A model generated the notes under the pieces. It saw nothing but the letters and a program-made list of their open reading frames with translations. It was not told the origin of the DNA and did no database searches. Shown here piece after piece: positions 1 to 64,000 of a stretch of 64,000 bases of DNA. Each line of letters opens with the position of its first letter. The stretch's first letter is position 1. The position numbers and the translations under genes are program-made. Origin of the DNA: Bdellovibrionota bacterium (GTDB lineage: Bacteria; Bdellovibrionota_C; UBA2361; JBIKUX01); the NCBI GenBank assembly GCA_044347345.1, contig JBIKUX010000004.1, positions 1 through 64,000 of the forward strand. Direction: 5' to 3'.

Positions 1-2
1 TG

Positions 3-1574
3 CTTGGTTCACTCCCGATACTTGAGTCTCTATCTTTATCTGGAGATGCCTTAGCTCAAGGCGCAAATGCAAAAAAGTGTAAGAGGCTGATAGTCGTATC
101 ACAACCTCACATGGCAGGTAGACACCGCATCCCTGATTTTACGACTGGAGGCTGGGGTAATGGAAATCCCGGCAGATTAGCGGTAAATACAGCAGCTGGA
201 TTGAGAGTAGGAGCATTTGGAAGTGACCCTGGAGGATTAGGAAGCTTTTATAGCATAGGGGCACTATCATCATCAGCTCGGTTGCAACAAGAGATGATGG
301 TAGTAAATGGTTTATGTTCAACTTACTGGGAGTGTAATGGACATTTAGGGGACGGGAATGTTTGGCTCCTTGTAGGACCTAACCAAGGAAATGTTCCTGC
401 AAATAAAAATGCTAGGTATCCATTGTCTGGGAATTTGAGAGAAGCACAAATTACAATGGATCAGATAATAGCTCGAAAAATTCATAGGCCAGATCAGCGT
501 ATTTTGGCAATTGGTGGAGCACAAGGCGGAACCACTGCTACTGATGAGTCGATAGATGCTAATGGAGCTCGTCCCACCTATATACGTAACGCTAATCAAG
601 CTTACGGTGTCACTGGTTCCGGTAGTGTATTTGATGGTGGAGCTAAGGTAACTGCTGCTATAAATTCCTTAAATGGAGGAGGAGGAGGAGGAGGAACGGA
701 TCCATACAAGTCTATATCGACGCGAGATTTTAGCGCTATTCATGGTCTTGAAGCTGCGGTGGAGCAGCGCTCTGCAATTTTAGCTGATACTGGTTTATCA
801 TCTGCTGATAGAGCTTTACTAAATTCACATTTCGATATGTTGGACTCTAGTTTAAGTCAGTTAAAAAGTATGCTTCCATCAGTTCCTCCGGTACCAGGTG
901 GAGAGAATTCATACGCGGTCTCTCCAGCATGCAAACATCCTTCGCTTACTGGTTCAGACATAAATCAGTATCTTGCATTGATTGGAACTGCATTTCTATG
1001 TGACTTGTCGAGAGTAGTACTATTACCGATACAGCCTGACCCTACTGACCATAATTTGTGGCATTCCGGAGCTCAAGGAAATGCAGGAGCGCTCCCATTG
1101 TACGAGCCTCTTGCTGATACGACTGCCAGAATTGCTCAGTTTGTGCAAACTTTAATAGATCCTACTACAGGTAGAGATATGTTAGAATCTACCGTAATTC
1201 TTGGTATAACCAATAACGGTGTAGGGATAGCCTATCCTTTCTATAGGGGAGATTCTCTTCATTCATTTCAAGAGATGAGTTATTTTAGTATTGGAGGAAG
1301 TGTAGCATTTAATACTGGGAATATGTATGACACCATGGGTTCGGTAACTATGAATGGGCAAGCAACAAGAGGCCCTGTATCTGTGGGTGTATATACAGTT
1401 AACCAATATCTTCAAACGCTTGGTGCTGCATTTGGCGTAACTCCAACTGAGTGGTCGACAAATGGGACTAGTGGAGGATTCGGTCCATGGATAAACACCG
1501 TTGGTTCTGGTAGGACTCTACGAGTAGGTGAGGCTAACAAAATATCACCTATGCCCTTAATCCTGAAAGCCTAA
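3..1574 (+). CDS. DUF1552-family exported protein, 5'-truncated by the window edge
   Basis: The frame is open from nt 3 (LGSLPILESLSLSGDALAQGANAKKCKRLIVV), typical of the end of a signal peptide followed by the DUF1552 N-terminus. Internal motifs: TMDQIIA, LSSADRALLNSHFD, AFLCDLSRV, DHNLWH, MLESTVIL. The true start lies upstream of the window. Confidence 0.65.
   Translation, partial: LGSLPILESLSLSGDALAQGANAKKCKRLIVVSQPHMAGRHRIPDFTTGGWGNGNPGRLAVNTAAGLRVGAFGSDPGGLGSFYSIGALSSSARLQQEMMVVNGLCSTYWECNGHLGDGNVWLLVGPNQGNVPANKNARYPLSGNLREAQITMDQIIARKIHRPDQRILAIGGAQGGTTATDESIDANGARPTYIRNANQAYGVTGSGSVFDGGAKVTAAINSLNGGGGGGGTDPYKSISTRDFSAIHGLEAAVEQRSAILADTGLSSADRALLNSHFDMLDSSLSQLKSMLPSVPPVPGGENSYAVSPACKHPSLTGSDINQYLALIGTAFLCDLSRVVLLPIQPDPTDHNLWHSGAQGNAGALPLYEPLADTTARIAQFVQTLIDPTTGRDMLESTVILGITNNGVGIAYPFYRGDSLHSFQEMSYFSIGGSVAFNTGNMYDTMGSVTMNGQATRGPVSVGVYTVNQYLQTLGAAFGVTPTEWSTNGTSGGFGPWINTVGSGRTLRVGEANKISPMPLILKA
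675..695 (+). repeat. (GGA)7 trinucleotide repeat encoding poly-Gly
   Basis: Seven consecutive GGA codons read directly. Confidence 0.9.
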
Positions 1575-1625
1575 ATTGGCTTAACACTTAAAACCTGACA
1601 CATAAGCTAGGATGTACAAGCTAGT

Positions 1626-2180
1626 CTATAGGACATTGCGATGCTGATAAAAAATTAATGATGTATTACCGTACGTTCTTATATCGTTTTGAACTAGACT
1701 AACAAGTTCTAGCTTTATATTTTCTTTTGGATCTATTTGAACGACAAGTTGTCCAGTAGCAGATAGTACTTCCGGGCGCTCACTTATTAACGTAAGCATA
1801 TCAACCCAAATACCTTTGTATTGAGGCGGAGCAATATATACCATATCAAAGGTACGGGCAGTGTGTCTTATATATTTAAATGCATCAGTACACCGGACTT
1901 CACCTTGATGCGTAAACTTTGTAGCTGAAAGATTTTTACGAATGATGGTGATAGCTTTTGGTTCGATATCTAAAAATACAGATGTAGTCGCCCCTTGACT
2001 AAGAGCTTCAATACCAACGCTTCCGCTCCCAGCAAATAAATCTAATACTTTTGCTCCAGAAATATTAGGTCGCAAAATATCAAAAAGAGCTGTTTTTACT
2101 CGGTCTAGAATCGGCCGGGTAGTATCACCAGGTACTGATAGAAGTTGCGTTCCTTTTGCAATACCCCCGACTACACGCAT
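1626..2180 (-). CDS. rsmD: 16S rRNA (guanine966-N2)-methyltransferase RsmD
   Basis: MRVVGG.AKG, TRP..DRVK.ALF, VLDLFAGSGSVGIEALSQGA, APPQY (variant of DPPY), YGNT. Confidence 0.93.
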   Translation of the reverse strand: MRVVGGIAKGTQLLSVPGDTTRPILDRVKTALFDILRPNISGAKVLDLFAGSGSVGIEALSQGATTSVFLDIEPKAITIIRKNLSATKFTHQGEVRCTDAFKYIRHTARTFDMVYIAPPQYKGIWVDMLTLISERPEVLSATGQLVVQIDPKENIKLELVSLVQNDIRTYGNTSLIFYQHRNVL

Positions 2181-2253
2181 AAAAAATTACAAGTGTTCTA
2201 ATAAGCAAAGTATATTAAGCAGCGAAGAATATAATGAGAATATTTTTCATTTA

Positions 2254-3630
2254 TTAAAATAGAGAGCGCTCCATATCCCAGCCTTCTAGATACTCGCAGA
2301 TAGTACGTAGAAACTGCCCCGCTATGGCGCCATCAATAATTCTGTGGTCGTAAGATAACGTTAAATATACCATTTCACGGATAGCTATCATATCATTGAT
2401 AACTACAGGGCGCTTTTTAGCAGCACCTACACAGAGTATCGCAGCTTGTGGTTGATTGATAATGGGGGTACCAATCACAGTGCCAAACCCTCCAACATTG
2501 GTAACGGTGAAAGAACCGCCTTGTACATCGTTAGGAAGTAGTTTTTTGTCACGCGCTCGCACAGATAAGTCTTGAAGACCGCGTGCGAGTCCTACAAGAT
2601 TTTTTTCTTCGGCTTGTTTGATTACAGGTACGATAAGTCCAGCATTAGGTAAAGCAACCGCACACCCTAAGTTTATATGTTTTTTGTATAGAATAGCTCT
2701 ATCCAAGACCGAAGCGTTCACAATGGGATAAGCCTTTAGTGCATGAACTGCTGCTTCAAGAAAAAATGGTGTAATAGTTAAGTTAAAGCCTTCTTGTTTC
2801 TGAAAAGCTCCTTTATATTTTTGCCTCCATGCTGATACGTTCGTTACATCCACTTCTTGAATAGAGTAAACGTGCGGACTAGTGTGTTTTGAACGCACCA
2901 TGTGGTCAGATATTGCTTGCCGCATAGCATCCATTGGTACTACTTTGGTACCGTCCGCCGCCCATTCTCCTAAAGCGGGCATACCGTTAGCTTTGGGAGT
3001 AGAACTTTTATTTGGAATTAAAATTTTAATTGGTGTACCAACTGATGCAGAAGGAGAAGAATACGATGATGAAGATGTAGCCGGTGTTGAGGCTGCGTTT
3101 CTTTTTTCTAGAAAGGAATTAAAATCATTTTTGGTAATCCTTCCTCCGCTCCCTGAGCCAATTAAGCTAGATAATTCTTCGAGAGGGACTCCGTGACGCT
3201 CAGCTAAGCTCTTAACTAATGGTGATATAAATTTACCCTCACCAATAGCGATATCCTCTCCTTCTTCTCCAGAGATACTTGAGTGACTTTGGCTGTTATT
3301 TGAAGATTTTGCAGAGGTATCTTGTGTTGCAACACTAACCGCAGACTTTTCTAGGTTATCTAATTTGTTATTTTCTGCTACTGATTCTTTGGCTTCAGTA
3401 TCGATGCGAGCAATTACCGTTTTGACTGGAACTACATCTCCTTCGTTAAACAGTACCTCTACTAGAACACCGGAGGCTGTTGCAGGTATTTCAGAATCAA
3501 CTTTGTCCGTAGAGATTTCAAGAATGATTTCATCTTTATTTATTCTATCACCGGGAGACTTTAACCACCGTGAAATAGTAGCCTCTGTAATGGATTCCCC
3601 CATTTGGGGCATAACCATCTCAACTTTCAT
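2254..3630 (-). CDS. Dihydrolipoamide acyltransferase (E2) of a 2-oxoacid dehydrogenase complex
   Basis: Lipoyl domain (MPQMGES...EISTDKVDSEI), E3-binding domain (SPLVKSLA...GSGSGGRITKND), catalytic LSYDHRIIDG. Confidence 0.95.
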   Translation of the reverse strand: MKVEMVMPQMGESITEATISRWLKSPGDRINKDEIILEISTDKVDSEIPATASGVLVEVLFNEGDVVPVKTVIARIDTEAKESVAENNKLDNLEKSAVSVATQDTSAKSSNNSQSHSSISGEEGEDIAIGEGKFISPLVKSLAERHGVPLEELSSLIGSGSGGRITKNDFNSFLEKRNAASTPATSSSSYSSPSASVGTPIKILIPNKSSTPKANGMPALGEWAADGTKVVPMDAMRQAISDHMVRSKHTSPHVYSIQEVDVTNVSAWRQKYKGAFQKQEGFNLTITPFFLEAAVHALKAYPIVNASVLDRAILYKKHINLGCAVALPNAGLIVPVIKQAEEKNLVGLARGLQDLSVRARDKKLLPNDVQGGSFTVTNVGGFGTVIGTPIINQPQAAILCVGAAKKRPVVINDMIAIREMVYLTLSYDHRIIDGAIAGQFLRTICEYLEGWDMERSLF

Positions 3631-3709
3631 TGTTAATCCTTAACCTAAATGATTACTTTTAATTGCTCTGAGAATGATATCATTAAATAAGTATTTTTAC
3701 GACTGTTCC

Positions 3710-5908
3710 TTAAAAATTTAAGGTACTTCTAACTAATTCTATTATTTCGTTTGTTTGAGGTAATGCAGAACGCTCGAGAGCTTCAGCATGACCTACGGCT
3801 GGGATATTTTTCATCCCCAGTCGTCGAATAGGAGCGTCAAGAAAGCAGAAGCATTCATCGCTGATTAAAGCAGCTATCTCCGCTCCAAATCCCATAAACT
3901 GAACATCTTCATGAATTATTACAACTCTGGATGTTTTTTTCACACTAGCAAAAATAGTATCAAAGTCGAGTGGAACCAGAGTGCGGATATCAATAACTTC
4001 AATCGAAGAACCTTCCTTGTGAAGAATGTCGGCTGCAAATAAAGATTTTTGAACGAGAGCACCCCAAGTAATAACAGTTAAGTCTGACCCTGCCCTAATT
4101 ATTCTAGCTTTCCCCAGGGGAATTAGTTGATTTGGCCCAACTTGTCGACCACGAGCAGAGGGTTGTCGATAAAGTCCCTTATGTTCAAGAAAAAGAACAG
4201 GATCTTCACCTCGTATTGCACTTTTTAGCAATCCGCCCGCATCAGTTGCATTAGATGGATACACGACAAACAATCCAGGAATATGGGTGAATGTGCCTTC
4301 AATGTTCTGTGAGTGGTAGTGAGCTCCTCTAATATAACCTCCAACTGGTACCCTAATAATCACTGGGCAGGTATATGCTCCAGCGGAGCGATAATTTAGC
4401 ATCACTAATTCATTTCGAATCTGCATCATTGCAGTCCAAATATAATCACCAAATTGAATTTCGGGTATAGGACGAAGGCCCCTTGTGGCCATACCGATTG
4501 CTACGCCGATAATAGAGCTTTCAGCCAGTTGCGTATTAAATACTCGCTCTTTTCCGTGATGCGCGGTCAAATTAGCAGTTACTCCAAAAACCCCACCTTT
4601 ACCACCAGCTACATCCTGTCCGAATACGTATGTGATATCTGATCGAGTTAGCTCTTCATCAAGAGCATAATTTATGGCATCTACCATTGTTATTTCATTA
4701 CCTGTGGGCGGTTCTTCTTTAATATTTATCCACGGTGTAGGGTCTGAGTAGACATGGTGTAAAACTTCGTCCTCGGTGCAGTCCAATTGTTGTTCTGCCC
4801 ATTCAGAAGCAGCCTCAATCTCTGCTCTTAGCTCTGTATCTAAGGTCTTTAGTCCAGCTTCATCTATAATCCATTCTTTAATAAGAAAACTTTCTAATGC
4901 AGCTATCGGACATCTAGATTCATCTCGCTCTATATCTGCATCTGTGCGGTATTTTTTTTGATTATCAGAGACTGAATGACTGCCTATGCGAGGGACATGT
5001 GCTTCAATTACAGATGGCCCAATACCATTTTGAGCACGATGATAAGCCTCTCTGACAGCATAATAGGAGTCGTGAAAGTTAGTCCCATCAATTTCAAATC
5101 GTCCAAGATTTTCATAACCTCTGGCAATTTTATATACGCTTTGACCAGCAAGTTGCTCAGATACATGAACGGAAATGGCAAAATTATTATTTTGAATTAA
5201 GAAAACTATAGGGAGCTGGTCACGTGAGGCCCAGTTGAGAGCTTCATGAAAATCACCTTGGGCACATGCGCCCTCTCCAGATGATACATAAGTTACTTCA
5301 TTAAGGTTTTTTTTCCTTGATGCAACAGCGCAACCGACTGCCTGTAAATATTGGGTTCCCGTTGGAGAACTCTGACTAACAATGTGTAATTGATTATGGC
5401 TATAATGCATAGGCATTTGACGACCGTGAGAGTTAGGATCGTCTTGTTTGTTCATGAAACTAAGACAAAAATCTTCATTTCTCATGCCTAAGGCGACAAC
5501 AAGTGCCATATCTCGGTAGTAAGGATAAAACCAATCATGGGATGGACGAAATACTAATCCAGCTGCAACTTGAACCGCCTCATGACCACCACAAGAGATA
5601 TGAAAATGACACTTATTTTGCTTATACAATGTAAGAGCTTTCTCGTCTAATAACCTGGCTCTTTTCATTTCGCGATAAGCTCGCAGTAAAATAACTGAGG
5701 ATATTTGAGGTCGGTCAAGATAAGCTTCAGTACGTCCTTCTGGATGATGCTCACCGCCACTTAGAGAACTTTCTTTTGGATGAGTTGAAGTTGAATAACT
5801 TTTACTGTGATCCGGAGAGTTATAAAAGTTTTCTCTATCGTTCACGTTCTTATGCTCACTTCTAGTATATACTTTGGTTTTATCTACTTCCTTCGAAGTT
5901 TCAGTCAC
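3710..5908 (-). CDS. Fused E1 alpha/beta subunit, probably branched-chain 2-oxoacid dehydrogenase
   Basis: Alpha part: GHEAVQ, PYYRD, GRQMPMH, TPP motif GEGA..QGDFHEALN. Beta part: GQDV..GKGGVF, EIQFGDY, HYHSQ, FLEHK, EVIDIRTLVPLD. Confidence 0.92.
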   Translation of the reverse strand: MTETSKEVDKTKVYTRSEHKNVNDRENFYNSPDHSKSYSTSTHPKESSLSGGEHHPEGRTEAYLDRPQISSVILLRAYREMKRARLLDEKALTLYKQNKCHFHISCGGHEAVQVAAGLVFRPSHDWFYPYYRDMALVVALGMRNEDFCLSFMNKQDDPNSHGRQMPMHYSHNQLHIVSQSSPTGTQYLQAVGCAVASRKKNLNEVTYVSSGEGACAQGDFHEALNWASRDQLPIVFLIQNNNFAISVHVSEQLAGQSVYKIARGYENLGRFEIDGTNFHDSYYAVREAYHRAQNGIGPSVIEAHVPRIGSHSVSDNQKKYRTDADIERDESRCPIAALESFLIKEWIIDEAGLKTLDTELRAEIEAASEWAEQQLDCTEDEVLHHVYSDPTPWINIKEEPPTGNEITMVDAINYALDEELTRSDITYVFGQDVAGGKGGVFGVTANLTAHHGKERVFNTQLAESSIIGVAIGMATRGLRPIPEIQFGDYIWTAMMQIRNELVMLNYRSAGAYTCPVIIRVPVGGYIRGAHYHSQNIEGTFTHIPGLFVVYPSNATDAGGLLKSAIRGEDPVLFLEHKGLYRQPSARGRQVGPNQLIPLGKARIIRAGSDLTVITWGALVQKSLFAADILHKEGSSIEVIDIRTLVPLDFDTIFASVKKTSRVVIIHEDVQFMGFGAEIAALISDECFCFLDAPIRRLGMKNIPAVGHAEALERSALPQTNEIIELVRSTLNF

Positions 5909-6684
5909 TATCTGTTAACATGGTTTTTTAGATCATACTGGGAGTATGGTTGGTAAGGAAAAACCTCGCAAAAACAATTCACAAAGGTATTCGCCACTGA
6001 TAATGGATGAATTGATAGGGGATGTACTGATACTTGATTAATTGGCACTTGATTCATTGGGGCGCCTATTTGCTCAGTTATACTCGTAATAGTTACGTTA
6101 TTTAAGCCACATGGATCTATCAAAGAAAAACCACTGTGTTTGGTTCCGACTTGTATCGCAACCCCATGATAGCTACACCATCGTGAAAGCTTTACTCCTA
6201 TAGATGCTATTTTTTGATAAGGAGCTACTTCGGATTTTAGCCATACTCCCGTTAATCCGTTAATTCTTTGTCCAATTATACCAAAGTTATTTAGAACTCT
6301 AATTACCACTTCTTCAAGTGAACGCATGTACCATCCGACATCTTGGCGTATTCGTCTCAAATCAAGAAGCGGATAAGCTATTAGTTGTGAAGGGGAGTGG
6401 ACGGTTACACCTCCACCTCTTTCAACTTGATAAAATTCTATATTTAAATCTGATAAATCTCTCTCAGATACATGTAGGCTTGCCATAGAACCTGATTTAC
6501 TCACGGCGCCTTTTGTACCTACGGTAATAACAGGATCATGACTACATAATATTAATGTCGCAGAACGATGGTGATCTCGTATTTCTTGATGAATACTTTT
6601 TTGAATACTCCACACTTCACAGTAGGGTCGTACTCCCAGATAGATTACTTCCAGAGGGAGCGGCCATTTATTTGGTTCTACCAC
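5908..6684 (-). CDS. lipB: Lipoyl(octanoyl) transferase LipB
   Basis: HDPVITVG, ERGGGVTVH.P.QL..YP, KIASIG, YHG, IDPCGL. Confidence 0.92.
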   Translation of the reverse strand: MVEPNKWPLPLEVIYLGVRPYCEVWSIQKSIHQEIRDHHRSATLILCSHDPVITVGTKGAVSKSGSMASLHVSERDLSDLNIEFYQVERGGGVTVHSPSQLIAYPLLDLRRIRQDVGWYMRSLEEVVIRVLNNFGIIGQRINGLTGVWLKSEVAPYQKIASIGVKLSRWCSYHGVAIQVGTKHSGFSLIDPCGLNNVTITSITEQIGAPMNQVPINQVSVHPLSIHPLSVANTFVNCFCEVFPYQPYSQYDLKNHVNR

Positions 6685-6727
6685 TGTTGCACAAAATAAA
6701 ACTATTTTTTAGAAACTCATTGGTATT

Positions 6728-8128
6728 TTAAAAATTTAACGGTCGACCAAGAGCTATTGCCATACTCTCAGCCAGTGATTCGGATAGAGTTGGATGAGGA
6801 TGAACGGTGTCAAGAACACTTGCTGCTATTCCTTCATGTGACCTGATTATGGCGGCTTCAGATATTAGTTCAGTTGCCTCTGAGTGTAGGATATGAACAC
6901 CTAAAATCTCTCCGTGATCTTCATCTATGAGTACCTTCGTAAAACCGTCTATTTCTCCTATTGCTGTAGCTTTTCCAATAGCGTTAAACGGAATCTTTCC
7001 TACCCGATATTTTATTCCTTTCTCCTTTAACGCTTGTTCAGTTAATCCCACTGATGCGACTTGTGGCTGGCAGTAAGTGCAAGATGGGATGTTGTCGTAC
7101 TGAACCCCATGTGTAGTGTGACCGGATGCTACTTCAGCCGCTACGACCCCTTCGTGACTTGCAACGTGCGCTAACTGAGGTGACTTTATTATATCACCGA
7201 TGGCAAAATGATTGGGTAGTGAAGTTTGAAGGAACTTATCTACTACTACAAATCCACGATCTAATTTGATTCCTGCTTGCTCAAGCCCTATTTCGGCGGT
7301 GTTAGGAATAACTCCTATAGCTAAAAGTAAACAGTCACCATGCCACTCTTGCTTATCTCCAGTTTTACTGGTGATTATTGCTGAAACATGCCCGTTTTTA
7401 TTGACAATATCACTTACGGAAGAATTAGTTAGAAATTTAATACCGTTTCTGGTTAAGATCTTTTCGAGAGATTGAGCTACTTCAGTATCTTCCAGAGGTA
7501 ATATTTGTGGCAGAGTTTCAACAACAGTTACTTCTGTACCAAAAGTTGAATGGAAATAGGCAAACTCGACCCCTATCGCACCAGCACCAACAATTAAAGT
7601 CTTTTTTGGTAAGCGCTTGTACTCAAGGATAGTCCTGTAGGTATGAATAGTTTCACCATCAACGCTCACTCCTGATAGCGAGCGGGCTCGAGCTCCCGTT
7701 GCTAATATAATGTCTTTGTAAGTAAGAAGTGTTTCGCCTCCGTTGGTACCCACCACTTTAAGGGTATTACTGCCAACAAGTGAACCATGGCCTGATACAA
7801 TTGAGATTTTGTTCTTCTTCATTAAAAACTGCACCCCAGCAGATAACTTCGCAGCCACCTCGCGGGAACGATTTATAACTCGAGGAAAATCAAGTTTGAT
7901 ATCTCCTACAGTGAAGCCAAAATCTTGAGTACGATGGACATCATGAAAAAGTTGTGCCGAGCGAAGAAGTGCTTTTGAAGGAATACATCCCCAGTTGAGG
8001 CAGACTCCGCCGAGTGATTCGCGTTCAACTATGGTGACTTTTCTGCCGAGCTGTGCTGCTCGAATTGCTGCTATATATCCCCCTGGACCGGAGCCGAGTA
8101 CGATAAGGTCGTGTACTTCTTTTGCCAT
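6728..8128 (-). CDS. lpdA: Dihydrolipoyl dehydrogenase (E3)
   Basis: GSGPGGY, redox motif GGVCLNWGCIPSK, GAGAIG.E, HPHPTLSE. Confidence 0.97.
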   Translation of the reverse strand: MAKEVHDLIVLGSGPGGYIAAIRAAQLGRKVTIVERESLGGVCLNWGCIPSKALLRSAQLFHDVHRTQDFGFTVGDIKLDFPRVINRSREVAAKLSAGVQFLMKKNKISIVSGHGSLVGSNTLKVVGTNGGETLLTYKDIILATGARARSLSGVSVDGETIHTYRTILEYKRLPKKTLIVGAGAIGVEFAYFHSTFGTEVTVVETLPQILPLEDTEVAQSLEKILTRNGIKFLTNSSVSDIVNKNGHVSAIITSKTGDKQEWHGDCLLLAIGVIPNTAEIGLEQAGIKLDRGFVVVDKFLQTSLPNHFAIGDIIKSPQLAHVASHEGVVAAEVASGHTTHGVQYDNIPSCTYCQPQVASVGLTEQALKEKGIKYRVGKIPFNAIGKATAIGEIDGFTKVLIDEDHGEILGVHILHSEATELISEAAIIRSHEGIAASVLDTVHPHPTLSESLAESMAIALGRPLNF

Positions 8129-8302
8129 AATAAATTGGTGCTGTGATTGACTAATTTTTTTTCAATATTATATGAGTCGATAATAGGCACACAGTACCAC
8201 TTTTTTATTATTAGATACTAGCCTTCACCTCTCTTATAAACTCATAAAAAGTTTTTAGTCATAGAAAGTTTTTAACTATACAGTTTAAAACTGGATTTAT
8301 AT

Positions 8303-9259
8303 TTAACCTTCCCAAGGCATATAAGTTTGCGATTTAAGTGTGATTATCTTCCCACTGCGTGGGTGAGGAAGGGATAAAGCATGGCAGTGAAGATACAGTC
8401 GCTCTGCCTCTTGTCCTACATAAAACCGATCACCTACAATGGGGTAACCTTGTGAAGCGAGGTGCACCCGAATCTGGTGAGTACGTCCAGTAAGTGGGCT
8501 TGCTTCAATGTCACTCCAGTCTGTTATCGCAGATCTAGAGTGATTGGTAGGCATGCGAGCTTTGGATCTATGGATTACTCTAAAAGTAGTAGATGCTTGC
8601 TTTCCATTTACAGGGTCGATTTGTCTAAGTACGGGGTGAGCGGGATGATGTCCAATTGGTGCGATAACTGATAATTGATCCCACGTAACATATCCGGCAA
8701 CTCGGCATGTATACAATTTGTGTACTTTTCTATGTGCAAATACATGTTGTAAGGCACGATGAGTTTCTAGTGATTTACTGGCCACAACGAGGCCTGATGT
8801 AGCGAGATCTAGCCTACTAGGGAGATGCACTGAAGCTTTTACATACTTTTCTATCATTCCTCTAAGGTGAAAGTGCTGTTGTTCTTTTCCTGGCTGTGTC
8901 GGCAAGCCTGTAGGTTTATCAACCGCTAAAATATCTTCATCCTCGTATACAATCCAAGATGATGACCAATTGGGAAACCTAGAAAATCCTTCCGATATTA
9001 AATATCTTGGTTCGTAATACTCAATTTTACATGGATACTGAATTAACCCATCTAAAATTCCAGGTCGACCATTGAAATACAAACCGCCCCAAAGTATCCG
9101 TTCATTCCAAGAATGACGGGAAATTTTGGGGAAAAGATGCTCCAGCATTTCAATAAGTAAATATGGATTATTTGATTCCGGCGGAGCAGAGTGTAGTTCA
9201 AATTTATAATAGCGAGATGAGAGGATGTCCTCTAATTCTAATCTAGATGCTACTTTCAA
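8303..9259 (-). CDS. RluA-family pseudouridine synthase
   Basis: VDKPTGL, SRLD.ATSGL (catalytic Asp), PLTGRTHQIRVHLA, GDRFY, LYLH. Confidence 0.9.
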   Translation of the reverse strand: MKVASRLELEDILSSRYYKFELHSAPPESNNPYLLIEMLEHLFPKISRHSWNERILWGGLYFNGRPGILDGLIQYPCKIEYYEPRYLISEGFSRFPNWSSSWIVYEDEDILAVDKPTGLPTQPGKEQQHFHLRGMIEKYVKASVHLPSRLDLATSGLVVASKSLETHRALQHVFAHRKVHKLYTCRVAGYVTWDQLSVIAPIGHHPAHPVLRQIDPVNGKQASTTFRVIHRSKARMPTNHSRSAITDWSDIEASPLTGRTHQIRVHLASQGYPIVGDRFYVGQEAERLYLHCHALSLPHPRSGKIITLKSQTYMPWEG

Positions 9260-9307
9260 TGTTGTAAACTAAGTTGATATTTAACAATAAGATAATTTTC
9301 TATTTAT

Positions 9308-10006
9308 TTAATTACGCGCAGATTTAAGTAATGAATAAGTACGCACCGCATGGACAAGTCGCGTCACTCTGTCAATGATAGTATACGGATCAAGGATTTC
9401 ATCAATAGGTTGCGAATATTTTCCAATTAGACCAAATCCATTTTCAAGTTTTTTGATGCGTTCTTTTGAAAAATTTGTTAGCCGTAATAAGAAAATTTCT
9501 CGAGCCACGCGTGCACGTCCACTTCGAACTTCAACAAGCGACTGTAGCATACCAAGCTGCCCAGCTAAGGTTGTTGGGGAGGGAAGGTCTTCTGAGCACT
9601 GAGGTAAACCATCATCATACCTTAGCGCCCATTCAGGTTGCATGTCAGTACCTTCAATTTTGCCGCCAGCCGATCGAAGCAAAGCACCAACAACAGCGTT
9701 CTTGCCCTCGGCAGGTAAAAGAAAAGATAGAGAAATAAAAGGATGATTGATCACTTTTGTTTCATTAATCATGAATGTTTCTAATCTGCTTGGCGATAAT
9801 CTTAATCCGATAGCTGCATCAAGAGGAGGTTCAAATCTAGTAATTATGAAACCAGTGCTGACCGTTGGGGTATTTTTAGGTGAGGCAAAAAGTACTGTGG
9901 GACTCATACTAAGCATAGTAATAAACACAGTAGTGAACACAGTTAAGCGTGTAAATACAGCCACTTTTAACAGTGCGAGTTTATAAAAACCTTTGTAATA
10001 AATCAT
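9308..10006 (-). CDS. Hypothetical exported protein
   Basis: 232-aa ORF with hydrophobic N-terminal signal-like segment; no family recognised. Confidence 0.65.
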   Translation of the reverse strand: MIYYKGFYKLALLKVAVFTRLTVFTTVFITMLSMSPTVLFASPKNTPTVSTGFIITRFEPPLDAAIGLRLSPSRLETFMINETKVINHPFISLSFLLPAEGKNAVVGALLRSAGGKIEGTDMQPEWALRYDDGLPQCSEDLPSPTTLAGQLGMLQSLVEVRSGRARVAREIFLLRLTNFSKERIKKLENGFGLIGKYSQPIDEILDPYTIIDRVTRLVHAVRTYSLLKSARN

Positions 10007-10053
10007 TAGAATGGCCTATACTGAGGTTTAATTTTATCATTATTTTTAAATTC

Positions 10054-10719
10054 TCACTGAGTTGTTCTGGTAGATGCTGCATTTAGCAAACCATCAAGCT
10101 CATTTAAAAGTTCTGTAGCTGTCTCATAAGCAAAAATATGCCGTTCTAGAGCTCTGGATTTTAGCGCAAGGAATTCTGCTTGAGAAATATTTGAAGCATC
10201 TTCCGGTTGTCTTGATAATTGACTATCACTTAGTAAAGGTAAGCAGTTTCTAGCCGCTTTAAACTCTTCTGTTTTGGCTAATAGAGAGTTATCCTGATCG
10301 TAAAGAAAAAAACGGTACCGTATTTCGCGAATAGGTGTAGGTATGGTTAATATGTAAGTCGGTTTTTCTTGGTCATTCAGGGTTCCTTTGTCTATTGTAA
10401 TATCCATAAATACCCCGTCTCTTACAATGTGGACACGCATTCGGTAGTCAAACCTTTGAGTTCCGTTTAATACAACTGGAACGTGCATAATCTTTCCCGG
10501 TGTTTCAATATTTTCTTCAGTTAAAGGTATGTGATCGATAGAGATTGGAGTGGCTGAAACGGTAAAAGGAGCTAAATTTATAAAGATTAAACCTATAAAA
10601 ATAAGTATAGATTTTATTAAAGCTAATGGATTATTTTGAAGTATGAAGAATTTTTTATCCAAGATAATTGGGATATTCACCAGTTTTTTATAATTTCTCA
10701 GCCTCTCTGCTTGCTTCAT
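10054..10719 (-). CDS. Hypothetical exported/membrane-anchored protein
   Basis: Hydrophobic segment ending VSA-TP, beta-rich middle, C-terminal amphipathic helix; no family recognised. Confidence 0.65.
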   Translation of the reverse strand: MKQAERLRNYKKLVNIPIILDKKFFILQNNPLALIKSILIFIGLIFINLAPFTVSATPISIDHIPLTEENIETPGKIMHVPVVLNGTQRFDYRMRVHIVRDGVFMDITIDKGTLNDQEKPTYILTIPTPIREIRYRFFLYDQDNSLLAKTEEFKAARNCLPLLSDSQLSRQPEDASNISQAEFLALKSRALERHIFAYETATELLNELDGLLNAASTRTTQ

Positions 10720-10875
10720 TAGATACTCGTTTAGGTGTGTTAAATACCTTTATAAGCTTATACTATCCATCGGATAAATCCTTAGATTTGCTTTAGCTTG
10801 TAATTTTCGTTTGAAAAGCACAAATAATTTAACTTAGAAAGCTCTATTATTAATTGTGTAGTACTTGCTTAAGTT

Positions 10876-12798
10876 TTACTGACTGCGCTGTGGAATAACT
10901 TTCCAGGTTCCTATTTCACCAGTCGTAAGATTTGCTACATTACCGCTTATTGCTGATTGTTCGCTGATTTTTGTGGAGGTAAATTCAAGTATGTAGCCAT
11001 TAGCAGGGATTTTTAATGAATTTTCATTTGGATTTATGTTAACTGAGGCGATTTGAAAGCCCTCAAGTCCAATTAAGACCGTTAATGGCGCGGAAGAACC
11101 AAATGATAAAAAAGCCAAGGGTATTGAGCGCGTTGGTATTAGCCCCTCGATTAGTCCGTGAAAAATTCCCTCTGGTAGAGCAGGAAAAGTTAAAGGAGCG
11201 CCCGTATACTGAGGTAATGTGAATTTTGCCTGAGACTGTTTTGCGGTTTCTGTTGCTGAAGGATCAGTTGATTTAACTGACGATGATTGCGGCCGAGATT
11301 TGATTGTCCATCTGTAAAGTATTACTAACCCTAATGCGAGACAACTAATACAAAGTATAAGTAATTTTGATATCTTTAAAAATATTAAGCTTCGTGTTTT
11401 TTTTGAATGTAATCCGGTACTTTTAGCGTCTTTCTTAGCTGTTTTTTTATGCGGTTTCTCTGCATATCCATTTTCTACTTTCGCACCAAATTTTTTCCTT
11501 ACTTCTTGGAGTTGTTCTGGAGTGAGGAGTTCAGTTTCAGTGCGGGCGCGACTTGCTTTTAGCCGGTCTTTGTTACTATTACTAGCACCACTCTTGGGAA
11601 TAGAGTCTAATTTGTCAGCACGAATGTTTCTATCGCTCTGATCATAATTGTCTTTGTTATCAGGGTCGTCGCTCATACTTTCATTTTTCAGCGATTCGCT
11701 TACAACCGCTCTCACCGAGCTATCATTGAGTAAGCTATGTTCCTTTTCATACTTGATATCGGTCTGTTGATGGATCTGCTGAATCGTTGCTTTATCAATC
11801 AATGGTTTAGAGGTAACAAACTTCGGCAGTATTCTTTTTACTATCGTTTTTAATGGTACTTTATTTAGTTGCTGCAGGGCATCTTTTGCACTTGATGGTC
11901 TGCGAGATACATCTGGATGTAGGCAGTTCATTATTACTTGGGCTAGTTCGGGCGAGATTGGTGAAACTTTTGAGGTACTTAAAAATTTTTCAATCGATGG
12001 TGGGAGTTTATTTCTGGCTTCAACTTGAGAGATTAAGGATTGATTGGAGAAAGGATGTTTTCCCGATAGCATCTCATAAAAGGAAAGAGCTAAAGAATAT
12101 AAATCTGATTTTTCGTCACATCTGATACCAGATAGAACTTCTGGAGCTAAGTAATCAAGCGTTCCTACAGCTTTAGCTAATTCTGTTGGGTTGGAATTAT
12201 CGCCTGAAAATGAAGCAACACCAAAATCTCCGAGACAAAGGTTGTCCGGAGCTACTATGAGAAGATTATCTGGCTTGATATCTCTGTGAATGATACCCAC
12301 GCTATGGATCAACGTGAGTGCTTCTAATGCTTGTTTAAATAAAGTTTGTCCCTCAAGGGGAGAGATAATTCCACCTTTTTTTTGGATGGCATACTTTCGC
12401 AAATCTCCAAACGGAGCGTACTGTAAAGCTAAATAACAAACAACGTCATGAACTTGAACATCGTAGAGACGAATTATTAAACGATGTTGGCAACTTAAAA
12501 GGGCTAAGGCCTCAGCTTTTAATCTATCTTTATTTCGCGATTCCTCAGTTAATGATGGAAGGCTTACCTTAAGGGCTACTGTCAGCCCTCCTGTGAGTAG
12601 TGATTTATTAATAAGTTGTTTTGAGTTTGGAGTGTATTCTAAATTTGTCGCTCGGGTTAGAAATTCTTCAGTAGTTTCTGATACCCTTGCACGGTAAACT
12701 ACGCTCTTTGAGCCTCTACCAATGATTGTTTGAATCTCGAATCTACCATGAAAGAGTTTTTTTTTGGGTCTCGAGACAGTCATGCTCTTATTAATCAA
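10876..12798 (-). CDS. Hanks-type Ser/Thr protein kinase with a single TM helix
   Basis: IGRGSKSVVY, VALK, HRDIKPDN, DFG, GTLDYLAPE, SDLYSL; charged linker, TM (LLILCISCLALGLVILY), C-terminal external domain. The start may be the ATG at 12783. Confidence 0.92.
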   Translation of the reverse strand: MINKSMTVSRPKKKLFHGRFEIQTIIGRGSKSVVYRARVSETTEEFLTRATNLEYTPNSKQLINKSLLTGGLTVALKVSLPSLTEESRNKDRLKAEALALLSCQHRLIIRLYDVQVHDVVCYLALQYAPFGDLRKYAIQKKGGIISPLEGQTLFKQALEALTLIHSVGIIHRDIKPDNLLIVAPDNLCLGDFGVASFSGDNSNPTELAKAVGTLDYLAPEVLSGIRCDEKSDLYSLALSFYEMLSGKHPFSNQSLISQVEARNKLPPSIEKFLSTSKVSPISPELAQVIMNCLHPDVSRRPSSAKDALQQLNKVPLKTIVKRILPKFVTSKPLIDKATIQQIHQQTDIKYEKEHSLLNDSSVRAVVSESLKNESMSDDPDNKDNYDQSDRNIRADKLDSIPKSGASNSNKDRLKASRARTETELLTPEQLQEVRKKFGAKVENGYAEKPHKKTAKKDAKSTGLHSKKTRSLIFLKISKLLILCISCLALGLVILYRWTIKSRPQSSSVKSTDPSATETAKQSQAKFTLPQYTGAPLTFPALPEGIFHGLIEGLIPTRSIPLAFLSFGSSAPLTVLIGLEGFQIASVNINPNENSLKIPANGYILEFTSTKISEQSAISGNVANLTTGEIGTWKVIPQRSQ

Positions 12799-13009
12799 TC
12801 AGTAAGTGCCTTATCAAGCAAGTATGAGCAATGCAGATTTAGTTTTCTTTGATAAAACAAAAGTCATGCTCCTAGGGAGATAGCCCGTGCCAGAGCAAGA
12901 CTTTGCCTGTATGTTATAACATTGTTCGCTAATAATGGAGCGTGATATTTTTTACTTATTTTGCTAATCTGTTGACGAACTTCATACAAGGTCGTAATTG
13001 TAGCAAGGT

Positions 13010-13083
13010 GCGCCCTTAGCTCAGCCGGATAGAGCATCCGCCTTCTAAGCGGAGGGTCCCAAGTTCGAATCTTGGAGGGCGCG
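13010..13083 (+). tRNA. tRNA-Arg (anticodon TCT)
   Basis: Acceptor stem GCGCCCT/AGGGCGC, D-arm TAGCTCAGCCGGATAGAGC, anticodon arm TCCGC-CTTCTAA-GCGGA, T-loop GTTCGAATC; CCA not encoded. Confidence 0.96.
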
Positions 13084-13130
13084 TTATAGCTTAAATAGAT
13101 AAAGTTGCTTCTTTATCAGATACTTAATAA

Positions 13131-13523
13131 TTGAGTGTGAGTTTAGGTGAAGGGTTTAGTGTGAATCAGTACTTAGGAATAATTGCTTTATTAGGTGCTG
13201 CTTCAAGTTTTTTGTTCGTAATGTTGTTTCTTGCCATTAAATTAGGTCCACAAGCCATTACCAATACAAAATTATTACCATTTGAGTGTGGTTCAGTATC
13301 GGTAGGGCAAGTCTCTGAACAGAGATTTAACGTTAAATTCTATCTAATGGCGATGCTTTTTATCGTTTTTGATATTGAAGTTATTTTTATGTATCCCTGG
13401 GCCTTAGTCTTACGTGAGCTTGGTTGGCCAGGATTCATCATGATGACATCATTTATAGCAGTTTTAACCGTTGGATTAGTTTACGTGTGGCGCAAAGGGG
13501 TGTTGGATTGGAATAGAAGCTAG
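13131..13523 (+). CDS. nuoA: NADH-quinone oxidoreductase subunit A
   Basis: K..PFECG, RFNVKFYL.AMLFIVFDIEVIFMYPWA, GLVYVWRKGVLDW. The start is probably the GTG at 13161. Confidence 0.95.
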   Translation: MSVSLGEGFSVNQYLGIIALLGAASSFLFVMLFLAIKLGPQAITNTKLLPFECGSVSVGQVSEQRFNVKFYLMAMLFIVFDIEVIFMYPWALVLRELGWPGFIMMTSFIAVLTVGLVYVWRKGVLDWNRS

Positions 13524-13582
13524 ATTAACTCATCGACTTCTATACTTGATAGCACTCATATAGTTTTTTAGAGTGGTTATCT

Positions 13583-14500
13583 ATGAGGGCTTCTTCAATA
13601 CTTGGCACTATTGGTTCAACTCCGCACGTGCACCTTTCTCGACTTTTTATGGGTTCCAGAGAGGTTTGGTTAAAGTTAGAGCGTGCAAATCCCGGCGGTA
13701 GCATAAAAGACCGAATTGCTCTTGCTATGGTCGAGGATGCTGAAGCAAGGGGACTTTTAAATCCTAACTCTATCATCATAGAGCCTACTTCGGGTAATAC
13801 CGGAATTGGTTTAGCTATGGTGTGCGCTGTTAAAAAGTATAGGCTCATTCTGGTAATGCCTGAGTCTATGTCTGTTGAACGTCGTGCTTACATGGAAGCA
13901 TTGGGAGCTGAATTTGAGTTAACTCCACGCGAAAGGGGTATGAGTGGAGCGATCAATAGAGCGAGAGAATTACATGAGTCAATTAAAAACTCATGGATGC
14001 CGAGTCAATTTGATAATCCAGCTAATGTTCGCATTCATAAGGAAACAACCGCTAGAGAAATCCTAGCTGATTTTCCAGATAGACTTGATGCGATGATTAC
14101 GGGGGTTGGAACGGGTGGTCATATATCCGGTTGTGCTGCGGTGCTTAAAGAAAAATTTTCTGATTTAAAGGTATATGCCGTGGAACCAATGGCTTCGCCG
14201 GTTATAAGTGGTGGCCAGCCTGGTTTACATAAGATTCAAGGTATAGGAGCAGGCTTCATACCGACTAATTTTGAGCGAGATAGAGTTGACGAAGTTATTC
14301 AGATTAGTGATGAGGACGCTCTGGTGTATGCCAAAAAGATAGCAAAAGAGGAGGGGATTTTTGTTGGAATCTCTTCAGGTGCTACTTTAGCTGCTATCGC
14401 CCTTAAGCTTCCGTTGCTTCCTACAAATGCTAGGGTGCTAGGTTTTTGTTATGATACTGGTGAAAGATACCTATCTGTAAAAGGCTTTAGCTCTTTATAA
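13583..14500 (+). CDS. cysK: Cysteine synthase A
   Basis: [11 protein letters not shown] (PLP Lys), [34 protein letters not shown]. Confidence 0.96.
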
Positions 14501-14611
14501 AATTAATAGGGATGCTATTACCAATCGGGGGGCTATTACTAATTGGGATTCGATTGCTATAGTTGCTCTGCGATTATCTTTTACTTTGGCTTGCGTTACT
14601 TTTGCTCGGCG

Positions 14612-15460
14612 TTACTTTTTCTCCGTATATTTAATGCCTTCCCATAATGACTGTAGTTCATCGAGAGTAAGTGATGAGAGAGGAACCTTGCTCTGTTTTT
14701 CCATCTCCGTAAAGCGTCTGGTAAATTTGTCAGTTGCTTGTTGTAAAGCGCTTTCTGCGTCAATCGAGAGGCGCCTAGCTAGCTGTACGAGTGAAAAGAG
14801 AATGTCTCCGAATTCGTCAATCATTTCTTTTTTATCGTTACTTTTTTCAGCAGTGACAAATTCACGAACTTCATCTAGGACTTGTTCTTGGATACCAGCT
14901 ATAGTTGGCCATTCAAAGCCAATTCTGGCAGCTTTTTCACTAACTCGTTGAGCTCGTAAAAGTGCTGGTAAAGCTTTTGGAACACCACTGAGAATCGTGC
15001 TGGTGGTATTTTCAATTTTTCCGGTAGAAGTAGTGCTGCCACCGGATTCAATTCTCCTTTCTTGTTCTTTAATTTGCTCCCATTGTACTTTTACTTGATC
15101 GCTTGAGGTCACTGGGTTTTTATTATTTTTTTGAAATACATGTGGATGTCTACTAATGAGTTTTTTACATAGAGTTTCAATAACGTCTATTACTGAGAAT
15201 GCACCGTTTTCTTCTGCTAACTGACTGTGTAGAACTACTTGCAGAAGTACGTCACCCAATTCTTTGCATAACTCTGCCATATCCTCACGCTCAATTGCGT
15301 CTAGGACTTCATAAGTTTCCTCAATTAAGTACGGTTTCAGCGATGAATGAGTTTGCTCTCTATCCCAAGGGCATCCTCTAATTGGATCTCGGAGAGTAGT
15401 AATAATCTCTCGCAATAACTGAAATTGATTAGAGTTTGACGATGACTTCTGATCTTCCAT
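14612..15460 (-). CDS. mazG: Nucleoside triphosphate pyrophosphohydrolase MazG
   Basis: GCPWDREQT, EETYEV, ELGDVLLQVV, RHPHVF, second EFGD domain. Confidence 0.95.
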   Translation of the reverse strand: MEDQKSSSNSNQFQLLREIITTLRDPIRGCPWDREQTHSSLKPYLIEETYEVLDAIEREDMAELCKELGDVLLQVVLHSQLAEENGAFSVIDVIETLCKKLISRHPHVFQKNNKNPVTSSDQVKVQWEQIKEQERRIESGGSTTSTGKIENTTSTILSGVPKALPALLRAQRVSEKAARIGFEWPTIAGIQEQVLDEVREFVTAEKSNDKKEMIDEFGDILFSLVQLARRLSIDAESALQQATDKFTRRFTEMEKQSKVPLSSLTLDELQSLWEGIKYTEKK

Positions 15461-15490
15461 AGTAGTTTTTTGTTTATATTAGTTAAATTT

Positions 15491-16303
15491 TTAAAAAGAT
15501 AATTGTTTTAAAATATCCATGCGAGAACACGCAATTATGGCAATTTCTACCGAAGCACCTTGCGATCTCAATAATTCTGTATTGACCTTAATAGTAGATC
15601 CTGAAGTAGATACATCATCTATCAATAATACTCGCTTATTGGCCAATGAATATTTTGTGGAGCGAAGATAAAATCTTAGTTTAATTAAGGAGTGTCTCTC
15701 ATCTAGTGTAGTATGAGTTACACTTCTCCAGCTCCACCAGCGACAAGCCAAAATAGGTCTAATGGGTAACTCAGGTGTATGCGTTAATTGTGAAAAATTT
15801 TTGCAAAAAGATTGTGCTATAAGCGAAGTTGGCTTAAACCCCCTTCGAAAAATATGGTGAGGTAAATGAGGCACTGGAACTATAATATCCCACGGTTTAT
15901 TGTCAGGTATTAGCTTCCTAGTTGACTTTGAAGTCATAACTTCTGCCAGAATCTCTGCAAGTTTTTTACCAAAAAACTGCGCGACTCGGCGATCGTGACC
16001 GTACTTCATTTTATGAATTAAGCTTCTGATCTCTTTTTTATATTTGTAGAGTAGTATTATGGGAGTACTTGTGGAGTCGTTCAAAGATTGCCAACTTTGG
16101 TGATAATGAAGCTTATTGACTTCAATGCTACATCTCTTGCAGAGCAATTCTTCTCTTGGTGGAATAATTGTGGACACTAGAGTACGAACACAAATAGCAC
16201 AGCGCCACCAAGGACTTACTTTTGCCAGAAAATTTAAAATTGATTGGCACTTAGGAGCAGAATTCGCATTTAGTTTATTTCTGCTGAAATCGTCCTTTTG
16301 CAC
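15491..16303 (-). CDS. comF: ComF-family phosphoribosyltransferase-like competence protein
   Basis: N-terminal CxxC...CxxC, IHKMKY, IVPVP, RRGF, PRT motif LLIDDVSTSGST. Confidence 0.8.
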   Translation of the reverse strand: MQKDDFSRNKLNANSAPKCQSILNFLAKVSPWWRCAICVRTLVSTIIPPREELLCKRCSIEVNKLHYHQSWQSLNDSTSTPIILLYKYKKEIRSLIHKMKYGHDRRVAQFFGKKLAEILAEVMTSKSTRKLIPDNKPWDIIVPVPHLPHHIFRRGFKPTSLIAQSFCKNFSQLTHTPELPIRPILACRWWSWRSVTHTTLDERHSLIKLRFYLRSTKYSLANKRVLLIDDVSTSGSTIKVNTELLRSQGASVEIAIIACSRMDILKQLSF

Positions 16304-16338
16304 CGGCTAATCTTTAAGCTTATCTTAGAAGTTATTAA

Positions 16339-17934
16339 TCACGAGTATATCAATAAGGATTTCCCTGTCATTTCTGATGGTTTGTCCAGACCCATGAGAT
16401 CCAAAATTGTTGGAGCTACATCACACAGAGCTCCATCTTTTCGCAGAGTAAACGGACATCTTTCTAAATTCCATTCTTTGCTTAATACAGTCACTGGCAC
16501 TGGAAAAGTCGTATGAGCTGTATGTGGAGATCCATTTTCATAGGAAATCATTTGTTCTGCATTACCGTGATCAGCGATTATTAAGATGCGCCATCCTTTA
16601 TCTAAAGCAAACATGACTAGCTCTTTTAGACAAGAGTTAACAGTTTCTACCGCTCGTATTGCGCTAGATAGTACCCCCGTATGTCCTACCATGTCGCAAT
16701 TAGCGTAATTTATACATGCAAAACCAAAATTATCTTCTGACATAACTTGAATTACTTTTTTTGTAAGTATTTGGGCACTCATCTCTGGTTTAAGATCGTA
16801 CGTTGCAACATCACGAGGCGATGGAACAAGAATGCGAATCTCCTTAGGTAAAGCTTCTTCCGCGCCTCCATTTAAAAAATAAGTTACATGAGGATACTTT
16901 TCCGTTTCAGCGGCTCTAATTTGTTTAATTCCTTGTTTCGCGATAACGGCTCCCAAGTAATTATTAATAGTAACTTGAGGGAAAAGTACTTTAAGGGCAA
17001 AATTTTGGTCGTATTCGGTTAATGTAAGGGTTCTATCTTGCTCAAAATAAGATGTATCTTTCTGACTAATAATTTTTGTAGGGTCAATTACTAATCCAGT
17101 GACAAGCTGTCGCATGCGGTCTGAGCGAAAATTCCAAAATATTACTCCGTCTTGCGGATTTATCCCTCGATAAGAAAAGGCTACACCAGGTTCAATAAAC
17201 TCATCAGTAATTCCTTTCTTATATTGATAATTAAACCAATCTGTTGGTGCCTCAAAGTGATTCCCCTCTCCGTGTAAAATAGTTTTGACCGCTTTAGCTG
17301 TTCGATCCGTTCTATTATCCCTATCCATGGCAAAATATCGTCCCACTACGGTGCCAATACATACTTCGGGATATTCTTTCAGAAATACTTCCAAGTTTTG
17401 TGTAAGAGATAGACCACTTTTTGGAGCTGTGTCACGACCATCTGAAATTATGTGCAGTATGATTGATTGAGAGCGTAAGGATTTTTGCCGAATCGCTTGA
17501 ACTAGTACTTTAATTAAAAGTAAAAGGTGGGAATAGTGAGAGTGAACGCCACCATCGCTATATAAACCTATTAAATGAATAGCTGGAGCGTCGCTACATT
17601 TTATAATCCAATTTTTCCAACAATCAGTTTCAAATATTGAACCAGAATCGAGAGCTTTAGATATTCGTAAAAGCCATTGTTCCACTACGCGACCTGCACC
17701 GATGTTGAGATGACCAACTTCTGAATTGCCCATTTGTCCTTCTGGCAGCCCGACTGATTCCCCGTGAGTCGTAAGAGTTGCTGATGGATATATTGTAGAC
17801 AAGCTGTGTAAAAAAGGAGCATTAGCCTGAGCGATTGCATTGCCTTCAAATTTTGGATTAATCCCGAATCCATCAAGAATACAGAGGAGGGTGGGATGCA
17901 CAGAATTAGTAGAGCGAAAATTTGAGTTAGTCAT
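16339..17934 (-). CDS. gpmI: 2,3-bisphosphoglycerate-independent phosphoglycerate mutase
   Basis: ILDGFG, GQMGNSEVGH, SDGGVHSH, DGRDT, ETEKYPHVT, DMVGH, ADHGNAE, HTAHT. Confidence 0.97.
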   Translation of the reverse strand: MTNSNFRSTNSVHPTLLCILDGFGINPKFEGNAIAQANAPFLHSLSTIYPSATLTTHGESVGLPEGQMGNSEVGHLNIGAGRVVEQWLLRISKALDSGSIFETDCWKNWIIKCSDAPAIHLIGLYSDGGVHSHYSHLLLLIKVLVQAIRQKSLRSQSIILHIISDGRDTAPKSGLSLTQNLEVFLKEYPEVCIGTVVGRYFAMDRDNRTDRTAKAVKTILHGEGNHFEAPTDWFNYQYKKGITDEFIEPGVAFSYRGINPQDGVIFWNFRSDRMRQLVTGLVIDPTKIISQKDTSYFEQDRTLTLTEYDQNFALKVLFPQVTINNYLGAVIAKQGIKQIRAAETEKYPHVTYFLNGGAEEALPKEIRILVPSPRDVATYDLKPEMSAQILTKKVIQVMSEDNFGFACINYANCDMVGHTGVLSSAIRAVETVNSCLKELVMFALDKGWRILIIADHGNAEQMISYENGSPHTAHTTFPVPVTVLSKEWNLERCPFTLRKDGALCDVAPTILDLMGLDKPSEMTGKSLLIYS

Positions 17935-18016
17935 TTTTATACAATTTTTATCTATAAAGTTCTTTAGAGTTAATCAAATTTAATCAACGCCATTATTGAG
18001 ACGTTTATGATATTAG

Positions 18017-19375
18017 CTAAGCTTTAGTTGAGTTTGTAATTGCCAGCGTAGTTAGCAAGTTGTCTTGGCTTAATGAGACATCTCCAAGTACTCCTCTGAT
18101 CAACGAAGAATAAGCTGCTGGAGCGTTACCGAAAAGACTTTGATATACCGCCGTTAAAAGCCAATATGGAAGACTTGTGAGCTCAACTTTTTTAAGATCG
18201 TCTAGTATAAACTTTGTATTGGTTGATAGTTCATTAAGAGCTTCATCAGCTTCTTCTCGCATTCCTTCAGAGAGATAGAGTAGGGCTAGAACAAACGTCA
18301 TTAATAGTCGATCTTCATTCGAGAGTTCAATTATTAATTTCTCTTTGGTGACAGCTTTGCCAAAGAAGTTCCGCCCTGCCGTTTTTTCTTTTTTACTATA
18401 TAAAGTGCTACCGAGCTTTGCCGCCGCAATTGCTTGCTTACCATCTTTACGGTTAAGCCAGTATTTAACTACTCTTAGCAAAGCAACTCCCTTACCTTCT
18501 CTTTGTGCTACTTCCATTAGGAGTGAAGCGGCTTCGTTTTTATCACCGTACTCACCGAGTAAAGTGCCGAGAGTAACCATAATTGGTATATAACTCGGAT
18601 ATTGAATATGAAGAGATTTAAGAGGTTCAATGAGTGATGGCTCGATTTTTTTTGGTCGATTTTCGTCTTCTCCCAGTACCAAGCGTTGATAAGCAATAGT
18701 AGCCTTAAGCTCTTGAGCAGAATGTCCGAGTAGTTCAAGTCGACGTGAATATTCAAGCGCTTCATCATATTTTTTGAGATAAACTGCAAGCTCTCCGGCT
18801 AAGGCAAGTGTTTTTGGCTTATCTCCTTGTCTAAGTAAAGTATGAACACTGCCTAGAGCACCAATGAAGTTGCCTTTCTTTTGGTAAACTTCAGTCGCTT
18901 TAAGGAGAAGAGCGCGATGAAGTGGTTCAGCGATATCTTGATTTTCAAAAGCTTGCATAGCTAAATTGATGTCACCTTGTTGGAGTAACATATCTCCGAC
19001 TAAGTACCTTGCAAGCTGGTCATCAGGAGTGCTTCTAACTACGGATTGAATAATAGATCGAGCCAACTCATGTTCTCCTTCCTGATGAGCTGCTAATGCC
19101 TCAAGGAGTTGTTGACGATTTTGCAAAAAATGCTTTAATTGCCGCTGTAATTTACGCTCTCTTAATGTAGCTCTCACTGATGTAACCGAGGATGCTAGCG
19201 TGCTTGTGAGAAGTCCGAGAATAAAAGTAGCAAGAAGAACTACACCTGTAGGTGCTGAAAAAGTGTGACCAGGGATAAGATTGACCTCGGCTGTAGTCCA
19301 ATTTCGCATCAATAGATAAGCAGTTGCTGAAACAAGTAGAATAGCAACAAGGAGTTTGCCGAGTCGTGTGATCAT
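18017..19375 (-). CDS. Membrane-anchored TPR protein with LapA-like two-TM N-terminus
   Basis: Two TM segments flanking N..V.L.PG (LapA/DUF1049-like), then TPR-like helical repeats. The ATG at 19375 follows an AGGGAG SD. Confidence 0.65.
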   Translation of the reverse strand: MITRLGKLLVAILLVSATAYLLMRNWTTAEVNLIPGHTFSAPTGVVLLATFILGLLTSTLASSVTSVRATLRERKLQRQLKHFLQNRQQLLEALAAHQEGEHELARSIIQSVVRSTPDDQLARYLVGDMLLQQGDINLAMQAFENQDIAEPLHRALLLKATEVYQKKGNFIGALGSVHTLLRQGDKPKTLALAGELAVYLKKYDEALEYSRRLELLGHSAQELKATIAYQRLVLGEDENRPKKIEPSLIEPLKSLHIQYPSYIPIMVTLGTLLGEYGDKNEAASLLMEVAQREGKGVALLRVVKYWLNRKDGKQAIAAAKLGSTLYSKKEKTAGRNFFGKAVTKEKLIIELSNEDRLLMTFVLALLYLSEGMREEADEALNELSTNTKFILDDLKKVELTSLPYWLLTAVYQSLFGNAPAAYSSLIRGVLGDVSLSQDNLLTTLAITNSTKA

Positions 19376-19411
19376 AGACCGCTCCCTAAATTTTTTTGAT
19401 AAGCACATGTG

Positions 19412-19433
19412 TAAAAGGTGTTTACACCTTTTA
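19412..19433. other. Perfect 10-bp inverted repeat TAAAAGGTGT-TT-ACACCTTTTA between rsfS and the TPR gene
   Basis: Read directly; may be a terminator-like hairpin or an operator. Confidence 0.5.
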
Positions 19434-19519
19434 TTCGCCCAAGAAAAGGAGACTGTCAGAAAGTTCCATCAAGCAAGGTGCTTCATCAGTTTAAATTTTG
19501 ATATTCTGCTGAGAAATAA

Positions 19520-19954
19520 TTATGCAGCAACCAAGCTTAGTCTGGGTAGAAATGTTGACCTTTCATCACTTAAATCGTAGAGGGTAGCTTTACTCCACAA
19601 TTTTTCAATCTCATATTGTACTCGTAGTGATTCATAAAAGATGTGGACGATTACTCCACTAAAATCTATTAAAACCCATAAACCTTGCTCTAAACCTTCA
19701 ATGCTAAATGGTACTGTTCCTTTTCCATGATTATAGATTGCATCAATAATCCGGTTCGCTATGCCTTGTACTTGGCGGTCGGAGCGCCCACTAATAACGA
19801 CCATGTAGTCTGCAATTGATGATAAATCTCCAATCTTAAGGACGTGAATATCTTTCCCCTTGACTTCACGCGCGGCAAGCACTATTTCGTCAACAAGACG
19901 AGCTTCGGGTGATGCGAAAGGGATTTTTATTGCAGACTGTACCTTTTGGGACAC
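19520..19954 (-). CDS. rsfS: Ribosome silencing factor RsfS (the frame is also open further upstream, to the GTG at 20194)
   Basis: KGKDI, ADYMVVISGRSDRQV..IA, EG....WVLIDF..VIVHIF....R..Y.IEKLW. The GTG at 19954 is preceded by a GGAGG SD. Confidence 0.92.
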   Translation of the reverse strand: MSQKVQSAIKIPFASPEARLVDEIVLAAREVKGKDIHVLKIGDLSSIADYMVVISGRSDRQVQGIANRIIDAIYNHGKGTVPFSIEGLEQGLWVLIDFSGVIVHIFYESLRVQYEIEKLWSKATLYDLSDERSTFLPRLSLVAA

Positions 19955-20502
19955 TAGTTCTTTCCTCCGTTTTTTAATGTATTCTAAGACTTTTACTTTT
20001 AATGCATTATTTCGCTCGGGGCGAGTAACATCTCTGAGTAAAAATTTTTGAAATCTTAAATTAGATTGAAATCGCCGGCTTTTTTTAAAATTAAAATCAC
20101 CAATAGAGACTACTTTCCAGCGCTGGCGAATTTTGACCGTGAGCTTTGGTTGATGATAGCAGTAAATGAAATTAGTGTGAGGGTTTCGTCTCACTAATTC
20201 TCCTTACCTTTATAAACTGACACATTTAAATTTAACACTAAGTTACGGCTAATACTAAAATAAGGAAACTTACTGTGGACAGATGGAGTACTTACTGGGA
20301 TTTCAACTGGTAGTAAGATTTTGAGGTGGGCACCTTTACTTGGTGCCAGGCTTGTTTTGAGCAACGGTGAATGTTTAAGCAACACTGAACTTTTTAGCGC
20401 GCTTTTGCTTGGTGTACGGACTGTATATTGATCAGCCAACCACTTCATACTTATAGTATACAAATCTCACTATAATTTTAGCAACAAATACTTTTTACAG
20501 GT

Positions 20503-21522
20503 TCACCAGAAGTTAGCGATATCTTCAAGCTGCTCTATAATAGTCCTCAGTAAGTCATTGATTCCAGTGCCCGTTACACTTGAGATGCAATAAGAGTGTA
20601 AATCGAACTTTTTGAATAGTAAGATGGCTTCATTTAAATCTGTAGACGAATCAGATTTTGTAAAAACAATAACTTCGGGTTTTTTCGCCAGTTCAGGTGA
20701 AAACCCATCTATTTCCGCTCTTATGGTTCTGTAAGCTGTAAGTAGACCTTCCGGAGTATTCAAATGATTAAGAGGCCCTGTAGCGTCGATAAAGTGTAAG
20801 AGTAATTTAGTTCTCTCTAAATGTTTAAGAAAGGTTATACCTAAACCTTTGCCAATATGAGCTCCCTCAATCAGGCCTGGAATATCAGCAACAACAAAAG
20901 ATTTTCCTTCGTCTACTCTCACCATGCCCAATTGCGGGGTTAGAGTGGTAAATGGATAATCAGCTATTTTAGGTTTTGCGGCAGAAACGCGCGAAATAAA
21001 AGTAGATTTTCCTGCGTTGGGTAATCCTACAATACCAACATCAGCTAATAATTTAAGATTGAGGCGCAACTGCCTTCGCTCTCCAAGCTCACCAGGTTGA
21101 GCAAAATCAGGAGCTTGAAGCGTAGCTTTTTTAAAAAATGAATTTCCTTTTCCACCTCGCCCGCCCTTAAGAACACAAATCTTTTTATTAGGTAAAGTTA
21201 CGTCAGCAAGTAGTTCTTCAGTTTCAGCATCGTAAATTTGCGTACCTAAAGGGACTCGAAGCTCAAGGTCGGTTCCTGATTTTCCATTACGATTATTGCC
21301 ACCACCGGACTCACCTGAATCGGCGTGCCATTTTGGTTGAAAACGAAAGTCCAGTAGAGTGTGAATTCCAGAATCACCGATTACAAAAACCGAGCCTCCA
21401 CGACCACCATTGCCACCATCAGGACCTCCCATTGGTACAAATTTTTCTCGGCGCCAATGTACTGATCCAGCTCCTCCGTCACCAGCAGCAGCATCAATTA
21501 AAACTTCATCGACAAACTTCAT
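20503..21522 (-). CDS. obgE: GTPase ObgE/CgtA
   Basis: FVDEV, GGPDGGNGGRGG, GLPNAGKST, KIADYPFTTL, DIPGLIEGA. Confidence 0.97.
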   Translation of the reverse strand: MKFVDEVLIDAAAGDGGAGSVHWRREKFVPMGGPDGGNGGRGGSVFVIGDSGIHTLLDFRFQPKWHADSGESGGGNNRNGKSGTDLELRVPLGTQIYDAETEELLADVTLPNKKICVLKGGRGGKGNSFFKKATLQAPDFAQPGELGERRQLRLNLKLLADVGIVGLPNAGKSTFISRVSAAKPKIADYPFTTLTPQLGMVRVDEGKSFVVADIPGLIEGAHIGKGLGITFLKHLERTKLLLHFIDATGPLNHLNTPEGLLTAYRTIRAEIDGFSPELAKKPEVIVFTKSDSSTDLNEAILLFKKFDLHSYCISSVTGTGINDLLRTIIEQLEDIANFW

Positions 21523-21530
21523 GCCTCTAT

Positions 21531-23408
21531 TTACCTTTGATTTGTAGATTCTGTTTCACTACGTTCCTGGAGATGCCACATAAAAGTATAGTCGCCATTT
21601 TTTTCTAATAAAGCCTCATGAGTTCCTTGCTCGATGATTTCACCACGCCTCATTACAATAATTTCATCTGCATCGACAATGGTCGAAAGCCTGTGTGCAA
21701 TACTAATTGTTGTTGTGCCCTTAGAAACTTCGCTTAAAGCAGATTGTATTTCCGATTCGGTAGCAGTATCCAGTGACGAAGTCGCCTCATCAAAGATAAA
21801 AATTAGAGGACGCTTTAAGAATACTCGAGCTAGTGCAATTCTTTGTCTTTCTCCTCCAGAAAGCTTTAGTCCTCGCTCACCAACAATTGTATCAAGACCA
21901 GACGGAAGGCGTTTTACAAACTCTTCAGCATGAGCGAGTTTCAGAGCATACCAAAGATCTTTTTCATCAGACTCAGCGTTAGCATATAGAAGATTGTACC
22001 GAATACTTTCATGGAATAACACTGGATCTTGGGAGACAATACCTATTGCTTTGCGTCGAGATGACAATGAGTAATTTTGAATAGGAACGTCATCTATTAA
22101 AATTTCTCCTTCTTGTGGTTGATAGTAACCGAAGAGGAGTCTCGATATTGTCGATTTTCCTGAACCGCTTTCTCCTACTAACGCGATACTCTTACCGGCT
22201 GAAACGGAGAAAGATATATTATGTAAAACTTTAGTACCGTTTGGATAGGAGAATGAAACGTTTTTAAACTCTATCTTACTAGATATCTTGGTGAGGTTGC
22301 GTTGAGAATCTCTCATGTTGATAAGTGATTCGTCATTTGTTTCAGTTTGACTTTTTTCATCTAGGATGGAGAAAAGTGCCTCGATATCAACTAAACCTTG
22401 CTTGATTTCTCGGTATACAAACCCTAAAAAGTTTAACGGTAAGTATAATTGCAGAAGAAAAGTATTAACTAAGACAAAATCCCCAACAGTCATTCCTCCA
22501 GCTACTACCTCCTGAGCGGCAAGCAGCATGACGCCAAAGAGCCCTAAACTTATGATTACTGCCTGACCTGTATTGAGAAATCCGAGTAAACCCTGAGCTC
22601 GTAGAGCTACAGCTTCGTGTTGCGCAAGTGACTGATCATATCTTAATCCTTCAGTTGCTTCACGACTGAAATACTTAACAGTTTCATAGTTAATTAGCGC
22701 ATCAACAGCCCTACTATTAGCTTGACTATCAAGCTCGTTCATAGCTTTTCGAAATGTTGTGCGATATTCAGTGAGAATTATAGAATATGCGATATAGATT
22801 AATACTGTACTGATCGTAATAATGGCGAAACTAGGTGGAAAGTTATAAGCTAAAATAACAGTTACTAATAATACCTCTACAATTGTAGGTATTATATTTA
22901 AGATCATAAAATGCGAAACAAATTGAAGGGCTCTAAATCCTCGCTCTAAGATTCTTGAAACCGCGCCTGTCTTTCGATTGAGATGATAATCAAGATTGAG
23001 AGAAAAAAGTTTATTAAAAACTGATACTAAAAGCTGGCGCTGAGAATAAAATGAAACTCGAGCAAATAAGTAATCTCTTACTTCGTTAGATAATTGAGCA
23101 GCTACTCTTGCTAAACCGTAACTAGCTATTGCTAGGAGTGGAATAGTTGAAGAGCTTAGATTGAGTGATTTAGTGCTTGGCGATATTTGATCGATAGAAT
23201 ATTTAAGCAGGAAAGGGCAAACAACAACAGCGCTTCTTCCAACCAAAAGCCCAATAAAAGCCCCAAACAAATGTAGTCGGTTAGCACTTTGCCAAATAAG
23301 AGCGCTTAGACGGTAGGCTACTAATCGATGATTAACTGGCGGGTTGTTTTTGGGAGCTGATACGATTGAGACTTCCTCTTTTTTATTATGACCGCCTGAG
23401 CTCTTCAA
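21531..23408 (-). CDS. ATM1/ABCB7-type ABC half-transporter (permease plus ATPase)
   Basis: HL.RKTG, DALINYETVKYF, QLYLPLNFLGFVYREIKQ, Walker A GESGSGKS, LSGGERQR, DEATSSLD. Confidence 0.93.
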   Translation of the reverse strand: MKSSGGHNKKEEVSIVSAPKNNPPVNHRLVAYRLSALIWQSANRLHLFGAFIGLLVGRSAVVVCPFLLKYSIDQISPSTKSLNLSSSTIPLLAIASYGLARVAAQLSNEVRDYLFARVSFYSQRQLLVSVFNKLFSLNLDYHLNRKTGAVSRILERGFRALQFVSHFMILNIIPTIVEVLLVTVILAYNFPPSFAIITISTVLIYIAYSIILTEYRTTFRKAMNELDSQANSRAVDALINYETVKYFSREATEGLRYDQSLAQHEAVALRAQGLLGFLNTGQAVIISLGLFGVMLLAAQEVVAGGMTVGDFVLVNTFLLQLYLPLNFLGFVYREIKQGLVDIEALFSILDEKSQTETNDESLINMRDSQRNLTKISSKIEFKNVSFSYPNGTKVLHNISFSVSAGKSIALVGESGSGKSTISRLLFGYYQPQEGEILIDDVPIQNYSLSSRRKAIGIVSQDPVLFHESIRYNLLYANAESDEKDLWYALKLAHAEEFVKRLPSGLDTIVGERGLKLSGGERQRIALARVFLKRPLIFIFDEATSSLDTATESEIQSALSEVSKGTTTISIAHRLSTIVDADEIIVMRRGEIIEQGTHEALLEKNGDYTFMWHLQERSETESTNQR

Positions 23409-23435
23409 TAAATCCCCTTTAAGTTTTTGGGAACA

Positions 23436-23693
23436 TTATTCCGTGATGACTGGCACAATTTCAACTCTAGCTCGCTTACCCGGAACGAACTTGACTGTAC
23501 CGTCAACCAAGGCGAATAGAGTAAAGTCTCTTCCTAGTCCAACGTTACGACCTGCATGAAAAGTACTACCGCGCTGCCTTACAATAATGTTGCCAGCTTG
23601 CACCTTCTCTCCGCCGAATTTTTTTACTCCCAGACGTTGACCCTTGCTATCTCTACCGTTTCTGGTACTCCCACCAGCTTTTTTATGTGCCAT
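23436..23693 (-). CDS. rpmA: 50S ribosomal protein L27
   Basis: [23 protein letters not shown]. Confidence 0.98.
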
Positions 23694-23733
23694 TTGTTAA
23701 CTCTTTAAATATTTTACCTGAAATTTGGATACT

Positions 23734-24153
23734 TTATACAGCTATTCTCTCAATAAGAATCTCTGTCTGTTCTTGTCTATGCCCTTTCTTAAGCGTGTAA
23801 CGGCTTCTTTGTCTTTTTTTAAATATAATTACTTTTTTACCACGAAAGTGCCTTACAACAGTAGCTCTAACTGAAGCTCCGGTTACAAAAGGTGCTCCAA
23901 TTATGCGTGGGGCTGATTCATCTGAAGTATCTCCAATTAGAAGCACATCTTCTAAGGCTACCTCTTCTCCTACGGGAACATTAATTCGGTCGATTGTGAT
24001 CTTGCTACCTGATCTAACAGTGTACTGCTTACCTTTGGCTCGTACAACTGCATAGTGAAGCTCTCCGTAGTTTTGACTCGTTGACACAGTACCTTTAGCT
24101 ACTTCTTGAGTGGTAGCTACTCTTTCATTTTTTTTTGCTGAATCTTCAGTCAT
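23734..24153 (-). CDS. rplU: 50S ribosomal protein L21 with N-terminal extension
   Basis: YAVVRAKGKQY.V, IGAPFV.GA.V, KVIIFKK, GHRQ..T. The ATG at 24153 follows GGAGG. Confidence 0.95.
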   Translation of the reverse strand: MTEDSAKKNERVATTQEVAKGTVSTSQNYGELHYAVVRAKGKQYTVRSGSKITIDRINVPVGEEVALEDVLLIGDTSDESAPRIIGAPFVTGASVRATVVRHFRGKKVIIFKKRQRSRYTLKKGHRQEQTEILIERIAV

Positions 24154-24624
24154 AAATGCCTCCAAGGTGTAAAAGTTTGTTTAAGTTTGACTTGTGCCGT
24201 TACTTTGTGGATTTCCGTGCGAACCTACTACTTTATATTTTGCCTTATACCTTAAAACTGATTGTGGTTAGGCTTACTCTATGGTTGGTTTCTTTAATTT
24301 TTATTTTGTGCTGCAATTATTTTTAGATTTCTTTCCTACAACCGGCCTAGAACATTACATTACCCCGGCGTTTTAAGCAACTAGCGGTTAACTAACTAAT
24401 ACTCGCCGATTTCAAGGATACAGTGTATTAGGGGTCAGCGTAGCAGAAGTATGTTTATTGAGAACGGGAGAAGGGTAAATTACGAGAGTATTAAAAGTTT
24501 TGGTTAGTAACGGCTTGATTAAGAAGTAAGAACAGATTGTAGGTGCATAGACTGAGAGAAGATGCTAGACTGCCAAGACTTATACAAGTTTATTTTTAGG
24601 CTGCGACTTTAAACTGTAGACGCG

Positions 24625-25344
24625 ATGAGAGGAGACGGGTTGGAGCAGAAAGGTCTTAAGTGCGCTAGTTACGTTATTGCGATAATAGATGACGACGAGT
24701 CAATCCGTAGAAGTCTAACCTTAAACCTTGAGCTTGAGGGGTTTGCTGTGGTGTCTGCGTCTGATGGTGGAGCAGGGGTTGAGCTCATAAGAGCAGAGAA
24801 TCCTGATCTAATCATTCTTGATGTTGTAATGCCAAATCGCGACGGCCTTCAAACTTGCCGAGAGCTTAGGAATGGCGGTGTATCAACACCGCTTATTTTG
24901 CTTACTCAAAAAAGTGATGCTGTCGATAAGGTGTTGGGCTTGGAGTTAGGAGCTGACGATTACGTAGCAAAACCTTTTGAGATGTCTGAGCTTATTGCGC
25001 GCGTAAAGGCTCTTCTTAGACGAGCTCAACCGTTTTCTGCTGTAAACAGAATCAAGTTCTCTGATGTCATAGTAGACTTTAAAGCTTACCGAGCAGAGCG
25101 TAATCAGCAACCTCTTGAATTGTCGGCTCGAGAGTATCGGTTGCTCAGATATCTTGTCGCAAAGCAAGGTAATGTAGTGACACGTGATGAGCTTTTAGAT
25201 GAAGTTTGGGGTTACAATTCGTATCCCACCACAAGAACAGTAGACAATCACATTGCCAGATTAAGGCAAAAAATTGAAGAGAACGTCGAACGTCCACGTC
25301 ATATATTAACAGTGCACGGTGTAGGCTATAAATTCGTAGCTTGA
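24625..25344 (+). CDS. OmpR/PhoB-family response regulator (no adjacent kinase)
   Basis: IIDDD, LILDVVMP, LGADDYVAKPF, wHTH with LSAREY.LL, TRTVDNHIARLRQK, TVHGVGYKF. Confidence 0.95.
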   Translation: MRGDGLEQKGLKCASYVIAIIDDDESIRRSLTLNLELEGFAVVSASDGGAGVELIRAENPDLIILDVVMPNRDGLQTCRELRNGGVSTPLILLTQKSDAVDKVLGLELGADDYVAKPFEMSELIARVKALLRRAQPFSAVNRIKFSDVIVDFKAYRAERNQQPLELSAREYRLLRYLVAKQGNVVTRDELLDEVWGYNSYPTTRTVDNHIARLRQKIEENVERPRHILTVHGVGYKFVA

Positions 25345-25448
25345 ATCTAGCTATTTTTGATCAGTAATTTTTGTAAGATAAATTAATTTTTTTATAAACC
25401 CACGATATTAGGGCTAGATTTTTCGACTATTTAGGTTAAACTTTGTGT

Positions 25449-25485
25449 CAAAGTTGTAACAAAGTTGCATCGAGTTTGTGACAAA
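25449..25485 (+). promoter_or_regulatory. 11-bp-period direct repeats, candidate winged-helix regulator binding site
   Basis: CAAAGTTGTAA / CAAAGTTGCAT / CGAGTTTGTGA / CAAA, in intergenic DNA. Confidence 0.4.
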
Positions 25486-25586
25486 TAGAATCATAAAAGT
25501 GACTGCTTTCGTTGAAAAGCTCATTAAAGTGGTTGACTGTTTGTTTTAGGTAAAAACTCATAACCCCGATGCGCAGACGAGGTACT

Positions 25587-25859
25587 ATGGATGCAGTTGA
25601 AAAAACCTCAATTTTATGTGACGAGTTGGCAGAGTTGCTTGGGGAATATGTTGACGGAGATCTTCCGTTTAGCATGAAGAATCGGTTAAGTCAGCATTTG
25701 CAAAGTTGTTCAGAGTGTAGAAACCTGCACCGCAACTATCAAAGAACAATTCAGATAGCGTCTTTATTGAAGGACAAGCCAATGCCGGAAGGCGCAAAAG
25801 AAAGATTAGCTGAAGGGCTTAACAAGCGTCTAGGATTAAATCTAGCTTTTTTTAAGTAG
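25587..25859 (+). CDS. Small soluble zf-HC2 (ZAS) anti-sigma-like protein
   Basis: C.E..ELL.EYVDGDL...HLQSCSEC (HxxxCxxC). The ATG at 25587 follows GAGG. Confidence 0.85.
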   Translation: MDAVEKTSILCDELAELLGEYVDGDLPFSMKNRLSQHLQSCSECRNLHRNYQRTIQIASLLKDKPMPEGAKERLAEGLNKRLGLNLAFFK

Positions 25860-25973
25860 CTCAATTTCCCCTCAGTAGCTGTGTGTATAAGTCGTTTATT
25901 AGTCTTGCCACATAAGGTACATAGTCCTAGGTAGAAGGCTTAACAGAATTCATAGTTCTTACTGGAAGCTACG

Positions 25974-26399
25974 ATGAATAAAGACGCGTTAAAAAAAAAG
26001 TTATCACCTTTACAATATAAGGTAACGCAAGAAAAAGGGACTGAAGCCCCATTTGATAATGAATACTGGGATAATAAGCGGAGTGGCCTTTACGTTGATG
26101 TAGTTACGGGAGAGCCGCTTTTTTCTTCGATTGATAAATTCGACTCCGGTACTGGCTGGCCAAGTTTTACAAAGCCTCTCAACCAAAAAGCAGTTAGTGA
26201 AATAGCTGATAATTCTCACGGCATGAAAAGGATTGAAGTAGTTTCTACTAAGGGTGGTACCCACCTTGGTCATGTATTCTCTGATGGACCTAAACCTCTA
26301 GGGATGCGGTATTGCATCAATTCAGCTTCTTTACGCTTTATACCTTTAGAAGACTTAGATAAAGAAGGTTACAGCGATTACGTTTCTATTTTTTTGTGA
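25974..26399 (+). CDS. msrB: Peptide-methionine (R)-S-oxide reductase MsrB
   Basis: [40 protein letters not shown]. Confidence 0.97.
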
Positions 26400-26481
26400 T
26401 CACAATTCTGTAACTACCAATAGATTCTTTTTGACCAACACTAGGAAATGGTTTAGGGGTGCAATGATTCTGGTGGTGCAG

Positions 26482-26511
26482 GGTGAAAAAACCTTTTATG
26501 GTTTTTCCACC
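26482..26511 (-). terminator. 12-bp stem-loop between the convergent msrB and GH5 genes
   Basis: Minus strand GGTGGAAAAACC-ATAAAA-GGTTTTTTCACC (one G-U pair), just past the GH5 stop; no clear U-tract. Confidence 0.5.
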
Positions 26512-26519
26512 GCGACTCC

Positions 26520-27623
26520 TTAAGAATTGCGCTTGAAGAAATTTTCAAACATTCTTTGTCTATCTGTAATGACGGCACTCGGATTGGGATCATTTAAATT
26601 ATCAGTATGTTCCATACTCCAGATATCAGCTTCCCTCCAAGCATGATTTGCCCAATCCCACCTATTTTTTTCGAATATATTGATACTATCTCTAAGGTAA
26701 TTTAAGGCACCCTGTTTAGGAGCCCAACGAGGAGCGGCAAATTCTCCAGCAATTATGCTTACTCCCTTATTTTTACGCACAAACTTTACTGCTCCTTGAA
26801 CACTTTTAGCTAAAGCATTGCGATTAAATTTCCCTTTAGGATAGGGGACATTTGCGAGTCTACCATTTAGACCTTGATTTCGGAACTGGCTTGTAAAGTA
26901 AGAGTGAAAACTGTATGCCACGTTAGTATCTTTGATTGGCCGTAAGGAGCGAAAAAGATCTGGGTTGCCGTAAACTGGTTCGATAACAATTTTTTGAGTT
27001 GGAGCAGCAGCTCTCACTATGGCCACAAGCTCCTGTGCTAAGGTGTTCCATTGATCAAAACCTACCTTCGATCGTGAACCTATTGCCGGCTCGTTTAGGA
27101 GATCAAATCCGTAGATGGCTTTGCTGTCACGGTATCTTGTGGCTATTTCTTGCCAGACAGTTTTTATTCTGTTACGAAACGCATCGTCATTAAACACTCG
27201 ATGCGTTGCTGGAGCTGTTCGAGAAGAGAATCCTCCAGGAGGGGTGTGAAGTACTAAAAGTATCTTCATATTTAGGGCTTCTGCTTGGTTGACCAATTGG
27301 TCGACAAATTGTAACCGGTTTGCAAGCCACGTATCATACTCCTGTAATGTGGCAGTGTCTGCTGGTCCAGCCCATATAATCTGATAAGCTATAAAATTAG
27401 CTCCAAGTGCGGCTAGATCCTGAATGTCTTTAAGCGATTCACCTGCGTACGACATTCCTCTAAAATTGGTTTTAGTGTTTTTTGATTTAAAATTTTTGGT
27501 TGTAACCGTATTAGAGTAACTTCGTTCATCAGCGTAAGCTGGTTTAGTGAAACATGAACATACGAGGGTAGCAAAAAATAAGCCGGTTAAAGTGAGGGAG
27601 CGGAGCACCGTGTTATGATTCAT
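26520..27623 (-). CDS. Exported glycoside hydrolase family 5 (cellulase superfamily)
   Basis: Signal peptide (AYA-D), LVLHTPPG, W..IATRY, FDLLNEP (acid/base Glu), YSFHSY, AGEF (nucleophile Glu). Confidence 0.85.
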   Translation of the reverse strand: MNHNTVLRSLTLTGLFFATLVCSCFTKPAYADERSYSNTVTTKNFKSKNTKTNFRGMSYAGESLKDIQDLAALGANFIAYQIIWAGPADTATLQEYDTWLANRLQFVDQLVNQAEALNMKILLVLHTPPGGFSSRTAPATHRVFNDDAFRNRIKTVWQEIATRYRDSKAIYGFDLLNEPAIGSRSKVGFDQWNTLAQELVAIVRAAAPTQKIVIEPVYGNPDLFRSLRPIKDTNVAYSFHSYFTSQFRNQGLNGRLANVPYPKGKFNRNALAKSVQGAVKFVRKNKGVSIIAGEFAAPRWAPKQGALNYLRDSINIFEKNRWDWANHAWREADIWSMEHTDNLNDPNPSAVITDRQRMFENFFKRNS

Positions 27624-27855
27624 TGTAGCTACTCTATTTTATTCGACAATTGAAAAAAGTATACCATCAACACCTTTACTATTTGAAATAGGTTATTTCG
27701 TATTTATTCAGTGATTAGTTGATAAAATTTTGTAACGGTTTATTTTTCTTTGTAGAAGTTAGTTCCAAGGATAGCATCGTTATTTATGGTAATAAGGTTA
27801 TAATCCATTTATTTTTGGTCTACCTAAGAGCGCCAAAAATTTAAGTAGGAGAGAT

Positions 27856-30711
27856 GTGGACCAAGTAGCAAAATCCGAGCAAGTAACTAAAACCCCTCTT
27901 GAGCAAACCAATATTTCGAATCGAATTTATATCGTTGATGGCTCTGGTTATATTTTTCGTGCTTTTTATGCTGTGCCTCCACTGACAGCTCCGAGTGGGT
28001 TACCAACTAATGCTCTGTTTGGTTTCTCTCGAATGTTGCTTAAGCTACTCGGTGTAGCTGGGAGAGATCCGGTAATTGTGGTCTTTGATGCTGGTCGAGC
28101 CACCTTTCGTACCGATTTGTATCCCGAGTATAAGATGAATCGAGGAGAGTGCCCTAATGAGTTAGTGCCCCAACTGCCCTTTTTTGTCGAGGTTGTCGCT
28201 GCTTTGGGTTTACCGGCGTTAAAAGCGAATGGGTATGAAGCCGATGATGTAATCGGGACTTTAGTAGAGAATTATTGCAAGGCTGACGAGCACGAAGTAG
28301 TAGTAGTTACGGCTGATAAAGATTTAGCTCAGTTAGTTGCGCCTCACGTTAAACTATGGGACACGATGCGAGACCAATGGTTAGACGAAGACGGCGTTCG
28401 TCAAAAATTTGGTGTTAGTCCCCCTCTTATTCCAGAACTTCTTGCATTAACTGGGGACTCTTCCGACAATATACCAGGAGTACCTGGTGTTGGTCCGAAA
28501 ACTGCTTTAGCACTGTTGCAGCGGTTTGCCTCGGTGGCTGATATTTTAGGCCGAACTAATGAATTAAGAACTAGTAAAGATATTCGTGGGCGTGAAAAAT
28601 TTGCCGATTTTATTGAAGCAAATCCCGAAGTTTTAAAGCTTTCTCGCAAGTTAGTAGAGATTAATCGACAAGTTCCATCCGATAAAATTGTTGTTGCACT
28701 GCCGGATAATGGTGCTATTTTTCTCGATCAATATGGAGTGTATGATTTACTTAAAAGACAGTTACCAATTTGGGATGCAGTTCGGGCTCTATCGGCTAGA
28801 TTAGGTTTTAGTGATTTTGAGCGCGACGTTACTCAAGTGACAAACAGTCTCGAGGGTACTCTAAAATTTGCTAGTACTGAGTCTCCGCCATTAAGCTGTA
28901 TAACAGTCTTAGCTGATAAATTTGCTGAATTTGGCACCTGTTTATCTAGTGTAAAAAGCTTCGCATTTGACCTTGAAACTTCTTCTCTTGAAGTAGCGTC
29001 AGCTAAGATTGTTGGAGTAGCGATAGCGTGGGAAGATTCAACAGGATATTATATTCCTATTTCTCATGAGGACAAATCGGGAACTTTAATTTCAGGTCAA
29101 GTGTCTTGGGATGAATTTTTAGCAGTATTTGCGCCAATTTTAAGAGATAATGCTCGTACCATTTTTGGCCAAAACTTAAAATTTGATATAGCTGTTTGTG
29201 CCAGTAACTCTCTTATTATTGAGGCTAATCTTTTTGATACCATGATAGCCGCCTATTTACTTAGACCTGATGCGCGGCGATATAGTCTTGATGTTCTAGT
29301 TCGAGATTATCTTGGGGATAATTTTGAACTAGGGGATTTTAAGGCAATTACTGATGACGATAATAATTTCTCTAAGGTGTCCATAGATAGCGCTACCACT
29401 TACGCTGCTATGGATGCTTTAGCGACTTGGCGTCTGGCATCGTTATTTTTGACTCAGTTGGATAAAGAGGGTCTTGCAAAAGTTTTTTATGAAATAGAGA
29501 TGCCGATAGTCCCTATTTTGAGTGACTTAGAAAGGCGTGGCATGTTGATAGATAGATCTTATCTAGCAAATTTGAGTTGTGAGTTCGCAGAAAAATTAAC
29601 TGCTATGCAGGAACAAATTTTTGCTGCAGCAGGTCACTCTTTTAATATAAATTCCCCAAAGCAATTATCGCAGGTTTTATTTGATGAGTTAAAGATAGCC
29701 ACAAAAGGATTAAAGCGAACAAAAGGGGGTGTTATATCTACTGATTCATCTGTGCTTGAGAGGCTTGCGCAATTACATCCGTCTCATCCATTACCAAAGG
29801 CAATAATTGAATATCGAACCCTTCAGAAGCTCAAGAGCACTTATGTTGACCCTCTTCCGCAACAGGTATCTGCTTTAACAGGTCGCTTGCACACTAGACT
29901 TCATCAGACTACCACTGGTACTGGTCGGCTATCATCCTCCGAGCCTAATCTTCAGAACATACCAATTCAAAGTTATGAAGGTCAAAGAATTAGACGAGCC
30001 TTTATTGCACCTAGTGGTAAAGTGCTTATCTCAGCGGATTATTCTCAGATAGAGCTACGAGTCCTTGCTCATTTAAGTGGTGATGCCTTATTGCGTGATG
30101 CATTTTTAAATGACCGAGACATCCATGAACAAACAGCTAGAGAAATCTTAAATAAGTCTGAAGCTGACACAATTTCACCGCAGGAGCGTCGCTTGGGTAA
30201 AGTAATTAACTTTGGGGTAGTCTACGGCATGAGTCCTTTTAGGCTTGGTAGAGAGTTAGACATCCCTGTTTCTGATGCATCCTTTTACATAGACGCTTTT
30301 TTTCAGAAATACAGCGGTGTAAAGAGGTTTTTTGATGAAGTAGTGAAAAATGCTGAAGAGACAGGAGAAGTAACTACTATGTTTGGGCGTAGGAGGTTAC
30401 TGTCAGATGTTGATGCAAGTGACCGAGATAAAGGGTTTCTTAATCGCGTTGCTATGAACGCTCCGGTTCAAGGGTCTGCCGCAGATATTATAAAACTGGC
30501 AATGATAAGGGTGAATGATGTGCTTAAACCATTTTTGCCTGATGTTCAAATGATATTACAAATTCACGATGAGCTTTTATTTGAATCGGAGACCTGTAAG
30601 GTAGAAGTGGTGTTACCAGTTATTATAAGTACTATGGAAAAAGCTGTGGAACTAAGTGTGCCGTTAAAAGTTGAAGTAGCAGTGGGTTCCAATTGGATGG
30701 ACGTACAGTAG
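27856..30711 (+). CDS. polA: DNA polymerase I
   Basis: 5'-3' exonuclease (VDGS..FRAFYA, EADDVIG, GDSSDNIPGV), 3'-5' exonuclease (FDLET), polymerase (TGRLSS.EPNLQNIP, ADYSQIELR, NFG.VYG, QIHDEL). Confidence 0.98.
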   Translation: MDQVAKSEQVTKTPLEQTNISNRIYIVDGSGYIFRAFYAVPPLTAPSGLPTNALFGFSRMLLKLLGVAGRDPVIVVFDAGRATFRTDLYPEYKMNRGECPNELVPQLPFFVEVVAALGLPALKANGYEADDVIGTLVENYCKADEHEVVVVTADKDLAQLVAPHVKLWDTMRDQWLDEDGVRQKFGVSPPLIPELLALTGDSSDNIPGVPGVGPKTALALLQRFASVADILGRTNELRTSKDIRGREKFADFIEANPEVLKLSRKLVEINRQVPSDKIVVALPDNGAIFLDQYGVYDLLKRQLPIWDAVRALSARLGFSDFERDVTQVTNSLEGTLKFASTESPPLSCITVLADKFAEFGTCLSSVKSFAFDLETSSLEVASAKIVGVAIAWEDSTGYYIPISHEDKSGTLISGQVSWDEFLAVFAPILRDNARTIFGQNLKFDIAVCASNSLIIEANLFDTMIAAYLLRPDARRYSLDVLVRDYLGDNFELGDFKAITDDDNNFSKVSIDSATTYAAMDALATWRLASLFLTQLDKEGLAKVFYEIEMPIVPILSDLERRGMLIDRSYLANLSCEFAEKLTAMQEQIFAAAGHSFNINSPKQLSQVLFDELKIATKGLKRTKGGVISTDSSVLERLAQLHPSHPLPKAIIEYRTLQKLKSTYVDPLPQQVSALTGRLHTRLHQTTTGTGRLSSSEPNLQNIPIQSYEGQRIRRAFIAPSGKVLISADYSQIELRVLAHLSGDALLRDAFLNDRDIHEQTAREILNKSEADTISPQERRLGKVINFGVVYGMSPFRLGRELDIPVSDASFYIDAFFQKYSGVKRFFDEVVKNAEETGEVTTMFGRRRLLSDVDASDRDKGFLNRVAMNAPVQGSAADIIKLAMIRVNDVLKPFLPDVQMILQIHDELLFESETCKVEVVLPVIISTMEKAVELSVPLKVEVAVGSNWMDVQ

Positions 30712-30832
30712 AAGACATAGTTAGGTTAGATAAATTAACAAATGATGCTTATATAAAGATGCCAATTTAATAGACGGATTTAGTTATAAATAAATTGGCC
30801 AAAATAAAATAGATTTCACAATAAAATCAATC

Positions 30833-31540
30833 ATGGCGTCTCGTAGTGCTCTCTCTTCACGTTTTGGCTCTGCTGTGGTTGCGCCCTCTGCTAAACTGAG
30901 TGATGCTCAAAGTAAGACTGCGGAATCAGTTATCGCTAATTCGGGTGAGATACAAGATGATGAAGCTGTAGTATCGCAAGTTTTAGCGGGAGACAAAGAG
31001 GCCTTTCGAGTATTGGTTGAGCGCTACGAAAAAAAACTGAGAGCGTTAGTTTTTAATATTGTAATGGACTCTGCGGATGCTGAAGAAGTAGTTCAAGAAG
31101 CGTTTGTGAAGACTTTTTTTACCTTATCTCAGTTTCGGGGAGAGTCTTCCTTTAAGACGTATCTGTACCGAATCGCTCAAAATATGGCGATCGATGTTCG
31201 GCGGAAGTTGCACCGGCGAAGAGCTCTCATTGTAGATTCCTCTCAATTAGAGGAAACTCCCTTAGGAGATGATGAGACCAGTGAATTGTCCGTTTATGGT
31301 TCTCAAGTTTTAGCGAGAGAGCCAGGAAAAATTTTAAGTGAAAGAGAGGATCTTACTCAGGTAAATAAAGCTTTAACTAGTATGAGTGAAGATCATCGGC
31401 AAGTTATGATGCTTAGAGAAGTGGAAGGGATGAGTTATACAGAGATAGCTAAGGTTATCGGAGTATCTATCGGAACGGTAATGAGTCGCCTCCATTATGC
31501 GCGTAAGCGTATACATTCGCTCTTAACGAAAACTGCATAA
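30833..31540 (+). CDS. ECF (RpoE-like) sigma-70 factor
   Basis: GDKEAF..LVERY, AEEVVQEAF, F.TYLYRIA.N, LREVEGMSY.EIA, GTVMSRLHYAR. Confidence 0.93.
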   Translation: MASRSALSSRFGSAVVAPSAKLSDAQSKTAESVIANSGEIQDDEAVVSQVLAGDKEAFRVLVERYEKKLRALVFNIVMDSADAEEVVQEAFVKTFFTLSQFRGESSFKTYLYRIAQNMAIDVRRKLHRRRALIVDSSQLEETPLGDDETSELSVYGSQVLAREPGKILSEREDLTQVNKALTSMSEDHRQVMMLREVEGMSYTEIAKVIGVSIGTVMSRLHYARKRIHSLLTKTA

Positions 31541-31629
31541 ATGAGAAGATATTATGCAGGTTTTAGTAGTTTACTGTGAGTTTTATATTTGGTGATGCGA
31601 TATAAGTTTAGCTGGAAAGAGATTGCAGT

Positions 31630-32529
31630 ATGAGACTTTTCTTTTTTCGGAAATTATCTGATGAACTAACTCTTACAAAACGTGAAGAGCTTCTCCTCAT
31701 GAGATGGTTTGACGGTGAGAGAGGACGGTTAAGTAATTGGCTTGTCAGGCGGGTATTAGCAAAGCAAAAGGCTGCTCAAGAGTATATTAGGCAGTTAGAG
31801 CTTTGCCGAGCCTCGGTAAAACAAGCCCAGGATTCGTTTGTTAATGAGGAGTCAAATAGCAGTATATGGGATTCAGTGCTTGCCCGAATAAATCGTGAGG
31901 AGCAAGCTTCTTTATATTTGGGTCCACGGATTACACATATTAATAGCTGCCCTCACGATGAAGAGGGAAGCTGGTATTCGGTGTGGGGAGAGCGCTTTGG
32001 ATGGGGGGTTTGTGGTGCTTTAGGCGTAACAGTTATTGCAGTAGTTTGGCAAGGACTGCCTTTGCAGCGCTCTTCAGCTAAGGATAATTTAGAGCTATCA
32101 TTTGATAAGCAATTAGTTATTTCCGACAAAGAATTTGAACCAAATAACAAGAATGACTTAATTTCAAGTGGCTCGCACCTTGTAAGCTTTGGGAGCCAAA
32201 ATCCTGCCGGTCAGGTTGCTTCTGAATCAGCACCTTTTGAATCAGTACCTTTTGAATCAGTACTGAGCTATAGGGCGAGCAAGTATAACAATAATACTAA
32301 CGAGCCTTTAGGTGGTCGAATCGAAGTAGATTGGATTAGAAGTGACGGCACTTTACGTCTTATTGAGGGGTCTGAATCTCAATCGACGCTCATTTGGGCA
32401 AAGAGGGATAAATATCCTAACAGCTCTTTAAAGCTAGAGAGCTCACCCTCACCCTCACCCTCAACCTCAACCTCAACCTCAACCTCAACCGACCAGTCGT
32501 TTACCTTATCCACGAGTCCAGTAAAATAA
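31630..32529 (+). CDS. Putative membrane anti-sigma factor
   Basis: Directly downstream of the ECF sigma; N-terminal L..WFDGE anti-sigma-like helix, one TM segment, low-complexity external tail. Confidence 0.65.
   Translation: MRLFFFRKLSDELTLTKREELLLMRWFDGERGRLSNWLVRRVLAKQKAAQEYIRQLELCRASVKQAQDSFVNEESNSSIWDSVLARINREEQASLYLGPRITHINSCPHDEEGSWYSVWGERFGWGVCGALGVTVIAVVWQGLPLQRSSAKDNLELSFDKQLVISDKEFEPNNKNDLISSGSHLVSFGSQNPAGQVASESAPFESVPFESVLSYRASKYNNNTNEPLGGRIEVDWIRSDGTLRLIEGSESQSTLIWAKRDKYPNSSLKLESSPSPSPSTSTSTSTSTDQSFTLSTSPVK
32221..32264 (+). repeat. 15-bp tandem repeat, about 3 copies (ESAPF/ESVPF/ESV)
   Basis: TCTGAATCAGCACCT TTTGAATCAGTACCT TTTGAATCAGTACT. Confidence 0.85.
32443..32490 (+). 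repeat. Hexamer microsatellite (TCACCC)3(TCAACC)5 encoding SP/ST repeats
   Basis: Read directly. Confidence 0.9.
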
Positions 32530-32637
32530 TAGAATGAACGTTATATTAGTAAAACACTTGTAAACTCCTTTTTTAGCTTTTTAGTTTAAAAGCAAAAATT
32601 GGCAAGTATCTTACTAGTAGCAATTAAATTTTTTTTC

Positions 32638-32664
32638 TTAAGCTAAAAGATTTACAGCCGAATT
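32638..32664 (+). promoter_or_regulatory. Candidate sigma28 (FliA) promoter
   Basis: TTAAGCTA-N11-GCCGAATT versus consensus TAAAGTTT-N11-GCCGATAA; 43 nt upstream of a small ORF. Confidence 0.35.
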
Positions 32665-32707
32665 CTATTGTATCGGTTTTCTTTTATAAGTAGGGGTTCT
32701 TACTATC

Positions 32708-32863
32708 ATGGAACTAGATGCTGAGTACTCTTTTGCGGCAGAAGCAATAACTGAAATCATTGAACTTTCAGGTGACATTCTAGAGCTTTTAAATTTTCTA
32801 ATAGATAATGATGGGTGTCCTGTACTTGATTTAGATTTGAATAAGCAGGAACTAATTCATTAA
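32708..32863 (+). CDS. 51-aa acidic small protein (absent from the ORF track)
   Basis: MELDAEYSFAAEAITEIIELSGDILELLNFLIDNDGCPVLDLDLNKQELIH; upstream AGGGG SD-like sequence; fills a 476-nt gap. Confidence 0.55.
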   Translation: MELDAEYSFAAEAITEIIELSGDILELLNFLIDNDGCPVLDLDLNKQELIH

Positions 32864-33005
32864 AAGCTCTTGTCTAGGTGAGGCTTACAGGCTTTTTATC
32901 TGAAGTGATCTCTTCAAAAATGAAGATAAATTAGCTAGGACCTAAGTATATTACTAACCTTAAAGTAGTAATCTTAGCTAAATTCACGGAAGGATAAAGG
33001 TAATT

Positions 33006-34463
33006 GTGGCCAGAGGTGAAGTTTTAACTAGTCAAACTAGTCAGGGGGTGACACGTAACCGGTCGCTGGGCGTAAATATAGGCACCACAGGCACAGGCAG
33101 AGGCACAGACACTCAGCTAGCTTTGGCGCAAGTAGATTCGACTAAAACCTCGTTCACAGATGAACTACTATCTCAATCACCTCTACCACCTCCATCACCT
33201 CAAGATATAATTTACCTAGGAAATCCACAAAAATTAGAAGACTTTCCAGGGGATCCGGAGGTGAATCTTCCTCTTACAGAAGGTGAAAATATACAAGGCT
33301 CTGACCCTAACCCTAACCCTGACCCTAACCCTAACCCTGACCCTAACCCTGACCCTAACCGTAGCCGTAGCTTTTCCTCTCCAGAGGCTGACAAATATAT
33401 AATAGATATAAAGAGTCTACCTTCTTCGGCGAATACCGAAAGACCGTTTCCAATTTCAACCTCTGAGAACTCAAGGGAACCAAAACCTCAGCCTTCAGAT
33501 TTAACTTCTGAACAAAAAGCTATAGACACTGCCTTCGAACAAAAATCTGACTGGAATAAGTATAACGACCCTTCTGAGCTACAAACACTACATGAGTTGC
33601 TTAAGAAAGATCCTCGAGCTGTGGAAGCTCATGAAATACTGCATACTTTATTAATGAATGATTGTATCACCCAAAGAGTGTATGATCGTCTTGCTGGTAA
33701 AATTCGTAGCCCGATTTCATTTGATCCAAAAGACCCATTGTGTTGGATTCATCCTCAACAAGCGTTGGATCTCATTAAAAATATTAGAAATCAGATTACT
33801 ACAGGTGACCTAGCGGATCTGACCTCGCAACAAAAAGCGCAAGTAATGGTGAGATTTGCCGTAATTGCTGAAGATGGTGGATTACATGCGCTTCCGAGAG
33901 TTTTCGCTTTAAGTGATATTCTTCTTTGGAACACTAACTGGAGCTTACTGTTAGCGGTAAAACAATTGGAGATCAACAATAAAAATGAGAGTTATCAAAA
34001 CTCTTTAGATCGATTATATAAAGAGCAACTATCAAACTTAAACGCAAACTACGAAGGCTTATCTCAGGGTGGTTCGCTATTATTTCTAACTAACTATAAG
34101 GGGCGTATCACATCAGGATTTGGCCCGAGAATACATCCTACTTTGGGCTACCGTAGACATCATGCTGGAATAGATATTGCCGCCCCTCCGGGTACCCCTG
34201 TATCTTCAGCAGATGGTGGCACAGTCAAATTTGCAGGCCAGATGGGCGGTTACGGGAACACAGTTATAATTGACCATGGGCAGGGTATTACTACGCTTTA
34301 TGCTCATTTAGCTATGATCAATGTACAACCTGGCCAGCAAGTTGAAAGAGACACAAAAATAGGTACGGTTGGATCTACCGGAGTATCAACTGGGCCACAT
34401 CTTCATTTTGAAGTTCGCGAAAAAGGTAATGCAGTAAATCCATTGAAATACTATCGTTCGTAG
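33006..34463 (+). CDS. M23-family zinc metallopeptidase with long N-terminal region and no signal peptide
   Basis: C-terminal ITSGFGPRIHP, HAGID (HxxxD), GYGNTVIIDH, YAHL, STGPHLHFEV. Confidence 0.88.
   Translation: MARGEVLTSQTSQGVTRNRSLGVNIGTTGTGRGTDTQLALAQVDSTKTSFTDELLSQSPLPPPSPQDIIYLGNPQKLEDFPGDPEVNLPLTEGENIQGSDPNPNPDPNPNPDPNPDPNRSRSFSSPEADKYIIDIKSLPSSANTERPFPISTSENSREPKPQPSDLTSEQKAIDTAFEQKSDWNKYNDPSELQTLHELLKKDPRAVEAHEILHTLLMNDCITQRVYDRLAGKIRSPISFDPKDPLCWIHPQQALDLIKNIRNQITTGDLADLTSQQKAQVMVRFAVIAEDGGLHALPRVFALSDILLWNTNWSLLLAVKQLEINNKNESYQNSLDRLYKEQLSNLNANYEGLSQGGSLLFLTNYKGRITSGFGPRIHPTLGYRRHHAGIDIAAPPGTPVSSADGGTVKFAGQMGGYGNTVIIDHGQGITTLYAHLAMINVQPGQQVERDTKIGTVGSTGVSTGPHLHFEVREKGNAVNPLKYYRS
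33305..33358 (+). repeat. (CCCTRA)9 hexamer repeat: 6x CCCTAA and 3x CCCTGA, encoding an NP/DP linker
   Basis: Read directly; followed by 2x CCGTAG. Confidence 0.92.
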
Positions 34464-34554
34464 AAATTTCAGAGCGTGATACGTTAATTTGTCAGGTTAA
34501 GTAAAGCTCTCAATACCTACTTTAAGCACCTACTTACTTTTTTAATTTTATGAG

Positions 34555-34809
34555 TTATTTGGTTTTTAATCTGTCTTCGTTATCCGTAATAAATGCGCGC
34601 AGATCATCGGCTCGCTCAAGCAGTTTTAACCACTGCTCCTTGTAAAGAGTTACTGGAAAGCGCCCCATGCCGTACACTGATACTGCTCCTTTTTCACTTA
34701 CTTTAAAGGTCATAGTCTTTGATGGTGATGAAGCGGCATCACGTTTTAATTTTTCGTTTTCAGCACGAAGCTTTTCAAGCTCTGCTACAATTTCATCTGA
34801 TGTACTCAT
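34555..34809 (-). CDS. Small hypothetical protein (coiled coil plus possible PC4-like fold)
   Basis: ELEKLRAENEKLK coiled coil, then KVSEKGAVSVYGMGRFPVTLYKEQWLKLL. Confidence 0.8.
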   Translation of the reverse strand: MSTSDEIVAELEKLRAENEKLKRDAASSPSKTMTFKVSEKGAVSVYGMGRFPVTLYKEQWLKLLERADDLRAFITDNEDRLKTK

Positions 34810-35024
34810 TGCAATAATCTCTTGAAAACAAAGTGAGTGAAAACACTGCTACAGAGTGTCTAACTATTTTACTGCAAAAGGTCAATCTGATCTTCAACAA
34901 AAGCCTAACTGGTAACTTACAGGTAGGAGAGGATTGTTCTAGCGTGGCACTCTTTCCTAAAGGCCCTAAGGTGAGCTAGCATCCAATACGGTAAGGAAGT
35001 GACTTCCACATAGGAGACACATGT

Positions 35025-35495
35025 ATGGTTAAAACATCAGCGCCGTTATCATCTTCTAGCTCTAACCGGTTGAATAATCGCTCGCATAACGAAGCATCGG
35101 AGAGTCAGATACATAGCAAGGAGGCGGTACGTTGGTTTTTTGGTATGGGAGCAGTGGCGATAATTATCACTTCAGCTTTATTGCTAGTTGACGGTAAACT
35201 AACGCGCTCCACCAAGGAGCGACGTTTGGCAGATACTTTATTCGAGATGCGTAGTGCCCAATCCTCCATACCACAGAGAAGTGGTAGCGATAGCAGATTG
35301 GTTGTGTCTGAGATGGTTGTGTCTGAGATGGTTGCGGGTGGTACAAATAATGGCGACGAAAAGTGGGCACCGGCTGGTGCTGTGAAGGTGCGTCCCGACA
35401 CTGCAAGTTTAAATACTCCTAGTGATGAAAATCACAATAAATATTTTGGTGCGGTACATGCTCCAGAAGAAAAGTCTGCTCATAATTCACACTAA
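35025..35495 (+). CDS. Hypothetical single-TM protein
   Basis: AGGAG SD upstream; TM segment WFFGMGAVAIIITSALLLV; low-complexity flanks. Confidence 0.6.
   Translation: MVKTSAPLSSSSSNRLNNRSHNEASESQIHSKEAVRWFFGMGAVAIIITSALLLVDGKLTRSTKERRLADTLFEMRSAQSSIPQRSGSDSRLVVSEMVVSEMVAGGTNNGDEKWAPAGAVKVRPDTASLNTPSDENHNKYFGAVHAPEEKSAHNSH
35299..35334 (+). repeat. 15-bp tandem duplication (VVSEM x2)
   Basis: TGGTTGTGTCTGAGA x2 plus TGGTTG. Confidence 0.88.
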
Positions 35496-35524
35496 CTTTA
35501 AAACACTGAATGCAAAAGCTGTCT

Positions 35525-35812
35525 TCAGGTGAAGATAGGTGTGGAAGATGTTTTTTCACTTACGAGAATAGGTTGAGATGAGTTTAGTAAAGTAAAATTA
35601 AAGTTGAATTCAGTGAGAAGTTGTTTAGCAATTTGAAGCGAATCTGATGAAACATAGATGCGAAAAGCCTTTGCGATAAGACTACCTGTGACCTTTATGC
35701 ATAATTCTTCCACCACAGCATCAATATCAGCTTGATGAAAATTATGAACTAAACGAAAGGCAGATGTTGCCGACCTTGTTGTTAATACTAAAATCATTGT
35801 ATTTTTAACCAT
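35525..35812 (-). CDS. Small protein resembling DUF2007 (GlnB-like)
   Basis: Pattern V.T......A..L...F..ADI.A.V....RIYV..D.L..AKQLL. Confidence 0.45.
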   Translation of the reverse strand: MVKNTMILVLTTRSATSAFRLVHNFHQADIDAVVEELCIKVTGSLIAKAFRIYVSSDSLQIAKQLLTEFNFNFTLLNSSQPILVSEKTSSTPIFT

Positions 35813-35913
35813 TCAATCAACCTAATAATCGGTATGAAAATAACTCTTAGGCGCTACAAAGCACCATAGGAGAAGTAGGGCTAGCATTGTTAATGCATAC
35901 TTAGGAGGAAAAG

Positions 35914-37020
35914 GTGCAAGGTAGTTTGGAGGAAGTTGTCCTATCGCCTAAAATTTTGTCTGAGTACGAAATAGGGTATGGAACTTATTCCGTAGTCCCT
36001 TTGATAAGAGGCCATCTAAATCGAACTTTTGTTATTGAGCGCAATTCTGTTACTACTGCTCCGTCAATCCTACTTCAGCAGATAAATGAACATGTTTTTG
36101 GAAATATTACAGCACTTATGGCAAATATTTCCAAAGTATGCGCTACTCTTGGTAAATCATCCTCTTATAATCGAGAAGCTACCCCTTTAACTTTACTCAG
36201 AACGCAAAATGGAGAGCCATTTACGCGGGATGAAGATGGAAATCCTTGGCGAGCATTTAGATACCTTTCGGGACGCTTAATTTTTGATCAGTGTCCTAGT
36301 GAGGATGTGGCTTGGGCTGCTGGGCGTTTATGTGCGTTATTTTTGAGTTCTTTTCATCATGAAAATTTAAGTGGTTTCAGCGAAACAATCCCCTTTTTCC
36401 AAAATTTAACTAAACGTTTTATCGCACTGAAAGAAGCATCATTGCAGGATGTAATGGGAAGACTGCGAGTAATCTCTTCGGAGGTAGCATCTCTGCTAAA
36501 TCTTGCAGAGCATGTTGCGGGTATCACAGATGATCCAGCTCTTCCAATAAGATTATGCCATAATGACTTCAAGTTAAATAACTTACTTTTTGTGAACCCT
36601 GATAAAATTAAGGGTGATGCCGTAGTAGACCTCGATACTTGCATGCCTGGAGCAATTACTTACGATATCGGAGATATGCTCAGATCTATAGCACTAGAGC
36701 GTCCAGAAGATGAGCCAGACATTACCACCGTTCATGGAAACCATGCAATTATCTCTGCATGCATAAGCGGATTCATGGAAGTTATTGGTGATAATCTTAC
36801 GCCTACAGAACTGTATCGCGCCGCTGATTCACCAAGGGCAGTTTCGCTTGCCTTAGCGGCAAGGTTCTATACTGATTATCTTAACGGTGACCGCTATTTT
36901 AGGGTTGAAGATCCTGAGCAAAATCTTCGCCGTGCTAGAGTTTACGTTAAACTAGCCACAGAACTTTACGGTTTAATGAAGGACAAAATTATTAGGCGCA
37001 TGATATTAAAAACTAGTTAG
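35914..37020 (+). CDS. Aminoglycoside-phosphotransferase-fold kinase, N-acetylhexosamine 1-kinase-like
   Basis: GHLNRTF, LQQINEHVF, HNDFKLNNLLF, VVDLDTCMPG, YDIGDMLR, RFYTDYLNGDRYF; AGGAGG SD. Confidence 0.85.
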   Translation: MQGSLEEVVLSPKILSEYEIGYGTYSVVPLIRGHLNRTFVIERNSVTTAPSILLQQINEHVFGNITALMANISKVCATLGKSSSYNREATPLTLLRTQNGEPFTRDEDGNPWRAFRYLSGRLIFDQCPSEDVAWAAGRLCALFLSSFHHENLSGFSETIPFFQNLTKRFIALKEASLQDVMGRLRVISSEVASLLNLAEHVAGITDDPALPIRLCHNDFKLNNLLFVNPDKIKGDAVVDLDTCMPGAITYDIGDMLRSIALERPEDEPDITTVHGNHAIISACISGFMEVIGDNLTPTELYRAADSPRAVSLALAARFYTDYLNGDRYFRVEDPEQNLRRARVYVKLATELYGLMKDKIIRRMILKTS

Positions 37021-37103
37021 TGGACAGTCAAAAATTAGCCAAAAAAATCCAAGACTGGCCAACTAACTATTAACAAAAAACCTTGAAACTTTAAAAAGAG
37101 CGT

Positions 37104-37754
37104 TTATCGATAGATAATCAAATCTTCCTTTGAGTAGCGTACCTTTGGTAATTTTGAATTGTTATCGTCTAAAGCTCTGTAGCCAAGAGTAGCTACTACC
37201 GTTGGCCAAAATCCATCTTTTGAGCAATTTAAAATTTCATCGTACGCTTTGGCATCAAAACCTTCCATTGGGCATGCATCAATGCCTAAAAGAGCCGCAC
37301 TAGTAAGAAGGTTGCCTAAAGCAATATATGTCTGTTTACTCGTCCAAACAAATGGATCGAATCCCGGAAAGGGATACTCAACAAACCCTAGCATCATTTG
37401 ACGATATCCTTCTATCGCTTCACGACTTATTCCGCGTGTTTGCATGATGGTAGAAATAAGTCGTTCAACATCGTTTTGGCCTACTTCTTTTTGAGCGGCA
37501 AACACAACCATGTGAGAGGCTTCTGTAATTTGCGGTTGATTCCACGAGCAAGGTTGTAGCTTGGCTCGAATATTTTTGTCCTTGACTACGATAAATCGCC
37601 ACGGTTGAAGACCAAAAGATGATGGTGTAAGTCGAAGAGTTTCCTCTAACGTATCCCAAATTTCATCTGGGATAACCTTTGTTGCATCAAACTTTTTTGT
37701 GGCGTAGCGCCAATTTAGTTGACTAAGAAGGGTAGTAGTATCTGCAGGACTCAT
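37104..37754 (-). CDS. Nitroreductase-family NAD(P)H-dependent oxidoreductase
   Basis: LNWRYATKKFD, TPSSFGLQPW.F, NQPQITEASH, IDACPMEGFD, LGYR, PKVR. Confidence 0.93.
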   Translation of the reverse strand: MSPADTTTLLSQLNWRYATKKFDATKVIPDEIWDTLEETLRLTPSSFGLQPWRFIVVKDKNIRAKLQPCSWNQPQITEASHMVVFAAQKEVGQNDVERLISTIMQTRGISREAIEGYRQMMLGFVEYPFPGFDPFVWTSKQTYIALGNLLTSAALLGIDACPMEGFDAKAYDEILNCSKDGFWPTVVATLGYRALDDNNSKLPKVRYSKEDLIIYR

Positions 37755-37778
37755 GGTAATTCCTTTAAATAAACATAA

Positions 37779-38024
37779 TTAGTTGTAAAGCTCACCTCTT
37801 CTGCCTTGCTCCATTCCGCCACTACTAACAGGTATACATATCCAGTGGCTATCTTCACAGAGGCAAATGTTTTGTTTTTGTCTCAAAAATACCGCATTAC
37901 CATCATCGTATGATTTGTTTTGGTAATTACATGAATTACTACTATTTATGGAGCACCCACTACTTAGAAGGGCACAAAATAACAGTATGCTTATAGTTTT
38001 AATGGTCATAGTTTGTTTAATCAT
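37779..38024 (-). CDS. Small Cys-rich putative lipoprotein
   Basis: Start probably the ATG at 38024 (or 38009); lipobox-like LSSG-C; CNYQNKSY..G...C.C....W.C. Confidence 0.6.
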   Translation of the reverse strand: MIKQTMTIKTISILLFCALLSSGCSINSSNSCNYQNKSYDDGNAVFLRQKQNICLCEDSHWICIPVSSGGMEQGRRGELYN

Positions 38025-38031
38025 GTTGTCA

Positions 38032-38607
38032 CTAATTTTTTTGATGTAGATTGTACTCTCTAAAGTTTTCAATGAGTCTCGCAAGTTGGTACGGAGCAGA
38101 TACAAACTCAATTGAGAGCTCAGCATCGCCCTGTGCGGCTGTGCCAACATAGACGTGACCGTATCCAAATACTCTTCCCCAAAACGGTTGGAATACGAAA
38201 ATACCGCGAATATCAGTATAGCGCACCGATGGCACTGAGTAATTTAATGATAGACGCCCTGTTTTTCTAAAAATAGATACCTCACCTAATACATAAAGGT
38301 CGTTGTAGTATCTACGAGCGGTTTCAAGTAGTACCAACAAGGGTATAATTCCTAACCATCTAAGAGAAAAGCTACTTATAATCGGAATATATTGCAAATA
38401 CTGAGGAAGATATAAATTAGCCAACAGCAATAAAAATATTAGCAGTAAGAATAATATTATATTTGGGATAAGGGAGAGAGGGCTACGCATGATGCATAAT
38501 AACTCGGCACGGTTTGAACCCTTTAGAATCCTATCTATCGAGGGGTATGTCATCGAGAGCGCTCGTACTAATTTAATCTGTTTCGCTAATAAAGTGTCCT
38601 TAAACAA
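38032..38607 (-). CDS. Membrane protein with bacterial PH (bPH_2) domain
   Basis: Two TM segments, then Y.L.E..I..KTG.LS, IR.I.V.Q.FWGRVFGYG.V.VGTA. Confidence 0.8.
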   Translation of the reverse strand: MFKDTLLAKQIKLVRALSMTYPSIDRILKGSNRAELLCIMRSPLSLIPNIILFLLLIFLLLLANLYLPQYLQYIPIISSFSLRWLGIIPLLVLLETARRYYNDLYVLGEVSIFRKTGRLSLNYSVPSVRYTDIRGIFVFQPFWGRVFGYGHVYVGTAAQGDAELSIEFVSAPYQLARLIENFREYNLHQKN

Positions 38608-38642
38608 CTAATTAAGGAAATCTTTTTTCTTTTCATTTCAGT

Positions 38643-39614
38643 TTATTTTATATCAAGCCAATCACGCGGCAAGCTGACTACTTTTAGTAGATTTTTAGCT
38701 TCAAGTGAGGGAGGAGCTGGTTCATTTGGATGAAAATGAACTTGCGGAGGAAGAGACATTAGAATCGAGGCAGTGCGACCTCCGGTTTTAAGGCCAAACA
38801 AGGTGCCTCTATCGTAAAGTAAATTAAACTCTACATACCTGCCTCTTCGGAGAAGTTGGAATTGTTTTTCTTCAGATGTATAGGGGAGATTTTTTCTGCG
38901 AGTCACTATTGGAGTGTAAGCGGAAGTAATTGCCGCCCCAACAGATTGTACAAAAGGAAAAAATTGCTCGACGCGAGATGACTCATTTGAAGCTAAATTT
39001 TTTCCGAGATAGTCAAAGAATATTCCACCCACACCTCTGGCTTCTTGTCTGTGAGGTAAATAAAAATACTCGTCACAGTCTTTTTTAAATCGCGGATAAA
39101 AACTTTGATCATGTCTGTCACACGCTTCCTTGAGAACTGCATGAAAGTGAGTGGCATCTTCTTCATACAAAAGATAAGGAGTAAGGTCTGCACCACCACC
39201 AAACCATCGCTGAGGCTGAAGGTCTTTGGCCGTTACCTCAAGATACCTGACGTTGGCATGGGTGGTGGGAATTTGTGGGGAAAATGGATGAAATACTAGA
39301 GACACTCCTGTCGCAAAAAACTGTGCTGAAATATTAACTCCTAGCAGTTTATTTACCATGTCAGCGGGAAGTGTGCCTTCTACAGCGCTAAAGTTAACGC
39401 CAGCTTGTTCAAAAATATGACCATTTCGCAATAAAGCGGAGATTCCGCCTCCTCCATGCCCTCCAGAAATATCTGTTCTATTCCAATTCTCCTTAATGAA
39501 CGGCACAGCTCCATCACTATCTAACGCCTCAATTTCCGCGCAGATGGAAATCTGAAGAGTTTTGAAGAATTTTAATACTCGGTCTCTAAAATCAGAATTT
39601 GTATTCTCGTGCAT
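38643..39614 (-). CDS. hemF: Oxygen-dependent coproporphyrinogen III oxidase
   Basis: FEQAGVNFS, FFATGVSLVFHP, PTTHANVRY, WFGGGADLTP, RGVGGIFFD, RRGRYVEFNLLYDRGT. Confidence 0.97.
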   Translation of the reverse strand: MHENTNSDFRDRVLKFFKTLQISICAEIEALDSDGAVPFIKENWNRTDISGGHGGGGISALLRNGHIFEQAGVNFSAVEGTLPADMVNKLLGVNISAQFFATGVSLVFHPFSPQIPTTHANVRYLEVTAKDLQPQRWFGGGADLTPYLLYEEDATHFHAVLKEACDRHDQSFYPRFKKDCDEYFYLPHRQEARGVGGIFFDYLGKNLASNESSRVEQFFPFVQSVGAAITSAYTPIVTRRKNLPYTSEEKQFQLLRRGRYVEFNLLYDRGTLFGLKTGGRTASILMSLPPQVHFHPNEPAPPSLEAKNLLKVVSLPRDWLDIK

Positions 39615-39625
39615 GTCTGTATTTT

Positions 39626-39641
39626 TGGCCAGCTCTTTGCA
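39626..39641 (+). promoter_or_regulatory. Sigma54 (-24/-12) promoter for the flgF operon
   Basis: TGGCCAGCTCTTTGCA = GG-N10-GC with TGGC and TTGCA, upstream of the flagellar operon. Confidence 0.65.
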
Positions 39642-39810
39642 TCCTTTCTATCGTAACACAACACACTGTCAATAGCCCTACATATAATGTGCGGGCTGAT
39701 TTGACTAAATTAAGTGGATCAGACCAGTTGTGGTACATGGAGCCTAACAGAACAGAGTAATATCATCGGTTCTCATGTGACAACATATTGGCGAGATCGT
39801 AGGAGCGTCT

Positions 39811-40725
39811 ATGATCGGGATGCCGTTTGAGATTGGCACCATTAAACTTGTGATAGATTGCCTGTTAATGGCGATGATAGCGCTCCTTGCATATCGTTTT
39901 CTTCGATCTCCTGGTACTTCGCGAGCGTTTAAACGACTTGAAGTTTTAGAGCATTCTCTTCGAGCATTAGTCAAAGATGCTGAAACCTCGAGTAAATCGC
40001 TGGTCACAGATCTACGGGGATATCAGGGGGATCTTCGTAAGCTGTTATTAGATATTGAGACTGCTGAAACTCGACTAAACAGAGCATTGAGTAACGCAGA
40101 AGAGATGGCTGAAAGAATAGTTCAGCCATCAAAAAGTACTGTTGAGCATACTAAGTATCAAGTTCCGAGCGATCCATACCAACACCAACTAACAGATCAA
40201 AAAACATCGGAGATATTAAATCGGTTATCAGGTGAAACACTGTCAAGACAGCCTATGCAGTATTCATCAGAAATATCCTCATCTTACATAAGCGATTATA
40301 CTCCTGTTGAATTTCTTCTCGATCCGATTGAGGCTCCAGAACCGCCAAGATTTGAAATGGCGGTAAAAACTCGTCAATCTCCGAATTTACGTCCGGCATC
40401 CAATAATCAAAATATTTCTAAGAATCCATCAAATCAATCAGATAAAAGAGAGTCGCCAGTTCGATCAGTTGGTCTTGCTAGCTCAGTTGAGCGAATAAAT
40501 GAACCCTCTTCTACGGTAGTTCAAGGTAGACTGTCTGATGTTTATTCCGCTGCAGAAGAGATGCTTCGTGCTGGAAATGATTTAAATATAGTAGCAAGTA
40601 CTACTAACTTACCTATTGAACAAATAAAAGTATTGTCGCGACTCGTAAAAGAGACAAAGCCTGTAGCATCAACCACATTTGATGATGATCCGCGCTTAGG
40701 TGCTCTAAATGCAAGACGTCTCTAA
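39811..40725 (+). CDS. Hypothetical membrane-anchored coiled-coil protein heading the flg operon
   Basis: N-terminal TM, coiled coil, disordered linker, C-terminal HTH-like segment (AEEMLRAG.DL..VA..TNLP.EQI); ends 12 nt before flgF. Confidence 0.7.
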   Translation: MIGMPFEIGTIKLVIDCLLMAMIALLAYRFLRSPGTSRAFKRLEVLEHSLRALVKDAETSSKSLVTDLRGYQGDLRKLLLDIETAETRLNRALSNAEEMAERIVQPSKSTVEHTKYQVPSDPYQHQLTDQKTSEILNRLSGETLSRQPMQYSSEISSSYISDYTPVEFLLDPIEAPEPPRFEMAVKTRQSPNLRPASNNQNISKNPSNQSDKRESPVRSVGLASSVERINEPSSTVVQGRLSDVYSAAEEMLRAGNDLNIVASTTNLPIEQIKVLSRLVKETKPVASTTFDDDPRLGALNARRL

Positions 40726-40737
40726 GGAGGATTAAGA

Positions 40738-41508
40738 ATGGATAGGGGAAGTTATGCATCAGCAAGCGGAGGATTTAGGCAGCTAAGATCCCTTGATATA
40801 ACTGCGAATAATTTGGCCAATATAAGTACGGCAGGTTATAAGCGCCAAATTTTAGTCAGCAGCACGCAACGTTTTGAAGATACCTTTGCCTCACTTTTAG
40901 AAAGCTCTGACCCTTATGCAAAACTTGACCATGAAAGAACTCCTGGTTCGACAAATCTTCGAACTATGACTGATTTTTCACCTGGTCCAATAACATCCAC
41001 CGGAAATCCATTTGATGTAGCTTTATCAGAACCTAATCAATTTTTTGTCGTCCAAGGTCGTAGTGGTGAACAGTTATATACTCGAGCAGGTAATTTTACC
41101 TTAAATGACCAAGGCATACTTACAACGCAAGATGGCCTTCCTTTAGTTGGAGATGGGGGTCCCATTACAGCTAATGGCTCGGTAGTTACAATATCAGCTA
41201 ATGGGTCTGTTCTTTCTGATGGTCAACCAGCTGGACAACTTCAAATTGTAGCAATGGAAGACAGCAGTAATCTTGAAAGAGTTGATGGTACAAGGTTTAA
41301 AACTGCCAATCCTCAGTCTGGACAACCAATACCTGTTGATAATCCTGAAGTAATTCCCGGCAGTCTCGAAATGTCTAATGTCTCCACCATTGATGGAGTT
41401 ATTGAGCTTGTTTCTGCGCATAGAGGCTTTGAGATGTATACCAAAATTGCACAGAGCATTGATGAGTTAAATCAGACTGCCATTAGTCGGGTAGGATCAC
41501 GACGATAA
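40738..41508 (+). CDS. flgF: Flagellar basal-body rod protein FlgF
   Basis: LDITANNLANISTAGYK, TGNPFDVAL, YTRAGNF, LEMSNV; position before flgG. Confidence 0.9.
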   Translation: MDRGSYASASGGFRQLRSLDITANNLANISTAGYKRQILVSSTQRFEDTFASLLESSDPYAKLDHERTPGSTNLRTMTDFSPGPITSTGNPFDVALSEPNQFFVVQGRSGEQLYTRAGNFTLNDQGILTTQDGLPLVGDGGPITANGSVVTISANGSVLSDGQPAGQLQIVAMEDSSNLERVDGTRFKTANPQSGQPIPVDNPEVIPGSLEMSNVSTIDGVIELVSAHRGFEMYTKIAQSIDELNQTAISRVGSRR

Positions 41509-41553
41509 ATGATGTCAGTCAATAAAATAGAAATACCTTAAAGGAAAACGACT

Positions 41554-42342
41554 ATGTTACGATCTCTTTATACCTCTGCTACAGGTATGCGCGCTCAAGA
41601 GCTAAACATCGACGTTATTTCAAACAACTTAGCAAACGTAAATACTACAAGTTACAAGAAAGGAAGAGCGGCCTTTCAAGATCTTATGTACCAGTATGTT
41701 GTTGAGCCAGGTGCGCCAACAACTCAAGCCTCAACAAATCCATCAGGAATTCAAGTAGGACTCGGAGTAAGACCCGTAGCAGTTGAAAAAAGTTTCCAAC
41801 AAGGTGATGCCATCTCTACAAATAATCCTCTTGATATCGCTATAGAAGGAGACGGGTTCTTTCAGATTGCAAGACCTGACGGAACTATATTTTACACTCG
41901 AGCTGGGAACTTCACTCTCGATGCACAAGGTATCATGGTAACAGCTGAGGGTTATCCACTTGATCCAGCTATTACCATTCCGCCTGATTCGTTAGCTGTA
42001 GTAATTGGGGAAGATGGAAGTGTAAACGTTCGGCAACCAGGCGCCGCACAACCTGCTCAAGTAGGACAAATAACAGGTGTAAGATTCCCAAATAAGGCTG
42101 GACTTAGAGCTGTTGGAAGAAATCTTTATCAGGAAACATTAGCTAGTGGGCAACCTGTACAAGGAATATTTGGGGAGCAGGGCTTTGGCACATTATCTCA
42201 AGGATATCTCGAAAGTAGTAACGTAAGTGTTGTAGAGCAAGTGGTCAGTATGATTACCGCTCAAAGAGCTTACGAAGCTAACTCAAAAGGAATTCAAACC
42301 TCTGATGATATGTTAAACCAAGCCATAAATCTTAAACGGTGA
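41554..42342 (+). CDS. flgG: Flagellar basal-body rod protein FlgG
   Basis: [46 protein letters not shown]. Confidence 0.96.
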
Positions 42343-42345
42343 TAG

Positions 42346-43338
42346 ATGACAATAAATAATCTCATTTTATCAATTCTAATTGCCGCTAGCGTAAATTTAG
42401 TTTTAGGTGGAACTCCAAACTATCTAGTTGCAGAGGATAGTTTTCCGATTAGGCTTGTAGGACGAAGCACAGTTTCTGTTACTGTAGCTACAATAAGTCT
42501 TGGTGATATAGCTGATATACTTGTGTCAAACCCAATCTATGATAAAGACGTACTTCGCATAAAACAGATAGAGTTGGCCAAGAGCCCGCCACCTGGAAAA
42601 AATACAACAATATCTGGATTAGATATTGTTGATATCATGCGACGTGAACAAGTAAATTTATCTATTGTAGGTTATCAAATTCCACAAACAATAACGGTAA
42701 AAAGATCAGGAAGAGAGCTAACTTCAGTTGAGGCTGAAACTGCAATAAACTCATTTCTGACAGATAACGGAAGAGACGCTCTTTTGAAAGGAATAGACCT
42801 TCCACCGAATAGAACAATTTTTTCCGGACCAGTAAATATAAAAGCATTACTTCGTGGTGAGTCTCTTAAAGGCCGAACTACGTTTGCAATATCAGTGCGG
42901 ATGCAGGATAGCCCGGAAGAACTCTTGATACCTGTAATAGCCAGATTTGATGAATTTGGAGACGTTCCCGTAGCTAGTCGAAACATTGGCCGAGGTGAGG
43001 TGGTAAGAATGAGTGATTTTGTAATGGCAAGACTTAATCTTGCCCAATTACCAAGCTCTGTGCTTGATACGCCCCAGCAACTAGTTGGACAGGAAGTAAG
43101 GCAGGCAGTAAAGCAAGGTGAGCCATTTGCAAAAGACTATCTATCTATTCCGGCTGTCATTAAAAAAGGAGATAGAGTAAAGCTAATGTTCAAATCAGCT
43201 TTACTTGAAGCATCAGCTACAGGAGTAGCCTTAGCAGATGGTAGGCTTGAAGACATTATTGATGTACGTAATTCATCATCAATGAAAATTGTTCAAGGAA
43301 AAATTGTAGCGCCAGGTATAGTTAGAGTTGGACCGTGA
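42346..43338 (+). CDS. flgA: P-ring formation chaperone FlgA
   Basis: Signal peptide, SAF-like region (VPVASRNI.RG), IKKGD.V, G.AL.DG...D.I.VRN..S.KIV. Confidence 0.88.
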   Translation: MTINNLILSILIAASVNLVLGGTPNYLVAEDSFPIRLVGRSTVSVTVATISLGDIADILVSNPIYDKDVLRIKQIELAKSPPPGKNTTISGLDIVDIMRREQVNLSIVGYQIPQTITVKRSGRELTSVEAETAINSFLTDNGRDALLKGIDLPPNRTIFSGPVNIKALLRGESLKGRTTFAISVRMQDSPEELLIPVIARFDEFGDVPVASRNIGRGEVVRMSDFVMARLNLAQLPSSVLDTPQQLVGQEVRQAVKQGEPFAKDYLSIPAVIKKGDRVKLMFKSALLEASATGVALADGRLEDIIDVRNSSSMKIVQGKIVAPGIVRVGP

Positions 43339-44243
43339 TTAAAGAATCTAGAATCATATCACTATTTTTTGCTATGCACATGGCGAGTGGTTTAAATACA
43401 GGATGTACAGTTCAAACACCTATTTCAACGCGAGATCCGTCATTAGAATTTCTCAGGCGTAATCATATAGCACAAAAGAAAACTGATGACTTTTTTCAAC
43501 AACAGCATCAGCATCCCCAGGATTCTAGCTCACCGAGAGCAAGATATGCTTCATCGGAAGGAGAATTAAATAAAGAGGAGGCTTTTTTCGAACGGTCTAT
43601 TGATAATACTCCAGCGATTGTTCCAGATAGTCCGCCAGGCAAGTATACCGGACCACTTGTAATCGGTGATCCTGGAGTTAATTCTTCGTTGTGGAGAGAG
43701 AGTGCTGGTTCAATGAATGACTTGTTTCATGATTATAGGGCTTGGCAGCCAATGGATTTACTTACCATTGTGATAAACGAAAGAGCTCAGGGAAACAAAC
43801 AGGCTAATACAAGGGTAAATAAGATATCTTCATTTGAAGCTGCCGTTCGCCGCTTCATTGGGGTAGAAGCTTCCATAGCAGGGAGAAATACTCAGCTTTC
43901 ACCGGCATCACTTATAGATGCAGAAACAGGTAGTGAGTTTACAGGACAGGGGCAAACTCTTCGGCAAGATCTTTTAACTGGCACCATTTCTGCAATGGTA
44001 ACAGAGGTTTTACCATCTGGTATTCTTAGAATTGAGGGCGAAAAAATAATAACAGTTAATGGTGAAGAACAAACCATGCGACTTACTGGCTTAGTGAGGC
44101 CAAGAGATGTGAGTTCTAATAATGAGGTACGCTCAAATCAGATTGCAAATGTACGGATAGATTACTTTGGTCGGGGAAGCCTTGGTGATACCCAAGAACC
44201 AGGGTGGATAATTAAAGTGCTTCACTTATTGTGGCCTTTCTAG
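43335..44243 (+). CDS. flgH: Flagellar L-ring protein FlgH
   Basis: Lipoprotein-like signal (NTG-C), SLW, LF.D.RA, DLLTIVI.E, V.EVLP.G.L.IEG.K, G.VRP.D, C-terminal WPF. Confidence 0.93.
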   Translation: MIKESRIISLFFAMHMASGLNTGCTVQTPISTRDPSLEFLRRNHIAQKKTDDFFQQQHQHPQDSSSPRARYASSEGELNKEEAFFERSIDNTPAIVPDSPPGKYTGPLVIGDPGVNSSLWRESAGSMNDLFHDYRAWQPMDLLTIVINERAQGNKQANTRVNKISSFEAAVRRFIGVEASIAGRNTQLSPASLIDAETGSEFTGQGQTLRQDLLTGTISAMVTEVLPSGILRIEGEKIITVNGEEQTMRLTGLVRPRDVSSNNEVRSNQIANVRIDYFGRGSLGDTQEPGWIIKVLHLLWPF

Positions 44244-44255
44244 GAGTAACGATGT

Positions 44256-45386
44256 ATGAGCTCATACTATATACATAAAGGAGCGCGAGACTTTAGTTGG
44301 GTCATCATTACTATAATTTTGTTATTTTGTTTTGAGTCAATAGCATATGGTGCACGGCTAAAGGATGTAGCACAAGTCGAAGGTGTAAGAGGAAATCAAT
44401 TATACGGTTACGGAATTGTTTTTGGTCTTAACGGCACTGGTGATGGCAAGGGAGTAGATTTTACTCGTAAGGGGCTTTCAAATCTTCTTGAGCGGATGGG
44501 GATTAGAGTTAATTCTGAAGAGGTTAAGGTCAAAAATGTAGCATCTGTTTTAGTTACAGCTACATTACCACCATTTATAAGACCTGGAGCAAAGATTGAT
44601 GTTACTTTATCCTCTCTTGGGGATGCAAAGAGTCTTGTGGGAGGAACCTTACTTTTCACTACACTTAAAGGAGCAGATGGGAATACTTATGCTGTAGCAC
44701 AAGGTCCAATAAGTGTTGGGGGATTTGTAATAAGTGGAGGTGGAGATTCAGCGCAAAAGAATCATCCTACAGTTGGTACAATTTCTGAGGGAGCTACGAT
44801 TGAAAGATCAATTCCCTTTAATCTATTTCAGTCTGGAAGAGTAAGAATAGTGCTACGTCAACCAGATTTTACTACAATGACTAGGGTAGTTTCAGCTATT
44901 AATAAATCTCTTCCAGAGCCTTTGGCTGTAGCTATGGATGCTGGACTTGTTGAAGTACCACTAACTGGAGAGACTTTACGTGACCCAATCAGCACGGTAG
45001 CTCGTCTTGAGCAGGTAGAAGTTACTCAAGATACAGAGGCTAAGGTAATAGTAAACGAGAGATCAGGAACTATTATTATGGGTGAGCATGTTAGACTGAG
45101 TAGAGTCGCACTTGCTCACGGAAACTTGAGTATTTCTATTCGTTCTGAAACTCAAGTGTCACAACCTAATCCGCTTAGTGAACAAGGTAATACTCAGGTT
45201 GTAACGAATACAGATGTAAATGTAAGTGAAGAAGCACCTAGTCTCGGTGTCATTGGTGGAGAAGTGACACTTGGTGAGCTTGTAGATGCTTTAAATTCTC
45301 TTGGAGCTACCCCTCGAGATCTCATCTCAATTTTTACGGCTTTGGAGAGAGCAGGTGCTCTTCATGCACAACTAGAGGTAATGTAG
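44256..45386 (+). CDS. flgI: Flagellar P-ring protein FlgI
   Basis: RLKD...EGVRGNQL.GYG.V.GL.GTGD, KNVA.V.VTA.LP, GDAKSL.GG.L, ALERAGALHA.L. Confidence 0.96.
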   Translation: MSSYYIHKGARDFSWVIITIILLFCFESIAYGARLKDVAQVEGVRGNQLYGYGIVFGLNGTGDGKGVDFTRKGLSNLLERMGIRVNSEEVKVKNVASVLVTATLPPFIRPGAKIDVTLSSLGDAKSLVGGTLLFTTLKGADGNTYAVAQGPISVGGFVISGGGDSAQKNHPTVGTISEGATIERSIPFNLFQSGRVRIVLRQPDFTTMTRVVSAINKSLPEPLAVAMDAGLVEVPLTGETLRDPISTVARLEQVEVTQDTEAKVIVNERSGTIIMGEHVRLSRVALAHGNLSISIRSETQVSQPNPLSEQGNTQVVTNTDVNVSEEAPSLGVIGGEVTLGELVDALNSLGATPRDLISIFTALERAGALHAQLEVM

Positions 45387-45389
45387 CGT

Positions 45390-45782
45390 ATGACAGTTGG
45401 TAAATTAGGAATATTAAGTAAATCAGAATATAGCTCTAAAAAAATCTTTGAAAGTAACTCTGAACTTGAGCAATTTAAGGAAGAAAAATCTTCAAAGGAA
45501 ATTGAGAAAGCGGCAAAAGATTTTGAGGGTATTTTACTCAAACAGATGTTTGAGGCTATGTGGCAGAGTGTTCCGAAAGGAGGTATGTTTGGAACAGATC
45601 TTGCAAATGATTTTTATCATGACCTCTATCACGAAGCTCTAGCAACTTCTATAGCTGAAGGTAGGAGTATTGGTATTAGAGAAGTACTTTGTCGGGAGCT
45701 TAAAACAAAGATGGAAACTGATGAGCAGAGCGAGAACAAAAATAACAGCATCGTCAAGCCATCTGATACGTCTCAACATTAG
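45390..45782 (+). CDS. flgJ: Rod-binding (FlgJ N-terminal) protein without a muramidase domain
   Basis: AAKDFEGILLKQMF.AM..SVPKGG.FG, GI.E.L..EL. Confidence 0.85.
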   Translation: MTVGKLGILSKSEYSSKKIFESNSELEQFKEEKSSKEIEKAAKDFEGILLKQMFEAMWQSVPKGGMFGTDLANDFYHDLYHEALATSIAEGRSIGIREVLCRELKTKMETDEQSENKNNSIVKPSDTSQH

Positions 45783-45831
45783 GATTACGAATATTTCGTA
45801 TATACAGTGTTTTTATTTTACTCTAATAGTT

Positions 45832-45847
45832 TGGCCTTTAATTTGCT
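45832..45847 (+). promoter_or_regulatory. Sigma54 promoter upstream of flgM-flgN
   Basis: TGGCCTTTAATTTGCT = GG-N10-GC; palindrome TACGAA-TAT-TTCGTA at 45786-45800 just upstream. Confidence 0.65.
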
Positions 45848-45899
45848 GTTCATAGCTGGTGTGATTGGTTATTGAAAGGTACCAAAAGAAAGGAATCAT

Positions 45900-46256
45900 A
45901 TGAAGGTTCGATCAATGGATGAGCTAATACAGGGAACATCAACGACAACATCTCTTTTATCAACTAAAAAGCAGAAGAAAAATCAATCAAGAGAAGATGT
46001 AGCTCAAAGTGATGGAATAGACAAAGAAATATCGGATAAAACGGTTAATGTATCGCAATCTCGAGAGTTACTAAGTTTACTCACTGATTCAGCAGAATCT
46101 AGCGAGAGAGCAAAAAAAGTTGCTGAGATAGCTAAGTTAGTACAGTCGGGAAAGTATTTCTCTTCACGTAAAATTACCGATATTGCAGCAGCAGTAGACA
46201 GGCGTCTTGATGAATCTGTTTCGACTTTTTCACTTCTTTTAGGAGATGATAAGTAA
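45900..46256 (+). CDS. flgM: Anti-sigma28 factor FlgM-like
   Basis: D.V.VS motif and R.KKVAEI...V.SGKY; position between flgJ and flgN. Confidence 0.7.
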   Translation: MKVRSMDELIQGTSTTTSLLSTKKQKKNQSREDVAQSDGIDKEISDKTVNVSQSRELLSLLTDSAESSERAKKVAEIAKLVQSGKYFSSRKITDIAAAVDRRLDESVSTFSLLLGDDK

Positions 46257-46813
46257 TGTCATTACCGAAGCCTATCAACTTGCGCATAGGTGCACGTATA
46301 GCCCTTGAATCAGCAATTAGGCAAGAAATTTCCTCGTATATCAAGTATATTGAGTTGGCAAGAGACGAAAGATTAGCAATTGCTACGGGTAAGATAGCGG
46401 AACTCAATTCGATTACTGAAGCTAGAGAAGTAGCCCTAAAAGAAATTGAGAAGTCATTACGAAAACGTCAGGATGCAGAAGAGGCAATCTGGAGTGAATC
46501 AGAGGATTTTTCTGATGATTCCTTTCGATCGTTGCCATTAAGTATGCGTATTGAAAAAAGTTTGAGTCCAGTTGATTCCAATACGCTGATAGGGCTTGTA
46601 GCTGAATTAAAGAAAATTGTAATTGTTGCTCGTAATGAAGCTAAGGAGCAAGAGCAGATAACCTTTTTTGCTCGGCAGTTACTACACGGGATATTAACGC
46701 TCTCCTTTTCGCAAACACGACCACCTTTAAATCACTATGGGCCAACCGGGAAAATAAATTCTACAGAGAAGGCACTTTCTGACCCTCATCATGTGCCTCT
46801 TAGGAGAGTATAG
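46256..46813 (+). CDS. flgN: Flagellar export chaperone FlgN-like
   Basis: All-helical; Y..LA..ER.AI..G....L..IT..RE; C-terminal YGPTG; position between flgM and flgK. Confidence 0.7.
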   Translation: MSLPKPINLRIGARIALESAIRQEISSYIKYIELARDERLAIATGKIAELNSITEAREVALKEIEKSLRKRQDAEEAIWSESEDFSDDSFRSLPLSMRIEKSLSPVDSNTLIGLVAELKKIVIVARNEAKEQEQITFFARQLLHGILTLSFSQTRPPLNHYGPTGKINSTEKALSDPHHVPLRRV

Positions 46814-46943
46814 TTTTATCTTCAGTGTAGATTGTTCCTTAATTTCAAATTTAGTAAGAGCTTAATTATTTCAAAATAAAATGTTATAGCTAACTATCGG
46901 AGATATAAATCATTTTTACTTAAGGCATTAAATGTGGCAGTTT

Positions 46944-46959
46944 TGGCACACTTTATGCT
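46944..46959 (+). promoter_or_regulatory. Sigma54 promoter upstream of flgKL
   Basis: TGGCACACTTTATGCT = TGGCAC-N5-ATGCT, 55 nt before the flgK start. Confidence 0.7.
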
Positions 46960-47014
46960 CACGTAGATAATTTTTAGGAACTAAGGTTCATTATTCTCTA
47001 CGCGGATTAAATTA

Positions 47015-48652
47015 ATGGTATATATCCCAAAAATTCTTGGAAATGCGAGGTCATCTCTTTCTGTTCAGCAAGCCGCTATAGGTGTAATCGGTAATAACAT
47101 CGCTAATGTTAATACTGAGGGATATTCCAGACGTCGTGTAGAGACTGAAGCTATTGGTCCAGGACGATCTGGTCCAGGAGCGCAGGTTGGTTCAGGTGTA
47201 AAATTTTCAGGCGCTCGTCCGATTGTCGATCAGTATGTCCAAAATCAACTCACTACTACTAGGGGGCAAAAAGAGGCCGCTGCTATCGAGGATAGTTATT
47301 TGGCTCGAATTGAGAGGCTTTTTAGTCTCACTGGTGAAAGCCCAACTATAGGTTCAAGTATCACTGAGTTTTTTTCAGCTATAAATGACTTGTCATCTAA
47401 TCCAACAAGCTATGAATTACGTTTTAATCTACTCGAGCGAGCCAGAACTCTAACATCTACTATAAGTAGTACAATGCAGTCGCTTGCTGATATGCAACGC
47501 GAAGCTGACAACAGATTAACAGATGAGATTTCAGTAGTTAACTCTATAACCTCAGAGGTAGCAAAATTAAATGGCTTAATCATGACTCGTGAGCGTTCAA
47601 CTGGTGGAGTAGCTGCTGACGAACGCGATCAACGTGAAGTCCTATTGCAGAAATTAGCTGAGAAGATAAGTTTTACTCGTTCTGAGGTAAATGACGGTTC
47701 AGTACTGATATACTTAGAGGGAGGTCTTCCAATAGTAGTAGGTGTTGAGTCTCGTGAATTAGAGGTGACAGTTACTCCATCTTTTGGAACTCCAGCTCAA
47801 GAGACAGCTATTGGTGGAGGACATTTAAGTTATATAGTTCATGATCTTCAAACTGGCCCCATTCAGTCCCATTTTGATTTGACTCAAACGCTTCAAAATG
47901 GGTCTGGAGCTATCGGAGCACTTTTACGAATTCGTGGTTATGCTACACCCACAGAGAGCGCATTTCAAGCAAATGGTGAGATTGTTGGTGTAGCGCAGAG
48001 AGTAGAAGCGCTAGCTCGTGATTTACTTACCTCATTTAACACTACGTATCTTGGGCCCGATGAAGATGCTATTACAGCCGGACTGCAATACAGTTCGTTA
48101 GATCTTGACGGAGCAAGACCAACACAGCCTTTTGCATTTTTTACTTTTCCGTCTGCTGTAGCAAGGGATGCTGTGGCCGACGGTATTCCAGCAAACGATG
48201 ATCTAAATACTCTAGGATTTGTATCGTATGCTCGACTTATAGATGTAGCCATAACAGATCCGAGAAAAATAGCAGCAGCCAGAGATACAAATCCAGCAAA
48301 TGGAGTTATTGGATTTCAACCAGGTAATTCTGAAAATCTTCGAGCGCTATATGATACACGAAATCAACAACGTAATTTTTCTGCGGGCACTTTCTCTCGA
48401 ATAACAACCTACGACGAAAACTACAATGAGTTACTTTCCTCGGTAGGAAACACTAGATCAGCTTCTCGTGTAAATTTATCGGTAGCAGAGACAAATTTTG
48501 AAATTGCTCAAAATCGTAGGGAGCAATTATCAGGTGTTAGTTTGGATGAGGAGTTTTCGCAGTTAATACTGTACCAAAAAGCTTATGAAGCTTCAGCTCG
48601 AATGATAAAAGTCGCCCAGCAACTAATTGATGAGGTGGTAAATCTTATATGA
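47015..48652 (+). CDS. flgK: Flagellar hook-associated protein FlgK
   Basis: GNNIANVNTEGYSR, G.GV, DERDQR..L, SGVSLDEE..L..YQKAYEASAR. Confidence 0.95.
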   Translation: MVYIPKILGNARSSLSVQQAAIGVIGNNIANVNTEGYSRRRVETEAIGPGRSGPGAQVGSGVKFSGARPIVDQYVQNQLTTTRGQKEAAAIEDSYLARIERLFSLTGESPTIGSSITEFFSAINDLSSNPTSYELRFNLLERARTLTSTISSTMQSLADMQREADNRLTDEISVVNSITSEVAKLNGLIMTRERSTGGVAADERDQREVLLQKLAEKISFTRSEVNDGSVLIYLEGGLPIVVGVESRELEVTVTPSFGTPAQETAIGGGHLSYIVHDLQTGPIQSHFDLTQTLQNGSGAIGALLRIRGYATPTESAFQANGEIVGVAQRVEALARDLLTSFNTTYLGPDEDAITAGLQYSSLDLDGARPTQPFAFFTFPSAVARDAVADGIPANDDLNTLGFVSYARLIDVAITDPRKIAAARDTNPANGVIGFQPGNSENLRALYDTRNQQRNFSAGTFSRITTYDENYNELLSSVGNTRSASRVNLSVAETNFEIAQNRREQLSGVSLDEEFSQLILYQKAYEASARMIKVAQQLIDEVVNLI

Positions 48653-49644
48653 TACGTCGCATAGCAGAAAATCAAGTCGCTAAAAGTCTCCTTTCTCAGG
48701 TTCAAAGAAGTAGAGTTTCTATAGATAAGTATTCGCGAGAGATCTCTACAGGGCTAAAGACAGCTTCACCTGGAGATACTCAGAGACCAGCGACTATTAA
48801 TCAATTTCAGTCAATGTTAACAAGATTTGAAAAATTTGAAACAACATTAAATTCAGTTAAAGGCTCTTTAATGTTTCAAGATGATACACTTAGTGAAGCT
48901 CATGATATTCTTGCTCGTGCGCAGGAATTAGCTACCTCTGGAGCAAATGACACTAATTCTTCAGACGAGAGAAAGCAGATTGCAACTGAGGTGTTAGAAT
49001 TGCGTGAAGCTTTAATGCAGTTAGCAAACTCTACATATCAAGGAAAGTATGTATGGAATGGTACCATAACGAATGTTCCTCCCTTTAGCCCACAAACATA
49101 TATAGTTCCTGCTACAGGCAATTTAAATACTCGTTATTCTTTCGATTCATCGATACTTGGATCCACTTCTGAACAGTCAGTATCTGTGAGTGATCAAGTT
49201 GATGTACGCTTTAATTCACGAGCCGATAAAATTTGGTCAAATGCTATTTCGGCAGTTGAGAGGTTAGCAAGAGCTCTTTCAGGGTATGAAAGTCTTCCAG
49301 CGCCGCCGGCATTACCAGATGGCACAGGTGCCGCTTATACTTTTCCTGCTGATTTTACCCGTCAATCTCAAGATATTAGAGCATCTATAGATTTAATTAA
49401 AAAAGCGAGAGAATCTGATATACAGGTAGAAAGAGTTAGTCTTGGTGGGCGAATGGAGCGACTTGAGGTAGCTACTTCACTTATTAATCTTAGTAAAGGA
49501 TCAGCTAAACAAGTTCTTGCTGAACTTAGTGAGGCAGATATTACTGAATCAGCATCCAAGCTTTCTCTTGCTCAGACAAACCTCGAGGCATCGTTAACTT
49601 TAACCAGTAGGATACTTAACCTATCAGTACTTGATTATCTTTAA
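48649..49644 (+). CDS. flgL: Flagellar hook-associated protein FlgL
   Basis: ISTGLK...PGD, GANDT.S..ER..IA.EV, LANS.YQGKYV, C-terminal LSVLDYL; ATGA overlap with flgK. Confidence 0.92.
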   Translation: MIRRIAENQVAKSLLSQVQRSRVSIDKYSREISTGLKTASPGDTQRPATINQFQSMLTRFEKFETTLNSVKGSLMFQDDTLSEAHDILARAQELATSGANDTNSSDERKQIATEVLELREALMQLANSTYQGKYVWNGTITNVPPFSPQTYIVPATGNLNTRYSFDSSILGSTSEQSVSVSDQVDVRFNSRADKIWSNAISAVERLARALSGYESLPAPPALPDGTGAAYTFPADFTRQSQDIRASIDLIKKARESDIQVERVSLGGRMERLEVATSLINLSKGSAKQVLAELSEADITESASKLSLAQTNLEASLTLTSRILNLSVLDYL

Positions 49645-50967
49645 TTAGGTTATCTTACTTAGAAGGGAATTTAAAAGTCTGCTCTGATTCTCACTTGAAT
49701 ATCCGGTAGCCGACAAGAATTCGTTAAGGAGAGATTCAGCTTCCATTATGCGAGCAAGTTCAGGGTCTGGTGTGCCACCAAATAAAATAAGCTCGCGGTC
49801 TCTTTCAAGTCTTAAAATAGATCTTAAAATAATAGATCTAATTTTTTTTGAATCACTATCAAGTAGCTTTTGAGTAAGTCGTGAAACACTTTGGAGAAAA
49901 TCAATAGCAGGGTAGATACCTCGAGCGGCGATAGTAGATGATAAAATTATATGTCCATCTAGTAGACTTTTTACTTCCTGCGCAAGAGGATCCTGATCAG
50001 CGTCAGTTTCGGTTAAAAGAGTATAGAGAGCAGTAATTGATCCATTACAATTTGTCCCAGCTCTTTCCAACAGCATTGGTAACTCTCGTAGTACTGAAGG
50101 TGTAAGACCTCCTCTTAGCTCTCGCTCTCCAGCAGATAAGCCTATTTCTCGGATTGCTCTAGCTGTTCGCGTAAGTGAGTCAACCAGCAATAGTACGCGC
50201 TTACCCTGGTCTCTATAATGTTCAGCAATAGCTGTAGCTACAAATGGAGCAAGACGACGAGCCATTGGAGGTTCATCAGAGGTTGATACCACCATTACAG
50301 TTCGAGTAAGTGATTCCTCGCCTATTGTTTCCTCTAGTATAGAGCGCACCTCACGACCACGCTCTCCAACTGTACAGTAAACGATATAGTCAACTTCAGC
50401 ATTGGCACAAATTTCTCCAAGAAGTGTTGATTTACCTACACCTGGACCGGCAAATATACCCAGCCGTTGTCCGTATCCAATAGGTGTCAGAGTATCAATT
50501 GAACTAATGCCAGTAATTAATTGTGTATTTATTGGTAGACGAGTAAGCGGATTGGGAGTAGCAGATAAAATTGGATTTACCGTGATTGTATTTACGCTGT
50601 TTAGAGATAAACCTATACGAGGATTGTTGAGATGCGAACTATTTTTGATTTTATTAGTTTTATTTAAAATATCCCCGGAAGGAGATAATACTAAACCTTG
50701 AGGATTATCAGGGATTTTAATTGTAAAATTAGCATCATGAAAAAATACTGGGGAATTTAGTGAGACTCCATCTAATGAGCCAAATGGAATGAGTGTCGCG
50801 TATTGCTCTGAGAGAGCAACTACTTCACCTAAAAGAGCAGTTTTATCATTTTTAATTAATTTACAGGTCGCTCCAATAGTTAGACCTGGAAAATTGGCGG
50901 TAACTTTGTTTGGTTCAATATTAATAACAGTACCGTGAGGTGGAATTGTGCCAATATAATTAGACAT
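49645..50967 (-). CDS. FliI/SctN-family type III export ATPase (divergent)
   Basis: TGI..ID.L.PIG.GQRLGIFAGPGVGKST, VGERGREV, VVSTSDEP, LLVDSLTR, LLERAG, LDGHI.LS, YPAID.L.SVSR. Confidence 0.9.
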   Translation of the reverse strand: MSNYIGTIPPHGTVINIEPNKVTANFPGLTIGATCKLIKNDKTALLGEVVALSEQYATLIPFGSLDGVSLNSPVFFHDANFTIKIPDNPQGLVLSPSGDILNKTNKIKNSSHLNNPRIGLSLNSVNTITVNPILSATPNPLTRLPINTQLITGISSIDTLTPIGYGQRLGIFAGPGVGKSTLLGEICANAEVDYIVYCTVGERGREVRSILEETIGEESLTRTVMVVSTSDEPPMARRLAPFVATAIAEHYRDQGKRVLLLVDSLTRTARAIREIGLSAGERELRGGLTPSVLRELPMLLERAGTNCNGSITALYTLLTETDADQDPLAQEVKSLLDGHIILSSTIAARGIYPAIDFLQSVSRLTQKLLDSDSKKIRSIILRSILRLERDRELILFGGTPDPELARIMEAESLLNEFLSATGYSSENQSRLLNSLLSKIT

Positions 50968-50979
50968 GCAGATGCCATC

Positions 50980-51660
50980 TTATTTTTTTGTAAGAGTTTT
51001 TAGAGAAGAAAAATAATTTTTAAATGAAAAGGTAAGTTCACCTTGATTGGTAGCTAATACTATAGTCATTGGTTGGACTAAGTTTTTTTCCTCTATTGGC
51101 AAATTAAGAGTAGAGGATAGTTTACTGAAATACTGTGATTCGCCTGGTGGCACAAATATCATTAGTGGAGATACGTTAATCAGTTTGCCTACTGTGTCTT
51201 TGATGGAAGTACATAGCACTTTTCGTTGCTTGGTAGGAAGTGTGCCAATTATTGATTCGCATAGATTCAGTGAGTAATTGATCATATTTGATGATAATTC
51301 TTCGATGTAATCCAAGAGGCTATTGTTTATTTGTTGGTAAATAATTTGTTGTATGTTTCTCCACTCATGTTCTCTTTCTTGCCTAAAAGCTTCGAAAATA
51401 CGGTGTTGACGTGCTCGGAGGGCTTTTATTTTTTTTGCAGCATCTTTTCTTGAAATCAGTGTCTTATCGTGACAATTTTCATTAATCGTAGCACAAGAGG
51501 AGTCTTTATTTTTTAAGATAAGCTTTAGATTACCAAAAGTAGCGTTGGTATCTGAGTCTCGATTGTGTACTAGCAACTGCAATGATTTTTGCTCTGATGC
51601 TGTTTTATCTCGTGATTCGTGGGATTGTTCGCTTTGGATTATCCAACTTTCTTGAAGCAT
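50980..51660 (-). CDS. Putative FliH/SctL-like stator protein (highly divergent)
   Basis: 12 nt upstream of the ATPase; helical middle, L.LCE.IIG, C-terminal I.V.P...L......VL.T.QG.L layout of FliH. Confidence 0.5.
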   Translation of the reverse strand: MLQESWIIQSEQSHESRDKTASEQKSLQLLVHNRDSDTNATFGNLKLILKNKDSSCATINENCHDKTLISRKDAAKKIKALRARQHRIFEAFRQEREHEWRNIQQIIYQQINNSLLDYIEELSSNMINYSLNLCESIIGTLPTKQRKVLCTSIKDTVGKLINVSPLMIFVPPGESQYFSKLSSTLNLPIEEKNLVQPMTIVLATNQGELTFSFKNYFSSLKTLTKK

Positions 51661-51738
51661 AGTAATTCTTAATATTTTAAACTTACTAAGTTCAGTAATC
51701 GTTACGAGAATGGGTTTGTTGCTAAAATAATAAATAAT

Positions 51739-53352
51739 TTAACTTAAATCTTCAGAATTTTTTTGATTTAAAATTTGTATTATTCCCTTTATTTCAGGAC
51801 TTTTTAGAGCAAAATTTAGAAGTATATAGATGAATGTTCCTAATATTATTTTTAGGAAAAAAAAATCCGAAAATAAAAAAGATGCCAACAAGAAGGCTAC
51901 ACCTGTAGAAATTAAGGCTCTTATTAAACTAATTAGCATTAGCTTACCAATATTGCTTGTATCTAGCGTAATATACCTAATTATTAGAAAGATGGTGCTA
52001 GCTAGTGATCCAACTGTCGATGCAGTAGCAAGACCTACATGACCTAATGACCATGAGATCGGAAGATAGGTTTGAATAAAGCTGAGGCTATCAGCAAATA
52101 ATCCTTTCAATTCAGATTTAGGAGCACCCATTGTGATAACGGCTGTTAGCATAGAAATGCCTAGTGAAATAACCGCACTTTGAAGGGGAATGTTTAGCAT
52201 TTTTCGAGCTGTAAAAGCCCTAGCTAAGAGCGAAGAGCAACTCACACTCCAAAGACTAACACTAAGTGCTTTAACAGCGCTTGCAGTAGCCATAGTTGCG
52301 TCCGGAGAAAAGGCACCTCTTTCAAACAGAGCACGAACTATTATGTTACTTTCTGATAGAAGAAATGCGGTAAAAGGAATCATCATAAAGCTCGTAGCTG
52401 ATAGAGCGGCTCCTAGTTGAGATGAAGCCATATTGCGGTCTCCTTGAGCCTCTGCCCTGGAAAGAATCGGCAGTAGCACTGAGGCTAGTGATATAGAGAA
52501 TACGCCGATTGGAAGCTGAGTGATTCTATCGGCGTAATAAAGCGCTGATACAGCACCTTCGCCGACTAGTGAGGCTAAGATAGTGTTTATTAGAATTGTT
52601 AATTGATACACACCAGCTCCGGCAGCTGCGGGTATCATAAGACGAAGAGTTGCTCGAACCGCCGGAGACCAGATATTTGTGCCCCAAAAGGAAAAAAGTT
52701 TTATACCAACTGTATAAAGAGCTGGAAGTTGAACCAGCACTTGAATCATACCACCAGCTAATACGCTTATTCCTAAAAAAATACATGCAGAAGAGGGAGC
52801 AGCAAAATAAAATGCCGCCACTGCACCAATTATTAAAACTATGTTCATCACTACTTGAGCCCATGCAGAGGCACCAAATACTAAATGAGCGTTAAGAGCT
52901 CCGTTAATTAGTACGACAACACTTACAAAAATAATGTAAGGAAACATAATTCTTGTAAGTGCTGTGGTGAGTGCAAACGCTTCAGGATTGACTCCAAAGC
53001 CTGGAGAAAATATATCCACAATTTGTGGAGCGGTAATAATACCCAAGAGTGTTATAAAACCAGTTGCAAGGAGCAAAGTAGCTAGTACACTTGAAAATGC
53101 TTTCTGCGCTTGATGTGCCCCGAGTCGCAGCTGATCAGTAAATGTGGGAACAAAAGCTGATGTTAAAGCTCCTTCCGCAAATAAACTTCTCAGTAGATTA
53201 GGAATTCGGAAAGCTACGAAAAAAGCATCGGCATACCAAGATGTACCGAGCAATCTGGCTACTAAGAGATCTCTGATAAAACCAAGTAAGCGACTAAGCA
53301 GTGTTAGCACTGAAACAATGGTCGTTCCTCTGACTAGAGATGACCTACTCAC
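51739..53352 (-). CDS. murJ: Lipid II flippase MurJ
   Basis: TLLSRLLGFIRD, ADAFFVAFRIPNLLR.LFAEGA, YYADRI.QLPIG, LFERGAF. Confidence 0.95.
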   Translation of the reverse strand: MSRSSLVRGTTIVSVLTLLSRLLGFIRDLLVARLLGTSWYADAFFVAFRIPNLLRSLFAEGALTSAFVPTFTDQLRLGAHQAQKAFSSVLATLLLATGFITLLGIITAPQIVDIFSPGFGVNPEAFALTTALTRIMFPYIIFVSVVVLINGALNAHLVFGASAWAQVVMNIVLIIGAVAAFYFAAPSSACIFLGISVLAGGMIQVLVQLPALYTVGIKLFSFWGTNIWSPAVRATLRLMIPAAAGAGVYQLTILINTILASLVGEGAVSALYYADRITQLPIGVFSISLASVLLPILSRAEAQGDRNMASSQLGAALSATSFMMIPFTAFLLSESNIIVRALFERGAFSPDATMATASAVKALSVSLWSVSCSSLLARAFTARKMLNIPLQSAVISLGISMLTAVITMGAPKSELKGLFADSLSFIQTYLPISWSLGHVGLATASTVGSLASTIFLIIRYITLDTSNIGKLMLISLIRALISTGVAFLLASFLFSDFFFLKIILGTFIYILLNFALKSPEIKGIIQILNQKNSEDLS

Positions 53353-53387
53353 AACTCTCCGCTATCAATTTATCTTTAGATACATAC

Positions 53388-54572
53388 TTAACGAGTCATA
53401 AAGTCTAAGGCGACTTGATAAAGATCGGAATTAAGGTTCACAGTACGAGATTTAATGTTGCCGTCTTCACCAACCATATCGTGAAGGTTTTGATAGCTCA
53501 GAGTGTCATAGTCTCTAGTTACCATTACACCACTATATCCTTCACACAATAATCTTACTGCTCCGTATCCGAGAAAAGTGGTGTATTCAATATCGAAGGA
53601 TACTGGTTCATGACATCGAAGCTCATAACCTATATTTTTGGTATTTATTTTTATATCGATGCTTTGTTGCTGACATCTTTCTCTTAAAGCTGGTGCGATA
53701 ACATCACCTATTTCAAGCATGTTATATCTTATTCGACCTAACTCATCTCTTTGGATACTTCTTAATAGTTCACTTGAGTCAGGGTCTACTACGTCTAACA
53801 CTCCCTCAGCAATAACAGCCACTCCGTATGGGCGCCCGACAGCTACTCGCTTTTTTATTGAAGATAACAAAATATCTACAATATCATCTACAGTTGGACG
53901 AGTGCCCGTGAATTCTTCAGGAATAATTGTGAGCGTGGCTCCCGAAGCGATACCGAGGCCAAGCGCGAGAAATCCCGCTTTTCGACCCATACTAGATACT
54001 ATAAACCATCTTTGAGATGTACGTGCATCAACCTTAAGCGTGTGAAGAATGTTAGTTCCTACGTAGCGAGCAGTTTCAAAACCAAAACTAGGATATTCAT
54101 TAGGTAGGATTAAGTCATTGTCGATAGTTTTCGGAACGTGAACTACTTGAATATCTGGAACAGTAGAAGATAGATGGTAGCTTACCCAGGCTGATCCTTC
54201 TCCGCCTATAATAACGAGTTTATCAATGTTATGGTCTGCTAGAGTTTTTATAAATGTTTGTTGAGTCTTTGGTTGCGAAAGAGGGTTAAATCTTGAGGTT
54301 CCTAAAATAGACCCCCCAGTTTTATAAATGCCACCTGAAAGAGAAGATGGTGACAAGTCGATGACTGCATTGTTATCACCATTAGCAATTCCTCTAAAAC
54401 CGCCCTTTAAGCCTTTAACTCTAATACCTCGAGCGTGAGCTGCGTAAACAGTAGAGCTTATTACTCCGTTTATACCGGGAGCTGGCCCACCACTTACAAC
54501 TATACCGATAGCGCCAGAACTTTGGTGCTTTTTAATTACATTTGTACTTTTGCTGGTGCTAGCACTGCTCAT
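53388..54572 (-). CDS. pfkA: 6-phosphofructokinase, PfkA family (PPi-PFK-like clade)
   Basis: SGGPAPGIN, GGSILGTSR, IIGGEG, PKTIDND, MGRKAG, IAEG, IGYELRC. Confidence 0.9.
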   Translation of the reverse strand: MSSASTSKSTNVIKKHQSSGAIGIVVSGGPAPGINGVISSTVYAAHARGIRVKGLKGGFRGIANGDNNAVIDLSPSSLSGGIYKTGGSILGTSRFNPLSQPKTQQTFIKTLADHNIDKLVIIGGEGSAWVSYHLSSTVPDIQVVHVPKTIDNDLILPNEYPSFGFETARYVGTNILHTLKVDARTSQRWFIVSSMGRKAGFLALGLGIASGATLTIIPEEFTGTRPTVDDIVDILLSSIKKRVAVGRPYGVAVIAEGVLDVVDPDSSELLRSIQRDELGRIRYNMLEIGDVIAPALRERCQQQSIDIKINTKNIGYELRCHEPVSFDIEYTTFLGYGAVRLLCEGYSGVMVTRDYDTLSYQNLHDMVGEDGNIKSRTVNLNSDLYQVALDFMTR

Positions 54573-54729
54573 TGTATGCTCACCATAATAACGTGTTTTC
54601 TTACAGTCTGGAACTTAGCACAAAATTATGATGAGCTGGAAGAAGTTACTATGCTACGAGCTTAATTAGTACTTAGTTGTTGGTAGGTAAAGAAGCTCTT
54701 AGTTATATAAATCGGCTAAGTTAAGTCTA

Positions 54730-55632
54730 CTAGTTGTTATTACTTGTCGTGCGTAACCACAGTTCGCTATTTTTAGATGCTGTAATAACTTCTGTCCCTT
54801 TTAACACACCAATTCGTATCAAAGTCTCATTATTTTTCTCTTGAGCTTGGATTAGCTCAAGTCCATCAAATTCTGAAGGGGGGTAATACGGATGTCCGAG
54901 CTCAGTTGATATCAGATTTGTATTGGGTAGTTTGAGTACAAAATTAGTTTCATCCTCTCTGGTTAGTGAAAAATTCGGAAGTTCCGTAAATTTAAGTTTA
55001 ATCGCTTTAATTCCTGATGGATTTAGTTTTACAAATTCGAGTGATTCAAGAGTTGCTAAATTCGTAGCTGGAATATCTGTATTGGGTATAACTTTTTCTT
55101 TGGGAGAGGTGTTTGGGATTAGTGCGCGCATTGATACCGAGGCGCGTATATCGTCGTTTATTTTATCAGCAGGTGTATTTTTTGCTAAAATCTTGGTGGG
55201 TAGATTATCTTTACCGTTAAACGATAAAGCTAACACGCCAGAGGATTCATGTTTTTCTACCTTAGGTTTTGCATATCCATTGAGATCAAATACTATCCTT
55301 AATTTATCGGCGTGAGATGATATTCTAATTTTTGAGAAAGGTGACGTATTTGGTCCGTCGATAACTTCGTGCCAGCCTTGCAATTTGGTGCTTGGAATAT
55401 CAACGACTAGCCTGTTTGGACTAGAGAGAGTAAAACTTTTTAAAGTTTCAGCAAATGGGCTTTCAAAAGAGATAGCTGGGGTCATTTGCTGCGAAAATGA
55501 AATGGTCAATTTACCATTCTTATGTGTGCGAGTAATCTGTTGGGTGTCATCGGCATAGGTAGATTTTGATTCTACCAAAATAACCGAGGCTAAAGTTAAA
55601 GCTGCTAAGCGAGAAAATACTTTTCTTCTCAT
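54730..55632 (-). CDS. Exported AMIN-domain protein
   Basis: Signal peptide; FTLSSPNRLVVDIP...IRI......LRIVFDL (AMIN); a second AMIN-like beta domain at the C-terminus. Confidence 0.75.
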   Translation of the reverse strand: MRRKVFSRLAALTLASVILVESKSTYADDTQQITRTHKNGKLTISFSQQMTPAISFESPFAETLKSFTLSSPNRLVVDIPSTKLQGWHEVIDGPNTSPFSKIRISSHADKLRIVFDLNGYAKPKVEKHESSGVLALSFNGKDNLPTKILAKNTPADKINDDIRASVSMRALIPNTSPKEKVIPNTDIPATNLATLESLEFVKLNPSGIKAIKLKFTELPNFSLTREDETNFVLKLPNTNLISTELGHPYYPPSEFDGLELIQAQEKNNETLIRIGVLKGTEVITASKNSELWLRTTSNNN

Positions 55633-55734
55633 ACGATCCCTTCCTTAAGGTAGCTTAAATTCCTCACACCTTAATTACTTGGATTACATCAACTAGGGTT
55701 TTCGATGCAGATAAATGAGTAATCTGATATTTTG

Positions 55735-57645
55735 TTAGATATTTCGTGGTAGCAGGCTGAGAATTATATTTGCATCGTCAGTTAATTTGTCCAGTAAGCT
55801 TGTCCCTATTTGTTGAATAGCCTGTTTTTGCGCTAGGGTTTTAGTCTCAACTGGAATATCGATATCAACAACGCGGTTATAGGCATCTCGTTCTAAATCT
55901 ACGGTTGTTCTTAGATGCTTTATAGCCACATCTAACCGAGCCTGTATGGCATCTATCGAGCCAATTTCGGCATTTACCCGGTCGTACATTTGAGAGAGCT
56001 TGCTTAAAGCTTGTTGACTAGATGATGGTGAAAGAAGATTTGGGTATCTAGTGTCTCCGGGCGAAAGAAAGGCATTACTACCAGTAACTATATCTAAAAA
56101 GCCGTCTCCATTTATATCTCCCACAGAAATTCCGTAGCCGTTATTACTCGATGGTCCAACTGTAAAGGGAGCTTTAAAAGTGCCGTCGCCATTTCCATAT
56201 GAAAGAGAAGCAAAGTTATCTACACCTACAGATGAGGTAGTGAGTAAATCTACCTTACCGTCTCCATTAAGGTCAGCTATTTCAATATCTCTTGTGTAGG
56301 GCGCGTGAGGAGTGCCAGCGAGTACTGAAGTACTTATAGTCACAGAGGGGTTGGGAATAGAAGAACCATTACCAAAGCTAATTCCAGCTTGTCCGTAATT
56401 AGTTTGGTCGTATATTACTATGCGGTCGAGAAAGGTATCTTGGTTTAAATATCCCACATTTGAGCCTCGTCTGTTACCATTTTCAGCAATAAAATCACCA
56501 GTGGTGAAAGTTCTGTTACCGTTATTATAAAATTGTCTTGCGCCGTACCCTTGATTAGCGTCGGTTAGGATTAAATCTAACCGTCCGTCACCATTTATAT
56601 CTCCTATATCAATATCGGGAATTTCTACGCCCCAAGTTATCACAGTAGAACTGGCAAATCCTCCTTGCCCGTTCCCCCAAAATATTTGGGCATTACCTTG
56701 CCTTCCTCCTATTGCAATATCAAGATTTCCATCAGCATCAATATCAGCTACATAAGGTTGACTCTCTCGGTTTACAGTAACTACGTTAGGAAGTGAGAAA
56801 AATGATTGTGGCATTGGAAAAGTGCCGTCTCCATTGTTTAAAAGAACCTCAACTGTATTCTGAAGAGAGGCCATTACAAGATCGGGTAAGCCATCTTTAT
56901 TAAAATCTCCTGAACTAGTGCCTCCGTAGTTCTTGCCGTTGCTATAGTCAGGAATTTCTTGTTCAGTCTTAAAGGTGCCATCACCGTTTCCTAATCTTAG
57001 GCTTGCTCTGTCGGCTGTTGTAACTGCGTCTAAGTAACCATCTGCGTTAAAATCATCGAGGGTAACCTGCCCATTTAGTCGGCCATCAGTAAAAGTCTGA
57101 GATAGAACCCACCCACCATTTGGTGCTTCAACGGTTTCAATTGGTCGATTTAATTCTTTACCAATGCCTATGGGAATAATGGCATGTTGTCCTATGCCAG
57201 CTTGTAATGTTGTGCTCGTAAATGAGCCGTCTAAAAGCTTTAGACCATTATATGAAGTTTCTTCAACTATACGATTATATTCATCTGTTAAGCTTTTAGC
57301 TTCTTCATTAAATGCTTGCCTCTGAGCTAAAGAGTAAGTTCCGTTTGCACTTTGCTGTGCTAGCTCCATTTGTCGTGTAACTATATTTGCAAGTGATTCT
57401 AAGGCACTTTTTGCTACCGTTACAGCGCTTATACCTTCATTTAGGTTTTGTACGCCTTTATAATTAATTGATTTTCGACCATTTAGAGATTCTGACAGTA
57501 TAAGGCCGGCAGCATCATCTTTCCCTGAGTTAATTCTACGGCCTGAAGCTAGTTTTTTGTAAGTTTCTGATAGTTCATTAGATGTCCTATTCAAATTAGC
57601 TTGAATAAGATTACTTAAAGAAGTACTCCCTATCTTCATTACCAC
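55735..57645 (-). CDS. Flagellin with an inserted seven-repeat FG-GAP/VCBS domain
   Basis: N-terminal flagellin helices (KLASGRRINS.KDDAAGL, N.NEGIS, RQMELAQQSANGTYS, T.YNG.KLLDG, LQAG); 7 D-x-[DN]-x-D-G-type repeats in aa ~175-530; C-terminal flagellin helices (IGSIDAIQARL, D.D...E, ILSLL). Confidence 0.9.
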   Translation of the reverse strand: MVMKIGSTSLSNLIQANLNRTSNELSETYKKLASGRRINSGKDDAAGLILSESLNGRKSINYKGVQNLNEGISAVTVAKSALESLANIVTRQMELAQQSANGTYSLAQRQAFNEEAKSLTDEYNRIVEETSYNGLKLLDGSFTSTTLQAGIGQHAIIPIGIGKELNRPIETVEAPNGGWVLSQTFTDGRLNGQVTLDDFNADGYLDAVTTADRASLRLGNGDGTFKTEQEIPDYSNGKNYGGTSSGDFNKDGLPDLVMASLQNTVEVLLNNGDGTFPMPQSFFSLPNVVTVNRESQPYVADIDADGNLDIAIGGRQGNAQIFWGNGQGGFASSTVITWGVEIPDIDIGDINGDGRLDLILTDANQGYGARQFYNNGNRTFTTGDFIAENGNRRGSNVGYLNQDTFLDRIVIYDQTNYGQAGISFGNGSSIPNPSVTISTSVLAGTPHAPYTRDIEIADLNGDGKVDLLTTSSVGVDNFASLSYGNGDGTFKAPFTVGPSSNNGYGISVGDINGDGFLDIVTGSNAFLSPGDTRYPNLLSPSSSQQALSKLSQMYDRVNAEIGSIDAIQARLDVAIKHLRTTVDLERDAYNRVVDIDIPVETKTLAQKQAIQQIGTSLLDKLTDDANIILSLLPRNI

Positions 57646-57779
57646 GATAAATAAAATTAGAAATAATACTTACTAAATCGAGCAGTCGCCCAGTTGGATA
57701 AGATACTTTAGGGATATAACTATAAAAATTTTAAAAAAATTTATTTAGCTCAGAAAGTAATTACTGACTATTAGGTAAG

Positions 57780-58544
57780 CTAAAGGGGAACATAATCATT
57801 TTGGGTGTATCCATTAGATGAATTAGCAGATTGAAGGAGGCTTTGGCGACGAGCGGCTATTTCTTTTGTTTCCTCATGTGCTTCCATCAATTTTTTTTCA
57901 AAAACTACTAGAGCCGCCGAATATGGACTGGTCAAAATAAAGTGGCGATTTTTTCGCTTTTTGTTATCACGAAAAGTAATATGCAGTTTTCTGTTGTTGG
58001 AATAACTTGATTCACCTGACGGAGATTCACCGTAAACGTTTAATTTATCGTCTAAAATCTTTCCTAGTTCTAAGTTTGCACCGTTAAGACCTTCAGAAAG
58101 CATGATGATAGCATCGTTTAGTAGCGCTACCCATACCGCCGCTTCTCTTACTTCACCTACAACATTTTCAAATGATGGCATATTATCTTGTGATGTATCT
58201 TCAATGCGTAAGTGTCCTCGAAATAGTAGTAAGACCGTTAAGTCTTTTGAGTTTGCCGAAAGAGCAAAGCGACGTGCCGCAGATCGTGCGGCAAGATATT
58301 CGAGAATAGTTTTCGGTCGAAGATGCCGAAACCGACGGCTAGAGGCAGATTGAAATACAAATGGGGAGATAATGAGGGAAAACCAGATAAATTTAGCTAG
58401 CTCTAGTCCAATAGCTACTGTGCCGGTAGTTAAAATGAAGAATGCAACCCATACAATACCGTTAGAGTGCGACTTAGCTAAAATCTCAAGCTTTTCTTCA
58501 GGTGGGATGCGTCGCCAAACTTCTTCTGGGTTTAGAAGTTCCAT
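57780..58544 (-). CDS. Hypothetical two-TM protein with a possible PH-like cytoplasmic domain
   Basis: Two hydrophobic segments at aa ~29-64, then beta-strand pattern and a long C-terminal helix. Confidence 0.7.
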   Translation of the reverse strand: MELLNPEEVWRRIPPEEKLEILAKSHSNGIVWVAFFILTTGTVAIGLELAKFIWFSLIISPFVFQSASSRRFRHLRPKTILEYLAARSAARRFALSANSKDLTVLLLFRGHLRIEDTSQDNMPSFENVVGEVREAAVWVALLNDAIIMLSEGLNGANLELGKILDDKLNVYGESPSGESSYSNNRKLHITFRDNKKRKNRHFILTSPYSAALVVFEKKLMEAHEETKEIAARRQSLLQSANSSNGYTQNDYVPL

Positions 58545-58621
58545 AGGTATGATGTTTGGTTTAAGCCATCAGAGTTTGAATATTAGATTCCTTTAGGAAT
58601 CATAGTCTCGTTTATCTCATT

Positions 58622-58637
58622 TGCATAACTCGAGCCA
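58622..58637 (-). promoter_or_regulatory. Sigma54 promoter upstream of the gene at 57780-58544
   Basis: Minus strand TGGCTCGAGTTATGCA = GG-N10-GC, 77 nt before the ATG. Confidence 0.55.
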
Positions 58638-58763
58638 AAGAGGTTAACGGCATTTTTTTTAGCAACCTTAGGATTTATCACACGATTATCCAAAACAAAT
58701 TATTTAAGGGGAAGGATTGTCCTATTACGTTGGGCGATCTCGGGTGATATTAAGTGGTAAAAA

Positions 58764-60353
58764 ATGCTCGCAAAGGTTCAATCAGCAGTTCTTTCAGGTA
58801 TTGAAGCTACGATAGTACAAGTTGAGGTGGAGTTAAGAAAAGGGCCTAGAAAGTTTGTAATTATCGGTATGGGCGATAGTGCTGTTCAGGAATCGCGGGA
58901 GAGAATTATGGCCTCTTTAAGGTCTCTTCCTATCGAGCTGCCCGATCAAATTACGGTAAATTTAGCTCCTGCATCAGTCCGTAAAGTGGGGACTTGCCTC
59001 GAGCTTTCGATTGCAATTGGCGTTCTAGCTGCGATGGGAGATATCCCACTTGATACACTTCACCAAACTTTTTTTCTCGGTGAGTTATCTCTTGATGGTA
59101 CATTGAAAGCTATACCTCAACATCTGGCTCTTCTTCTGTCGATTTTACAGCAAGAGCCTTCCTGCATACTTACGCCTCATATACCTCTTCCTGAATCCTT
59201 ACATTGTAATCAAACTTTTGTGGCAGGGGTAAACTCTATCGAGCATGCTAGGTCGGTGCTCAGGGGGGAGGCTTCACTAGAGTGGGGAGGTCTGCCGTAT
59301 AGTGATGATAGTGTAAATGAAGAGCTTTTGCTTGATGAAGTAGCGGGACTGCATTTTGCAAAAAGAGCTCTTGAAATCGCATTAGCCGGAGGGCATAACA
59401 TCCTACTCAGTGGTCCTCCTGGATGCGGAAAGTCGATGCTTCTTCGAAGGGCACAATTTCTCGCTCCACCCTTATCTACTAGTGAAGTACTTGAAGTAGC
59501 GCAAATATACTCGTTAGCTGGAGCTTCATTAAAAGGAGTATTGCAAGGTCGAGCACCTTTTCGCTCTCCTCATCATAGTGTAAGTAGAGCGGCGCTTGCC
59601 GGCAGTAGCGCTCGTGGTATTCCTCATCCAGGAGAATTTTCGCTTTCTCATCGCGGCATTTTATTTTTAGATGAAATGCCAGAATTTTCGCGAGGATCCT
59701 TAGAGGCTTTAAGGGGGCCTCTTGAAGAGGGCGTAGTTAGTATCGCTCGCGCAGGTGGGGAGCAATCATTTCCAGCTCAATTCCAGCTTTTAGCGGCGAT
59801 GAATCCATGCCCATGTGGGACGAATGCCGGAGAAAATGCAAAATCATCTTCTGATTATAACCAAAGTTATAACTGTCGATGTTCAGCTTCATCTATTTTG
59901 CGCTATCAAGAGCGAATCTCTCAGCCACTCCGTGAGCGATTTGATATAAGGTGCGTTATATCTTCAAAGGTTGATGCAAAAAATCGTATAATGCCACTTT
60001 TATCAAGTGATATAACTGACTGTGCTGGACTCCGTTCACTTGCTCGGCCTGTTTCAAGAAAAGAGCACGATGAAACATTTGAACGAATAAAAAGAGGAAG
60101 AAACCGTATGCTTGATCGTCAAGGACGATTAAACCGATGGCTCAGTAATAATGACCTCGTCCAGGTTATTCAATTAAAAGATAGTGATCAATCTTATTTG
60201 ACTGAGGCTGCTAATAAAGCACGTCTTTCGATGAGAAGTATTACGAAATTGCTTAGGGTAGCTCGTACGATTGCTGATATTGATGATGTAGAGCAAGTTA
60301 CAAAGGATGAATTACAAGAGGCATTATTATACCAACAAGCTACTATGACCTAA
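58764..60353 (+). CDS. comM: YifB/ComM Mg-chelatase-like AAA+ ATPase
   Basis: AVQESRERI, ITVNLAPA, GELSLDG, AKRALEIA.AGGHN, GPPGCGKS, PFRSPHH, LFLDEMPEF, AMNPCPCG, RVARTIAD. Confidence 0.93.
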   Translation: MLAKVQSAVLSGIEATIVQVEVELRKGPRKFVIIGMGDSAVQESRERIMASLRSLPIELPDQITVNLAPASVRKVGTCLELSIAIGVLAAMGDIPLDTLHQTFFLGELSLDGTLKAIPQHLALLLSILQQEPSCILTPHIPLPESLHCNQTFVAGVNSIEHARSVLRGEASLEWGGLPYSDDSVNEELLLDEVAGLHFAKRALEIALAGGHNILLSGPPGCGKSMLLRRAQFLAPPLSTSEVLEVAQIYSLAGASLKGVLQGRAPFRSPHHSVSRAALAGSSARGIPHPGEFSLSHRGILFLDEMPEFSRGSLEALRGPLEEGVVSIARAGGEQSFPAQFQLLAAMNPCPCGTNAGENAKSSSDYNQSYNCRCSASSILRYQERISQPLRERFDIRCVISSKVDAKNRIMPLLSSDITDCAGLRSLARPVSRKEHDETFERIKRGRNRMLDRQGRLNRWLSNNDLVQVIQLKDSDQSYLTEAANKARLSMRSITKLLRVARTIADIDDVEQVTKDELQEALLYQQATMT

Positions 60354-60414
60354 TTCCAGAACGGTCTAATTTTAATTTGTTTAAATCGAGAAGGTTATTT
60401 ATCTTTTCAAGTAA

Positions 60415-61299
60415 TTATCTAGAACCAACCGGATTTACTTTTTCGGGCGTTCGTAGTGATAACTCTACTTGCTTTTGTTTCTTTTTACCGTTAATAGGAT
60501 CAAATGGGTCAACCTCGGTTTCAAGTATTACAATACGCTGCTTATCAATAGTGACGATCTCACCACAAGCAAGACCCATCTTCATCCCCGGTTGAACCAT
60601 ATGACCCTTACCATCTAGGGTTTCGACTATAGCTCGCGTTGGAGAAAACCCTTCTAATACTGCTGTTAGCTTTAGCTGATTAAGAGCAAACTGACAAAGC
60701 ACAGGAGCGTTCTCGTCTACGATTGGCCCTATAACAAGATCAGTTGGCAAGAATGGATCTCTTTTCCCAACTGGATCATAAACCCAGCCAGCATTTGGAT
60801 CGGTGGCAATAGCTGCTAGTACAGTTTCTTTTTTGATATTTTCATTCTGTTTTTTATTTGAAGATTCTCGATTGTTTGCTTGAGATGCCGGCGTTTCTGA
60901 GGATATCGTTACTGGAGGTTTTGTTGCTGATGATACTGGCTCATCTGCATCTGTACCTACAAAAAATTCATTATCTTGGGTTTTGTAAGTGAAGGGCTGA
61001 CCAGTCTTTGGGTCTGTCGGTATTTTGTCAATGTAAGTGGGTACTAAATCTTGTAAACTTGAAGGAAGTTTTTTTTCGTTTACTTGATAAGCTCTTACTG
61101 CAGCTTGAATACGTCGTTGTTCCCTTACTCTTGGATCTTGAATCTCTTTAACAGTATTGCCTATTTGAGGAACAACTGTTTCGTTTGAAGCACGTTGAGA
61201 TTGAACGTAAACTAGATAGCTAAGCTCTCCAGCTATAGCTACTAAAAGAAGTAGCATCACATTACGAATGGCGGAAGAGCGCTTTTTCTTTAGAGGCAT
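60415..61299 (-). CDS. Fusion of a GspG/pseudopilin-like domain and a PilP domain
   Basis: TM; Y.VNEKKLPSSLQDLVPTYIDKIP.DP.TGQPF.Y; linker; YDPVGKRDPF, F.LNQLKL.AVL, AIVE..DGKGH.V..G..MG...G.I..I. Confidence 0.75.
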   Translation of the reverse strand: MPLKKKRSSAIRNVMLLLLVAIAGELSYLVYVQSQRASNETVVPQIGNTVKEIQDPRVREQRRIQAAVRAYQVNEKKLPSSLQDLVPTYIDKIPTDPKTGQPFTYKTQDNEFFVGTDADEPVSSATKPPVTISSETPASQANNRESSNKKQNENIKKETVLAAIATDPNAGWVYDPVGKRDPFLPTDLVIGPIVDENAPVLCQFALNQLKLTAVLEGFSPTRAIVETLDGKGHMVQPGMKMGLACGEIVTIDKQRIVILETEVDPFDPINGKKKQKQVELSLRTPEKVNPVGSR

Positions 61300-61532
61300 G
61301 CTGGTACTCTATACTTAACCCTCCATCGTTTGATGGTGTTATGCAGGGAAGAGATGCGCTTTAATTGCACATTGATGAAAGTTCGCTTTAAGTAAAGCGA
61401 TGTCTTTAAAATTTTCATCCTGAACTAGTCGGAATTAGTGCTTTTTTGGCATAAAATCCGCACATATTGGATTAACAAAGTTGGTTTTTTTAAACTGATT
61501 TGTAGAAGGTTTACGGTGCTGGATCTTAAAAA

Positions 61533-61607
61533 TCGGGGTGACTGGATTCGAACCAGCGACCTCTAGTTCCCAAAACTAGCGCTCTAGCCAGGCTGAGCTA
61601 CACCCCG
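61533..61607 (-). tRNA. tRNA-Pro (anticodon TGG)
   Basis: Minus strand CGGGGTG TAGCTCAGCCTGGCTAGAGC, anticodon arm CTAGT-TTTGGGA-ACTAG, GGTTCGAATCC, CACCCCG-A. Confidence 0.96.
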
Positions 61608-61742
61608 AAGGACTCTCAAATTGTAACCTAAATAAATGGTTTTGAAAACAAAGCCAATAAAATGTAGTTTCAAAAATTAAAAACTTTTTTATTATATATG
61701 AGTTCGAAATTTTTTTAAACTCATACATAAGTAAGCATACAT

Positions 61743-63197
61743 TTGGAAAAAGTAATGTCTCCCACAGATAGCCCAAACAATAAAATTTCTCATCCAGTAC
61801 AAATTAGTATCGCTCACTTATTGGGAAAATCTGAGGCAATGGAAGGTGAGTTGCTTGAATCGGGAAAGAAACTCCAATTATCAGGATGGATAAAAACTCA
61901 TCGACAGTCAAAAAAAGTTTCATTTATTGAAATTTCAGATGGAAGTTCGGTAAAGGGATTTCAGCTTGTAATTGATCCTCAAATAGCGGGATATCAAAAG
62001 CATTCCGCTCAACTAACAACAGGTGCTTCAATTACAGTAGAAGGTATTCTCACCCCATCACTAGGTGGTGGCCAAAAATGGGAGATGCAAGTTTCTCATT
62101 TAGAACTGATTGGGGGATCAGATGCTGACAACTATCCTCTTCAAAAAAAAGGTCATTCGCTTGAATTTTTGCGAGATCATCCTAATTTACGGATGCGGTC
62201 AAATACGCTTGGAGCGGTGATGAGGGTGCGCTCTGCAGCCTCTTTTGCAGTGCATTCTTTTTTTAAGGAACGGGGATTTTATCTACTACATGCTCCAGTT
62301 ATTACTACATCAGATTGTGAGGGGGCAGGGGAGATGTTTAGGGTTACTACCCTATCCTTGAATGCGGACAAAAATACTTCTGACAAAGAGGACTTTTTTG
62401 GTAGGCCGACATTTCTTTCAGTTTCTGGACAACTTGAAGCTGAAATAGCGGCAAGTGCGCTAGGAGCTGTTTATACTTTTGGACCAACATTTAGGGCTGA
62501 AAACTCAAATACACCTCGGCACCTGGCAGAGTTTTGGATGATTGAACCAGAGGTTTCTTTTTGTGATTTGCATGGAAACATTAATCTGGCGTCAGATTTT
62601 GTCTCGTCAGTGATACAGCAAGTGATTAGTGATAGTGCAGAGGATTTAGCTTTTCTTCATAGTCGAGATTGGTGTGAAGAAGGATTGCTTAAAACACTTC
62701 AGTCCGTGGTTACAAAACGTCCTGAAATACTCGATTATTCTGACGCTATTACAGCCCTTGAGAAAAGTAATATTTCTTTTCAGTTTCCGGTGTCATGGGG
62801 TATCGATCTGCAATCTGAGCATGAAAGATATCTAACTGACGTATTTGTTAAAGGTCCTGTAGTTGTAATTAATTACCCAAAGGCAATAAAAGCGTTTTAT
62901 ATGAGAGAGAATAACGATGGTAATACCGTTGCCGCTATGGATTTTTTGGTGCCACGTTTAGGTGAAATTATAGGTGGTTCGCAAAGAGAAGAGCGTTATG
63001 ATGTTCTTAAACGTCGTATTCAAGAAAATGGTTTGTCTGTCGATAGTTACAATTGGTATTTAGATTTGAGAAAATTCGGAACGGCACCACATTCTGGTTT
63101 TGGATTGGGATTTGAGAGACTTCTAATGTACCTTACTGGTATTCAGAATATCCGTGATGTAATGCCTTTCCCTCGGTATCCAGGGCATTGCCTCTAG
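61743..63197 (+). CDS. asnS: Asparagine--tRNA ligase
   Basis: OB-fold (GWIKT.R, F.EISDGS), YPLQKK, DCEGAGEMF, LSVSGQL, FRAENSNT.RHLAEFWMIEPE, DLQSEHERYL, GFGLGFER. The start may be the ATG at 61755. Confidence 0.97.
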   Translation: MEKVMSPTDSPNNKISHPVQISIAHLLGKSEAMEGELLESGKKLQLSGWIKTHRQSKKVSFIEISDGSSVKGFQLVIDPQIAGYQKHSAQLTTGASITVEGILTPSLGGGQKWEMQVSHLELIGGSDADNYPLQKKGHSLEFLRDHPNLRMRSNTLGAVMRVRSAASFAVHSFFKERGFYLLHAPVITTSDCEGAGEMFRVTTLSLNADKNTSDKEDFFGRPTFLSVSGQLEAEIAASALGAVYTFGPTFRAENSNTPRHLAEFWMIEPEVSFCDLHGNINLASDFVSSVIQQVISDSAEDLAFLHSRDWCEEGLLKTLQSVVTKRPEILDYSDAITALEKSNISFQFPVSWGIDLQSEHERYLTDVFVKGPVVVINYPKAIKAFYMRENNDGNTVAAMDFLVPRLGEIIGGSQREERYDVLKRRIQENGLSVDSYNWYLDLRKFGTAPHSGFGLGFERLLMYLTGIQNIRDVMPFPRYPGHCL

Positions 63198-63360
63198 TTA
63201 TTCACTAAGCACTCTATAGTTTTTAGGAGAGCTAACTGTGAGCAGAAACAAAATGTAAATTATTGATACTTTTAATGTTAAAAAGCAGTCATAATTAGAC
63301 CATTATTTTTTAGAGATAGGGGGGGGTGGTTTTCTAAAATATTTAAACTGCAGTGTCAGT

Positions 63361-64000
63361 ATGAATGAAAGTCCAGCAAATCAAAATTATTCAAGCAGTC
63401 AGCTCCTTGAGTTGGCTGATAGGTGGCTGGCACATAATTACGCTCCGTTAGATATTGTCATAGAGCGCGGAGAAGGCTCATGGGTGTGGGATATTGAAGG
63501 AAACAAATATTTAGATTTACTAAGTGCTTACGGCGCTTTGAATTTAGGTCATCTACACCCGAGGATTGTAGAGTGTGCTAAGTCTCAGCTACAACGGTTA
63601 ACTCTTACTAGTCGAGCTTTTCATTCTAAAGAAATCAGCTTACTTGCGATGGAGCTTGCAAAGTTTTGCGAGTTAGAGATGGTTTTATTTATGAATTCGG
63701 GGGCTGAAGCGGTAGAGACAGCTATTAAGGCCGCTAGAAAATGGGGTTATGAAAAAAAAGGGATACCGGTCAATAAAGCTGAGATTATCGTATTTTCAAG
63801 AAATTTTCACGGGCGGACTACGACTATCGTGGGATTTAGTGATTCATTGTCTGCGAAGGAGGGTTTTGGTCCATTTATTCCAGGTTTTGTGCTTTGTCCC
63901 TACGATGATCTAGAGTGTTTAGAGGCTCATATCACACCTCATTGTGTAGGTGTTTTAATCGAGCCTATTCAAGGTGAAGGTGGGGTCAATGTACCTAAAG
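63361..64000 (+). CDS. rocD: Ornithine--oxo-acid aminotransferase, 3'-truncated (absent from the ORF track)
   Basis: Hand translation: AHNYAPL.IVIERGEG.WVWD.EG.KYLD.LSAY, LTLTSRAF, MNSGAEAVETAIK.ARKWGY, NFHGRT, EPIQGEGG. Confidence 0.93.
   Translation, partial: MNESPANQNYSSSQLLELADRWLAHNYAPLDIVIERGEGSWVWDIEGNKYLDLLSAYGALNLGHLHPRIVECAKSQLQRLTLTSRAFHSKEISLLAMELAKFCELEMVLFMNSGAEAVETAIKAARKWGYEKKGIPVNKAEIIVFSRNFHGRTTTIVGFSDSLSAKEGFGPFIPGFVLCPYDDLECLEAHITPHCVGVLIEPIQGEGGVNVPK

Follow-up and report, generated by a model that had tools for sequence, protein, structure and literature searches.

The window analyzed here, a 64,000-nt stretch of contig JBIKUX010000004.1 from a Bdellovibrionota bacterium, carries on its minus strand a complete open reading frame (55735–57645) that starts with GTG and encodes a 636-residue FG-GAP-propeller flagellin. 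The choice of the GTG start fits, as the N-terminus it yields, M-V-M-K-I-G, agrees with the family consensus MxIxIG. Pfam and motif scans place Flagellin_N, seven FG-GAP repeats and Flagellin_C in that order along the product, each domain type above its Pfam cut-off, and an AF2 model of the whole protein (pLDDT 85.5) predicts that the insert forms a closed propeller. The original prediction, that this gene encodes a flagellin with an inserted seven-bladed FG-GAP propeller, is therefore borne out by Pfam domains, a confident model and structure matches. Chimeric junctions, which had been flagged as a possible pitfall, are an unlikely explanation since 94 of the 120 best database matches are built in the same way and the GC content is uniform along 55735–57645. 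The window also holds flgF/G/A/H/I, flgK, flgL and a gene for a fliI-like ATPase, and the genome also encodes FliS, two FliD, FliW, FliA and five short flagellins, among them 287-residue ones; its Flagellin_N genes number nine in all. A complex prediction that paired FliS (31-row alignment) with residues 536–636 of the target, run without controls, returned 'no answer', with scores of 0.00/0.00, a result that speaks neither way on binding.

The N-terminal D0/D1 helices (residues 1–165; 57151–57645, minus strand) are identified by Pfam, the model and Foldseek: Flagellin_N matches residues 10–143 with 102.6 bits, where 26.6 would suffice, covering model positions 6–139 of 139, and the model predicts helices at 7–34, 41–100 and 106–129 and short strands at 145–159. 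At the opposite end, residues 540–636 (55738–56028, minus strand) correspond to strongly diverged D1/D0 helices, as judged from Pfam, the model and core conformity. Here the Flagellin_C match (residues 550–632, model positions 4–86 of 86) is marginal, its 25.3 bits lying just above the cut-off of 23, and helices are predicted at 540–593 and 597–631. Both termini thus match flagellin HMMs, and as these matches reach nearly or fully to both ends of the Pfam models, neither terminus is truncated. The target's precomputed Pfam record lacks Flagellin_C, whereas the other 93 architecture-sharing matches have it; NCBIfam flagellin models score up to 143 bits for the target yet stay under their full-length cut-offs. 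When the whole model is used as the query, the best Foldseek matches are solved flagellar filaments (E values of 1e-15 to 1e-12), and the predicted termini have the D0/D1 coiled-coil fold seen in those filaments. Identity as FlgL (HAP3) was rejected, both on score (43.7 bits for TIGR02550 against a cut-off of 127.2) and because a distinct flgL adjoins flgK at 48649–49644.

The extent to which the polymerization core has drifted can be gauged from 82 universally conserved flagellin columns, on which flagellin means lie at 0.89–0.90 and FlgL at 0.28. The target conforms at 0.70 (0.78 in its N part, 0.52 in its C part), and only one of 191 reference flagellins scores lower; over the 27 universal columns of the C-terminal part, it again falls below all but one of the 191. 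On the C-terminal columns conserved within the family, its value of 0.52 is the lowest of 70 members, of which the others average 0.92 and none is below 0.74, and the conserved QAN..P portion of the C-terminal D0 is absent. The erosion of this segment that had been noticed at the outset is thereby confirmed and given a magnitude. Our tentative view is that the target is a genuine paralogue of flagellin whose D2/D3 surface region has given way to a closed seven-bladed FG-GAP propeller, and that its incorporation into a filament may be weak or specialized, given how unusually diverged its core is.

The propeller occupies residues 177–534 (56044–57117, minus strand), close to the span of about 56056–57123 first proposed, and Pfam, motifs and VIA-align agree in assigning it to the seven-bladed, integrin-alpha type. 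It is preceded by a low-confidence linker from D1 (residues 166–176; 57118–57150, minus strand) in which pLDDT falls below 50 at 168–176. Pfam recognizes six stretches of FG-GAP_3 (E = 1.1e-42) and six of FG-GAP. All seven repeats listed in the original prediction were located, starting at residues 198, 247, 301, 349, 399, 458 and 510 with a spacing of 48–59 residues, and GNGDGTF-like turns, said to follow most of them, begin at six positions (219, 270, 324, 374, 425 and 484). To judge from sequence, putative calcium-binding loops of the D-x-D/N-x-D-G-x-x-D type are present in six of the seven blades, each fitting D.[DN].DG..D, and only blade five (YLNQDTFLD) has a degenerate one. The repeats are predicted to close into one propeller, and VIA-align superimposes about 330 residues of the model on integrin alpha propellers with Z scores of 31–32 and an rmsd of 2.6–2.8 Å. 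The best-conserved positions of the propeller are those of the structural Ca-loop and the FG turns, and its overall conformity is 0.88 compared to a family mean of 0.93. A PVL-type lectin was rejected as an identity for the insert, as NF052348 (beta_propeller_lectin) reaches 23.6 bits where 200 are required and the resemblance is in fold only. An enzymatic flagellin of the HExxH/flagellinolysin type was likewise rejected, as that peptidase family is absent from the Pfam and NCBIfam scans, which found no enzyme family in the target protein.

The target is not a one-off: it is one more, diverged member of a large propeller-flagellin family in uncultured Bdellovibrio-like lake bacteria. The rarity that had been implied does not hold, as 94 of the 120 best matches share the N + propeller + C architecture and the family is a large one with automatic annotation. 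The companion statement, that no characterized example is known, stands: by title and abstract, none of the matches listed in the literature searched is a paper on a propeller-bearing flagellin. Each related genome contains at least 3 to 17 copies with a propeller, some in tandem, and up to 17–33 long copies; genes with flagellin domains number 12 to 53 per genome. A scan of genome contigs with a generic flagellin motif returned 80 loci, which are mostly ordinary flagellins and so cannot bound the range of the family.

As long branches defeated a rooted MRCA test, clade support was read from the splits of an unrooted core tree, in which the longest branches are those of the second paralogue in the host genome (1.16) and the target (0.87). 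A pure split unites 71 of the 77 FG-GAP flagellin cores with a support of 0.88, and a broader one gathers 75 of the 77 together with three others at 0.996; the target falls inside the propeller-flagellin clade as sister to P0003 (0.968). The cores of this family form a clade of their own, which we take to be old and dedicated and to have expanded greatly among uncultured bacteria of the Bdellovibrionota type. Taken together, family members match short flagellins in how well they retain the universal core (mean conformity 0.90 versus 0.89) and the family's consensus C-terminus is canonical, which is the pattern expected of polymerizing subunits and supports a role in the filament. Around family members in relatives there are no conserved flagellar neighbors; the adjacent genes are unrelated (GNAT, beta-helix proteins, HisRS, a methyltransferase, a discoidin-domain protein), and a BLASTP comparison of eight window neighbors with the ORFs of 23 related loci gave zero matches.

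Within the host genome, the count of paralogues that the original prediction had proposed as a check came to two intact propeller flagellins (the target and a second paralogue) and one pseudogene. The core conformity of the second paralogue is 0.55, compared to about 0.90 for the universal flagellin pattern, and its propeller is flanked on either side by (GTP)n linkers, an arrangement that fits a tethered head. The pseudogene retains only about two blades and is interrupted by TGA and TAA stops; recoding of this copy (C63) was rejected, as the two in-frame stops differ. The same genome also encodes a 2,515-residue non-flagellin protein with a C-terminal propeller that is 49.6% identical to that of the target and with a hydrophobic, signal-like N-terminus. 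The occurrence of a related propeller on this much larger protein suggests that it is the head on which selection acts.

Upstream of the target, the sigma-28-like motif of the original prediction, TAAAGTAT-N12-GGCGACTG, lies exactly where it had been reported (57683–57710, minus strand) and is a candidate promoter, but its relevance is doubtful, as what the family shares is an adjacent downstream CGAT-type -10 core. In the target this element is CTCGATTTA (57674–57682, minus strand), which contains a sigma-28 '-10'-like CGAT core and whose TCGAT begins 36 nt 5' of the start codon. Of 33 regions upstream of family genes, with one locus counted twice among them, 15 contain the word [CT]CGAT[AT]; in 300 shuffles the number averaged 4.6 and never exceeded 11. 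The same 33 regions show no enrichment of canonical sigma-28 patterns: the strict form (TAAA-N14-16-CCGATA, at most one mismatch) is found in none (shuffle mean 0.4) and a loose form in three (1.2 in shuffles). A sigma-54 pattern is found in two (0.4 in shuffles), and for the target itself neither a canonical sigma-28 nor a canonical sigma-54 promoter was found. A k-mer search of the upstream regions produced no strongly common motif besides CGAT-type words, and a sigma-70 and terminator scan of 55400–58800 gave no more matches than shuffles. There is no Shine-Dalgarno core upstream of the target; the short flagellins of the host carry AAGGAGG-type sites. The target gene is found in many lake metagenome runs, and RNA-library contigs of at least 99% identity span large parts of the ORF in four metatranscriptome runs, all from a single study; these contigs may derive in part from DNA and do not reveal how strongly the gene is expressed. 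None of the listed RNA-library contigs crosses the intergenic 57646–57765, a hole that proves nothing about an operon or silence, and the bins 49904–52323 and 59100–60067, without such contigs in the four runs, are holes that prove just as little.

What the analysis establishes, in silico, is domain identity, fold, clade membership and a complete flagellar gene set. From these we infer export, incorporation, and calcium and ligand binding, and the reading we prefer, to which we would assign a probability of roughly 45%, is that the protein is an exported, minor subunit of the filament with an outward-facing, calcium-stabilized binding head. The flagellar type III apparatus would recognize and export it like any other flagellin, and it would then join the filament with its D0/D1 domains in the core. 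The propeller would project outward, tethered to D1 through short flexible linkers, and might serve as a calcium-stabilized, lectin- or adhesin-like head for binding surfaces, particles or other cells. Display of adhesin or lectin heads by a minor subunit and export of a flagellin-tagged cargo were the two functions put forward in the original prediction, and the data accommodate either. That the family retains a canonical polymerization core favors display on the filament. Some Bdellovibrionota flagella are sheathed, and a sheath, if present, would hide a head borne on the filament.

The unusual divergence of the target's own core keeps alive a different account, which we consider somewhat unlikely, in which the termini chiefly provide the flagellar type III system with a signal for export and a handle for the chaperone, and the propeller is freed as a lectin or adhesin that is either soluble or held only loosely. 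Campylobacter FlaC is a secreted flagellin-like protein, and a secreted cargo of this sort would resemble it. The low core conformity of both the target (0.70) and the second paralogue (0.55) relative to about 0.90, the loss of the C-terminal D0 motif and the presence of a related head on the non-flagellar 2,515-residue protein all point in this direction, and it is hard to imagine that the 17–33 long copies per genome in relatives are all filament components. However, both termini of the target are full length with continuous D0/D1 helices predicted, the family at large preserves the entire core and not just an N-terminal signal, and no member of it is known to be secreted without being assembled.

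It is tempting to speculate, although we think it unlikely, that FG-GAP flagellins represent a diversified, calcium-dependent recognition repertoire delivered by the flagellum, one that runs to tens of paralogues per genome in some bacteria of the Bdellovibrionota type; in the present host the head would be the selected unit, copied onto a Sec-type giant while the flagellin scaffolds drift toward a secreted, non-filament lectin. Another role that has been tied to the outer domains of other flagellins is in viscous-media motility and filament supercoiling (PMC8931119, PMC11532411), and with this precedent a bulky propeller might thicken or stiffen the filament or alter its hydrodynamic behavior, as might matter in viscous water or at surfaces, without any specific ligand. 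That the top-conserved positions of the propeller are structural ones, in the Ca-loop and FG turns, is consistent with such a mechanical layer, but it would leave unexplained both the many diverged paralogues per genome and the reuse of the head on a giant non-flagellar protein, and the linkers appear to be flexible and unpacked against the core; we regard it as improbable. Least probable of all is that the target is a relic drifting with little or no function as the family is lost from a small genome, for despite there being two intact copies and a pseudogene here against many copies in relatives, the two longest branches in the core tree, the outlying core conformity and the missing Shine-Dalgarno site, its 636-codon frame is unbroken, its propeller is close to the family mean (0.88 versus 0.93) with six of seven calcium loops intact, and the gene is present in many lake metagenome runs and in RNA-library contigs.

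The outer domains of flagellins are where flagella acquire functions beyond swimming, and a closed, 360-residue integrin-type propeller would rank among the largest and most clearly binding-type modules in a flagellin. If the filament-borne head that we favor is indeed displayed, a rotating organelle would bear calcium-dependent binding heads by the thousand, which would set a precedent in nature for displaying large folded domains on flagella. The Bdellovibrionota-type lineage includes bacterial predators, and in such a setting a displayed head would be a plausible device for capture or recognition. That relatives have 12 to 53 genes with flagellin domains in each genome, taken with the head on a giant surface protein, suggests an unstudied and fast-diversifying recognition system; were the notion of a repertoire to prove true, the flagellum would have a second role, as a programmable organelle that adheres or that recognizes prey and particles.

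The solved filaments of E. coli O157:H7 (7sn4), Azotobacter vinelandii (9n59), Salmonella FliC (9gnz/1ucu) and Geovibrio thiophilus (9au6) share the D0/D1 core with the target, and in both the outer domain is inserted at the distal end of D1. The outer domains of the solved-filament flagellins have Ig-like, beta-barrel or 'skinny' folds (PMC11532411), whereas the target carries just one closed, seven-bladed propeller, about 360 residues long and joined by flexible linkers to a core that is much more diverged than theirs. Another parallel is in an AlphaFold survey (Fields et al., 2024; PMC11532411), which describes a 'WD40-repeat' cluster of flagellin outer domains, #55, that like the target has a predicted beta-propeller with cellular homologues and that is suggested to have been co-opted from other proteins. 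The cluster, a candidate counterpart of the target family, is termed WD40 there; the main text of the survey (PMC11532411) contains none of the words FG-GAP, integrin, VCBS, Bdellovibrio or Bdellovibrionota, and for cluster #55 it mentions neither calcium loops nor copy number.

As to the head itself, integrin alpha, the PVL/AAL fungal GlcNAc lectins (2bwr/4tqj) and Streptomyces UmbA4 (9oee) have the same seven-bladed FG-GAP fold with D-x-D/N-x-D-G-x-x-D loops, and all of them are binding heads. Foldseek matches the target to the PVL lectin and UmbA4 with E values of 1e-9 to 1e-10 (TM 0.56–0.58 by target for the PVL lectin), although sequence identity between the target propeller and those of integrin, the lectins and UmbA4 is only 10–21% and none of these is inserted in a flagellin. 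Flagellinolysin is an enzymatic flagellin, and proteins of this type offer a precedent for a functional, non-structural domain within the flagellin variable region. Enzymatic flagellins of the HExxH type form cluster #15 of the same survey (PMC11532411). The target differs from them in that its insert, free of any peptidase, is a repeat propeller of the binding type.

The reading frame of the original prediction, 55735-57645 on the minus strand, encodes 636 aa from a GTG start that yields M-V-M-K-I-G, which fits the family consensus MxIxIG. In Pfam, Flagellin_N scores 102.6 bits over residues 10-143 (cut-off 26.6) and Flagellin_C 25.3 bits over residues 550-632 (cut-off 23), and six segments match FG-GAP_3 (E 1.1e-42) and six FG-GAP; the top NCBIfam models are flagellins, at up to 143 bits, and that for FlgL falls below its cut-off (43.7 bits against 127.2). 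All seven predicted repeats are present, starting at residues 198, 247, 301, 349, 399, 458 and 510, and the expected GNGDGTF-like turns follow six of them. The calcium-loop pattern D.[DN].DG..D is intact in six; the degenerate exception is the fifth, YLNQDTFLD. The AlphaFold2 model, for which the input was a 70-sequence alignment of the FG-GAP-propeller flagellin family, has a mean pLDDT of 85.5 and a pTM of 0.65, with helices at residues 7-129 and 540-631, strands at 180-527 and a low-confidence linker at 168-176. By Foldseek, the whole model matches experimental structures of flagellar filaments (9n59, 7sn4, 9go6, 9gnz and others) at E 1e-15 to 1e-12, and its middle matches FG-GAP propeller lectins and related proteins including UmbA4, ITFG2 and CRTAC1, the PVL structures 2bwr, 4up4 and 5mb4 reaching TM 0.56-0.58 by target. 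In VIA-align, integrin alpha-subunit propellers superimpose on residues 177-534 with Z of 31-32 and an rmsd of 2.6-2.8 Å over about 330 aligned residues. The description of a flagellin enclosing a seven-bladed, integrin-alpha-like propeller therefore holds in silico by Pfam, structural model and both structure comparisons.

The flagellin core of this protein is an outlier. On the columns that at least 80% of the other 69 family members share, its conformity is 0.79 in the N-terminal core (mean 0.93; second lowest of the family), 0.88 in the propeller (family mean 0.93) and 0.52 in the C-terminal core, the lowest value of all (mean 0.92, minimum among the others 0.74). Of 82 'universal' columns, which 70% or more of 116 short flagellins and likewise of 75 propeller flagellins conserve (averages 0.89 and 0.90, respectively), it keeps 0.70, and only one of these 191 reference flagellins keeps fewer; FlgL keeps 0.28. 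This bears out the eroded D0 noted originally and marks it as unusual, though by the Pfam matches both termini are full length. No Shine-Dalgarno core precedes the gene, as one does in 17 of 33 family members and in the short flagellins of the same genome. In a tree of 260 D0/D1 columns from 194 flagellins (two of 196 inputs, with more than 40% gaps, were dropped), one pure split holds 71 of 77 propeller flagellins (support 0.88) and another holds 75 of the 77 with three other sequences (0.996). The window protein lies inside the propeller-flagellin split, as sister to P0003, another propeller flagellin (0.968). On these alignments, therefore, the propeller flagellins are an old, separate flagellin lineage, not the product of repeated recent insertions.

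Nor is the architecture rare. Flagellin_N occurs together with FG-GAP families in 94 of the 120 best database hits, including the window's own protein, and Flagellin_C is also listed for the other 93, which are mostly about 600-690 aa long, with one of 1,009 aa, and share 28-43% identity with the query. At least five ESM Atlas clusters of 60-103 members share it; their commonest phylum is Bdellovibrionota. One 744-aa cluster has Pseudomonadota as its commonest phylum. The propeller is carried by only five of 80 organism-named loci drawn from various phyla; three of these have the label Bdellovibrionota or Bdellovibrionales and two just 'bacterium', and one of the five has three copies in tandem. 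Within the window's phylum, 62 of 124 genomes searched have a match at E<=1e-30, a tally that includes ordinary flagellins, and the 150 matches listed (94 more exist) include full-length ones, in frames of 590-675 aa, from at least 34 other genomes. Five relatives have 12, 20, 23, 38 and 53 Flagellin_N matches and, with only the junction and propeller as query (E<=1e-15), 3, 5, 7, 7 and 17 flagellin-sized propeller frames. One genome, G114, carries four back-to-back propeller flagellins (C33:30000-49900, locus L116) with 1-2-nt gaps or overlaps, three of them with identical ribosome-binding regions; locus L010 has an array of three. A third flagellin size class, of 428-448 aa with Flagellin_N and Flagellin_C around a middle of about 190 aa without Pfam match, occurs in several copies per genome in relatives G058 and G047 (L151:801-2111(-), L152:455-1801(-), L153:494-1780(+)). 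Families f4 and f5 gave no flagellin match in the phylum-level search, nor FliS in the three genomes sampled (G041, G042, G043), and are thus probably non-flagellate; genus g17 has FliS yet no match at E<=1e-30, so propeller flagellins are not universal among flagellate relatives.

The 2.53-Mb genome (95.8% complete) has nine Flagellin_N matches: five short flagellins of 266-287 aa, FlgL, the window protein and two further copies. The first, an intact 687-aa propeller flagellin (contig C47:4861-6924, minus strand; 4864-6924 in locus L090), has (GTP)n Pro-rich linkers on either side of the propeller and a core still more diverged (0.55 of the universal columns, branch length 1.16). The second (contig C63:59170-60336, plus strand) is decayed, with in-frame TGA at 59785 and TAA at 60172, and what remains is a good flagellin N-terminus, about two blades only and a C-terminus of canonical type. 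The same contig carries FliW ~4 kb upstream of it and FliA ~14 kb downstream. The architecture and paralogue check upheld the predicted domain order and gave two intact copies and a pseudogene; the rarity that had been implied did not stand. The genome also encodes FliS, FliW, a FliA scoring above its cut-off and two FliD filament caps ~3 kb apart (contig C32:46542-47213 and 49367-50056, both on the minus strand; frames of 487 and 472 aa), which could reflect two filament types or a cap dedicated to a flagellin subclass. In the window itself, a cluster of flgF/G-type rod genes, flgA, flgH, flgI, a rod-binding protein, flgN, flgK, flgL and a fliI-like ATPase lies ~5-6 kb from the gene, separated from it by murJ, phosphofructokinase and an AMIN-domain protein. 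A sigma-54-like element, TGGCAC-N5-ATGC (46944-46958, plus strand), ~60 nt upstream of flgK, suggests RpoN control of hook-associated genes.

The head is not confined to flagellins. A 2,515-aa FG-GAP protein (contig C18:11061-18608, plus strand; L148:2062-9606), with a hydrophobic, signal-like N-terminus as judged by eye, ends in two propellers that are 43.8% and, for the last, 49.6% (over 341 aa) identical to that of the window flagellin; the best flagellin relative reaches 41% and the family median is 32%. A tree of 114 propeller domains unites the three in one clade (support 0.982), with P0003 joining next (1.0), and the whole group lies inside a 26-leaf clade of 24 flagellin propellers and the two giant-protein units. 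On the simplest reading, the giant protein acquired a copy of a flagellin-type head, which was duplicated there afterwards, a direction that we infer. Similar giant proteins of 3,898 and 4,585 aa occur in relatives.

At least 23 runs of lake-water or freshwater metagenomes contain the gene; seven of these may be the assembly's own source, and five further DNA runs from five studies contain 0.83-0.96 of its sampled words. Four metatranscriptome runs of a single study contain 0.30-0.66; contigs from these, matching at >=99%, span sizeable stretches of the gene (for example 55838-56260, 56259-56832, 56543-57017 and 57300-57640) and several neighbours, among them the gene directly upstream, for a 254-aa protein without Pfam match (57780-58544, minus strand). 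This is consistent with transcription in situ, bearing in mind that RNA libraries can contain DNA and that contigs give no level. The sigma28-like motif described earlier was located at 57683-57710 on the minus strand; the upstream regions of the family show no enrichment of canonical sigma-28 or sigma-54 patterns. Of 33 such regions, two being the same locus counted twice, 15 contain a '-10' core of the CGAT type, [CT]CGAT[AT], against a mean of 4.6 and a maximum of 11 in 300 shuffles; the window gene has CTCGATTTA upstream (57674-57682, minus strand), in which TCGAT begins 36 nt before the start codon. This enrichment hints at FliA-type control.

In silico, then, the protein belongs to the flagellin clade, and flexible linkers carry its closed calcium-loop propeller; its genome has the full set of flagellar genes. 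It would most likely leave the cell through the flagellar type III apparatus and be built into the filament as a minor subunit, the propeller standing outside as a binding head. A disc about 55 Å wide would, on a rough geometric estimate from general lattice dimensions, presumably fit the ~50 x 52 Å surface cell at a radius of at least 90 Å. Flagellins of 792 aa have been solved in filaments (9au6), so size is in principle no obstacle. Given the diverged core of this copy, it may instead be exported yet not polymerised; a purely mechanical role of the propeller, or a decaying relic, is less likely.

Among the papers listed by our full-text literature searches, none describes a flagellin whose inserted domain is of FG-GAP, VCBS or integrin-like type, in agreement with the original statement that no characterised example was known. 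What is added here is the outlier core divergence, the second paralogue and pseudogene, the head common to a giant surface protein, the scale of paralogue expansions in relatives and the cover by RNA-library contigs. The closest published statement, which may concern the same family, comes from an AlphaFold survey (Fields et al., 2024; PMC11532411) that counts 'WD40-repeats in cluster #55' as a flagellin outer domain, mentions cellular homologues and suggests co-option. The window protein is an uncharacterised flagellin with a functional-looking outer domain, of a kind already known.
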